Notes under the pieces: generated by a model | The model's database searches: none | What the model was told of the DNA's origin: nothing | The model's input: only the letters and a program-made list of their open reading frames with translations | Shown here: piece after piece, positions 1 to 25,872 of the stretch | Position numbering within the stretch: position 1 is the stretch's first letter | How the letters are laid out: each line of letters opens with the position of its first letter | Translations under genes and position numbers: made by a program | NCBI GenBank assembly: GCA_947174685.1 | Contig: CAMWJY010000001.1 | Span: 1-25,872, forward strand | From: an uncultured Mollicutes bacterium | GTDB lineage: Bacteria > Bacillota_I > Bacilli_A > Acholeplasmatales > Anaeroplasmataceae | Length of the DNA stretch: 25,872 nucleotides | Reading direction: 5' to 3'

Positions 1-24
1 CTAAACTATAGCTAATTAAAAAAA

Positions 25-40
25 TTCCAGTTGACTGGAA
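25..40. other. Inverted repeat TTCCAGT-tg-ACTGGAA, either an operator or a hairpin/terminator
   Basis: Perfect 7-bp arms at 25-31 and 34-40. Flanks CTAATT (12-17) and AATTAG (41-46) are also complementary. The A7 run at 18-24 would be a U-tract on the minus strand. Function not resolved. Confidence 0.3.
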
Positions 41-133
41 AATTAGATGAGTCTTTTATATGTTTTATTTCGTTGTTTCTGATTCTATACTATATGTTTG
101 GTAATTATTAGACTTTTGTTATTTATAGATTTA

Positions 134-142
134 TGGTATAAT
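134..142 (+). promoter_or_regulatory. Extended -10 promoter element (TGgTATAAT) for ORF1/ORF2
   Basis: Perfect TATAAT at 137-142 preceded by TG at 134-135, about 35 nt upstream of the likely start. No convincing -35 at 17 bp spacing. Confidence 0.6.
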
Positions 143-177
143 AATTGTCGAAGATTGCTAAGATCGGATGTGTTATG

Positions 178-2067
178 ATGAATTTTAAATTTAAAAGGAA
201 ATATTTTATTTCTTTTAATCTTATATTTTTAATATTACTAATGGGATGTAGCTCTCATAAGCATACTCTAAAGGACTATGAATATGATGATCATTTACAT
301 TGGAGAGAATGCGAGGTTTGTCATGAAAAAGAAGAGTTTTTTTATCACACCTATTCTCCGTGGACAATTGTTATAGCTCCAACAGAAACAGAAGATGGTT
401 TAAGAAAACAGGTTTGTAATGCCTGTGGTTTTGAAAGAACTGAGGTTGTTTTACCGGTTGCTCATACCCATCAATATGGAGAGTGGAAGATTGTAGAAGC
501 ACCTACAAAAACGTCATTTGGGAAAATAGCTAGAGCTTGTGAATTGGATCCTTCACATAAGGAAGAAGCAGATTTACCTGCTTTAAATATTTTTTCCTAT
601 CATTACATGCTGATATCAGAAGCTACTTGTAGTTATTCTGGTCTAGAAAGATATGACTATTATAAAGATGGAGAAATATTTAGTTTTGAGGTCAATTTAC
701 CAATAAAAGATCATCCTTACTCTGAAAAATGGTTTTCTAATTCTTTAGGTCATTATCACCTATCAACATGTGAACATATTGGAGTAGAAAGTGATTTTGA
801 GCCTCATAGCTTTTTGAATGGTTATTGTTTAGTGTGTGATTTTGAAGAACCAGTAGAAACTCACGAGCATTCTTTTGGCGAATGGAAATTAGTAGAGGAA
901 CCTACTTTGACTTCTGAAGGTCAAGTAATACGAACCTGTTTAACTAATAATGAGCATACGGAAAGCTTTATATTACCTACTTTAAATCAGAATGATTATA
1001 AATTTCAGGAGCTTTCTGCTTCAACCTGTGAGATTCAGGGAAATGCAAGCTACACTTATGAAAAGGATGGAGCCACGTTTACCTTTGAGGCATCCTTGCC
1101 TTATGCAGAACATCCTTTTGCAGAGAGATGGACTAATGATAATATCAACCATTGGCATGCAGCACTTTGTTCCCATAATACAGAAAAAAAGGATCAAGAG
1201 CAACATCAGTTTGATAAAGGAAAATGTGTCATATGTGGTTTTATAGATTACACAGAAAATCTAATTTATGAGTTAAATGAAGATGAAAGTAGCTATAGTA
1301 TTGTAGGAATTCATTCTTTAACAGAAACTCAAATTGTAATACCTTCCCGGTACTTAAACTTACCTATAACAAAAATAAAAGAGTCAGCTTTTAGAAACTC
1401 GACTGCAATTGAATATGTTAAAATTTGGGATGGCGTTGTAGAAATTGAGGATTACGCATTTGCCAATTGTATTAATTTATCAGAAATAATCTTCCCAAAT
1501 ACTTTAAAAAGTATTGGTAGTAATAGCTTTGCCAATTGTAGTAAATTAACGGATGTAATTTTATATGAGGGCTTTGAAAGCTTAGAAACTTATGCGTTTT
1601 ATGGTTGTCAAAATCTAAAGACAATATCCATTCCATCAAGCATAAATTATATAGGAAATAGGGCATTGTCAGATACTGCCTTAATGGGAACGCAATATGA
1701 AGCAGGGTGTTATTTAGGAAATGAAGATAATCCATATTTGATTTTTTATAAACCACTTGATTTGGGTGTTCAAGACTACATAGTTCATGACAACACAGTA
1801 TTTATTTATGATTATGTATTTAGCCAAAATCATTCCATAGTATCTATAATTATTCCTAAGTCTGTACAATTCATAGGTAAAAATAGTTTTTCATCATGTG
1901 AAGTATTACAATACATTTATTATATGGGTACAGAGGAGGATTATCAAAGAATAAAGGTAGATACTGGAAATACAATTGAAGAGTATATTCTATATTATTC
2001 GGATAATCCGTCTTTAAAAGGGGAATGGGGATTTGATGAAAATCATATTCCATATCCTTATGAATAA
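178..2067 (+). CDS. Putative surface lipoprotein with Cys/His-rich repeat stalk and C-terminal BspA-type (LRR_5) leucine-rich repeats, about 629 aa
   Basis: The track ORF is 145..2067, but its TTG at 145 lies only 2 nt past the -10 box. SD-like GGATGTG (166-172) favours ATG 178 (175 is possible). Basic N-terminus, hydrophobic stretch and lipobox-like L-M-G-C (Cys codon 247-249; Met at -2 is atypical). HxH/W/PT/CxxC repeats run to about 1242, then LRR_5-type 'IPxxxxxIxxxAFxNCxxL' repeats from about 1330 to 1910. Confidence 0.85.
   Translation: MNFKFKRKYFISFNLIFLILLMGCSSHKHTLKDYEYDDHLHWRECEVCHEKEEFFYHTYSPWTIVIAPTETEDGLRKQVCNACGFERTEVVLPVAHTHQYGEWKIVEAPTKTSFGKIARACELDPSHKEEADLPALNIFSYHYMLISEATCSYSGLERYDYYKDGEIFSFEVNLPIKDHPYSEKWFSNSLGHYHLSTCEHIGVESDFEPHSFLNGYCLVCDFEEPVETHEHSFGEWKLVEEPTLTSEGQVIRTCLTNNEHTESFILPTLNQNDYKFQELSASTCEIQGNASYTYEKDGATFTFEASLPYAEHPFAERWTNDNINHWHAALCSHNTEKKDQEQHQFDKGKCVICGFIDYTENLIYELNEDESSYSIVGIHSLTETQIVIPSRYLNLPITKIKESAFRNSTAIEYVKIWDGVVEIEDYAFANCINLSEIIFPNTLKSIGSNSFANCSKLTDVILYEGFESLETYAFYGCQNLKTISIPSSINYIGNRALSDTALMGTQYEAGCYLGNEDNPYLIFYKPLDLGVQDYIVHDNTVFIYDYVFSQNHSIVSIIIPKSVQFIGKNSFSSCEVLQYIYYMGTEEDYQRIKVDTGNTIEEYILYYSDNPSLKGEWGFDENHIPYPYE
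463..1242 (+). repeat. Tandem duplicated 133-aa Cys/His-rich module inside ORF1
   Basis: Unit A starts HTHQYGEW (463) and ends GYCLVCDF (843). Unit B starts HEHSFGEW (862) and ends GKCVICGF (1242). Offset 399 nt, colinear throughout (APT/EPT..G, EATC/ASTC, KDG..F.FE..LP, HP....W.....HxH...C.H). Confidence 0.85.
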
Positions 2068-2082
2068 GTTTGGTGAAATGAT

Positions 2083-5000
2083 ATGATGAAAAATAAAAAA
2101 ATATGGATAAGCGTAGGCGTTATTCTTTTGGTAGGAATTATATTAGCAATTGTTTTACCATTAACCCTAGGCAATTCTAAAAAAATAAAATATAATATTT
2201 CTTTTGACTCACAAACTGTTGTTTATGATGGCGAGCTTCATTATTTAGAGGTGGTAGGAGATATTCCTCAGGAATATGAAGTGGTATATGATAATAATGG
2301 TCATAAAGATGTAGGAATATATGAAGTTAAAGCAACTATAAAGAAGCAGGAAAGCATAGTTGAAGAATTATCTGCTAGCTTAACTATTATTAAGGCGAAA
2401 ATATCAAATATTTCCTTGAATGATTTGACAGTTCCCTATGATGAGCAAGAGCATTTCTTATCCATTTCTGGAGATTTACCAGAGGATGTTGTAGTAAGCT
2501 ATGAAAATAATGGTAAAGTCAATGCGGGTACTTATGAAGTTGTTGCTCACTTTAGTGAATCTAAAAATTATGAGCCTTTAGGTGATTTAAAAGCCATCCT
2601 AACTATAGAACAAGTTGATTTGGATTTAGAGTCTATATCTTTTACAGATAAAGAATTTACTTATGATGGTATTTTAAAAGAGTTAAAAGTAGATGGTAAC
2701 CTTCCTAAAGGAATTATAGCAAAATATGAGAATAATGCTCAAATTGACGCAGGTATTTATGAAGCAAAGGTAATATTTGAGGATACGTTGGGGAATTATA
2801 AGAGCTTAGGAGAAAAGAAAGCTAAGCTTATCATAAATAAAGCCACATATGATATGTCAAATGTCTTATTTCAGACATTAGAGGTTATCTATGATGGAAA
2901 TGTTCATTCGATTTTAGTTGAGGGTGAGCTTCCTGAGGGAGTTCGAATTCTTAAATATACAGATAATGAAAAAGTGAATGCTGGTACTTATTTGGCTATA
3001 GTTGAGTTTGTTAGTGATAATGTTAATTATAATCCTGTAGAGCGAATGGAAGCGATGCTAACAATTAAGAAGGCAAGCTATGATATGTCCAAAGTAAAAT
3101 TCGAGAATCAAACATTTATTTACGATGGCGAGCTTCATACACTGAGTATTGAGGGAGATCTACCAACTGGTGTAAAGGTGAACTATTCATTAAATCATTT
3201 AAAGGATGTTGGGCAGCTTCTTGTCACAGCTAGCTTTACTATTCCTGATGAACAAAACTATGAGCCTATTCCTTCAAAGCAAGCTTATTTAACAATTGTA
3301 CCAGAAACTTTATCAGTTTCATTAGCCAATCAAACTTTTCCTTATGATGGAAAACAGCACTTCTTAGAATTAGAGGGGGATTTGCCTCTTGGTGTAGTTG
3401 CTCAGTGGGAGAATAATGGTCAGATTGAGATAGGAAGCTATGAGGTTACTGTGTCCTTTAACATAGAAGCGTATGCTTCTCTTACAGCAACTCTAACAAT
3501 TGTAACAGCAGATATTGATATGTCTAATATTTATTTTTATGGGCAGTCTTTTGTTTATGATGGGCAGCCTCATACTATAGAAATAACTGGAGAATTACCA
3601 GAACTGGTGAAGGTTAGCTATATTAACAATACAAGAACTGAGCCAGGAAGGCAAACTGCAATCGCTGTATTTGAGGTATTAGATAAAAAGCATTATAATG
3701 AAATTCCGAATATGACTGCAGAATTAGTCATAATTGAAAATCAAATTGAAGGCATTACATTTCAGGATAAAACCTTTATTTATAATCAAACCTACCAAAG
3801 TATTTATGTTGAAGGTGACCTTCCAGAAGGAATTATAATTACCTACACGAATAATGGAAAGAAAAATGTTGGTGTATATGAGGTTACAGCTTCTTTTGAA
3901 GATACGACTGGAGTATATGGTCATCTTGATGATATGGTTGCAAAGATGACGATTCTTCCTGCTCGCTTTGCTCAAAATGGGGTTTTGTTTTTAGACAAGC
4001 AATTTACCTATGATGGAAAAGTCCATTCTGTGGAAATCTATTGTAATGATTTACCATCAGATATTATAGTGAAATATGAAAATAATAATCAAGTGGATGC
4101 AGGAACCTATAGGGTAAAAGTTTCATTCATAGATTTAGAAGAAAACTATTATCCAGTTCCGGATATGTATGCAACTTTAACGATTCATAAAAAGAAAGTT
4201 AATATGGACCATATTCGATTTGAAAATGAGGAATACGAATATGATGGCAACCCTCATAGCTTAGTGATTCATGGTGAGCTTCCAAGCGATGTACAAGTAG
4301 AATATAGTCCCAACACTTTAACTAAGCTTGGCAGAATTGAAGTCACAGTAACTTTTATTGTAGATGAAAAGAATTATGAACCTATTCCTTCTAGGACGGC
4401 TTTCTTAACAATTACAAAAGGAGAGCTTCCAGATATTTATTTAGTAGATAAAACAGTTACATATGATGGAAATGTTCATTCAGTAGAATTGAGTGGTATT
4501 TTGCCTTCTGGCGTATCCATCCATATGATTAATAATGATAAAACAGAAGCAGGTACCTATATTGTTACTGCAGAACTAAGTGACAGTGAAGGTTTCTATA
4601 ATTCTTTAAAAGCAACCTTAACTATTTTAACAGCTGTATATGATGTCCAATTTAGTTTTTTAGATGAAACAGTTGTTTATGATGGTAATCCCCATACACT
4701 TACTATTACTGGGGATGTTCCAGAAGGGGTGCAGGTTGTATACAGCACCAATTCAAAAACTACAGCAGGAACATTAGTGGTAACAGCATCGTTTATAGGA
4801 AATCCAAACTATGAGCCTATACCTTTGATGACTGCCACACTAACAATACTAAAAAGAGAGATTACAGGAATTATCTTTGAGAGTGCGACCTATACCTATG
4901 ATGGTAGACCTCATAGAGTAGATGTTATTGGCTTAGATGATTATCCTGTAGATATTTATTACTACAACAATAATAAGGTTGATGCAGGTGAATATGAAGT

Positions 5001-8000
5001 TTTAGCAAGCTTTATATTAAGGAATGATAATTATAGCATTGTTCCAAATATGACTGCTCAGCTGATTATTTCGCCAATTCCTTTAGGTGAAATTCATATT
5101 GATGAGCAATTCTATATTTTGGATGGAACTGAGCATTATTTTAATGTTGATTTAGATTTACCAGATGGTATTATAGTAAGATGCTTAAATGATGGTCAAA
5201 TCTATGAAGGCACATATGAAATTACAGTGATTTTTGAAAGTGTTACTACAAATTACATTTTACCTGATCCAATTGTTACTCACATGACGATTCAAAGTGA
5301 TGGAAGCTTCCATACATTGAAATTTCATTTATCAGAAACTCAAACAGAGCTGAGAGTTGTTGAGAATGGTAAATCTTTAGAAGACATCCCTTCACCATTA
5401 CCTAGATTAGGATATGAAGGATATTATGATGAGGAATTTACTATGGTTAATTCTCCTATGGAGGTATATCCTAAGTATCGTCCTGCATTATTCCATATTT
5501 CCTTTAATGTAGAGGGTGTTGAAGATATTCCTGTATATTATTTAGACGAATATACTTTACCAACCCCTGTATTAGACGAATATGCATTTAAGAATTGGGC
5601 AGATTCTTCAGGAAATGTGGTAGAAGCTGGAACGTATTTATGGACAGAAAATATTCTTTTATACGCTGTATTCCAATGTAAAGTTGTGATTAAAAATCCT
5701 AATGAGCATGTTTATGAGGAATTGTATTTAGATAGTACAGAATGTATTTCTCCGGAATTCCCTTATAGCAGTTATTTTAAAGGCTTTTATTTGGATAAAG
5801 AGTATAATGAACCTTTTGATGCTTCTAAGCCTGTAGAAAGGAATTTGGAGCTATATGTGAAATATGAATATGATTTTAGCTTTGTTATAGAAGAAGAACA
5901 AGCAATTGTTGAAGAAATTCTTGACAAAACAAAGACAAAATATCTTTTCACAGAGCTTCTTTATGATTTATATCCTATAATATCCATTCCAGATGAGATT
6001 TTTTCAGGATGTAGTCAGGTTGAAGAAATTGGTTTGCCATATCTAGAATCAGATTTCGGCTGCCTTTTTGGAACTTTAGAATATGATAATAGCGTACTTG
6101 TTGAACAGCGTCAGGGAAGCTTCTATTTGCCTAATACTTTAAGAACAGTACGATTAGACATGGAAATTGTTCCTACCTTTGCATTTTTAAATTGTCAAAT
6201 GATTGAGACACTTTATTTAGAAAATATTGAGATGATTGAAGGATATGCCTTCTCTAATTGTACAGGATTAGAAGAGATTCATATCCAAAACTGTAAAATT
6301 TTTGATGAATCCATTTTTAATGGATGTACAGGAATAAATATTGTTCATACAGATTCTATTTCCTCATGGATGAATTTAAGGTTTTATAATATTTTAGCTA
6401 ATCCAATGTATTATGCCCAAGAAATTCTAGTTGATGGTACTTCGTTAGAGTACCTAGACTTAGATGAAGTAGAAGAAATAGCTGATTATCAATTCTATGG
6501 CTGGAATCAGATTGAGCAGGTTTATGCGTCAAATGTGCTTTCTATTGGAAATGAAGCCTTTATACAATGCTCAAGCCTTGATACAATCTGGTTATCAAGC
6601 CAATTAGAGGAAATCCATTTAGATGCCTTTGCAGGCTGTGAACAATTAAAAACTGTTTATTATGCTGGTACTTTAGAAAACTGGGCCCAAATAGCTTTTG
6701 AAAACCAATATTCGACTCCAATGGTGTATAATGCAACCTGCTACACAAAAATAAGTGGTGAGTATGGTATAGAAGAGGAACTTGATTTAGAAAATATTGA
6801 AAGCTTAATGGATTATCAGTACTATGGATTTAAGAATTTAAAAGTGATTTATGCACAGTCCATAGAAGAGTTAGGGATTATGTCCTTAGCAAATCTGGAT
6901 TATTTAGAAAAAATATATATATCAAAGAAGCTTAATAACATTAAGAATAATGCCTTTATGGATACAATTGTTTCAAAGGTATATTATGAAGATGATGTCA
7001 CAGATTGGTTAAATATTACGTTCGATAATCTTTATTCAACTCCACTTTGGAGCAACAGTGGGAATATTATTTTTGAAAAAACAGGTCTAGGTCTTGAGAA
7101 TCTAATTCTCGATGAAACTGTTGGAAATGTCGACGCATTCCAATTCTTTGGATTTAGAGACTTGAAAAATGTGGAATTAAAGGGAGATATTACCTCTATA
7201 GGAAGAAGTGCATTTAGTGGATGTATTTCCTTAGAATCCTTTAGTTTTTCATCAAATGATCAAATGGTCATTATGGAAAATGCCTTTTTAAATTGTGAAA
7301 TGCTCCAAAATGTTTACTATTCTAAGACGATGGAAGACTATACGAAAATTCAATTTGCAAATACTTATTCTAATCCTTTATGCTATAATGCACAGCTTTG
7401 GATCCAGGGGAGTGCTATAGAAGAGCTTGTTATTACGTCAAATCCAAAGCAATATCAATACTATGGCTTATCCTCCTTACGAAAGGTGACGCTTGGTGAG
7501 AATGTGAAGCAGATAGGTGCTTATGCTTTTGCAAGCTGTGATAATTTGGAAGAAATAGTAAATCTTGAACAAGTAGAGGTATTAGGCGTAAATGCGTTTG
7601 AAGGTGATTCAAGTCTTGTTGAATTATCCTTAAATTCTGTTCAAAATATTCCAAATTCATGTTTTATGAACTGTAGTAATCTTACTAAAATAAGTATTCC
7701 TAATGCAACTAAAATAGCAGATAATGCCTTTTTCGGTTGTAGTAAATTAACGGATATTTCTTTGGAAAGCATCCAAGAGATCGGAAAATCATCTTTTAAA
7801 GGATGTAGTAGCTTGGCGTCAATTCAGTTAAATAGTGCTACAAAAATAGGAAATGAGGCCTTCTTTAATTGCTATAATTTAGAAGAGGTAATGCTTTCTA
7901 ATTCGCTAGAAAATATTGGCTATGCTGCCTTCTATGGCTGTTCAAATTTAGAGCAAATTATACTTCCTACAAGCATTAAAAAGATAGAAGGAAATGCCTT

Positions 8001-8166
8001 TGCAGATGCTTCTAAGCTTGTTATTTATGCATGTTTTGGTGCAAAACCGAGTGCATGGAGTTCAAGCTTTGGATATGGAACGTCGGCAATTTATTGGTAT
8101 TCTAATGAATATAAAGAGGGAAATTATTGGCATTTCGGCACAAATAATCAACCAGAAATATGGTGA
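2083..8166 (+). CDS. Large membrane-anchored surface protein: N-terminal TM, 14 MBG-like repeats, about 3 InlB-B-like repeats, BspA-type LRR head (2027 aa)
   Basis: Track ORF. SD-like GGTGA at 2072-2076, and the start is 15 nt after the ORF1 stop, so probably one operon. N-terminus KNKK-IWISVGVILLVGIILAIVLPLTLG-NSKKIK looks like a signal anchor with no lipobox Cys. Repeat domains as annotated separately. LRR_5 consensus (I.I...AF.GC.SL) from about 5990 to 8020. Ends TGG TGA just before a terminator. Confidence 0.9.
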   Translation: MMKNKKIWISVGVILLVGIILAIVLPLTLGNSKKIKYNISFDSQTVVYDGELHYLEVVGDIPQEYEVVYDNNGHKDVGIYEVKATIKKQESIVEELSASLTIIKAKISNISLNDLTVPYDEQEHFLSISGDLPEDVVVSYENNGKVNAGTYEVVAHFSESKNYEPLGDLKAILTIEQVDLDLESISFTDKEFTYDGILKELKVDGNLPKGIIAKYENNAQIDAGIYEAKVIFEDTLGNYKSLGEKKAKLIINKATYDMSNVLFQTLEVIYDGNVHSILVEGELPEGVRILKYTDNEKVNAGTYLAIVEFVSDNVNYNPVERMEAMLTIKKASYDMSKVKFENQTFIYDGELHTLSIEGDLPTGVKVNYSLNHLKDVGQLLVTASFTIPDEQNYEPIPSKQAYLTIVPETLSVSLANQTFPYDGKQHFLELEGDLPLGVVAQWENNGQIEIGSYEVTVSFNIEAYASLTATLTIVTADIDMSNIYFYGQSFVYDGQPHTIEITGELPELVKVSYINNTRTEPGRQTAIAVFEVLDKKHYNEIPNMTAELVIIENQIEGITFQDKTFIYNQTYQSIYVEGDLPEGIIITYTNNGKKNVGVYEVTASFEDTTGVYGHLDDMVAKMTILPARFAQNGVLFLDKQFTYDGKVHSVEIYCNDLPSDIIVKYENNNQVDAGTYRVKVSFIDLEENYYPVPDMYATLTIHKKKVNMDHIRFENEEYEYDGNPHSLVIHGELPSDVQVEYSPNTLTKLGRIEVTVTFIVDEKNYEPIPSRTAFLTITKGELPDIYLVDKTVTYDGNVHSVELSGILPSGVSIHMINNDKTEAGTYIVTAELSDSEGFYNSLKATLTILTAVYDVQFSFLDETVVYDGNPHTLTITGDVPEGVQVVYSTNSKTTAGTLVVTASFIGNPNYEPIPLMTATLTILKREITGIIFESATYTYDGRPHRVDVIGLDDYPVDIYYYNNNKVDAGEYEVLASFILRNDNYSIVPNMTAQLIISPIPLGEIHIDEQFYILDGTEHYFNVDLDLPDGIIVRCLNDGQIYEGTYEITVIFESVTTNYILPDPIVTHMTIQSDGSFHTLKFHLSETQTELRVVENGKSLEDIPSPLPRLGYEGYYDEEFTMVNSPMEVYPKYRPALFHISFNVEGVEDIPVYYLDEYTLPTPVLDEYAFKNWADSSGNVVEAGTYLWTENILLYAVFQCKVVIKNPNEHVYEELYLDSTECISPEFPYSSYFKGFYLDKEYNEPFDASKPVERNLELYVKYEYDFSFVIEEEQAIVEEILDKTKTKYLFTELLYDLYPIISIPDEIFSGCSQVEEIGLPYLESDFGCLFGTLEYDNSVLVEQRQGSFYLPNTLRTVRLDMEIVPTFAFLNCQMIETLYLENIEMIEGYAFSNCTGLEEIHIQNCKIFDESIFNGCTGINIVHTDSISSWMNLRFYNILANPMYYAQEILVDGTSLEYLDLDEVEEIADYQFYGWNQIEQVYASNVLSIGNEAFIQCSSLDTIWLSSQLEEIHLDAFAGCEQLKTVYYAGTLENWAQIAFENQYSTPMVYNATCYTKISGEYGIEEELDLENIESLMDYQYYGFKNLKVIYAQSIEELGIMSLANLDYLEKIYISKKLNNIKNNAFMDTIVSKVYYEDDVTDWLNITFDNLYSTPLWSNSGNIIFEKTGLGLENLILDETVGNVDAFQFFGFRDLKNVELKGDITSIGRSAFSGCISLESFSFSSNDQMVIMENAFLNCEMLQNVYYSKTMEDYTKIQFANTYSNPLCYNAQLWIQGSAIEELVITSNPKQYQYYGLSSLRKVTLGENVKQIGAYAFASCDNLEEIVNLEQVEVLGVNAFEGDSSLVELSLNSVQNIPNSCFMNCSNLTKISIPNATKIADNAFFGCSKLTDISLESIQEIGKSSFKGCSSLASIQLNSATKIGNEAFFNCYNLEEVMLSNSLENIGYAAFYGCSNLEQIILPTSIKKIEGNAFADASKLVIYACFGAKPSAWSSSFGYGTSAIYWYSNEYKEGNYWHFGTNNQPEIW
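2191..5300 (+). repeat. 14 tandem MBG (mirror beta-grasp)-like repeats of about 68-77 aa
   Basis: Counted by eye in the translation. Consensus F.d.t..YDG..H.l.v.G.LP.gv.v.Y.NN....aG.Y.V.a.F.....NY.p.....A.LTI. The MBG family name comes from resemblance to this consensus and needs an HMM check. Confidence 0.75.
5301..5875 (+). repeat. About 3 degenerate InlB B-repeat / Listeria-Bacteroides repeat (Flg_new)-like domains
   Basis: Three units of about 60-65 aa: 'FHTLKF...IPSPLPRLGYEGYY...VYPKY', 'FHISFN...LPTPVLDEYAFKNW...LLYAVF' and '...YFKGFYLDKEYNEPFD...LELYVKYE'. They fit the LPxPx(K/R)xGYxFxGW...LYAxW pattern. Confidence 0.6.
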
Positions 8167-8170
8167 AATC

Positions 8171-8196
8171 GGCAGGGTTTATTCCCTGCCTTTCTT
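8171..8196 (+). terminator. Rho-independent terminator after ORF2
   Basis: Perfect 7-bp GC-rich stem GGCAGGG (8171-8177), loop TTTATT, CCCTGCC (8184-8190), then TTTCTT. Starts 4 nt after the TGA stop. Confidence 0.85.
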
Positions 8197-8381
8197 CAGC
8201 GCTTTTATGGAAAAATTAACACAAAAATATGGAAAAATTGTTAAAATTTGCAAAAAAAGAGTGACTTTTTGTTGAACATAGTTTTTTTGAAAATTTGCTG
8301 TAAATCACGCAATTTTCTCCTAAAATCATGCATTTTTTATAAAAAATATATATATTTATATATATTCTTCTTGTCGAATAG

Positions 8382-8410
8382 TTGAAATATGTATTGAAAT
8401 ATGATAAAAT
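8382..8410 (+). promoter_or_regulatory. Sigma70/SigA-type promoter of the giant ORF
   Basis: -35 TTGAAA (8382-8387), exactly 17 nt spacer, -10 TAAAAT (8405-8410) with extended TG (8402-8403). Very AT-rich upstream sequence could act as an UP element. Confidence 0.75.
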
Positions 8411-8418
8411 TAGATGAA

Positions 8419-8463
8419 TTCGAGTATTTTACTTACGCGCGTATGTACATACACGCACTCGAA
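8419..8463 (+). promoter_or_regulatory. Structured, locally GC-rich element in the predicted 5' leader of the giant ORF
   Basis: Outer inverted repeat TTCGAGT (8419-8425) / ACTCGAA (8457-8463) encloses GCG-c-GTATGTACATAC-a-CGC (8437-8456), a 20-bp palindrome with one mismatched pair. No known riboswitch recognised. Confidence 0.45.
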
Positions 8464-8517
8464 GTGATGAAAAAATAATTATGTTAATTTTACATATTTC
8501 GTTATAGAAATTATTCT

Positions 8518-8524
8518 AAGGAGG
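8518..8524 (+). promoter_or_regulatory. Ribosome binding site AAGGAGG
   Basis: Consensus Shine-Dalgarno ending 9 nt before ATG 8534. Confidence 0.9.
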
Positions 8525-8533
8525 CTGTTCATT

Positions 8534-11500
8534 ATGAAAGGATCTTCAAAAAATATTTTAAGAAAAGGAATAAAGCTGATTGGTTTGCTTGCTATGATAT
8601 TGGCAATCGCCTTTATCATTCATAAGCCACTTCAAGAATCTACAGATTTTATAGACGAAGAAGAGTTTGTGCCTCAAGAGCAAACAGATAGAATAAATTT
8701 GGCAAGTACTGCTCCTAACAGCGTAACAGATACTGTTTCTAGCAGTTTGACAGATATTGTTTCTAATAGTGTGGAGTATATTGAGCCGTCATATTCTACA
8801 ACTTCATATAGTATTAGCTATAGTGGAAATACTGATGGTGTGAATACAATCACGTTAAATTATATGTATTTTAATGCATCCCCTGGAGGAAACATTCAAA
8901 TACCTTCCAATTATTATTCAGGTAATACAAATTATACAATAACACGGATTGCAACGAATTTCTATATTCGATATTCTTCATATTATTCATATTATCTTTA
9001 TCCATCAGTGGTAAAATTGCCTGCCTCTATAAGACGTATTGAAAATAATGCGTTTGCACAAAGTTACTTTAATAATACTAAATTTGACTTATCATTGTGT
9101 ACAAACTTAGAATACATTGGTACAAATGCCTTCTATACAACTTCTTCTGAAAATAATCGTAGTATTGTGCAAATAGCTGAATATATGCCAAATCTTACAG
9201 AAATTGGAGAGAATGCCTTTAGAAATGCATTTAAAGTGGAATATGATACAAACGATAGTATGAATATCATGAGCATCAAGCGTATTGGAAAGTATGCTTT
9301 TGGAAATGATACAAACACATCTTCAGGATATTCCTATACTGGTTTACGTGGTATCGTATTTGGAGATTCTTTGGAATATATGGGAGATTATGCTTTCTAC
9401 AATAACGATGGTCTAGAAGATATAAATATTCCAGCAAGTTGTCAAGCAGTTGGCGCATATGCATTTGCTAGCTGTCAGAATATGATTACTGCAACGGTAA
9501 GAACACCGAAAATTGGTACAGCTGCCTTCAAAGATGATGCATCCTTGGTTTCTGTGCGTATAAGTGATTTGACAGAAGAAATTCCTGATTATTGCTTCCA
9601 AAGCTGCAACGCTTTGAGTACAGTCACATTATATCCAAGTTATGATGATATTTCCTTAAGTACTTCTTTAACGAGAATTGGTAAGAATGCATTTAGTAAT
9701 ACAAACTTAAATACATTTACCCTTCCTCAAAATGTTACAGAAATAGGAGATTATGCTTTTGCTGATTGTCGTGGTATGATCGCATTTGATTATTCTATAG
9801 CAGTAGAAAACATGAAGTTAGGAAATGGTATCTTACAAGGCTGTTCCAATATTGAAGAAATTGTAATTCCAGGAGATTTATTTGATTCCTGTGGTATTGA
9901 TTTCTTACGAGATGCAACCTTGCTTTCTAAGGTTACTTTCTTAAAGCAAAATGTTTTAGAGCCAGGCTTCTTTGCAGGATGTGCAAATTTAACAACAATA
10001 ATCTTTGCTGCAGAAGATCCTATTACTCGTATTCCTGATGAGTATTTTAGAGATTGTGTTAAATTAAGTGAATTATCTTTTGTTGATACCACTGGTACAC
10101 ATCATGGTGAATTATCAAGAACAATTGAATCAATTGGTGCATATGCATTCTACAACACTGCTTTTCCAGAAATTACAGTTTCTAATACTGTTGACAGTGT
10201 TGGAAATTATGCATTTGCCAATATGCAATTATTAACATATGCAAGTGTGAATTCAAAAGATATCAGCTATAGAATGTTCTATGGTTGTCCATATTTAGAG
10301 ACTGTTTATATTGGCTCTAATGCTTCAAATGTAATTAAGAAAACAGAAGAGAACATAAGCTCATACGAATTTAATTATAGTACAAATGAGGAAACAATAA
10401 TAAACAAGACGGTTCAAAAAAATGCCGCTTTTGCAAGTTGTATTCGTTTAAATAATCTTACTCTAGAGTGTCCAACCCTAGGTGCTTATATGTTCGATGG
10501 ATGTCTAAGCTTAGAAGAAGTGGAATTAAAAGCGACAATTCGTAATGTAGAAACACATGCCTTTGCAAATTGTCAAGAATTAAGCAGTGTAACTTTACTT
10601 ACTAGTGCATTAGGTGAATTTATGTTCGCAAATGATACTAAGTTAAAGAATATCACCTTAAATCCAAACACAACTACAATCCCAGCACATGCTTTCTATC
10701 GTTCAAACCTAGAATCAATTTCTATCCCATCCTCTGTTACTACAGTTGGAAATTTAGCATTTGCATATTCAATATCTTTACAGTATGCAGATTTGAATTC
10801 ATGTCAAATGATTTCACCTTATATGTTCTTCAATTGTATTGCATTACAGGAAATTGAAATCCCTGCAAATGTTGGCGATAATGTTGGAGATTATGCTTTT
10901 GCTAATTGTACAAATTTAAAAAATGCAATTATTCATAATAGCAAGATTAGTAATTATATGTTCTATAATGACCCATTGCTTTGTGCGCCTTCTACAAGTC
11001 ATCAGACTTTAGTTTTAGGAAGCAATATTCAAACGGTTGGTCAACGCGCTTTTTCAAAATCTGGTGTTACAAAGGTTGAGATAGCAGCAGATCAAATCAG
11101 TAATTATATGTTTGAGGATTGTTTAAGTCTTCAAGAACTTACTATTGGAATTGATGATGGTACTGGTTCATTTGATGCACCTTCTCAAATTGGTTCTTAC
11201 GCATTTAAGGGATGTACTCATTTGAATAGTGTTACTTTAAACATTAGCAAAGTTGGTTCTCATATGTTTGATGGCTGTAATAGTCTTACTTATCTAGTCT
11301 TAGGAAAGCCTATGCAATTGATTGATGAATATGCATTCGCAAATTGTTCTAGTTTAGCAACTGTAAGTACTACAGACCTTACAAATTTAACTGAAATCAA
11401 ACAATATGCATTCGCAAATTGTATTAAATTAAATTCTTTTGTAGTTCCTGATTCTGTTACGAAATTAGGCTTAGGTGTGTTTAGCAATTGTGCAAGCCTT

Positions 11501-14500
11501 AATACTATTACCATTCCTTTTGTTGGTGAAACATTAAATGCTGCAACCACAACTCAGACTGGTTCTACTAGTACAGTATTTGGCTGGATTTTCGGTTCAA
11601 TAGCTTCAGATTCTTCTGCTAGAATTACCAGCTATTATTCAGATACTGGCAATGTTTCATATTATGTTCCAACAGGATTGAATAATGTTATCATTACCCA
11701 AGAAAAAATTGTTATTTATGGTTCATTCTATGGGTATACAATGATACAATCTATTAATATCCCACTCAATACAGAAATCATCCAATCAAAAGCTTTCTAT
11801 GGATGCGAGGGATTAACAGACTTTGTTGTTCCATCTACAGTGAAGAATATTGGTACCGAAGTATTGGCTGAATGTATTGGATTGAGACAAGCTACATTAA
11901 ATTGTAATATTATGGGAACAAAGATGTTCTTCAATTGTGTTAAACTACATACAGTTCACTTGAAAGAAGTTAAATATGTTTCAACCTCTGCATTCCAAGG
12001 CTGTGTAGCATTAGAAATAGTAGACTTGAATCAAGGCAATGGTAGCTTAGGCAATATTTGTACAACTATTTATGAAAAAGCCTTCTATGGATGTAGTAAT
12101 CTTGTTACCCTTGAATTCCCATCTACGATAACACTTATCGATTCTATGGCATTTATGGATTGTGTGAAATTATCTTTTATCACATTACCAAGCAGTTTAA
12201 CTACGTTAAAACAACAGGCATTTGCAAATTGTGATAGTTTAGTATCCATTGTAATCCCTCAGAATTTATCTGAATTAGAAGCATCAATCTTCGTTAATTG
12301 CGATAACATAAGATCTGTGTTATTTACGAATGAGATTGTTGGAGAACGTATGTTTGAGGGCTGTAATACTATTCAAACAATTGAATTACAAAGAATTAAA
12401 GAAATTAAAAAGTTTGCTTTTTCAAATTGTTCTAGTATAGAAGATTTAATTTTACCAAATACTTTAACAACTCTTGGTCAAGGTGCTTTTATGAATTGTG
12501 CATCTATAAAAGAACTTGTTGTGCCAGAATCTGTTGTTTCTGTTGATGCTAGTGTATTCCAAGGCTGTACTGATTTACTTTATGTAACACTTAAAAATAC
12601 AAAAATGGGAACAAGTATGTTTGAAAACTGTACAAGCTTAAGAAATGTAGCTTTTGGAGCTCCAGAAACAGCTCCAGCTTATGCAATTTCTTCTAGAGCT
12701 TTCTATGGATGCTTTGAATTGCTATTCCCAGAATTGCCAAAAAATATTAATGAAATTGGAAGCTGGGCATTTGCTCAATGCTATAGAAATACAATTATTA
12801 ATATTCCAAAGACGATTGGAACTATGGGAGTAGGTGTATTTTGGGATATTGATGTTGAGGAAGCTATCATACCATTCATAGGTATGAATCGTGAACCAGC
12901 ATATCTTTCATATAGTGGTAATTATGGTTATTCAAGATATGTATTAGGTTGGATATTTGGTGCATCTAATCCTAGTTTGAATCCAACTATTGTGGCTAGT
13001 GGAACAAATTATACAACTCCATCTAAGGCTTATGAATGTAAAGTAAGCTATAATAATTCATATTCTTACTACTATAAGACAGAAGCTTGGTATTTACCTA
13101 AGTCTTTAACGAAGGTAACAGTGACAGATGCAAAAACTATACCATATTTTGCTTTCTGGTCAGCAGTAAATTTGACTGATATTGTAATAGAAGATACAGT
13201 AGAAATTATTCGTGAAAGTTCAATGTATAATTGTACAAGCTTAACAAATCTAGTAGTTCCATTCATAGGACTTGAACGTGGGGCTACAGGTGTTGCAAAT
13301 ACAAGTATTTTCTATGGTAGTTCTACGATTCGTTTCCATAAGAGCAGCATTGCATCATGGTTCTTGACAATGCCTGGTGGAAGCTATAGTTCTGTAGTTT
13401 ATAATGACTATGATAAAACTTCACCAGTAACTACGGTAGTTACGAGTGAACTTTCTATGCCAGCTACGACAAATTATAGTCATCCAATTCGTTATCAAGT
13501 TCCACTTTCTTTAAAAAATGTTGTAATAAGAGATTCTAATAATAAGAATTCTAGTTCTAAAAATTCTATAGGATTAGGTGAAGCTGCATTTTATAATTGT
13601 TCAATGATAAAAAATGTTACTTTTGAAGGTCATTTAGTAGCAATTGGTAAGAATGCGTTCTATAATTCTGGCATTGATTTCATTGATATTCCTAGTACGG
13701 TTGGAACTGTTGGCGAAGGTGCTTTTTCAGGCATGAAGAGCTTAGAAAATGTTATTGTTCGTTCATCAAGTATTTCTTCAAAAATGTTTGAAGGCTCTAC
13801 TGGATTAAAGAATGTTGAGATTTTAGGAACTAATGTTTCAGTTGGTTCTGCTGCATTTAGAAATTGTACATCTTTACTATCTGTTAACTTTAATCAATCT
13901 GTAATTAGTGTAGGAGAAGAAGCGTTCGCTGGATGTACGAAGTTAGAATCCTTATACATTAATAAGATTGGCTGTATATCAAATGGTGCGCTTCTTGCTG
14001 GATCTCACAATTTTGGATATTTATTCGGTAAGACTGCTGGTACAGGATTAGTTGCAAATACTACTCAGATTTCTGAAACAGAAACTGTAGTTAGATATTT
14101 ACCACAAAATTTATCTGTATACTTTATTGGTAGCGAAATTCCTGCTTATGGTTTTGCTGGTGTTTCAAGTATTCAAATAATCGATTTAGCTGAAGGCTTA
14201 ACAAAAATTGGTGATTATGCATTTAAAAATACTACAAATTTGAAGACTATTAGAATCCCATCATCCTTTAAAACGGATGGAACAACACCTGCTGGTGGAA
14301 AGAATATTTTCGAGAATTCTGGCTTAGTAACTGTTTATTTTGGTGAAGGAATTTCTAAAATATATGAGGGAATGTTTGCAGATTGTAGTGAACTTACAAA
14401 TCTGATTTTCGAGTCAACAACTACTATATATGAATACCGCTATATTTCAAACAATATATTCGAAGAATATAAAAAGGTAGGTTATACAGGTCAATTTATT

Positions 14501-17500
14501 TCTACAAATCGCTTAATTTGTGGTGGTAGAGATTTGACTGTAGGTACTGCAGATGACATTGAAAATATTATAATTGGTGGAGATTCCAAGTATTATCTTG
14601 ATAATCAAGACGGTACTTATTATGCATATGGTAAGGATACTTTGTTAGGAACATCTGATGATGTCTTAATTGGTATGGGTAATGACCAAGTATTAGGTAG
14701 CGATGATGACTTCGTTATCGTAGAATTTGGTGGTAAAAAATATAAAGATTTCTTTGATAATACCTATTGTACTATTACTATTGTAGAAGCAGAAGATGGA
14801 CAATGGAATTATGCATTTGGAATGACAAGATATACAAGAATAAATAATGCTTTTGTTGAAATTATTTTAGATGAAAAAGACCAAGCTTACATTGCTGTTC
14901 AAGATGATCAATATATTCTTTACCGTAGTACAGGCAAGGATGGAATCATTGGTACAGAAGATGACCGAATTGTTTTCTTAGGATTAACGGGTACAGAATA
15001 TACTAACATAACTGATGCAATTATTTATGATAGTGTCTTTGTTTGGGATGGCAAATTATATTATGATTATAGAGATAATACTTATCAAGAAATTGTTGTT
15101 TCTTCTACAGATGCCAATGGCTTTAGATTAGAAGAAATCTTTGGTGCTGGTCCAGATGCAATCATTGGTACAGAAGATGATATCTCTAAGTATACATCTA
15201 TAACTTTTGATAAGATTCAATCAGATGATTCTTTAGCGGATTATGGTAAATTATTATCTACTATCGATCAGAAGGCATTACAAGAATATACATACCAACG
15301 CATTATTACTGGCGATGATGGTACACATTACATTTATTTGCCTTGGGCTTCTTATTTGAATGAGCCTTCTTATTTAGGCTGTGGTAGAGATGGTCTATTA
15401 GGTACTGACGATGATATTTTAGGCGCTACAACAAACTTTAATATTGTTGTTGAAACTCCTAAACCAGAAGAAGAAATTATCATTCCAGTTGTAAATACGA
15501 CAACCTATAGAGTTTATGAATATAGAAGATATGAAGATAACGTTATGGCAAATACAGTTAAAATAATAGAAGAAGAAGCCTTCATTAACTGTACGAGCTT
15601 AACAAATTTAGTTCTTTCTGCACAATTGGTTGAAATTCATGACAAGGCATTCTTTAATAGTGGCTTAGAAGAAATAACAGTTCCTTCTTCAGTAGAATTC
15701 CTTGGTAGACATGTATTTGCTGAAAATAAGAGTTTAGTAAATGCAGTCATTATGTGTGAAGTCATTGGAGAATATATGTTTAGTAAGGATGAAAAACTTG
15801 CAAAAGCTTCTATCGCATATAATACAAGAGAAATAAGTAAAGGTGCATTTTATGAATGTAAGTCTTTAAGAATCATTACTTTCCATTCTAATTTCATTCA
15901 AGATATTCATTATGAATTGCCAGATGGATATTTCCCTGATGGAAGTGAGCCTTCTAATGGATCACCTGATGAACCAGAGGATCCTCTGCCGGGTGAGGAC
16001 TATGTTACATTCTTAGTTCGTAGAGCTCAAAGCAGTGCTGTAACTGTTGAAAATGGATTAGATAATAAGGAAGGTACTGCAGACGATTACTATAGCTATG
16101 GTAATTATTATAAACTAATTGGTATTGACTTAGTTGCTCAAACAATGGATGATATTGTTGTATTAATTTATGATGGCGCATATTATGAAGTAGTAGGTTA
16201 TCAAAATTTAAATAAAACAATTAACCTATATCGAAAAGTGACTTATTCTGCAGGAACAAATTCATTTATTTTTGGTGATTATTTCTTAGGAAATAGCAAT
16301 GGTGAATTCTCTTTAGAAAATCAATCAGTAACATTAAATTTAATAGAGGATGCAAGTGGTAATTATTCCTATAAAGTGGGTAATTTAGTATATGATTATG
16401 GCCAAGATGGTAAGCTTGGTACTACAGATGATGTCATCACTATTACAATTGATCAAACGACCTATGTTGTAGTAGAAATTGAAGGATCATATTATACTGA
16501 ACTTGCTACAAATGTTTATTATGAAGTAGATGTTGATTCCTTAACACTTAGACTTGTTTATTATGATGGTACAAGCTTTGTAGATACAATTGCATCTATT
16601 ATGAATCAATACTATTTTGTAAATGAAAATCACACATTACAATTGATTTCTAATGGCTCTATTGAAGAAGATGTTTATATTTTAGATAATAACATTTTAG
16701 TTTCAGTAGAAGAAAAACAGCCTAATCAATTCTTTGAATTCTTAAGAGGTAACTTCTATCGTTTATGGCAATATTCCAATAATCAGTTTAGATCATCTAT
16801 TGTTTGTGTAATGGATGAAGAGTTTGAAACTTTAGAAGATGCAGTATATTTAAGAGGAAATGATACATATGCTGTCTTCCTTGGAAATGCTTTATATCAG
16901 GTTCCAGGAGCTGATGGACTTTACGGTACAGATGATGATGAATATATCATCAATGATAATCCAACAGAAAATGTTGGTGGTCTAGTTTTCGTGTATCGTT
17001 CTGATGGAAAATACTATCATTATCATAATTTCAATATTTACTTTGTATTAGATTTAGATAATTATGTTTATAGCTATGTATGTGCTGGTCTAGATGAAGA
17101 TCCAACTACTGAAAGTGATAACTTCACAAATGTTGTTATAGGAAATGACGGTAACTTCTATTTGAACAATGAAGACGGAACTTATTATACTGTAACTAAC
17201 AGCAAATTAACTGGTACAGCTTCTGATACATTGGTTTGCCCTCAGGATGCTACAACTATTGGCAATCCAACAGATTATGTATTAAGAAAATATAATGAAG
17301 AATTCTATAGAGATTATTTAGATAATACCTTTGCAAAAGTTGATTTTGTAAAGCAAGGTAATTATTGGAAGGCTCAATTATCTGATGAACGTTTTGTAGG
17401 TACAAATACAGGTGCATTAGATCCTACAATTACACCAAGAATTACAGTGGAAAATAGAAATGGATTAGTGTATATCGATAATCATGATGGTACATTTACG

Positions 17501-20500
17501 TTATTAGGTAAAGATAATCTATTTAATACTGCTGATGATACACTTCATTTATTAATGGAAAATCAAGTTGCAGATGCAGATGATCCAAAGGTTGTTAAGG
17601 GATCTTACGTAAGTCAAGGTTCATCTGAAGAAGAAACGTATTATTACTTAGATATGGGTGATAATCATAACGTATATCGTAAGTATCAGATTTCTGGAAC
17701 AGAAGGAAATTATGAATATACTGACTTAGGTTTAATTGCAGCTAACATTGATTTTAAACCAGGTAATGTAAATGATGTTACTGCTTTCTATAATGAAACT
17801 TTAAAAGCATACTATTATTTAGATTCTTCTAGTGCTAGAAGAGGCTATGGTGAAGATGGTATTCTATATGGTTCCGGAAAGAATCAAGATTCCAAATATG
17901 TCATGGCTGATGGAAACTATGTAGATGTTACAACAATCACATTAAATGGTGTGGCTAATCTATATCATATTAATGCGGATAATACATATACAAAATATAT
18001 AGAATTAGATACACCTGTTGATGGAAATACGCATAGAGTAGACGGCTATGTTTGCTTAGGAAGTGACCGTGTTCTTCAAAGCACCGATTCTACTGATGTA
18101 GTAGAAGTCATTGTTAATGGTGAAGTGCTTCATTTCTTACATATAGCAGGAATGCCAACATATATTGCTGCTGGTGAAGATGGTTTACTAGGCTTTGGCG
18201 ATGATGATATTTTATGTCATGTTGGAACTGGCGGAATAGAATTCACAGGTGAAGGCTCAGATGATATCCTTGATATCGTTGCTGGAAAAGAAGATGAATA
18301 TTATTATAAGCATGTTGCAGGAAATATTTATCAACGTATTGAAAGTGGTGTATTAGGACGTTATGTTGCAGCTGGACTTGTTTCAGGTGAATACTGTGTT
18401 GGTACAGCAAAGGATTTAGTTCAAAATACAAATGATATTCAAAACATTACTACAGATTATGTAGAATTCGATTCAAATAACTATTTACTTGCTACAGCTG
18501 ACGGAATAATTAGCTTTGAAGAAAGTCAAATGGTACATACTTCAAATATTAATGACCCAGCTACTTATGTACTTGTACATAATGGTAAGGATAATACTTA
18601 TCATACTGCTGATGACTACATTGTAGTAGATGGCATAGCAACATTCGCACAACAAGATGGATTAATTGGATCAACAGATGATTTGACAAATGTTGTTTTA
18701 GGCTTAGACGAATTACCTTATGAATATGATTCTGTTAAGGATATTTATTATACCTATACTTTATCAGTAGATAGATTTGTTGAAGCCTTTGACGGAAATT
18801 CAAATCGTATCGCTCTATATTCTTCAAATGCTGTTGGCGATAGTGAGGATAAGACTTTAACTGCTCTAACTTTAAATGGCACAACTCAATATTATTTACA
18901 AAATAATTCTACAAGCTTTTATACATATGCAACAGGTACTATATTAGAATATTTAGTTCATGTTGGCTTGAACGATGACGGAACAGCTGCCTCATTAGGA
19001 AGTGTTTATAACTATGCAATGGTTGGCAATACTGCTCACTTTGTTGGTCTAGATTTAAGAATCGGTACAAGTGATGACTTGGTTGCGTTCTTAGGAGAAA
19101 ATGATGAACGTCCATATACATATGTTGATTCTATAGATCATAACATTTATATTACATATGATTTAACAACTTATACAGAATTACCTTCCCCTACAGGCGG
19201 CAAGTATATCATTTCTGCAGGTAGTGACAGAAGAATCGGAACAGATGATGATATTGATACTGTTATTCAGGTATCTGGTCACTATTATTATACAGATATG
19301 GATGGCTTGTATTTCACATCACCTAATAATATATTAGGATATTCTGACATGAGAATGTATGTTGGCGCTGATGGTGAGATAGGTACAAAGGATGATTACT
19401 ATAATGTTACTCGTTATCTACCTGGTAACCTTGGATACAAGGCAACCTTCGTTGGACCAGATGGCTATTATAGCGGTGGTGACGATTTAATTGCAGTTCT
19501 AGGTGTAAATCAATATGCTTACTATGCACTTACAGATGCAAAGAAGAATCAATACAATAACTTATATAGACGTTATAGTATGGATGAAATGTCTTATATC
19601 TCATTAGTTGGTGATACAATTTGTGGTGGTGCAAATTGTCGTCCTGGAGATTCTGATGATATTACAGAAACTAGTGGCAAATTGGTTCACGCACAAAATG
19701 GTGATTGGTATTTGACAGTTGAAGGTAGTACAAAAGAGTATTTGAATAAGAGCTTTGATGGTTTACTTGGTACTGCAGATGATAAACACATCTTTATTGG
19801 TGAGGATGCTGAGCTTGGTACTTATGACGATTATTATTGGATTTTAATTGATAATTTCAATCGTAAGGTATTCCCAGGTACAACACCTATATTAGACAGT
19901 GATACAGATGAAGTAAAAGAGTGGAAGAGATTCCATGGTGATGACGTATTCTTTACTGAAGATGATTATTATAGTGTTCCATCTGAACAAATTGTTGAGG
20001 TTGAAAACCAAACTCCTTATTCTCTAGAAAGTATTCAGGATTATGCATTCTATAATTGTGTTTCTTTAGAGCATTTACAATTATATTCTCCTGATGATTT
20101 CAATACTTATCAAAACTTAAATACTTTAGGTTCCTATGCTTTTGCTGGATGTACTTCTTTAAAAGAAATGATTTTCCCTTATACTCTACAAGGAGATAAA
20201 TTGACATCAGCAGATGATACTGGATATGGTGAATATATATTTGAAGGCTGTACATCATTAGAGACTGTTACTTTCAATGAAACATATTTAAGCCATGCTA
20301 CCTTTATTCCTAAAGGAATGTTTAAAGGATGTATCTCTCTATCTGAATTATACTTCTATGATTCCTTAACTAAGCTTGAAATGAATCATTTCTCACCTTA
20401 TCTTGAGGAAATTAGAGAAGAAGCATTTATGAATACATGGGCTATGGATGAGGATGGCAAGCCAATTTCATCAGATCCAGAGATAGGAAGCGTTGTAATT

Positions 20501-23500
20501 GAAAAATCTACTCTTAAGGTTTTAGAGCACGCATTCTATAATTCAGACATTACTCATGTAACCTTTAAGGCTGAAGAACAGATTGAGTTTGGTTCTGAAG
20601 TATTTAAGAATTCTAAAATAGAATATGCAGAATTCAATTTTATAGAAACATTTGCTTATCGTATATTTGATGAGTGTATATATTTAAGCACAATCTATAC
20701 ACATGAAAATGGAGTAAAGCTTGAGAAAAATACTTTATCAAGTGATGTGAAAAACATTGAAGAGCAAGCATTCAGAGGAACAATTGCTCTAAAAGAACTT
20801 CATATAGATGATGAGATAGATTATATTGGTGATGAAGCATTTATAGGAACAGGATTAGAGTCTATTCGTATCCCTTCATCCCTATCAAAGGAAGATACAG
20901 AAGATCATTTAGGTGTATCTGTTTTTGAGAATGCAAAATCATTGACTTATGCAGAATTTGCTTATGGTACAGTAATCATTCGTGATAAATTATTTAAGAA
21001 TTGTACTTCCTTATCAACTTTACAATTCTATGATTATGAAGGAAACCAAACAGGGGTCGCTGTTACAGCAAATGAGGGTATTTATGAGGTTGATTTCGTA
21101 GCTAAGGAAGATTATGTAACCTCTGGTACTGTTACGGCTCTACAATTAAATACTTTCGCAACAACTGTAACTACAGTGGAGCAATATGCTTTCTATAACT
21201 GTCCTTTAAATGGTATGATTGATGGATCCTATACAGATACTATTCATACAATCACATTTACAAACAGCTTGACAAATCTTGGTGATTATTGCTTTGCATA
21301 TACTGATATTGAAAGTATTGCAATTCCTTCAAGCATAAAGCAAGAGAATATCGGTGATTGTGTATTTGCACATTGTAAAAAACTAAAAGATATTGTCTTT
21401 GAAAATGAAGGCCTTGGTAATCAAATGTTCTATGATTGTACAGGTCTTATCAGATTAGAGTTCCCAAGTGGAGTAACCTCTATTGGTGCTTACGCATTCC
21501 AAAATTGTACCGCTTTGGAGACTGTTATCATTCCTAAGGACGTACAATATATTGCAGAAGGTGCTTTTGCAAACTGTATAAAGATTTCACAGCTTACCTT
21601 ACCATTTATTGGTTCTGAGCGTGGAAGTACAGGTGAAGAGGGATTATTTGGTTGGATTTTTGGTAGTAATCCAGTTGATACTATTGAGCCTACAAGACAA
21701 TATTATTCTCAAACTGAATATAAGGATAACTATATCCCAGTTACAATTCAAAGAATCACAATTACTGATGAAACCTTAGTTAGCTATGGTGCTTTCTATA
21801 ACTGTGTATTAGAGTATATTAAGCTCCCAGATTTACAGGACAAAGATGTAAATGCAGATAATGTTAGTCAATTGGTACGCATTGGCGATTATGCATTCTA
21901 TAATTGTCCAAATCTAGATACTGCATTAATTCCTACTCAAATTACTGCTATCGGTAATTATGCCTTTGCATACTGTGTGAATGTAGAAAACCTAGCGCTT
22001 CCAGCAGGCTTAAAGGAATTAGGTAATTATTCTTTCTATCATTGTGAATCTTTACCTACTATTACAGTTCCATCCTCTGTTTCATCTAGTTTGATTGGTA
22101 CACATGTATTTGCATACTGTACATCAATTCATACTTTATATTTGGAAAATGATTCATTGGGTGCTAAGATGTTTAGTAACTGTATTAGCTTAGTTTCTGT
22201 TGTAATTCCTGTTGGAGTTACGACAATTGAAACAGCAACCTTTGAAAATTGTACAAGTTTAAAATATGTTGCTATTCCAGAAACTGTAACTGAAATTAAC
22301 GAAGCAGCCTTTAAGCAATGTGCTTCATTAGAGGTTTTAATCTTACCATTCATTGGATCTGAACGAGGAAATTCTGGTACGCCTCAATCCTTATTTGGAT
22401 GGGTATTTGGTACTACTGGTTCAGCAGCTGATTCCTTTGATGGTGCACAAACAGTAAATCAGGTTTATGCTGCATCTAAATCTAGAAATGTCTTAGTACC
22501 AAGCACATTAAAAGAAGTATATATTACAGATGAAACTGTGATTGGTTATGGCGCATTCTCTAACTTCTATATGTTAAAGAAAATCGTTATCTCTCAAGAC
22601 TTAAAATTCTATGGAGATGATGAGAATCATACATTTAGTTTTGATTTACAGCGTGATGAAGATGAAAATGTAATTGGTGTAACACTTCCACTACAGGATG
22701 CTACCTTATATAATGGTATGTATATATATAAGGATAATACATATACTATGCCAAATCAGGCTACACCTTTAGATGAAGAAGAATCATTGAGTACAATGAT
22801 TGATTTCTATAGCTTATATGTTGATACAAATATTGCACATATTTATCCTTATGCATTCTCTAATAATAATGGATTGACTAATGCTTTCTTAGGCGTTACA
22901 AATATAGCAGATTCTAGTTATGCATTTAATGATTGTTCTAAATTAGAGTATTGTTATATGCCTGATGCTACAGGTACCCAAGCAGATAATATGTTTGCTT
23001 ATTGTACAGGATTAAAGCGTGTTATCATCCCAGATACAATTAATATCTTAGGTGAAGCTGCATATCGTTGGTGTTTGAATATTGAATACTTCCAAGTACC
23101 TTATCTTGGTCGTGATGGCGGTACGCTTATTGATGGTAAGAGATTCCAGCAAACAATAGGCTATCACTTTGCTCCAGATGAGACTTATAGAGGAAGTGAA
23201 TCTACTTATTATAATAGAAATATTTCTTCTTATTGTGGTGGTAATTTCACCTATGATCCTACCGCTCCAGATTATAATTCTTATTATGGAAGAACTTCTA
23301 TACGTTATGTGCCTAGAAGCTTTAAGCTAGTAGTCACTTTAGATACACGTCTAACTTATTCTAGTTTAGCACAAATGGGCACTGCATTAACTGAAGTATA
23401 TTTCTCTGATCAATTAACATATATAGAGTCTAATTTCTTTACTAGTACACCTGATGTAAAGAGACTTGGTGTATGGGATTCTACTAATTATCATATTAAT

Positions 23501-25872
23501 GAAATTCCAGAAGGCCAAGCAAGATTTACGGATAATTTATTAACTATTGCAGCTCAAGGCTTTGCTGGTTGGCATGGTCTAAAGGATATTGTAGTACCAA
23601 ATAGTGTACAAATGATTGGTACAGATGCATTTGTTAATACAGGTCTTGTGAAGATGGTTTTACCATTTGTTGGTGTAAGTAGACCTCAGGATCTTTCAAA
23701 ATATCCTACAGGAAATTTAGGATTAAATGCTACTTTTGGTTGGTATTTTAATGAAGATGATAACAATTATAGCGTTCAAAATACTCGTTGGAATGCAACA
23801 AAGGTTACTTATCCAATTAACTCACAAAAGGTTTCTAGTTATAATCCAGATTCAGCAGTTTGGGTTCCTTCAACGTTAAGAACTGTAATCATTACAGATA
23901 CAGATACAATTGCTGATGATGCCTTTAGAAATATGTCAATGATTCAAAGAATTGTCCTTCCATTTGGTCTAGATACAGAGGATGAGAATAAGCTAGGTAT
24001 GCCACCAGTGTATGCCTCTGATGAAGCAGAGCTTTGTGATATCTCTGTAACCTCAATCGGTAATCATGCTTTTGATGGTACAGGCTTACTTGAAATGTAT
24101 ATTCCTGCAAGTGTTGATACAATAGGAGAGTATGCATTTAGTAATAATAAATCAATGACAAAGTTTGTATCTAATACAGATGCAATTAACAATTATATGT
24201 TCTATGGCTGTACTAGATTGTTTGATGTTGTATTAGATTATATTACAGTTATTCCAGATTATGCTTTCTATGAGTGCGATGCATTAGTATCTATCCATAA
24301 TACAAGTGAGGATGATTGGAATATATTTGAGCATCAAATTACATACATTGGAGATTATGCTTTCTATGGCGCTGATCATTTCACTTACCCACTAACAGAA
24401 GCAGAAGCGAATACAACTTTAATTACTTCTATTGGCTGGTATGCTTTTGCCAATATTGCTGATATTGGTCAATCAGGCAGTGATATTGTAGTTCATTTAC
24501 CTGTTGATTTGAATACACTAGGTGAAGGTGCATTCTATAACACACCTAATATCTCTGAATTCTATATGTATGATAAGGTTACATCTATGCCTTATGAACA
24601 TACATATACGGCAGCTTCAACAGAATATAAAGGTATTTTGGAGAATGTTGCTCACTTGAGAATATTCAAGAGTGAGAGTGCAATCATTATGGAAAGAATG
24701 AACATGAATGATGCAAAGCTTGAAACATTATATATTCCTTATGTAGAAAATATAAAGGCTTATGCATTCTATGGAAATACTTCCTTAAAAGATGCAACAA
24801 TTTCTTCTGCAAACATTATAGAAGATTATGCATTCTATCATAATACATCTTTAAGAGACTTTGCCACTGGCGCTTATATTGGTGGTTCCTTTGATGCTAC
24901 AACTACGGTGTTTGATACATTAATTACATCTATTGGTAATTATGCATTTGATGGAGATACAGTATTAGTTTATCCATTTAAGAATCCTTTAAATGATGCA
25001 ATCGTGATTACATCCATTGGAAATTATGCATTCAGAGATTGTAAGTTTATGGGTGGTTCTAAAGAAGTGTCTACAACTGTAGGAGAAGATACAGTTATTT
25101 CTACTCAAGCACTTGGAAAGGCAGATGTTGTCTTACCTAAAACATTGACAACATTAGGTGAAAATGCGTTCTTAAATGATACGAATATTCGTTCATTAGT
25201 AACTCCAGAAGGATTAGTTACAATTGGTGATTATGCATTTAGAAATTGTACCGATTTACAGGAAATCACTATGCTTGGTGAAATTTCTGGTGCTGGTATG
25301 TTTAGAGGGGATACTGCGCTTAAAAATGAAGATGGAACTAAGATTCATATAGAAAAATTGACAATAATAGCAAGAGAAATGTTTGCTGAATGTATCAATT
25401 TGAAAAATATTTACTTGCCAAAGCAAGATGTTGAGACGAATGCTTTAGGTCTAAAAACTATTGGTGATTTTGCATTCTTTGATACACGTGCTGTAGTAAA
25501 TGATTTTGGTACTGATGAGTATCATGAAACAATTTATGTTCCTAATACGGTACAAACCATTGGTTCATTTGCATTCTATAATAATCAGGCTATTAAAAAT
25601 ATCTATATTGAAAAAGATTCATTATTGACGATGGGTGTTTCAACTTTTGCAAGTTGCTTTAGTCTAGAAACCTTAACTATCCCATTCATTGGCTATCGTC
25701 AAGGGGATGATACAACTTCCAATTATTTGTATTTCCCATACAATATTAATAGTGTTAATACTACTACAAAGGCTTATTCTACAACATATTATTATTATTC
25801 AACATTACATTTTAATTTCTATTTGTATGAATATGCTTACTATAATCCAGCAAATAATGCAAGAACATATAA
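8534..25872 (+). CDS. Giant secreted/surface BspA-type LRR protein with inserted acidic GxDxxxGTxDD-repeat domains (partial, at least 5779 aa, runs off the 3' end)
   Basis: ATG 8534 gives MKGSSKNILRKGIKLIGLLAMILAIAFIIHKP, a basic N-region plus hydrophobic segment with a possible AIA signal peptidase site. Manual translation gave no stop, and the last codons ...PANNARTY (TAT 25868-25870) are in the same frame. The track lists no + ORF here, which fits an ORF that lacks a stop within the window. LRR_5-like blocks at about 9008-14413, 15551-15883 and 20015-25872. Confidence 0.93.
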   Translation, partial: MKGSSKNILRKGIKLIGLLAMILAIAFIIHKPLQESTDFIDEEEFVPQEQTDRINLASTAPNSVTDTVSSSLTDIVSNSVEYIEPSYSTTSYSISYSGNTDGVNTITLNYMYFNASPGGNIQIPSNYYSGNTNYTITRIATNFYIRYSSYYSYYLYPSVVKLPASIRRIENNAFAQSYFNNTKFDLSLCTNLEYIGTNAFYTTSSENNRSIVQIAEYMPNLTEIGENAFRNAFKVEYDTNDSMNIMSIKRIGKYAFGNDTNTSSGYSYTGLRGIVFGDSLEYMGDYAFYNNDGLEDINIPASCQAVGAYAFASCQNMITATVRTPKIGTAAFKDDASLVSVRISDLTEEIPDYCFQSCNALSTVTLYPSYDDISLSTSLTRIGKNAFSNTNLNTFTLPQNVTEIGDYAFADCRGMIAFDYSIAVENMKLGNGILQGCSNIEEIVIPGDLFDSCGIDFLRDATLLSKVTFLKQNVLEPGFFAGCANLTTIIFAAEDPITRIPDEYFRDCVKLSELSFVDTTGTHHGELSRTIESIGAYAFYNTAFPEITVSNTVDSVGNYAFANMQLLTYASVNSKDISYRMFYGCPYLETVYIGSNASNVIKKTEENISSYEFNYSTNEETIINKTVQKNAAFASCIRLNNLTLECPTLGAYMFDGCLSLEEVELKATIRNVETHAFANCQELSSVTLLTSALGEFMFANDTKLKNITLNPNTTTIPAHAFYRSNLESISIPSSVTTVGNLAFAYSISLQYADLNSCQMISPYMFFNCIALQEIEIPANVGDNVGDYAFANCTNLKNAIIHNSKISNYMFYNDPLLCAPSTSHQTLVLGSNIQTVGQRAFSKSGVTKVEIAADQISNYMFEDCLSLQELTIGIDDGTGSFDAPSQIGSYAFKGCTHLNSVTLNISKVGSHMFDGCNSLTYLVLGKPMQLIDEYAFANCSSLATVSTTDLTNLTEIKQYAFANCIKLNSFVVPDSVTKLGLGVFSNCASLNTITIPFVGETLNAATTTQTGSTSTVFGWIFGSIASDSSARITSYYSDTGNVSYYVPTGLNNVIITQEKIVIYGSFYGYTMIQSINIPLNTEIIQSKAFYGCEGLTDFVVPSTVKNIGTEVLAECIGLRQATLNCNIMGTKMFFNCVKLHTVHLKEVKYVSTSAFQGCVALEIVDLNQGNGSLGNICTTIYEKAFYGCSNLVTLEFPSTITLIDSMAFMDCVKLSFITLPSSLTTLKQQAFANCDSLVSIVIPQNLSELEASIFVNCDNIRSVLFTNEIVGERMFEGCNTIQTIELQRIKEIKKFAFSNCSSIEDLILPNTLTTLGQGAFMNCASIKELVVPESVVSVDASVFQGCTDLLYVTLKNTKMGTSMFENCTSLRNVAFGAPETAPAYAISSRAFYGCFELLFPELPKNINEIGSWAFAQCYRNTIINIPKTIGTMGVGVFWDIDVEEAIIPFIGMNREPAYLSYSGNYGYSRYVLGWIFGASNPSLNPTIVASGTNYTTPSKAYECKVSYNNSYSYYYKTEAWYLPKSLTKVTVTDAKTIPYFAFWSAVNLTDIVIEDTVEIIRESSMYNCTSLTNLVVPFIGLERGATGVANTSIFYGSSTIRFHKSSIASWFLTMPGGSYSSVVYNDYDKTSPVTTVVTSELSMPATTNYSHPIRYQVPLSLKNVVIRDSNNKNSSSKNSIGLGEAAFYNCSMIKNVTFEGHLVAIGKNAFYNSGIDFIDIPSTVGTVGEGAFSGMKSLENVIVRSSSISSKMFEGSTGLKNVEILGTNVSVGSAAFRNCTSLLSVNFNQSVISVGEEAFAGCTKLESLYINKIGCISNGALLAGSHNFGYLFGKTAGTGLVANTTQISETETVVRYLPQNLSVYFIGSEIPAYGFAGVSSIQIIDLAEGLTKIGDYAFKNTTNLKTIRIPSSFKTDGTTPAGGKNIFENSGLVTVYFGEGISKIYEGMFADCSELTNLIFESTTTIYEYRYISNNIFEEYKKVGYTGQFISTNRLICGGRDLTVGTADDIENIIIGGDSKYYLDNQDGTYYAYGKDTLLGTSDDVLIGMGNDQVLGSDDDFVIVEFGGKKYKDFFDNTYCTITIVEAEDGQWNYAFGMTRYTRINNAFVEIILDEKDQAYIAVQDDQYILYRSTGKDGIIGTEDDRIVFLGLTGTEYTNITDAIIYDSVFVWDGKLYYDYRDNTYQEIVVSSTDANGFRLEEIFGAGPDAIIGTEDDISKYTSITFDKIQSDDSLADYGKLLSTIDQKALQEYTYQRIITGDDGTHYIYLPWASYLNEPSYLGCGRDGLLGTDDDILGATTNFNIVVETPKPEEEIIIPVVNTTTYRVYEYRRYEDNVMANTVKIIEEEAFINCTSLTNLVLSAQLVEIHDKAFFNSGLEEITVPSSVEFLGRHVFAENKSLVNAVIMCEVIGEYMFSKDEKLAKASIAYNTREISKGAFYECKSLRIITFHSNFIQDIHYELPDGYFPDGSEPSNGSPDEPEDPLPGEDYVTFLVRRAQSSAVTVENGLDNKEGTADDYYSYGNYYKLIGIDLVAQTMDDIVVLIYDGAYYEVVGYQNLNKTINLYRKVTYSAGTNSFIFGDYFLGNSNGEFSLENQSVTLNLIEDASGNYSYKVGNLVYDYGQDGKLGTTDDVITITIDQTTYVVVEIEGSYYTELATNVYYEVDVDSLTLRLVYYDGTSFVDTIASIMNQYYFVNENHTLQLISNGSIEEDVYILDNNILVSVEEKQPNQFFEFLRGNFYRLWQYSNNQFRSSIVCVMDEEFETLEDAVYLRGNDTYAVFLGNALYQVPGADGLYGTDDDEYIINDNPTENVGGLVFVYRSDGKYYHYHNFNIYFVLDLDNYVYSYVCAGLDEDPTTESDNFTNVVIGNDGNFYLNNEDGTYYTVTNSKLTGTASDTLVCPQDATTIGNPTDYVLRKYNEEFYRDYLDNTFAKVDFVKQGNYWKAQLSDERFVGTNTGALDPTITPRITVENRNGLVYIDNHDGTFTLLGKDNLFNTADDTLHLLMENQVADADDPKVVKGSYVSQGSSEEETYYYLDMGDNHNVYRKYQISGTEGNYEYTDLGLIAANIDFKPGNVNDVTAFYNETLKAYYYLDSSSARRGYGEDGILYGSGKNQDSKYVMADGNYVDVTTITLNGVANLYHINADNTYTKYIELDTPVDGNTHRVDGYVCLGSDRVLQSTDSTDVVEVIVNGEVLHFLHIAGMPTYIAAGEDGLLGFGDDDILCHVGTGGIEFTGEGSDDILDIVAGKEDEYYYKHVAGNIYQRIESGVLGRYVAAGLVSGEYCVGTAKDLVQNTNDIQNITTDYVEFDSNNYLLATADGIISFEESQMVHTSNINDPATYVLVHNGKDNTYHTADDYIVVDGIATFAQQDGLIGSTDDLTNVVLGLDELPYEYDSVKDIYYTYTLSVDRFVEAFDGNSNRIALYSSNAVGDSEDKTLTALTLNGTTQYYLQNNSTSFYTYATGTILEYLVHVGLNDDGTAASLGSVYNYAMVGNTAHFVGLDLRIGTSDDLVAFLGENDERPYTYVDSIDHNIYITYDLTTYTELPSPTGGKYIISAGSDRRIGTDDDIDTVIQVSGHYYYTDMDGLYFTSPNNILGYSDMRMYVGADGEIGTKDDYYNVTRYLPGNLGYKATFVGPDGYYSGGDDLIAVLGVNQYAYYALTDAKKNQYNNLYRRYSMDEMSYISLVGDTICGGANCRPGDSDDITETSGKLVHAQNGDWYLTVEGSTKEYLNKSFDGLLGTADDKHIFIGEDAELGTYDDYYWILIDNFNRKVFPGTTPILDSDTDEVKEWKRFHGDDVFFTEDDYYSVPSEQIVEVENQTPYSLESIQDYAFYNCVSLEHLQLYSPDDFNTYQNLNTLGSYAFAGCTSLKEMIFPYTLQGDKLTSADDTGYGEYIFEGCTSLETVTFNETYLSHATFIPKGMFKGCISLSELYFYDSLTKLEMNHFSPYLEEIREEAFMNTWAMDEDGKPISSDPEIGSVVIEKSTLKVLEHAFYNSDITHVTFKAEEQIEFGSEVFKNSKIEYAEFNFIETFAYRIFDECIYLSTIYTHENGVKLEKNTLSSDVKNIEEQAFRGTIALKELHIDDEIDYIGDEAFIGTGLESIRIPSSLSKEDTEDHLGVSVFENAKSLTYAEFAYGTVIIRDKLFKNCTSLSTLQFYDYEGNQTGVAVTANEGIYEVDFVAKEDYVTSGTVTALQLNTFATTVTTVEQYAFYNCPLNGMIDGSYTDTIHTITFTNSLTNLGDYCFAYTDIESIAIPSSIKQENIGDCVFAHCKKLKDIVFENEGLGNQMFYDCTGLIRLEFPSGVTSIGAYAFQNCTALETVIIPKDVQYIAEGAFANCIKISQLTLPFIGSERGSTGEEGLFGWIFGSNPVDTIEPTRQYYSQTEYKDNYIPVTIQRITITDETLVSYGAFYNCVLEYIKLPDLQDKDVNADNVSQLVRIGDYAFYNCPNLDTALIPTQITAIGNYAFAYCVNVENLALPAGLKELGNYSFYHCESLPTITVPSSVSSSLIGTHVFAYCTSIHTLYLENDSLGAKMFSNCISLVSVVIPVGVTTIETATFENCTSLKYVAIPETVTEINEAAFKQCASLEVLILPFIGSERGNSGTPQSLFGWVFGTTGSAADSFDGAQTVNQVYAASKSRNVLVPSTLKEVYITDETVIGYGAFSNFYMLKKIVISQDLKFYGDDENHTFSFDLQRDEDENVIGVTLPLQDATLYNGMYIYKDNTYTMPNQATPLDEEESLSTMIDFYSLYVDTNIAHIYPYAFSNNNGLTNAFLGVTNIADSSYAFNDCSKLEYCYMPDATGTQADNMFAYCTGLKRVIIPDTINILGEAAYRWCLNIEYFQVPYLGRDGGTLIDGKRFQQTIGYHFAPDETYRGSESTYYNRNISSYCGGNFTYDPTAPDYNSYYGRTSIRYVPRSFKLVVTLDTRLTYSSLAQMGTALTEVYFSDQLTYIESNFFTSTPDVKRLGVWDSTNYHINEIPEGQARFTDNLLTIAAQGFAGWHGLKDIVVPNSVQMIGTDAFVNTGLVKMVLPFVGVSRPQDLSKYPTGNLGLNATFGWYFNEDDNNYSVQNTRWNATKVTYPINSQKVSSYNPDSAVWVPSTLRTVIITDTDTIADDAFRNMSMIQRIVLPFGLDTEDENKLGMPPVYASDEAELCDISVTSIGNHAFDGTGLLEMYIPASVDTIGEYAFSNNKSMTKFVSNTDAINNYMFYGCTRLFDVVLDYITVIPDYAFYECDALVSIHNTSEDDWNIFEHQITYIGDYAFYGADHFTYPLTEAEANTTLITSIGWYAFANIADIGQSGSDIVVHLPVDLNTLGEGAFYNTPNISEFYMYDKVTSMPYEHTYTAASTEYKGILENVAHLRIFKSESAIIMERMNMNDAKLETLYIPYVENIKAYAFYGNTSLKDATISSANIIEDYAFYHNTSLRDFATGAYIGGSFDATTTVFDTLITSIGNYAFDGDTVLVYPFKNPLNDAIVITSIGNYAFRDCKFMGGSKEVSTTVGEDTVISTQALGKADVVLPKTLTTLGENAFLNDTNIRSLVTPEGLVTIGDYAFRNCTDLQEITMLGEISGAGMFRGDTALKNEDGTKIHIEKLTIIAREMFAECINLKNIYLPKQDVETNALGLKTIGDFAFFDTRAVVNDFGTDEYHETIYVPNTVQTIGSFAFYNNQAIKNIYIEKDSLLTMGVSTFASCFSLETLTIPFIGYRQGDDTTSNYLYFPYNINSVNTTTKAYSTTYYYYSTLHFNFYLYEYAYYNPANNARTY
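14417..15550 (+). repeat. Non-LRR insert 1 (about 378 aa) with 6 GxDxxxG[TS]xDD motifs
   Basis: Motifs at 14525 GRDLTVGTADD, 14630 GKDTLLGTSDD, 14678 GNDQVLGSDDD, 14933 GKDGIIGTEDD, 15149 GPDAIIGTEDD and 15383 GRDGLLGTDDD. No LRR periodicity in between. Confidence 0.85.
15884..20014 (+). repeat. Non-LRR insert 2 (about 1377 aa) with about 16 or more GxDxxxGTxDD-type motifs
   Basis: Exact matches at 16055, 16400, 16907, 19046, 19220, 19364 and 19799, plus about 9 near matches (e.g. GKDNLFNTADD, GEDGLLGFGDD, GKDNTYHTADD, QQDGLIGSTDD, SFDGLLGTADD). Rich in Tyr, Asp, Gly and Thr. Opens with a Pro/acidic linker (LPDGYFPDGSEPSNGSPDEPEDPLPGED). Confidence 0.85.
21290..22580 (+). repeat. Internal duplication of a 248-aa LRR plus PFIG-module unit (744-nt offset) in the giant ORF
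   Basis: Colinear anchors all at a 744-nt offset: PSS (21326/22070), EN..LG..MF (21401/22145) and PFIGSERG (21602/22346). These are followed by LFGWIFG/LFGWVFG and ITDETxxxYGAF in both copies. Confidence 0.8.

Follow-up and report, generated by a model that had tools for sequence, protein, structure and literature searches.

A conserved giant LRR gene, predicted to encode a tethered surface adhesin, in a small-genome gut bacterium

Introduction

When an open reading frame fills most of a contig and runs off its end, does it mark the start of one real gene, and if so, how large is that gene and what might its product do? The question is posed by a stretch of DNA of 25,872 nucleotides (the window), which is the entire contig C1 of a bin with 241 contigs (1.24 Mb, 72% complete, 33% G+C, N50 5.3 kb).

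Proteins with some of the features found here have been described before. BspA enables Tannerella forsythia to attach, invade and co-aggregate, and host-associated mycoplasmas carry BspA-like families, among them one of 26 members in ‘Ca. Mycoplasma girerdii’ whose longest member has 1,481 aa (PMC4206474). Giant Clostridia proteins with dockerin repeats and LRRs have been proposed as adhesins, and Omnitrophota-type giants exceed 30,000 aa, with numerous transmembrane regions and a divergent SecA DEAD domain (10.1101/2023.11.21.568195).

Results

One open frame covers two-thirds of the window

Only four ORFs of at least 100 aa were present in the window when frames with open ends were listed. 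One of these is a single + strand frame of 5,779 codons (8534..25870) that begins with ATG and is stop-free to the window edge. An earlier note on this DNA had claimed an ORF of at least 5779 aa at this position; translation from 8534 met no in-frame stop, and the claim stands, with the frame open at the contig end. The same note's estimate that two-thirds of the window lies in one + frame is equally accurate (17,337 of 25,872 bases, 67%). At 33% G+C, ~7.5% of random codons are stops, and the random expectation for 5,779 stop-free codons is ~1e-195. Since the window is the whole of C1, the frame was cut by assembly and not by biology. The genes and signals of the window are as follows.

145..2067, + strand: first cluster gene, 640 aa, an LRR_5 protein whose lipoprotein-type signal has an LMGC lipobox; Pfam LRR_5, E 1.8e-35
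2083..8166, + strand: second cluster gene, 2,027 aa; Pfam LRR_5, E 1.9e-84
8171..8190, + strand: terminator-like hairpin 3′ of the second gene; 7-bp stem with 6 G-C pairs and a T-rich tail (shuffle mean 0.1)
8382..8410, + strand: promoter-like site TTGAAA-17-TAAAAT with TG extension; 10/12 positions match, a consensus match only
8519..8525, + strand: Shine-Dalgarno sequence AAGGAGG, located by direct reading 8 nt 5′ of the ATG
8534..25870, + strand: giant gene, 5′ 35% (5,779 codons), open at the contig end; ORF, translation and colinearity with orthologue G014

The ribosome-binding site reported earlier is confirmed by the AAGGAGG 8 nt 5′ of the ATG. The “textbook”, dedicated promoter described alongside it fares less well: a consensus match is present, but such sites are not enriched over shuffled sequence (5 observed against 3.6 +/- 1.7). 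All exact repeats in the window are at most 21 nt long, and the giant gene shows neither a direct DNA repeat of >80% identity (over ~50 nt) nor a notable tandem array, so a collapsed repeat is not indicated. An Rfam scan of the window gave no match.

Orthologues supply the full length of the gene

The second of two inserts in the encoded protein (insert 2, see below) was used as a query against 40 relatives. Stop-free orthologous frames of 16,138-16,498 aa, with 60-64% identity to insert 2, were found in four genomes of the same genus (G002, G004, G009 and G014), and a more distant member of that genus, G007, carries an orthologous frame of 16,337 aa at 33% identity to insert 2. Counted from the first start codon, the five proteins have 16,440 (G004), 16,497 (G014), ~16,091 (G002), 16,204 (G009) and 16,336 aa (G007). 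All five complete orthologues sit on contigs of 100-196 kb; in a further genome, G010, a whole contig of 32.9 kb is one open frame. The protein from G004 has a mass of 1.835 MDa and a pI of ~4.45.

The window protein aligns with residues 1-5775 of the G014 orthologue in a single HSP at 65.8% identity. Direct extension of C1 failed: its 3′ end has no 55-mer overlap with any other contig of the bin, though many contigs overlap by 55 nt. The C-terminal end of the gene was located in the bin, on contig C99. This contig begins with a 5′-open frame of 516 aa that matches G014 residues 15983-16496 at 64.5% identity. Two further frames were considered as continuations of C1, one of 2,653 aa on C29 that is open on both sides and a 5′-open one of 2,511 aa on C26. 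Both were rejected, each matching the orthologues only weakly and belonging to another large gene.

On these alignments, the window frame is the first 35% of one real, conserved gene of ~49 kb. The ~10,200 aa between the C1 and C99 parts are absent from the bin; this middle portion, where the frame might be interrupted in this particular strain, is known from the orthologues. The full size of the protein, left open in the earlier note, comes to ~16,100-16,500 aa by orthologues. Several public assemblies contain just 5,500-7,200-aa fragments of the giant gene. No exact-repeat cause for assembly breaks at aa 5,500-6,300 was found in the complete orthologues, where long repeats occur only at aa 11,800-12,280.

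Domain architecture

A domain map drawn with a local LRR HMM and Pfam is identical across the orthologues and contains the following elements, with nucleotide positions for those in the window.

8570..8620, + strand: N-terminal hydrophobic segment (aa 13-29), after a Lys/Arg-rich stretch; Kyte-Doolittle
aa 30-139: linker; domain map
8951..14461, + strand: LRR_5 block I (aa 140-1976); 16 Pfam LRR_5 stretches in aa 1-2000, HMM map
14462..15559, + strand: insert 1 (aa 1977-2342), acidic, predicted all-beta; alignment, AlphaFold2
15560..15919, + strand: LRR_5 bridge between the inserts (aa 2343-2462); best Pfam stretch 2343-2454, HMM map
15920..19981, + strand: insert 2 (aa 2463-3816), repeated copies of the ~100-aa insert-1 unit; hhalign, unit HMM
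19982..25870, + strand: start of LRR_5 block II (aa 3817-5779); 15 Pfam LRR_5 stretches, E 4e-186
aa 3817 to ~13,760 in the orthologues: LRR_5 block II, with small inserts near 6,820 and 8,750
aa ~13,760 onward, ending close to the C-terminus: tail of ~2,690 aa without LRRs, carrying YDG/YNG-type modules; orthologue map
extreme C-terminus: type I dockerin; orthologues and C99

Pfam LRR_5 (PF13306) scored 793.6, 122.7 and 609 bits in three segments of the window protein against a cut-off of 27.7, in ~34 stretches and with strongest E-values of 3e-243 and 4e-186. The local LRR HMM placed 46 domain hits over 3,433 of the 5,779 aa. These scores agree with the earlier description of a BspA/TpLRR solenoid far longer than typical BspA proteins, and the large inserted domains mentioned there correspond to two inserts without LRRs, aa 1977-2342 and aa 2463-3816. 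The LRR_5 blocks of the complete orthologues total ~9,500 aa. The only Pfam match in the non-LRR tail is a sub-threshold one to MBG_3.

Two acidic inserts share a repeated unit

Insert 1 (366 aa) and insert 2 (1,354 aa) are rich in acidic residues (16-18% Asp+Glu), with Tyr and Gly at ~9% each, and a Pfam scan of both returned no match. Insert 1 and an internal stretch of insert 2 are homologous (hhalign probability 99.2%, E 1.8e-19). Across its first ~120 positions, an insert-1 HMM finds at least seven matches in insert 2, and from these repeated matches we take the building block to be a unit of ~100 aa. The loop motif of this unit is GxDGxxGTxDD. Four such loops (GxDxxxGTxDD) are seen in the alignment of insert 1, where they are invariant even in the 33%-identity orthologue. 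As the loop is both acidic and invariant, it probably binds Ca2+.

AlphaFold2 produced a confident all-beta model for aa 2007-2211 (pLDDT 87.7, pTM 0.75, from 6 sequences) with the loops between strands, and the insert-1 core was modelled with pLDDT 83-93. Fold searches with a 421-residue model of insert 1 found nothing with TM >0.15 or Z >3.4, and those with the 205-residue model of the unit nothing above Z 4.2 or TM 0.39. For the unit (6-sequence model), the top Foldseek matches were designed propellers (probability 0.96) at TM ~0.2 and at most 0.26, and VIA-align against 48,161 chains gave a best Z of 4.2, to two blades of S9-peptidase propellers. Its Atlas neighbours were choline-binding and Reg_prop clusters, with TM ≤0.39. 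Neither an ESM Atlas feature search nor a search of genome contigs for loci related to insert 2 gave a usable match. A full HMMER scan with aa 2480-3679 matched 11 proteins in 1.84 billion representatives, mostly fragments of the same gene.

The unit resembles beta-propellers and the beta-hairpin solenoids of choline-binding/CROP type in being a predicted all-beta repeat rich in Tyr, Gly and Asp, but the fold searches assign it to neither class (TM 0.2-0.39, best Z 4.2 over two blades), and it has no Pfam match. The ~100-aa GxDGxxGTxDD unit, modelled with confidence and matched to no fold, is a candidate for a new domain family.

Termini and anchoring

A single span-like segment, at the N-terminus, was found by Kyte-Doolittle analysis in all five complete orthologues. 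The signal-like N-terminus noted earlier is thereby substantiated as the hydrophobic segment at aa 13-29, which we predict to be a signal anchor or a signal peptide. A second hydrophobic stretch of the window protein, at aa 4542-4568, was considered as a membrane span and rejected as an LRR strand. The C-termini of the complete orthologues contain neither an LPXTG motif nor a C-terminal span.

The C-terminal anchor, on which the earlier note had taken no position, is a type I dockerin and not a membrane or wall anchor. It lies outside the window, on C99 (Dockerin_1, 38.8 bits against a cut-off of 22.9), and is the sole dockerin in the bin. The G004 orthologue scores 27 bits, and two Asp/Asn-rich loops are visible in all five complete orthologues. 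Dockerins of the genus are mostly found at the ends of frames of 10,680-16,498 aa, and in other genera of the order they also end frames of 5,306-15,200 aa. A search for the cohesin family PF00963 gave no match over the cut-off in 20 genus genomes (the bin itself being 72% complete). One truncated cohesin-like ORF was found, in G010 only, directly after a dockerin gene; used as a query, this fragment has no relatives in the other 19 genus genomes, which include all five with complete giants.

Sortase (PF04203) was detected in one of the 20 genus genomes. Among the window genes, the first carries a lipobox, and the second and third carry N-terminal hydrophobic segments; the low incidence of sortase in the genus fits these anchoring signals.

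Neighbouring genes

The giant gene belongs to a conserved cluster. The 2,027-aa protein encoded at 2083..8166 consists of an N-terminal hydrophobic segment, ~1,000 aa of tandem ~75-aa YDG-type modules and then LRR_5 repeats; its orthologues are syntenic, 2,105-2,122 aa long and 45-51% identical. The gene at 145..2067 has orthologues, 37-42% identical, at the corresponding place 5′ of the giant in G004, G009 and G002. The order lipoprotein-type LRR gene (640-675 aa), YDG/LRR gene (2,027-2,122 aa), giant gene and a further LRR gene is kept in these three genomes. This fourth gene, after the giant, encodes ≥4,337 aa in G004 and ≥917 aa on C99. Together, the four adjacent LRR genes of graded size span >80 kb in G004.

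Strain variation and selection

Logan unitigs from three gut samples differ from the giant gene by SNPs only, with no indels; the unitigs are short and report on local sequence, not on long-range continuity. Of the 81 SNPs, 40 were listed, and among these 33 were synonymous and 32 fell at third codon positions (pN/pS ~0.06). Between species, orthologues of the giant are 60-66% identical. As judged from these sequences, the giant gene is conserved and under purifying selection. The earlier suggestion that the frame is maintained gains support from its conservation in five or more species and from this pN/pS value.

Host organism and envelope

RpoB from the bin shares 92-95% identity with its closest database entries, of which those at 92-93% are labelled ‘Anaeroplasmataceae bacterium’, and 87% with that of ‘Ca. 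Avacholeplasma faecigallinarum’. The Logan matches come from three animal-gut metagenomes of one study. The host is a gut bacterium with a small genome and Anaeroplasmataceae labels. The RpoB labels could be taken to indicate a wall-less mollicute. This reading was rejected, with PBPs and Mur ligases in 20 of 20 genus genomes: penicillin-binding transpeptidases occur in all (3-4 in most), accompanied by 4-7 Mur ligases each. Peptidoglycan genes have been reported in 40-60% of Anaeroplasmataceae genomes, and sortases as lost in these orders (PMC10868615), in agreement with our PBP/Mur and sortase counts.

Discussion

We consider it likely that the locus is explained by one ~49-kb gene for a ~16,400-aa LRR adhesin that is tethered to the membrane and reaches outward. 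By analogy, adhesion is the function that we infer to be most likely. The giant protein would be exported by Sec and kept tethered to the cytoplasmic membrane by its N-terminal segment, a mode of attachment proposed because sortase was not found in 19 of 20 genus genomes and the protein lacks an LPXTG motif and a C-terminal span. The remainder might then project from the cell as a fibril a few hundred nanometres long. LRR solenoids are built of ~23-aa repeats with a rise of ~0.5 nm each, and ~9,500 aa of LRR would, as a rough figure, come to some 200 nm, to which the other domains add. LRR surfaces and acidic inserts may recognise ligands on the mucosa of the host, on food particles or on other microbes, and the dockerin at the distal tip could serve as an additional docking module. 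The giant and its three LRR neighbours may together form a graded adhesive surface layer.

Two alternatives deny that there is such a protein at all. The frame could be an assembly artefact, in which separate LRR genes were fused into a chimera or a repeat was collapsed, and the fragmented bin (241 contigs, N50 5.3 kb) invites this suspicion, as do the short conserved words shared among LRR genes, where Logan unitigs have two joints with sides of 21-24 nt. Yet the window lines up colinearly, as one HSP, with orthologues that were assembled independently from five other species, its exact repeats do not exceed 21 nt, no repeat passes 80% identity over ~50 nt, and the synteny of the flanking genes is conserved. 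The concern about misjoined or collapsed sequence in the earlier note is met by this colinearity, which excludes misassembly, and by the absence of such repeats in the window; we regard an artefact as very improbable. It is harder still to credit a decaying, non-functional ORF or incipient pseudogene. A database fragment, P0259, does end with an out-of-frame tail, but 49-kb frames are intact in five species, SNPs are concentrated at third codon positions and the domain order is conserved, which leaves this reading a next to negligible probability.

Other alternatives accept the protein and differ on how it is placed or used. It may be secreted after cleavage of a signal peptide, with the dockerin attaching it to a cohesin-like receptor on its own or another cell, or with the protein forming an extracellular matrix. 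The hydrophobic core is signal-peptide-like, at only ~17 residues after a Lys/Arg-rich n-region, dockerins are normally the attachment end, and G010 has its cohesin-like ORF directly after a dockerin gene. Against release, searches by Pfam and with the G010 fragment turned up no cohesin in 19 of 20 genus genomes, the five with complete giants among them, and a clear A-x-A cleavage site is absent after the hydrophobic core; on balance we hold release to be unlikely. A protective coat or decoy, in which the LRR array shields the surface from phages, host immune factors or proteases and a specific target is not the main role, would suit the four adjacent LRR genes (640, 2,027, ~16,400 and at least 4,337 aa) over >80 kb in G004 and the highly acidic nature of the giant protein. 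It would also suit a fast-evolving surface protein, as indicated by orthologues 60-66% identical where RpoB is 92-95% identical to its best database matches. The within-species pN/pS of ~0.06 is nevertheless unlike that of a target of antigenic variation, and the conservation of the tip dockerin, like the invariance of the loop motifs, hints at specific binding; a coat as the main role therefore seems quite improbable to us. Also a long shot is a more specific version of adhesion, in which the tip dockerin would dock onto cohesins of other gut bacteria (e.g. cellulosomal Ruminococcaceae) and the inserts would be a new family of ligand-binding domains. If true, this small-genome cell would live attached to fibre-degrading partners.

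The membrane-tethered adhesin that we favour would be an extreme example of an already known kind of protein. It shares with BspA/TpLRR proteins the LRR_5 repeats, a predicted surface location in a host-associated bacterium and an expanded local LRR gene family, and a role in adhesion or co-aggregation has been proposed for both (PMC4206474). Its length is ~11 times that of the longest ‘Ca. M. girerdii’ member, its membrane segment is N-terminal and not C-terminal, and it adds to the BspA-like plan two lineage-specific beta-repeat inserts, a ~2,700-aa non-LRR tail and a dockerin. With the giants of West-Roberts et al. (10.1101/2023.11.21.568195) it has in common a very large gene that is fragmented in short-read assemblies, LRR and dockerin domains and an inferred role in cell attachment, but it belongs to a gut bacterium related to Acholeplasmatales, whose genome has 1.3-2.1 Mb. 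Unlike the Omnitrophota-type giants, it has ~16,400 and not >30,000 aa and one hydrophobic segment in place of many transmembrane regions; Pfam scans of window aa 1-5779 and G004 aa 5001-16440 gave no SecA DEAD-type domain.

Cellulosomal type I dockerin proteins offer a further comparison, with a C-terminal Dockerin_1 above the cut-off and two Asp/Asn-rich loops as the likeness. Here, in contrast, 19 of 20 genus genomes yielded neither cohesin nor scaffoldin, the search for domains detected no enzyme, and the dockerin ends a giant LRR protein, as it does elsewhere in the order (frames of 5,300-16,500 aa). Sortase-anchored LPXTG adhesins differ as well, in that the C-termini of the giants end in a dockerin with no LPXTG or span and sortase is present in 1 of 20 genomes. 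What sets the giant apart is its size relative to the genome, the new insert unit and a dockerin for which no cohesin was detected. Giants tipped with a dockerin recur across the order, and no cohesin passed the cut-off in the genus searched, which raises the question of the dockerin's binding partner.

At 49.3 kb in G004, the giant gene takes up ~2.6% of a ~1.9-Mb genome, and with its three LRR neighbours the cluster exceeds 80 kb, which points to heavy investment by these reduced gut bacteria in one surface structure. Such a structure probably defines how they attach in the gut. Genes of this size are hidden by stop-requiring gene callers and short-read bins. LRR_5 proteins of 3,200-8,000 aa are common in metagenomes, where they made up 565 of 1,156 candidates scored.

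Recurrent breaks and a tandem duplication in the giant gene

The giant LRR_5 gene, which the window cuts at aa 5,779, is interrupted at aa ~5,500–6,300 in several independent assemblies. Breaks in this interval are found in two contigs of one genus genome (G018:C7 and C32), in a contig of a second (G015:C38), and in the proteins P0004, P0262 and P0263. The two G018 pieces, of 5,610 aa and 10,680 aa, come to ~16,290 aa in sum. No exact repeat accounting for the breaks at aa ~5,500–6,300 was found in the complete orthologues. Further along two of these orthologues (G004:C4 and G014:C11), at aa ~11,800–12,280 within LRR block II, a ~243-aa unit has recently been duplicated in tandem; the exact repeats there measure 777 nt in G014 and, in G004, several of 86–148 nt. 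This duplication likely breaks short-read assemblies in mid-gene.

Further very large frames are present in the window's own bin, G000. The reverse strand of contig C7 and the start of C117 share a 131-nt overlap that joins them into a frame of at least 2,400 aa, for which BLAST gave no match to the LRR protein of the window. Contig C29 is a single frame of 2,653 aa, open at both ends, and the first frame of C26, 2,511 aa long, is open at its 5' end; both show only weak LRR similarity to the window gene.

Upstream genes and the leader of the giant gene

Three features precede the giant gene in the window:
145–2067, +, P0003, a lipoprotein-type LRR_5 protein
2083–8166, +, P0002, a protein with tandem YDG modules
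8419–8463, nested palindromes in the leader of the giant gene

The N-terminal half of P0003 (aa ~40–370), in which Pfam matched nothing, holds approximately four Cys/His-rich repeats with CxxC...CxxC and HxH-like pairs. The repeats, which precede the LRR_5 part, possibly form an extracellular metal-binding or zinc-ribbon-like module. In P0002, aa ~35–1000 comprise ~13 tandem modules of ~75 aa with the signature YDG..H......G.LP.G, MBG/Ig-like by appearance and unreported by Pfam at E ≤ 0.01. In the orthologues of the giant protein, the C-terminal ~2,700 aa consist of YDG/YNG modules resembling these.

The leader palindromes, set in an otherwise AT-rich spacer, consist of an outer pair (TTCGAGT...ACTCGAA) and an inner GTATGTACATAC, together with TACGCGCGTA. 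They are a possible operator or RNA structure.

A cohesin-like open reading frame

The sole cohesin-like sequence found among the 20 genus genomes lies in G010 (locus L031, G010:C69:4636–6332; ORF 1399–1695, +), directly downstream of a dockerin-ended protein. The ORF, which is truncated at the end of the contig, carries a signal peptide and has a cohesin-like start that scores 22.9 bits against PF00963, slightly below the cut-off.

Cell envelope of the genus

RpoB of the genus matches the Anaeroplasmataceae labels. Unlike classical Anaeroplasma, the genus is probably walled, because PBPs and 4–7 Mur ligases were present in each genome searched. A sortase was found in only one of the 20 genomes.

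Follow-up and report, generated by a model that had tools for sequence, protein, structure and literature searches.

Two uncatalogued inserts rich in beta-hairpins carry about 20 PERCAL-type loops in a giant LRR protein from an uncultured Mollicutes bacterium

The PERCAL motif and the closest described sites

The Ca2+-binding motif G-x-D-G-x-x-[GN]-[TN]-x-D-D has been described under the name PERCAL; its definition came from Pseudomonas putida PepA, whose animal-haem-peroxidase domains contain it in insertions (Santamaria-Hernando, Krell and Ramos-Gonzalez 2012, PLoS One 7:e40698, PMC3396595). The consensus peptide was shown by ITC to bind Ca2+ specifically (Kd 33-79 µM), and a Kd of 12 µM was reported for the PepA peroxidase domain (PMC3396595). 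The Ca2+ site of the EHEC GspG pseudopilin 3G20 is PGPDGVPNTEDD; according to the figure text, its ligands are motif Asp3, Thr8 and Asp11 together with main-chain oxygens, whereas in the Discussion position 8 is taken to make its contact through the main chain (PMC3396595).

Judged by its sequence, the motif that recurs in the locus described here is the PERCAL motif, already published and not new. A sequence-only reading of this DNA had called it unfamiliar, which is unsupported because the motif already has a name and experiments, although the beta-hairpin scaffold around it is indeed without a match in Pfam, NCBIfam or PDB. The same reading likened the loop to the Ca2+ loop of GspG, and correctly so, since the PERCAL paper shows this loop coordinating Ca2+ in 3G20 (PMC3396595). 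Here the loop occurs about 20 times, in beta-hairpin-rich sequence that no catalogued family covers, within a giant LRR protein. PERCAL decorates a catalytic domain in PepA, whereas here ~20 loops lie in a 1700-aa scaffold of an LRR protein; the two cases share the 11-residue pattern, a loop that joins other structural elements (as in the PDB examples of the paper) and the placement of short insert-like elements inside a larger extracellular protein.

The resemblance to GspG is confined to the loop. The pattern is the same and the Asp/Thr ligand positions of 3G20 are the most conserved ones in the inserts, but the single site of GspG, in which Pro occupies position 6 and Asn position 7, belongs to a pilin fold, and GspG shares with the inserts only the 11 residues and no wider homology. 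Neither the loop profile nor the inserts matched pseudopilin chains among PDB sequences, no Pfam pseudopilin family was matched, and fold searches with the models found no pseudopilin. Membership of the GspG family is not supported, as sequence and fold searches gave no pilin-fold homology beyond the loop.

A giant LRR protein with two inserts

The window, that is the whole stretch of 25,872 nucleotides analysed here, contains a gene for a giant BspA-type LRR_5 surface protein (8534..25870, + strand), recognised by Pfam LRR_5 matches with E 2e-242 (aa 1-1960) and 6e-185 (aa 3831-5779). The frame is 3'-open and runs off the contig end after 5779 aa; the full protein is a giant of about 16,000 residues, the open frames of orthologues in related genomes being 14.9-16.5 thousand aa long, and its closest homologue is labelled Anaeroplasmataceae. 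The bacterium has a small genome. The protein carries an N-terminal TM/signal anchor, MKGSSKNILRKGIKLIGLLAMILAIAFII, and is therefore probably extracellular and membrane-anchored. BspA-type LRR proteins are a family linked to adhesion.

At the gathering score of PF13306 (LRR_5), the flanks match strongly and ~1700 aa between them are without an LRR match, except for an LRR_5 island at 15560..15895 (+; aa 2343-2454; residues 383-494 of a searched piece beginning at aa 1961; E 4e-20). The earlier estimate of ~1750 aa of non-LRR sequence thus holds apart from this island, which separates two inserts on the + strand that both lack a Pfam LRR_5 match. Insert 1 (14486..15538, aa ~1985-2335, about 350 aa) is a beta-hairpin module that contains the motif in 6 exact copies and is conserved in 10 orthologues; insert 2 (15911..19978, aa ~2460-3815, about 1350 aa) is a beta-rich module, likewise supported by a model and orthologues, with 7 exact copies and further near copies. 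Neither insert matched a family in Pfam, NCBIfam or PDB sequences, and the beta-hairpin scaffold around the loops is uncatalogued. Among Ca2+-site families, EF-hand, dockerin, RTX/HemolysinCabind, TSP3 and Excalibur were not listed in the inserts at Pfam E<=10. The region is acidic, as had been noted from the sequence (D 10.3%; D+E 272 vs K+R 100), its Tyr content is 9%, and the loops make up only ~12% of module residues.

AF2 models, built on shallow alignments of 10 sequences, are all-beta for insert 1 (mfe0dfeffcff5, model 1; pLDDT 76.7 overall and about 90 in its first 200 residues) and for aa 3440-3835 (m2886d64311ed, model 2; pLDDT 83.3, pTM 0.71).

Number and position of the motif copies

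A regex for G.D...G[TS].DD returned 13 exact copies in the translation of 8534-25870 (window 14525-19831), as first counted, while 2000 residue shuffles of the region gave a mean of 0.004 and a maximum of 1. Counted over the six fixed positions of the motif, 6 copies have one mismatch (0.136 expected, shuffle maximum 2) and at least 2 have two, so that the earlier figure of about 9 near copies was roughly right. All exact and one-mismatch copies fall inside the two non-LRR inserts, 18 of 18 profile matches across the assembled genome (72% complete) lie in the host ORF at 14501-19864, and in a full-length orthologue of 16,498 aa the motifs are confined to the corresponding inserts. The array comes to about 20 PERCAL-type copies per molecule, irregularly spaced at 16-224 residues among longer Tyr-rich hairpins; a tandem spacing of 16 residues occurs twice (aa 2033/2049 and 3740/3756).

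All copies are on the + strand. The array opens in insert 1 with the exact copy GRDLTVGTADD (14525..14557, aa 1998), loop residues 9-19 of model 1 with single-residue strands only (7, 20). GKDTLLGTSDD (14630..14662, aa 2033) comes after the hairpin YYLDNQDGTYY and is predicted to lie between strands E40-42 and E55-58, followed by GNDQVLGSDDD (14678..14710, aa 2049) between E55-58 and E71-76 and by GKDGIIGTEDD (14933..14965, aa 2134) between E138-143 and E156-162. GPDAIIGTEDD (15149..15181, aa 2206) is a coil after E208-215, with a single-residue strand (228) behind it, and GRDGLLGTDDD (15383..15415, aa 2284) closes the set of exact copies in insert 1. At aa 2033 and at aa 2284, the residues G, D, L, G, T, D and D are invariant across 10 orthologues.

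Insert 2 begins its array with the exact GLDNKEGTADD (16055..16087, aa 2508), mostly GLDGIEGTADD in orthologues, and the one-mismatch GIDLVAQTMDD (16121..16153, aa 2530), the latter found by the mismatch scan. The regex further identified GQDGKLGTTDD (16400..16432, aa 2623) and GADGLYGTDDD (16907..16939, aa 2792) as exact copies. The stretch around aa 2623 has a weak Pfam match to PF09100, quinohemoprotein amine dehydrogenase domain IV, and amine dehydrogenase 1JJU is among the PDB entries with the looser motif (PMC3396595). Next comes a run of near copies. GKDNLFNTADD (17507..17539, aa 2992) follows the hairpin VYIDNHDGTF; its Asn at position 7 is allowed in PERCAL, its position 4 is not Gly, and 4 orthologues carry the strict form G[AE]DGKFNT.DD. 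GEDGLLGFGDD (18173..18205, aa 3214) is replaced in 4 orthologues by GADGLLGTA-D (3) or GEDNLLGTL-D (1), and GKDNTYHTADD (18584..18616, aa 3351) and QQDGLIGSTDD (18650..18682, aa 3373) came from the mismatch scan.

The remaining copies are covered by model 2. Exact copies are placed between E61-64 and E77-81 (GLDLRIGTSDD, 19046..19078, aa 3505; GADG..GT.DD in 4 orthologues), between E120-122 and E135-141 (GSDRRIGTDDD, 19220..19252, aa 3563) and between E167-170 and E183-190 (GADGEIGTKDD, 19364..19396, aa 3611; G, D, G, T, D and D invariant in orthologues). Two degenerate copies with two mismatches follow. GPDGYYSGGDD (19454..19486, aa 3641), between E194-200 and E213-217, aligns with a canonical motif in 3 orthologues (GPDKLFGTADD in 1, GVDKVFGT.DD in 2); GANCRPGDSDD (19628..19660, aa 3699), a coil at residues 260-270 with an invariant Cys just before it, is canonical in 0 of 10 orthologues. 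The array ends with the near copy SFDGLLGTADD (19751..19783, aa 3740), between E296-299 and E312-315 and represented by G.DGYLGTADD in 2 orthologues, and with the exact GEDAELGTYDD (19799..19831, aa 3756) between E312-315 and E328-333.

Fit to PERCAL and conservation

The PERCAL sequence pattern is present in the inserts, strictly so in 5 of the 13 exact copies (aa 2134, 2284, 2623, 2792 and 3611); the other 8 are without Gly at position 4, where the departure mainly lies, and several copies with another residue there have Gly in orthologues. In this respect the insert copies, whose Ca2+ binding is putative, differ from PERCAL; their position 9 is mostly A/T/E/D/S and matches published PERCAL sub-variants.

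Ten orthologues with 29-66% identity were compared, and insert 2 is kept at 33-64% identity in 12 of the 100 family genomes searched. The fixed motif residues are 85% identical across the orthologues, vs 47% at all other insert positions; of the 210 invariant columns, 54 fall within the 108 fixed motif positions. Asp3 and both C-terminal Asp are the most conserved positions, D3, D10 and D11 being invariant in the 25-unit alignment A1; the insert copies thereby hold the Asp3 and Asp11 that serve as side-chain Ca2+ ligands in 3G20. This acidic triad bears on the suggestion that the loops are structural turns only, i.e., Gly/Asp-rich, hairpin-capping connectors that bind no metal and are conserved as a folding constraint. 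Such a reading would accommodate the departures at position 4 as well as the observation that 4 of 6 PDB structures with the looser motif G-x-D-G-x(5)-D-D are ligand-free at the loop (PMC3396595). Nevertheless, it is unlikely, as turn geometry by itself hardly accounts for an invariant acidic triad and a lone consensus peptide sufficed for specific Ca2+ binding (PMC3396595).

The Tyr-rich motifs, which had been described as hairpin-like, are conserved as well (F31/Y32/I33/N35, N87/T88 and D192/N193/Y195 in alignment A3). A Cys just upstream of the motif, proposed for several copies, is not a general feature: 9 of 10 orthologues keep the one in VCAGLD, and ICGGANC has an invariant first Cys, but those of ICGGRD and GCGRD are not conserved.

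Predicted structure and the nature of the module

All 14 modelled copies are predicted as 11-12-residue coils adjoining beta-strands; 11 are flanked by two strands of at least 3 residues, in 2 others one of the flanking strands is just one or two residues long, and local pLDDT at the loops is mostly 65-94. In the models, the copies would thus form surface loops of the PERCAL kind, surrounded by hydrophobic and aromatic residues and extensive beta-sheet without any metal, and YYLDNQDGTYY and YYDYRDNTY fold as hairpins. We consider it probable that the inserts form a Ca2+-stiffened extracellular module with PERCAL-type loops.

The confident metal-free fold and its extensive beta-sheet argue against a Ca2+-gated switch or spring, disordered or extensible as long as Ca2+ is absent (for instance while being exported) and folding outside the cell in an RTX-like manner. 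The strong net negative charge and the about 20 putative low-affinity (µM) sites would suit such a device, as would the intracellular Ca2+ of E. coli (~90 nM), which the PERCAL paper places far under the Kd in its discussion (PMC3396595). Yet the loops take up too small a share of the residues to resemble RTX blocks, the host protein shows no evident type I secretion signal and export is apparently via the N-terminal anchor, which makes this device highly improbable.

Structural searches returned matches below significance throughout (TM<0.4, Z<4). Choline-binding-repeat proteins are the ESM Atlas entries closest in shape (TM 0.29-0.38), the best PDB alignment is to the YD hairpin of YenB/RHS2 (VIA Z 3.4 over 42 residues), and beta-trefoil lectins match faintly (Z 2.0-2.7). 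Together with the Tyr content, the adhesion-linked BspA-type host and the occurrence of related loop arrays in surface proteins with choline-binding, SLH or Flg_new domains, the Atlas and lectin matches could point to a module that is chiefly a ligand-binding head (lectin-like or host-matrix), comparable to choline-binding/cell-wall-binding or glucan-binding repeats, with the Tyr-rich hairpins as its surface and Ca2+ as a cofactor or secondary stabiliser. This is improbable as the chief role, given that every structural match is sub-significant and that a Pfam choline-binding match is absent from the region even at E 10; it is compatible with stiffening by Ca2+.

The Ca2+-stiffened module may be pictured as follows. 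Hairpins, many with the Tyr-rich signature phi-Y-phi-D-N-x-D-G-T-Y, would make up the inserts, and 11-12-residue PERCAL-type loops, G-x-D-(G)-x-phi-G-T-x-D-D, would join them in both modelled stretches. By analogy with published PERCAL, each loop most likely holds one Ca2+, with GspG-style ligation in which the Asp3 and Asp11 side chains are joined by backbone or Thr oxygens. Extracellular Ca2+ is presumably far higher than the published Kd (about 10-80 µM), and at such levels roughly 20 sites per molecule may be filled. Filling would fix the loops in place, compensate some of the strong negative charge and make the module stiffer or more stable. The module probably stands out from the LRR solenoid as a rigid spacer, or as a platform for presentation or ligand binding. 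The earlier interpretation is, overall, partly supported.

Related loops in other proteins

The Tyr-rich beta-hairpin building block is shared with choline-binding/cell-wall-binding and RHS/YD repeats. Choline-binding repeats (PF01473, PF19127) were rejected at the Pfam level noted above and with Atlas TM scores short of the TM>0.5 criterion, and RHS/YD repeats with no Pfam RHS_repeat match and the VIA Z score given; neither family is known to have PERCAL loops.

A profile built from the aligned units matched 572 representative proteins at E<=0.001, in several frameworks, and numerous surface proteins that carry SLH, Flg_new, choline-binding or SdrD_B domains are among them. In 47 of the 150 best matches the loops are spaced at about 91-140 residues, and SdrD_B is present in 13 of 68 scanned matches. 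Beta-sandwich arrays of the SdrD_B/CarboxypepD_reg type carry the same loop once per ~105-125-residue domain, unlike the irregularly spaced inserts, and SdrD_B, CarboxypepD_reg and SpaA (PF17210, PF13620, PF17802) gave no match at E<=10 in four pieces covering the inserts. In SdrD of S. aureus, the B repeats are domains of a rigid stalk and depend on Ca2+.

Tandem PERCAL-type arrays (e.g., P0023, P0038 and P0008), with periods of 16, 23 or 28 residues and Flg_new, SLH or choline-binding repeats, resemble the inserts in the loop, in an apparently extracellular setting, in being unannotated by Pfam and NCBIfam and in the 16-residue spacing. They differ in that their repeats are short and evenly spaced, leaving little sequence from one loop to the next, and no sequence similarity to the inserts was found outside the loop. 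The profile also retrieved P0054, a fragment that contains 5 copies and resembles animal haem peroxidase, the founding family of PERCAL.

Identity and distribution of the loop motif

The array of G.D...G[TS].DD loops claimed by the sequence-only reading was confirmed by regex in the giant BspA-type LRR_5 protein encoded at 8534-25870 (+), with 13 exact copies at aa 1998-3756 (window 14525-19831), against an average of 0.004 copies and a maximum of 1 in shuffles of the region. Six more copies appear when one mismatch is allowed over the six fixed positions (0.136 expected), and at least two are degenerate, among them GPDGYYSGGDD, which aligns with canonical motifs of three orthologues. A profile search of the assembled genome (72% complete) placed all 18 of its 18 unit matches inside this open reading frame.

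The loop was identified, by a full-text literature search with the motif pattern, as the Ca2+-binding motif PERCAL, defined as G-x-D-G-x-x-[GN]-[TN]-x-D-D (Santamaria-Hernando, Krell and Ramos-Gonzalez 2012, PMC3396595). PERCAL was first met as 11-residue insertions in bacterial animal-haem-peroxidase domains; in isothermal titration calorimetry (ITC), the consensus peptide specifically binds Ca2+ with a Kd of 33-79 uM, and the PepA domain with a Kd of 12 uM (PMC3396595). The pseudopilin GspG (3G20) carries it as PGPDGVPNTEDD, where Ca2+ is held by Asp3, Thr8, Asp11 and main-chain oxygens (PMC3396595). The resemblance to GspG proposed from sequence is therefore a published link. Strict PERCAL is present in five of the 13 exact copies; in the other eight, Gly at position 4 is replaced by L, T, Q, A, N or R, and at several of these sites the orthologues carry Gly. 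The suggestion that the region belongs to no named family thus fails for the motif and holds for the scaffold, which has no Pfam, NCBIfam or PDB sequence match. Since the motif is already named, no new calcium site is revealed by the finding; what is new is its use as connector of a long, uncatalogued hairpin scaffold in a 16,000-residue LRR protein.

Organisation and conservation of the inserts

The sole LRR signal of the region is an island at aa 2343-2454, and the region is therefore made up of two inserts that measure about 350 aa and about 1350 aa: insert 1 at aa ~1985-2335 (window 14486-15538) and insert 2 at aa ~2460-3815 (window 15911-19978). Its acidic character was borne out (D+E 272 against K+R 100), and it is also rich in Tyr, Gly and Thr. 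Insert 1 (window 14513-14848) matches an internal stretch of insert 2 (17078-17596) at about 31% identity (E 1e-15), a sign of an ancient duplication within the protein; the match also recurs in orthologues.

Insert 2 is present in 12 of 100 same-family genomes, spread over four of 14 genera. The open frames that contain it run to 14,925-16,498 aa, in genomes that measure just 1.3-2.1 Mb. When ten orthologues (29-66% identity) are aligned, identity is 85% at the fixed positions of the motif, 46% at its x positions and 47% over the remainder of the inserts; 54 of the 210 invariant columns fall within the 108 fixed motif positions. Orthologues likewise keep the Tyr-rich hairpin signature, F/Y-Y-I-D-N ... 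D-N-T-Y. A Cys just upstream of the motif, put forward as a general feature, did not stand: at two of the four named sites it is not kept in orthologues, and at most two sites keep it. In the full-length, 16,498-aa orthologue (G063:C11:50720-100213, from a related genome), PERCAL-type motifs occur at aa 2019-3763 only and are therefore confined to the two inserts.

Predicted structure and fold searches

AlphaFold2 models built from ten-sequence alignments are essentially all-beta for both insert 1 (pLDDT 76.7, rising to about 90 in the first 200 residues; pTM 0.65) and the part of insert 2 at aa 3440-3835 (pLDDT 83.3, pTM 0.71). When the motif positions are placed by eye on the DSSP strings, each of the 14 modelled copies is a coil of 11-12 residues adjoining beta-strands, in some cases opening with one helical turn. 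Strands of at least three residues flank 11 of the 14 on both sides, in two others the strand on one side is just one or two residues long, and the copy at aa 1998 has single-residue strands only alongside. The Tyr-rich motifs YYLDNQDGTYY and YYDYRDNTY, read earlier as hairpin-like, are likewise modelled as beta-hairpins. That the loops are structural turns, free of metal, is an unlikely alternative to Ca2+ binding.

Neither the inserts nor the loop profile gave anything usable in searches of PDB sequences, Pfam (to E 10) or NCBIfam (to E 1). The sole hint is a weak match of single copies to quinohemoprotein amine dehydrogenase (PF09100, E 0.009; TIGR03908, E 0.24), in agreement with the published list of proteins that carry the looser motif, which includes amine dehydrogenase 1JJU (PMC3396595). 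With Foldseek (PDB and AFDB clusters), beta-propellers and WG/RHS repeat proteins gave local 3Di similarity only (TM 0.08-0.22) and were discarded as fold matches. VIA-align against 48,161 chains reached best Z-scores of 3.7 and 3.4, under the usual background; for insert 1 the highest-scoring chain was YenB/RHS2, through a YD hairpin of 42 residues, and beta-trefoils, which gave Z<=2.7 only, were discarded. In the ESM Atlas, a feature search gave no usable match, and a shape comparison placed choline-binding-repeat proteins nearest (TM 0.29-0.38). None of the structures searched, solved or predicted, matches the models, and the scaffold is thus predicted to be a series of beta-hairpins without an assigned fold.

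Of the other loop types considered for the inserts, namely EF-hand, dockerin, RTX, TSP3 and FG-GAP, Pfam supports none. An RTX-like switch, by which the region would fold on export, is considered very improbable.

Proposed role of the module

At the N-terminus of the 5779-aa protein, basic residues precede a hydrophobic helix, an arrangement that suggests an extracellular protein anchored in the membrane. Most likely, the inserts form a Ca2+-loaded, stiffened beta-hairpin module, because the protein is probably extracellular, it carries about 20 loops that fit a motif with a measured Ca2+ Kd of 12-79 uM, the ligand positions known from the literature are the conserved ones, and the net negative charge is large. 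Filled with Ca2+, the loops would stiffen the module, which would project from the LRR solenoid as a spacer or binding platform. Motif identity, non-random copy number, conservation and predicted topology are established steps of this proposal; Ca2+ occupancy, stiffening and role are what we infer. A lectin-like binding head, in which Ca2+ would be secondary, is improbable.

Occurrence of the loop in other proteins

A 32-column profile of 25 aligned units was searched against 1.84 billion representative proteins, and recovered 572 at E<=0.001, of which 122 reach E<=1e-10. In the best 150 of the 572, exact copies number 1077, and their logo is [AP]-G-[PA]-D-G-[IVL]-[FLP]-G-T-[AE]-D-D-[VY]. Among these best matches, the loop is carried by SdrD_B/CarboxypepD_reg-type domains of ~105-125 residues, with a single loop each; by short-period tandem arrays (16, 23 or 28 residues), devoid of Pfam or NCBIfam coverage, in surface-type proteins that also carry Flg_new, SLH or choline-binding repeats; by the blades of TIGR04275-type beta-propeller repeats; by small YD-like proteins with no Pfam or NCBIfam assignment; by a peroxidase-like fragment; and by orthologues or paralogues of the giant LRR protein. 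Owing to this spread, PERCAL behaves as a portable loop, for which the giant LRR protein is one more scaffold. One match, P0012 (1678 aa), has about 18 tandem 16-residue PERCAL repeats (GPDGL.GT.DDL....) and, in its C-terminal part (aa 1551-1621), a partial RcGTA/phage tail tape-measure match that stays below the cut-off (99 bits, with 220 required); a calcium loop would not be expected in such a protein.

The use of the PERCAL loop thus extends far past the peroxidases and pseudopilins of the original description. Here it is the recurring connector of a predicted 1700-residue beta-hairpin module, conserved in surface proteins of 15,000-16,500 residues in small-genome relatives (1.3-2.1 Mb), and at least three other frameworks carry it that Pfam and NCBIfam leave uncovered or list without marking them as calcium-binding. 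With a curated repeat model, hundreds of representative proteins could be annotated, and the model would provide, through Ca2+/EGTA, a testable handle on how very large surface proteins of bacteria behave mechanically. It is a tentative possibility that the Tyr-rich hairpin and PERCAL loop together make up a new autonomous Ca2+-dependent beta-hairpin-repeat fold family, kin to the unannotated short-period arrays of hundreds of representative surface proteins and even of the protein that partially matches a tail-tape-measure model, and providing a general Ca2+-rigidified material for very long extracellular proteins, beside RTX, cadherin-like, BIg and SdrD-B stalks.

The giant gene and its neighbours

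The genome is a MAG of 1.24 Mb (72% complete, about 31-35% GC), and the window, a complete contig, holds three genes on one strand, each encoding a BspA-type LRR_5 protein: P0003 (145-2067, 640 aa), P0002 (2083-8166, 2027 aa) and the motif host (8534-25870, 5779 aa, open at the contig end). In a word-based homologue search, the nearest catalogued homologue of the host, a single partial orthologue, was a partial 'leucine-rich repeat domain-containing protein' of an Anaeroplasmataceae MAG (65% identity). The frame at 8534-25870 makes up the opening third of a giant gene; orthologous frames reach 14,925-16,498 aa and the genomes that hold them 1.3-2.1 Mb, so that a single gene accounts for ~2.5% of the genome. 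In the G063 orthologue, LRR_5 extends to about aa 13,600, and the final ~2,900 aa are without a Pfam family. Its C-terminus (L015:720-890, -) is dockerin-like, GDLTGDGICDYNDMMEVQKHIVG...AADITNDRYVDDSDLIEMMQNI, with a Dockerin_1 score (E 0.0011, 19.6 bits) slightly short of the 22.9 set as gathering score; if true, the presence of a dockerin in a protein from this lineage would imply a cohesin partner.

P0002 has an N-terminal TM segment and then, by eye, numerous tandem repeats whose length is very roughly 85-90 aa (Y-D-G-x-x-H ... N-x-x-x-x-G-x-Y-x-V; no Pfam assignment at E<=0.01), followed by LRR_5. P0003 has a lipoprotein-like leader (LLMGCSS) and, before its LRR_5 block, repeated His/Cys modules (H-x-H ... 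C-x-x-C) with no Pfam assignment, which may be metal-binding.

Follow-up and report, generated by a model that had tools for sequence, protein, structure and literature searches.

Giant bacterial surface adhesins are usually built as domain strings, and the locus considered here raises the question of whether non-LRR modules may be carried inside one long LRR solenoid. The window, a stretch of 25,872 nucleotides of contig CAMWJY010000001.1 from an uncultured Mollicutes bacterium, comes from the Anaeroplasmataceae, gut and rumen Mollicutes that are wall-less and use the standard genetic code, and it contains the following gene:

8534..25870, + strand: giant LRR_5 (BspA/TpLRR-type) surface protein gene; the ORF is open at its 3' end, where the contig stops after 5779 codons.

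The encoded protein, of at least 5779 aa, has an N-terminal signal/membrane anchor and about 105 units of BspA/TpLRR-type repeats. Its membership of the Pfam family LRR_5 follows from a match of E 3e-243 and from the bit scores of its successive thirds (793.6, 93.1 and 606.7, with the curated cut-off of 27.7), while a phmmer comparison with the solved protein 4fs7 gave E 2.9e-49. The tandem LRR_5-type units fit VxxIxxxAFxxCxxLxxIxIP, the consensus of the protein's own profile being VQTIGEYMFANCTSLKEVVIPKS. A search of the literature for Anaeroplasma LRR proteins or BspA-like proteins with insertions returned nothing relevant. The sequence-only reading had suggested that whole domains are plugged into one specific loop of this solenoid, and all of the peptide strings quoted for it (11/11) are present in the translation of 8534-25870 (+) at their places.

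The repeat register was analyzed with a 23-column profile derived from the protein's own units, which were called by ungapped core scoring against a shuffled null and additionally by half-unit scoring; a cyclic-profile Viterbi alignment with cheap insert states was dropped because it over-fitted spurious LRR matches within the inserts. Thus, about 105 units with the unbroken 17-residue core I...AF..C..L..I.I were obtained, with modal spacings of 23, 21 or 22. The central part of the gene is divided by this profile as follows:

14351..14419, + strand: complete LRR unit just before insert 1, aa 1940-1962, ISKIYEGMFADCSELTNLIFEST, core score 27.8.
14420..15556, + strand: insert 1, aa 1963-2341 by formal alignment, 379 aa (repeat profile).
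15557..15892, + strand: five LRR units between the big inserts, aa 2342-2453 (repeat profile).
15893..20023, + strand: insert 2, aa 2454-3830, 1377 aa (repeat profile).
20024..20092, + strand: complete LRR unit just after insert 2, aa 3831-3853, LESIQDYAFYNCVSLEHLQLYSP, core score 33.6.

Both big inserts lie exactly between column 23 of a complete unit and column 1 of the next one, namely between unit 1940-1962 and position 2342 (unit 2342-2364) for insert 1, and between unit 2431-2453 and position 3831 (unit 3831-3853) for insert 2. The bounds proposed earlier, aa 1962-2339 (378 aa, nt 14417-15550) and aa 2451-3827 (1377 aa, nt 15884-20014), correspond to the formal ones of 1963-2341 and 2454-3830. 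The units on either side of each big insert are complete, regular and in phase, and no cap-like sequence or capping motif was found in the units flanking the inserts, so that both are non-LRR islands in an LRR array, with LRR units on both sides.

The same column 23/column 1 junction is used by the four small inserts cited earlier, which bring 11, 43, 77 and 26 extra residues, and by recurrent FGW modules of 53-100 aa with the pattern 'PFIG...FGWIFG...YxPxxLxxVxI', four of which were found in the window by regular expression, with several more alike by eye:

10085..10123, + strand: small insert at the column 23/column 1 junction, aa 518-530, 11 extra residues (repeat profile).
11519-11770: FGW module, aa 996-1079, regex-confirmed.
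13964-14128: FGW module, aa 1811-1865, regex-confirmed.
21032..21166, + strand: 43-aa insert at the column 23/column 1 junction, aa 4167-4211, pLDDT 26-36 in model 2.
21605..21769, + strand: FGW module PFIGSERG...LFGWIFG...YIPVTIQRITITD, aa 4358-4412, pLDDT 90-95 in model 2.
22349-22531: FGW module, aa 4606-4666, regex-confirmed.
22595..22831, + strand: 77-aa insert at the column 23/column 1 junction, aa 4688-4766, pLDDT 63-85 in model 2.
23963..24046, + strand: 26-aa insert at the column 23/column 1 junction, aa 5144-5171 (repeat profile).

The formal repeat alignment is consistent with a single register for the two big and the four smaller inserts, and all inserts of at least 26 aa are found at this junction. 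The restriction to one loop holds for the large inserts, but not for the small ones, about eight of which, of only 4-23 aa, occupy a second site at columns 12/13, after 'AFxxC' (for example, after aa 3968, 4223, 5503 and 5651). At the third corner, columns 5-8, no insert was found in the approximately 105 units of the protein. The chance that all large inserts would share one loop is about (1/3)^5, assuming three loops per turn and some six independent cases, and what underlies the shared site is probably structural tolerance, not chance.

Each of the big inserts is built as an array of GxDGxxGTxDD, an acidic beta repeat that has no annotation. Insert 1, all-beta in character, has six GxDxxxGTxDD loops, starts with TTTIYEYRY and ends with TYRVYEYRRY, and its ends may form a two-stranded beta-stalk; insert 2 starts with a Pro/Asp/Glu-rich linker and consists of about 3.5 tandem supermodules with about 24% identity to insert 1. 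Among Pfam and NCBIfam families, including the known calcium-binding repeats, no match to the inserts was obtained at E <= 1, nor was there an LRR_5 match. A feature search of the ESM Atlas with the insert gave no usable match, and fold searches with model 1 in the PDB, the wide PDB, the ESM Atlas and the AFDB clusters returned lists of LRR matches throughout, none of them identifying the insert fold. In a search of 1.84 billion proteins, only 28 matched insert 1; most of the matches scanned are without LRR cores, and 7/10 of those scanned with Pfam carry fn3, Big_2, DUF6273 or Flg_new. The repeat is, therefore, an independent module, since it is found elsewhere without LRRs. In model 1 the GxDGxxGTxDD motifs lie in loops between strands; these loops probably bind calcium, and the arrays are probably heads for binding or adhesion.

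Whether the coil carries on past such modules was addressed wholly in silico, with AlphaFold2 models from shallow alignments of 8-12 rows, and the stacking was read from superpositions that report the first and last aligned residues only; AlphaFold may also be biased towards stacking LRR pieces. In the models, a turn comprises 21-25 residues and contains short strands at three places, columns 3-4, 9-10 and 17-19, and superposition on solved LRR_5 members gave Z 15.8-22.4 (top 4fs7, Z 22.4), that is, the solenoid fold in prediction. Model 1 (aa 1767-2452, 12-row alignment; pLDDT 86.1, pTM 0.61) has junction blocks with pLDDT 91-96 and 85-94, and its insert 1 is mostly at 85-93 in the first two thirds, with 47-54 in part of the insert. 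The main strand of unit 1940-1962 extends there into the long strand E190-206, and the units 2342-2453 are stacked on the units preceding insert 1. The TpLRR chain 6mlx_A fits this model over 174 residues (rmsd 2.4 A, Z 21.2, model 103..682, chain 44..234), a fit which includes the C flank because the N flank from residue 103 has only 93 residues. Other single solenoids fit as well: 4oju_A over 117 residues (rmsd 3.3 A, model 172..686), 4fdw over 224 residues (rmsd 2.9 A, Z 19.7), 4fd0 over 229 residues (rmsd 3.0 A), and LRR_5 models of the ESM Atlas over 254-292 residues at 3.1-4.3 A across 1..686. In model 2 (pLDDT 83.5, pTM 0.72), 6mlx_A is aligned by 203/212 residues at rmsd 3.5 A (model 283..555) with about 70 residues skipped, that is, across the FGW module, while the model shows the 43-aa insert as disordered, and alignments bridge the 77-aa insert only at rmsd >10 A.

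The continuity of the solenoid past insert 1, as proposed earlier, is supported by the AlphaFold2 model, which is without capped separate LRR domains and in which single solenoids fit both flanks; stacking of the flanking turns is supported by prediction across insert 1 and one FGW module, and across insert 2 it is what we infer. When the flanks of insert 2 were modelled as separate chains, an ipSAE of 0.50 (0.47-0.53 in three runs) was obtained versus 0.00 for the best control, with the runs agreeing in at least 94% of contacts and partner pLDDT of at least 66, no geometry being given; in the calibration of the tool, the mark is reached by 58/80 solved complexes and 2/110 mismatched pairs, but a pass at or below 0.60 is more often false than true, except where the guess had been likely from the start. 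This result was kept out of the evidence, also because uncapped LRR pieces might go end to end anyway.

The models may be read otherwise, with the inserts as spacers or hinges between independent LRR blocks and the predicted stacking as a modelling habit. Such a reading would agree with the usual construction of giant bacterial surface proteins, with the probably flexible linker that opens insert 2 and would suit a hinge, and with the low pTM and partly low pLDDT of model 1; we consider it unlikely, however, as complete in-phase units without a capping motif stand on both sides of each insert, the junction residues are of high confidence, single solved solenoids fit both flanks of the model at 2.4-3.3 A, and the five-unit block aa 2342-2453, with its two raw hydrophobic ends, would make an odd free-standing domain.

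Homologues were compared next to the models. A related-locus scan with the alignment as query led to nine loci, and with insert 1 alone as query to no relative. Among the same-genus orthologues, open frames reach 16,138-16,498 aa; one of them, G004, is full length with 16,441 aa, 275 LRR cores and a dockerin-like C-terminus, and its FGW modules hold variable expansions at the same corner, to about 200 aa. Seven same-genus Anaeroplasmataceae homologues, falling into two subgroups, have both big inserts at identical junctions, with an identity similar to that of the LRR parts. Insert 1 is conserved at 55-63% identity in one group of homologues and at 32-38% in another, and in four orthologues insert 2 measures 1372-1374 aa. 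The comparison proposed earlier thus showed that the inserts are conserved at these sites, but it gave no presence or absence of them: 7/7 fetched homologues carry both big inserts and provide no natural deletion control. The length varies only in the small inserts, between the subgroups and at the same junctions, the 43-aa insert being about 8-10 aa longer in the second subgroup (51-53 aa) and the 26-aa insert having 37 aa there.

Still less probable is a trivial constraint, in which any insertion into a solenoid has to land in a tolerant loop, of which this family has essentially one, and the inserts are tolerated expansions spread by segmental duplication with no purposeful display: ordinary unit-length variation (21, 22, 23 or 25 residues) does occur at the same place, most homologue indels (85/105) lie outside well-scored units and the rest cluster at columns 21-3 and 10-14, and the FGW modules are paralogous copies and segments of insert 2 are relatives of insert 1, which leaves few independent events, but the two diverged subgroups have preserved the length, the junction and the sequence of the big inserts (at 55-65% identity, as in the LRR parts), which argues for selection, and GxDGxxGTxDD is a module of other surface proteins.

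The reading preferred here, which we regard as probable, is that of a real, conserved nested-domain architecture, with modules inside one long TpLRR solenoid. The body of the membrane-anchored giant surface protein would be one long BspA/TpLRR-type solenoid, and directly behind the main strand ('LxxIxI[P]', columns 21-23) there would be a corner where the chain can exit the coil and form an accessory module before it re-enters to begin the next turn ('VxxIxxxAF'). Since the chain would leave and return at one corner, the coil would stay stacked, and the modules, hanging from the same corner of successive turns, would be lined up along its surface. Such modules would range from short loops through the recurrent FGW adaptor to the two acidic all-beta arrays of 379 and 1377 aa. 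A wider and more tentative possibility is that the TpLRR-class solenoid of these wall-less bacteria works in nature as a scaffold for display, with one corner, often fitted with a conserved FGW adaptor, that accommodates any kind of module, 10 to more than 1300 residues long, with the coil unbroken. If so, the protein would be a single filament of 16,000 residues, about 130 nm if straight, bearing a line of different binding heads; giant adhesins would then have a mode of construction other than stringing domains end to end, and the design of repeat proteins would gain a ready-made template for grafting loops.

In the solved BspA/TpLRR LRR_5 proteins (6mlx, BACOVA_04585 4fs7, 4fdw, 4fd0, 4h09, 4gt6, PcpA 4cp6) the repeat family is the same and so is the predicted fold, although these chains have 212-405 residues, and we know of no large nested domain in them. 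Like giant bacterial adhesins, the protein is very large and has an N-terminal anchor, repeats, acidic, probably calcium-binding motifs and, in G004, a dockerin-like C-terminus, whereas its accessory modules are nested within the scaffold repeat and those of the adhesins stand end to end. Dockerin and LRR domains have been noted in giant proteins of Clostridia (bioRxiv 10.1101/2023.11.21.568195). Non-LRR island regions within LRR proteins (LRR@IR) have been described, for example, in the plant receptor kinases BRI1, PSKR, TMK1 and RPK2 and in the receptor-like proteins Cf-9 and Ve1, with islands of 37-76 residues that are single small subdomains in receptors of about 13-33 turns (PMC4030839; PMC6749341). 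The BRI1-type island has 68-70 aa and a Cys pair in a plant-specific LRR context (PMC4030839); it is a functional add-on that aids ligand binding, and RPK2 carries two islands (PMC4030839; PMC6749341). As in these receptors, a non-LRR segment here stands between two turns and the solenoid carries on, by prediction for insert 1 and the FGW module. Unlike them, the present protein belongs to the bacterial TpLRR/BspA class, its islands, which reach 379 and 1377 residues, are arrays of several modules made from a repeat that also occurs on its own, and a coil with about 275 turns makes use of one corner dozens of times. The inserts do not belong to the BRI1-type island family, being GxDGxxGTxDD arrays in bacterial TpLRR repeats, and the likeness is architectural only.

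The architecture is a new, extreme variant of the LRR island regions, a much larger bacterial version of the plant island domains, which have been known so far mainly as small ligand-binding add-ons, of about 40-76 aa, of plant receptors. The GxDGxxGTxDD repeat and the FGW module are two uncharacterised modules and targets for structure determination. If experimentally confirmed, the architecture would show how much domain nesting a solenoid tolerates, would offer an insertion site and a possible adaptor motif for engineering repeat-protein scaffolds, and would explain in structural terms how one family of giant surface proteins without annotation is built in gut Mollicutes.

The window, with a G+C content of about 32%, represents one whole contig of a genome bin of 1.24 Mb (241 contigs, 72% complete), and carries three same-strand open reading frames, all three of which encode BspA-type LRR_5 proteins:

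145-2067, forward strand: ORF1, 640 aa, LRR_5
2083-8166, forward strand: ORF2, 2027 aa, LRR_5
8534-25870, forward strand: giant ORF, 5779 aa, LRR_5, running past the contig end

ORF1 begins with a lipoprotein-like N-terminus (…LLMGCSS) and contains six LRR cores, while ORF2 has a membrane anchor at the N-terminus, a weak Flg_new match and 16 LRR cores that fall into separate blocks (aa 1299-1964). The giant frame is open under table 11; the contig ends before its gene does, and the intact frames in the same-genus orthologues (C4 of the genome G004 and the loci L016, L023 and L024) reach 16,138-16,498 aa. The homologous loci belong to Anaeroplasmataceae, also labelled as 'Anaeroplasma bactoclasticum' MAG or uncultured Mollicutes. 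The Anaeroplasmataceae are wall-less bacteria.

The repeat register was determined with a 23-column profile made from the giant protein's own units, the ungapped 17-residue core of which (I...AF..C..L..I.I) was scored against a shuffled null, giving about 105 LRR units with the modal spacings of 23, 21 and 22. When the unit halves were scored separately, the junctions fell into two classes: site 1, where columns 21-23 of one unit give way to column 1 of the following one, and site 2, between columns 12 and 13, past 'AFxxC' and ahead of the main strand. The inserts and the recurrent motif are located as follows:

aa 1963-2341, forward strand: insert 1, at site 1 (half-unit scoring)
aa 2454-3830, forward strand: insert 2, at site 1 (half-unit scoring)
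nt 11519-11770, 13964-14128, 21605-21769, 22349-22531 and others, forward strand: copies of the recurrent FGW module
aa 3969-3981, 4224-4234, 5309-5312, 5504-5526 and 5652-5661 of the giant ORF, forward strand: inserts at site 2 (half-unit scoring)

The sequence-only reading had proposed that whole domains are plugged into one specific loop of the solenoid, and all the peptide strings quoted in it were recovered in place on translation. Its four small inserts (11, 43, 77 and 26 extra residues) all lie at site 1, which also takes the recurrent FGW module of 53-100 aa, 'PFIG...(F/L)G(W/Y)(I/L/V)F(G)...Y(I/V/L)PxxLxxVxI'. The proposed register was right for every insert of at least 26 aa, but a second loop is variable as well, since site 2 holds about eight inserts of only 4-23 aa each. 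The third corner (columns 5-8) is invariant, with zero inserts among the units of the giant ORF. The second homologue subgroup has 10 extra aa at site 2 (aa 4676). In the AlphaFold2 model of aa 4072-4860 (model 2), each turn of the regular units has short strands at three places, columns 3-4, 9-10 and 17-19 (DSSP against the unit starts), so that site 1 is the corner that immediately follows the main strand and site 2 the one that immediately precedes it.

Neither insert 1 nor insert 2 matched any Pfam or NCBIfam family. Motifs of the GxDGxxGTxDD type, for which there is no Pfam model, are abundant in both and absent from the rest of the giant protein. Insert 1 aligns to insert 2 at several offsets with about 24% identity, so that insert 2 amounts to about 3.5 insert-1-like supermodules in tandem. 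The repeat is rare: of 1.84 billion representative proteins searched in full with HMMER, just 28 matched at E <= 0.001, six of which are LRR-flanked fragments of the giant protein's own family, and the others lack LRR cores:

P0004, P0006, P0008-P0011, P0013, P0015-P0029: non-LRR proteins with the repeat (HMMER matches, n=22)

In the Pfam scan of 10 of these 22 proteins, seven bore fn3, Big_2, DUF6273 or Listeria-Bacteroides repeats. The repeat is thus an extracellular module that exists independently of the LRR coil, which justifies the wording 'whole domains'. In the AlphaFold2 model of aa 1767-2452 (model 1), its motifs sit in loops between beta strands, and their acidic character suggests that they may bind calcium. 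A Pro/Asp/Glu/Gly-rich linker, PDGSEPSNGSPDEPEDPLPGED, opens insert 2 (aa 2470-2492, about nt 15941-16009); it is kept in the four close orthologues and deleted in the second subgroup.

The stacking of turns was judged by superposing the AlphaFold2 models on solved single solenoids. Model 1, built on a 12-row alignment, runs from two units through an FGW-type module to four more units, insert 1 and a final five units, with a mean pLDDT of 86.1, a pTM of 0.61 and junction blocks at pLDDT 91-96 and 85-94. The TpLRR structure 6mlx_A (212 residues) gave 174 aligned residues (rmsd 2.4 A, Z 21.2; model 103..682, chain 44..234), and since the stretch from 103 to the insert offers just 93 model residues, the alignment must include the C-terminal flank, so that one continuous solenoid fits both flanks of insert 1 at once. 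Superpositions were also obtained with 4oju_A (117 residues, 3.3 A, 172..686), 4fdw (224 residues, 2.9 A) and 4fd0 (229 residues, 3.0 A), and the ESM Atlas LRR_5 models agree with one solenoid across both flanks. The LRR turns are thereby predicted to stack across insert 1, as had been proposed. The last main strand before this insert continues into the long strand at model residues 190-206 (TTTIYEYRYISNN...), and the chain comes back via the strand 559-566 (TYRVYEYR), which suggests a two-stranded stalk carrying insert 1.

In model 2 (pLDDT 83.5, pTM 0.72), the TpLRR structure superposed over 203 of 212 residues (3.5 A, model 283..555), and since the approximately 70 residues skipped are the FGW module aa 4358-4412, the modelled coil is continuous across that module. 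The 43-aa insert, at pLDDT 26-36, is probably a flexible loop. Alignments that span the 77-aa insert exceeded an rmsd of 10 A. The flanks of insert 2 (aa 2340-2452 and 3828-3947) were predicted as separate chains with an 8-row alignment each; the runs agreed on at least 94% of contacts with a partner pLDDT of at least 66, and the ipSAE was 0.50 against 0.00 for the best control, rated by the tool as 'weak support', a level that is unreliable by its own calibration. Uncapped LRR pieces might also stack regardless. This result is not counted among the evidence, and the turns may stack across insert 2 as well. The observation itself holds, and by models 1 and 2 the nested-domain reading of the LRR solenoid is supported in silico.

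Matches were found in eight further genomes out of 19 searched in the same genus, and in none of the 21 searched in the order's other genera. All seven homologous regions compared with the window are collinear with it: an LRR stretch of about 1900 aa leads to insert 1 (about 350-373 aa), and five LRR units separate this from insert 2 (1372-1374 aa in the four close orthologues), after which the LRR resumes. The identity of the inserts (55-65%) is similar to that of the LRR parts (57-70%), and both subgroups conserve the residues at the junctions. The comparison of homologues proposed earlier therefore placed both big inserts at the same position in all seven regions, but yielded no insert-less homologue and no presence/absence polymorphism among them. 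At identical junctions, the two subgroups have small inserts of different lengths: in the second, the counterpart of the 43-aa insert has about 8-10 aa more, that of the 26-aa insert has 37 aa, and that of the 77-aa insert is shorter.

In the G004 orthologue (16,441 aa), LRR cores number 275 and extend to about aa 13,740. The protein has GxDG inserts at these two places only, 24 FGW motifs and a C-terminal non-LRR part of about 2,700 aa, which finishes in two DxNxDGxxD loops resembling a dockerin, unexpected in a Mollicute. The FGW module, for which no family name was found, is modelled at pLDDT 90-95 as a short helix and hairpin excursion. Its G004 copies have variable interior expansions of up to about 200 aa (e.g., aa 6810-7006), which fit the idea of a reusable socket, as if the module were an adaptor for further inserts.

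Most probably the solenoid serves as a scaffold, from which the chain would leave at the corner after the main strand for 11 to 1377 residues and then return to start the next turn; leaving at the same corner, the modules would project from one line along the coil surface, where they may have an adhesive or ligand-binding role. An LRR coil rises by about 4.8 A per turn, and about 275 turns would give a length of about 130 nm, if straight.

Non-LRR islands inside LRR arrays ('LRR@IR', 'islands', 'loop-outs') are reported to be widely distributed and have been reviewed for 19 plant families, with 37-76 residues each, such as the 70-residue island between LRR21 and LRR22 of BRI1 and the two islands of RPK2 (PMC4030839; PMC6749341). 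The architecture is alike, but the family is different: the coil of the giant protein, unlike the plant arrays, is of the bacterial TpLRR class, a recognised class to which the present repeat belongs (PMC4030839), its islands exceed those of plants 5- to 20-fold in size and consist of an autonomous repeat, and it re-uses the same corner dozens of times. The literature search turned up nothing published on proteins of this kind in Anaeroplasma, nor on BspA-type proteins that enclose large nested domains; a giant-gene preprint mentions that giant Clostridia proteins contain LRR and dockerin domains and does not address nesting (bioRxiv 10.1101/2023.11.21.568195). The principle of islands in LRR arrays is already known and the present evidence comes from prediction, but islands of such a size, and one corner used over and over, are unusual and readily testable. 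The giant protein is a new and extreme form of the LRR island architecture.

Follow-up and report, generated by a model that had tools for sequence, protein, structure and literature searches.

The aromatic modules that interrupt the leucine-rich repeats (LRR) of ORF3 probably each form one irregular, extended coil of the LRR_5 solenoid, a family-wide building block whose core would have a structural role and whose hairpin surface may add contact specificity. Judged by its sequence profile, the module is not peculiar to ORF3: many BspA-type LRR surface proteins from gut Firmicutes and Mollicutes carry this insertion, which has no name as yet. It appears to be new to the named families, and the proteins that carry it belong to the known BspA-type LRR_5 class.

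The window (the whole stretch of DNA that was analysed, 25,872 nt) comes from the MAG of a gut member of the Anaeroplasmataceae, and its ORF3 is the N-terminal third of a BspA-type LRR (LRR_5) surface protein of about 16,400 aa. The open frames of its orthologs are 16,138–16,498 aa long, and a full-length ortholog, that of genome G004, has 16,440 aa and 27 modules; the module count of the ~16,400 aa protein is about 27, with nine inside the window. The LRR_5 arrays of ORF3 lie at residues ~100–1960 and ~4060–5779, and the central region is non-LRR. Three pieces of ORF3 matched LRR_5 (PF13306) with scores of 794, 204 and 516 bits (E values of 3e-243, 6e-61 and 2e-157; gathering cut-off 27.7), and ORF1 and ORF2 likewise match this family. 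Among solved structures, phmmer matched ORF3 to 4fs7 (8e-40) and 4gt6 (8e-34), and a Foldseek search with an AlphaFold (AF2) model gave a probability of 1.00 for 4fs7, 4gt6, 4h09, 4cp6 (PcpA) and 6mlx (TpLRR). Two NCBIfam matches in the central region, to HupY (17.9 bits, cut-off 1250) and Stx1B (17 bits, cut-off 204), were far below threshold and were discarded. The N-terminus is basic and is followed by a hydrophobic stretch, LIGLLAMILAIAFII (residues ~14–29, as read from the sequence), which is a putative hydrophobic anchor or signal. The modules, together with a minimal copy in ORF2, are listed below in the order of their numbering.

8534..25870, plus strand: ORF3, open at its 3' end, encoding the first 5779 aa of a giant surface protein of the BspA-type LRR class
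11516..11701, plus strand: M1, with PFVG, loop1 of 17 aa, FGWIFG, loop2 of 22 aa (a length class of the family) and YVPTGLNNVIITQ
12872..13129, plus strand: M2, with PFIG, loop1 of 20 aa, LGWIFG, loop2 of 43 aa containing SYNNSYSYYYK and YLPKSLTKVTVTD
13259..13534, plus strand: M3, with PFIG, loop1 of 27 aa, the variant core ASWFLT, loop2 of 42 aa and QVPLSLKNVVIRD
13961..14134, plus strand: M4 (degenerate), with NKIG replacing PFxG, FGYLFG, loop2 of 22 aa and YLPQNLSVYFIG
21602..21769, plus strand: M5, with PFIG, loop1 of 11 aa, FGWIFG, loop2 of 22 aa containing the family anchors Q-Y-Y and YIPVTIQRITITD
22346..22531, plus strand: M6, with PFIG, loop1 of 12 aa, FGWVFG, loop2 of 27 aa (a length class of the family) and LVPSTLKEVYITD
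23099..23344, plus strand: M7 (variant), with PYLG, loop1 of 15 aa, IGYHFA, loop2 of 44 aa containing STYYNRNISSY and YVPRSFKLVVTLD
23663..23899, plus strand: M8, with PFVG, loop1 of 20 aa, FGWYFN, loop2 of 36 aa and WVPSTLRTVIITD
25682..25870, plus strand: M9, with PFIG followed by a Tyr-rich loop, truncated where the contig stops
6037..6159, plus strand: minimal degenerate copy in ORF2, with PYLE, 3 aa, FGCLFG, 17 aa and YLPNTLRTVRLD

A sequence-only reading of this DNA had described nine such modules in a constant frame with divergent loops, and their anatomy was recovered nearly to the base. Every start but one coincides with the proline of PF[IV]G, or with the residue in its place, in the reading frame of the 8534–25870 ORF; the remaining one had been put at 13960, and the NKIG codon begins one base later, at 13961. 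The three frame motifs (PF[IV]G, the FGWIFG-type core and the closing YxPxSL) were reproduced, as were the proline-to-proline distances of 51, 75, 81, 47, 45, 51, 71 and 68 aa, and 31 aa for the ORF2 copy. A regular expression for the whole frame found five matches in ORF3 and one elsewhere in the genome, and none when the whole set of 933 ORF segments was shuffled 20 times.

For a graded assignment, a module profile was trained on M1, M2, M5, M6, M8 and their orthologs, and these five training members score 78–94 bits (82 for M1, 81 for M8). M3, which was kept out of the training, scored 27 bits (E 3e-7). The score of M7 was weak (8.6 bits, E 0.17), and its ortholog in G004 reached 19.6 bits (E 5e-8). 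M9 was confirmed as truncated by the contig end; its orthologs run on to the closing frame YIPYSLKEINVTNE, and the G004 copy scored 36 bits. The copy at about 13960, M4, is degenerate as had been claimed, with NKIG in place of PFxG and a profile score of 4.5 bits that is not significant, and it is kept at the same place in the orthologs. The minimal ORF2 copy at 6037 is also present, and matches the profile in its closing part only (profile positions 58–94, 14.9 bits). By profile, then, six copies are solid, M7 and the truncated M9 plausible, and M4 and the ORF2 copy degenerate. M3, M7 and M9 have variant cores.

The loops of the different modules share almost no sequence, as had been noticed: against shuffled sequences the mean z was 0.18, and none of 28 pairs rose above z = 3. 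Their reported richness in Tyr, Ser, Asn and Thr was also borne out, with these four residues making up 44.8% of loop positions vs 31.1% in other LRR parts. In four modules (M2, M3, M7 and M8) loop2 is enlarged to 36–44 aa, which corresponds to the long tail of the family length distribution.

That family is large. A search of 1.84 billion proteins with the module profile retrieved 9,956 cluster representatives at E ≤ 1e-3, 4,507 at E ≤ 1e-10 and 990 at E ≤ 1e-30. The named matches are proteins of Clostridia and Izemoplasmatales MAGs annotated as 'leucine-rich repeat protein'. The frame is present in 146 of the 150 best matches, which together contain 579 modules; FGYIF is the commonest core there (364/579), and FGWIF occurs in 11. 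Lengths of loop2 in the family peak at 9 aa (168 modules), 22 aa (100) and 27 aa (79). The loop2 consensus is rich in Tyr, Ser and Thr, its residues attaining 80–94% at the best-conserved positions, with anchor residues at Y4, Q12, Y-Y, and a Y-Y before [IV]P, and the short form, A-S-S-Y-S-D-N-S-D-Y-V-P, is strongly conserved among proteins. The unnamed family module can be written PFVG-x(10-13)-FGYIFG-x(9/22/27)-Y[IV]PxSLKxVxI, and occurs in thousands of entries from Clostridia, Izemoplasmatales and Mollicutes. ORF3 shares its frame, the 22 aa loop2 (M1, M4 and M5) and the 27 aa loop2 (M6); the Y-Y anchor is retained in M1 and M5, in M5 together with the Q ahead of it, and most modules have an aromatic residue before [IVL]P. 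It differs from the family in its FGWIF core, in the four loops grown to 36–44 aa and in paralogous loops that have diverged beyond recognition. Since the consensus is family-wide, in ~10,000 protein clusters, neither the Tyr/Ser/Thr richness nor the 22 and 27 aa loops are an adaptation of ORF3.

Existing resources were searched for the module. Seven module cores had no match to any Pfam family at E ≤ 10, Flg_new (Listeria-Bacteroides) and the choline/cell-wall binding repeats included, and pieces of the module had no match in NCBIfam. When solved structures were searched with the module profile, no module was found, and only the trailing regular repeat was matched, in 4gt6 (E 0.016) and 4h09 (E 0.13); a match to picornavirus VP2 in the same search was attributed to chance. 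A literature search with the core motif strings returned unrelated papers and nothing on the module, and a look-up of M5 in the ESM Atlas gave generic LRR_5 clusters only.

The predicted structure fits a solenoid coil with a protruding hairpin. An AF2 model of ORF3 residues 4300–4700 (401 residues, covering M5 and M6) had a mean pLDDT of 86 and a pTM of 0.80. Within it, M5 (pLDDT 89–95) has a helix at 73–77 on LFGWIFG, a hairpin at 88–91/97–100 and an LRR strand at 108–111 (ITIT), and M6 shows the same build, with a helix at 322–325 and a hairpin at 339–347/350–357 (pLDDT 74–89). In M2, LGWIFG is predicted to form a helix, joined by a long β-hairpin (model residues 105–113 and 120–128) with a Tyr-rich tip of low confidence, and the model of M3 was mostly of low confidence; the underlying alignments held six orthologs only, and the long M2 and M3 loops are partly low in confidence. 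An ordinary repeat has ~14 residues (xSVxxIGxxAFxxC) between the IP at the end of one inner strand and the next SLxxVxI strand. In the module, this stretch gives way to F[IV]G, then loop1 as a coil, a predicted short helix on FG[WY]IFG and a predicted β-hairpin of variable length (loop2), whose final residues, Y-[IVL]-P, lead to the next regular strand; the closing frame SLxxVxITDxxxIxxxAFxxC is a normal repeat in its own right. The conserved aromatic anchors may hold the helix and the hairpin against the side of the solenoid, which would make the role of the core a structural one. Polar residues located between these anchors would face the solvent, under relaxed yet purifying selection; L, I, F, M and C are scarce in the loops, a trait of exposed segments. 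The outcome would be a row of distinct surface knobs, which may give an adhesin-like protein added contact specificity.

Between species, the loops vary more than the rest of the gene, as the sequence-only reading had supposed. Among five orthologs, identity is 0.49 in the loops, 0.76 in the frame and ~0.68 (0.685) at other LRR positions, and gaps make up 7.5% of the loop alignment vs 1% of the rest. Per-column conservation is 0.47 in the loops vs 0.605 for the polar residues of ordinary repeats, and lies within the lowest ~5% of the 25-aa windows of the gene, a level that would equally be expected of exposed binding loops. Values of dN are 0.52 for loops, 0.25 for other LRR codons and 0.16 for the frame. 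The rate of loop evolution is thus only about double that of the rest, which is unlike antibody loops; each loop is kept in place, and in sequence, between congeneric species and can be aligned across five species. The suggestion that dN/dS would be concentrated in the loops held for dN, which is about double that of other LRR codons, and not for the ratio itself: loop omega between species is just ~0.37, a rough value given the saturation of dS (pS about 0.64), and an average that could mask a small number of sites under positive selection. Strain polymorphism was not concentrated in the loops either. Among the 40 differences listed, of 80 in all, 33 are synonymous and three lie in loops vs 2.7 expected, a weak result, blind to rare variants, that draws on the only three runs containing the stretch, all from one study and with short contigs and patchy cover. 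Joints in the strain contigs, with short sides of 21–59 nt, resemble cross-joins from one LRR repeat to another.

Apart from diverged copies of the LRR consensus and of the central Asp-rich motif, no DNA repeats of at least 30 nt, direct or inverted, were found in the window. These copies, which comprise the IGxYAFxNC segment (ORF1–3), the Y-D-G segment (ORF2) and the central Asp-rich motif, mostly match their reference at 60–82%, and at 87% at most. Orthologous conservation, an omega of ~0.37, strain differences without loop enrichment and the lack of diversifying repeats in the window together point to distinct, individually conserved surface hairpins. Binding by these hairpins is possible, and putative, and antibody-like hypervariability is not supported. 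The interpretation offered with the original observation is thus partly supported: a constant scaffold with individually different loops stands, and the likeness to antibodies or VLRs does not.

Active diversification of the loops, in the manner of antibodies, VLRs or DGRs, by cassette recombination or mutagenic retrohoming, would make them hypervariable from strain to strain. Its appeal lies in an outward resemblance only (a constant frame with variable Tyr/Ser-rich loops), and the window holds no near-identical repeats that could serve as donor cassettes or as template/variable repeats. DGR or cassette diversification was rejected, as the window has no DNA repeats that could feed it, and with loops orthologously conserved in five species, omega well below one, and the largely synonymous strain differences, we regard diversification in general as extremely improbable. 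Modules might also act as boundary or capping elements, or as flexible joints that split the protein into LRR sub-solenoids. They do occur at irregular intervals (the gap between modules in the family has a median of 194 aa and an interquartile range of 114–352 aa), and M4 lies ~90 aa ahead of the first large non-LRR insert. However, the 401 residues spanning M5 and M6 are modelled as one body, M5 being among the confidently predicted parts, and the closing frame forms a regular LRR strand running straight into IGxxAF-type positions, which makes a role as joints improbable.

A weightier alternative, in line with the sequence-only reading, is that the hairpins are ligand-binding sites, each module recognizing another glycan or protein, so that the giant protein would be a multi-specific adhesin and the frame only a holder. 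The loops differ from one another, change faster than any other structured part of the LRR regions, and are nevertheless kept among species with an omega below one, which implies a constraint beyond that on a mere spacer. Their composition is also polar, with much Tyr, Ser and Thr, as is common in binding surfaces. BspA-type LRR proteins are called adhesins in part of the literature. However, this same composition, and the anchors, are the family-wide consensus in thousands of unrelated proteins, which argues for a role in folding; the short loop form is highly conserved across proteins, and non-synonymous strain differences (among the 40 listed of 80) are not concentrated in the loops. We therefore consider dedicated binding sites somewhat doubtful, and favor the structural coil whose hairpin surface may contribute contacts. 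More ambitious still would be an undescribed, widespread display unit, with ~27 hairpins serving as separate recognition sites on a membrane-anchored, dockerin-tipped, multi-specific adhesin of 16,000 residues for host or microbial surfaces, a picture that seems to us rather unlikely.

In gut Firmicutes and Mollicutes, few predicted surface proteins are as abundant as those of the BspA-type LRR class, which some protists have too; how these proteins bind is poorly known. A helix-plus-hairpin insertion that recurs in ~10,000 protein clusters, and that is absent from Pfam, NCBIfam, the PDB and the literature searched, provides a new sub-domain that annotators can model. It also offers a structural target in the form of a 100–400 aa fragment that AlphaFold already models confidently. 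For this window, the analogy with antibody-like loops is replaced by a more modest and testable picture.

ORF3 shares with the BspA-type and TpLRR proteins (4fs7, 4gt6, 4h09, PcpA 4cp6 and TpLRR 6mlx) the repeat consensus LxxIxIPxSVxxIGxxAFxxC, the predicted solenoid fold and a predicted extracellular or surface location. It differs from them in that the PFxG-FGYIFG-YxP module is absent from all five solved LRR_5 chains, that the module cores are not covered by the LRR_5 Pfam model, and that its full protein exceeds the solved LRR_5 examples in length by a factor of ~40. More distant parallels are provided by the island domains of plant LRR receptor kinases (BRI1, for example), the Z-loop of TLR7–9 and the LRRCT hairpin of lamprey VLRs, inserts that contribute to ligand binding. 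The ORF3 modules belong to another LRR class, have no sequence relation to these inserts, and their binding is only putative; moreover, the somatic or population-level diversification of VLR-type loops was not found in the patchy strain contigs of one study. What the modules and these inserts have in common is their architecture, each being an excursion from one repeat that interrupts a regular solenoid.

The window is one entire contig of a MAG of 1.24 Mb and 72% completeness, and its close relatives are on record as MAGs of uncultured Anaeroplasmataceae or Mollicutes, including one that comes from a mouse gut catalogue. It carries three genes, all specifying BspA-type leucine-rich-repeat proteins (Pfam LRR_5):

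145-2067, + strand: ORF1, 640 aa
2083-8166, + strand: ORF2, 2027 aa
8534-25870, + strand: ORF3, 5779 aa, open at the contig end

Three pieces of ORF3 score 794, 204 and 516 bits against LRR_5, and its N-terminus resembles a signal or membrane anchor in having a basic stretch and then a hydrophobic one. In five genomes of the same genus (G002, G004, G007, G009 and G014), the orthologs are open frames of 16,138–16,498 aa, and over residues 4300–4700 those of four species are 73–78% identical to ORF3. The assembled G004 ortholog has 16,440 aa, with an MBG_3 match followed by a terminal Dockerin type I domain (32 bits, cut-off 22.9):

G004:C4, about 27,277-76,596: giant ortholog of G004 (loci with window 8534-25870: L020, L035, L036)

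Judging from these lengths, ORF3 covers just the opening third of a giant surface protein. The giant gene is about 49 kb, and the orthologous frames occupy about 2.6% of a 1.9-Mb genome. A further frame of 15,200 aa with 16 modules is present in another genus of the family. Two modules of the G004 protein (locus L035, residues 11,889–11,975 and 12,132–12,218, 243 aa apart) are nearly identical, which points to a recent internal tandem duplication inside the giant gene.

The module inserts PF[IV]G, loop1, an FGWIFG core, loop2 and Y[IV]P into the LRR_5 repeats, and its constant motifs are termed the frame. The starts proposed in the sequence-only reading for copies M1–M9 (11516, 12872, 13259, 13960, 21602, 22346, 23099, 23663 and 25682) each coincide, in the reading frame of ORF3, with the proline of PF[IV]G or its counterpart, except 13960, which is one base early. 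Proline-to-proline distances are 51, 75, 81, 47, 45, 51, 71 and 68 aa in M1–M8 and 31 aa in the ORF2 copy (6037). A whole-frame regular expression matched five times in ORF3 and once elsewhere in the genome, and never in 20 shuffles (all 933 ORF segments). The module profile, trained on M1, M2, M5, M6, M8 and their orthologs (alignment A1), recovered M3, which had been left out, at 27 bits (E 3e-7). M7 and M4 score 8.6 and 4.5 bits, the ORF2 copy matches only in its closing part, and the contig end truncates M9. In G004, the counterpart of M7 reaches 19.6 bits and that of M9 36 bits, and ortholog copies of M9 close with YIPYSLKEINVTNE. Six copies thus count as solid, two as good by context and two as degenerate. 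The recurrence of the module is confirmed, as are two properties ascribed to its loops: those of paralogous copies show no detectable similarity (mean z 0.18 versus shuffles, 0/28 pairs above 3), and Tyr, Ser, Thr and Asn make up 44.8% of them versus 31.1% of other LRR parts. Leu, Ile, Phe, Met and Cys are depleted 2–4-fold in the loops. The common form of the module also occurs in other LRR_5 proteins of this genome, on contigs C24 (ORF residues ~821–889; PFVG...LGYIFGANSYTKNKSFVPGNLRKVAV, loop2 of 9 aa) and C99 (two copies).

The anatomy of the module emerges from its sequence and alignment A1 when it is compared with adjacent regular repeats (e.g., CTSLKYVAIPETVTEINEAAFKQC then CASLEVLILPFIG...). 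The opening frame, LxLP, is an ordinary inner strand, the closing frame, SLxxVxITDxxxIxYGAFxNC, is the ordinary repeat that comes next, except that T replaces P, and only about 14 residues (xSVxxIGxxAFxxC) are replaced, by F[IV]G, loop1, FGWIFG, loop2 and Y[IV]P. AlphaFold2 modelled residues 4300–4700, with five orthologs in the alignment, at a mean pLDDT of 86 and pTM of 0.80. There, M5 (pLDDT 89–95) passes from strand LTLP through a coil, a short helix formed by LFGWIFG (residues 73–77 of the model) and a beta-hairpin (88–91 and 97–100) to an ITIT strand (108–111), and M6 follows the same plan with a longer hairpin (339–347 and 350–357). Residues 1395–1720 gave a mean pLDDT of 71; M2 has the helix and a long hairpin (105–113 and 120–128) with a Tyr-rich tip of low confidence, and M3 is mostly of low confidence. 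In this prediction, the module forms an irregular coil of the LRR that carries a helix and a hairpin.

Outside the LRR parts, an Asp-rich motif, G-x-D-x(3,4)-G-T-x-D-D (e.g., GKDGIIGTEDD and GRDGLLGTDDD), recurs 17 times in ORF3 residues 1998–3766 (window about 14,500–19,800), always within the central non-LRR region, against 0.06 in shuffles. The motif is reminiscent of calcium-binding loops, and neither Pfam nor NCBIfam has a family that matches the region. The first large non-LRR insert (window about 14,390–15,690, ORF3 residues ~1953–2385) is flanked by two Tyr-rich strands (TTTIYEYRYISN ... NTTTYRVYEYRRYED), which have LRR strand LTNLIFE on one side and, on the other, V-K-I-I-E-E-E-A-F-x-N-C, a regular segment, and it looks as if a whole domain were placed at a hairpin tip. 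Lacking PFxG and FGWIFG, it was rejected as a copy of the module. The N-terminal half of ORF2 (window 2083–5400, residues ~30–1000) is an array of ~75-aa repeats (Y-D-G-x-x-H ... G-x-L-P-x-G-V ... Y-x-N-N ... G-x-Y), mirrored by DNA repeat families D2, D6 and D8. The array has no Pfam match at E ≤ 0.01 on ORF2 itself, and may consist of distant MBG-like domains, since the giant protein of G004 has an MBG_3 domain in its C-terminal part.

An hmmsearch with the module profile, 96 positions long, over 1.84 billion cluster representatives matched 9,956 proteins at E ≤ 1e-3, 4,507 at ≤ 1e-10 and 990 at ≤ 1e-30, many with 5–27 matched stretches; named matches are 'leucine-rich repeat protein' entries from Clostridia and Izemoplasmatales MAGs. 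The full frame occurs in 146 of the 150 best matches, which hold 579 modules altogether. Among these, 364 have FGYIF as their core and just 11 have FGWIF, loop1 is mostly 10–13 aa, and loop2 falls into discrete classes of 9 aa (168 modules), 22 aa (100) and 27 aa (79), with a tail to 87 aa. The short loop2 has the consensus A-S-S-Y-S-D-N-S-D-Y-V-P, while the 22- and 27-aa classes share Y4, G6 and Q12 (91–94%), then Y-Y, and a Y-Y preceding [IV]P (82–85%); loops of equal length from different proteins average 38% identity. In the window, loop2 of M1, M4 and M5 (22 aa) and M6 (27 aa) fit these classes exactly, and M2, M3, M7 and M8 (36–44 aa) are expanded versions; M1 and M5 keep the Y-Y, and M5 also the preceding Q. 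Because the length classes and the Tyr/Ser/Thr consensus are family-wide, the richness of the window loops in these residues is an inherited family trait. Within the window's GTDB phylum the module is patchy (11/299 genomes of an even sample at E ≤ 1e-6; 4/9 in its own family). Pfam has no family that the module cores hit, even at E ≤ 10, no NCBIfam model matches the module, the profile found no solved PDB chain containing it, and a literature search with the motif strings returned no relevant paper. These matches show a family-wide building block, a variant of the LRR_5 repeat that is common yet seems not to have been described.

ORF3 was aligned with the N-terminal parts of the five orthologs, four of them 59–67% identical and that of G007 38%. 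Each module lies at the same place in all five, and the loops are alignable.

Divergence among the orthologs by region (pairwise identity; gaps; dN, Nei-Gojobori)
Frame: 0.76; 0%; 0.16
Other LRR positions: 0.685; 1.0%; 0.25
Central non-LRR region: 0.66; 0.9%; 0.27
Loops: 0.49; 7.5%; 0.52
N-terminal ~100 aa: 0.33; 9.6%; 0.68

The loops are more variable than the rest of the gene, as had been anticipated (identity 0.49 versus 0.685, dN 0.52 versus 0.25). Per-column conservation, with gaps as mismatches, is 0.47 in the loops versus 0.605 for polar residues of ordinary repeats, around the 5th percentile of 25-aa windows yet not beyond the minimum. Large insertions are tolerated by the hairpins, as seen in the more distant G007 ortholog.

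Hypervariability of the antibody or VLR kind finds no support in the alignable loops, in a loop omega of about 0.37 (a rough value because dS is saturated, pS ~0.64), or in the strain differences, of which 3/40 listed lie in loops versus 2.7 expected; polymorphism is thus not concentrated there, on a thin sample of contigs from three runs of one study, and 33/40 differences are synonymous. Active diversification of the loops is very hard to credit: the window has no near-identical DNA repeats usable as donor cassettes or template repeats. The pattern is that of presumably exposed hairpins, each maintained in its own right, under relaxed purifying selection. Over the giant protein the module occurs about 27 times, with hairpins that are individually distinct and conserved between orthologs.

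As to its primary role, the module is probably a structural decoration or brace, a reading we hold with some reserve. We infer its packing and solvent exposure from sequence and the predicted model: conserved aromatic anchors would pack the excursion onto the solenoid flank, and such a role would explain why the short form hardly varies among thousands of proteins that are not related. Polar residues between the anchors would be exposed, where they may contribute to contact specificity; as the primary role, ligand binding through the hairpins is conceivable, if rather doubtful. The best reading of the module is a single irregular coil that forms part of an unbroken solenoid, and joints or caps between sub-solenoids seem an improbable function. 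The module is useful for annotation and offers a clear structural target.

The module is not the antibody-like system proposed by the sequence-only reading. The ORF3 model resembles the solved LRR_5 proteins 4fs7, 4gt6, 4h09, PcpA and TpLRR, and the ORF3 protein is a new, very large member of this known family.
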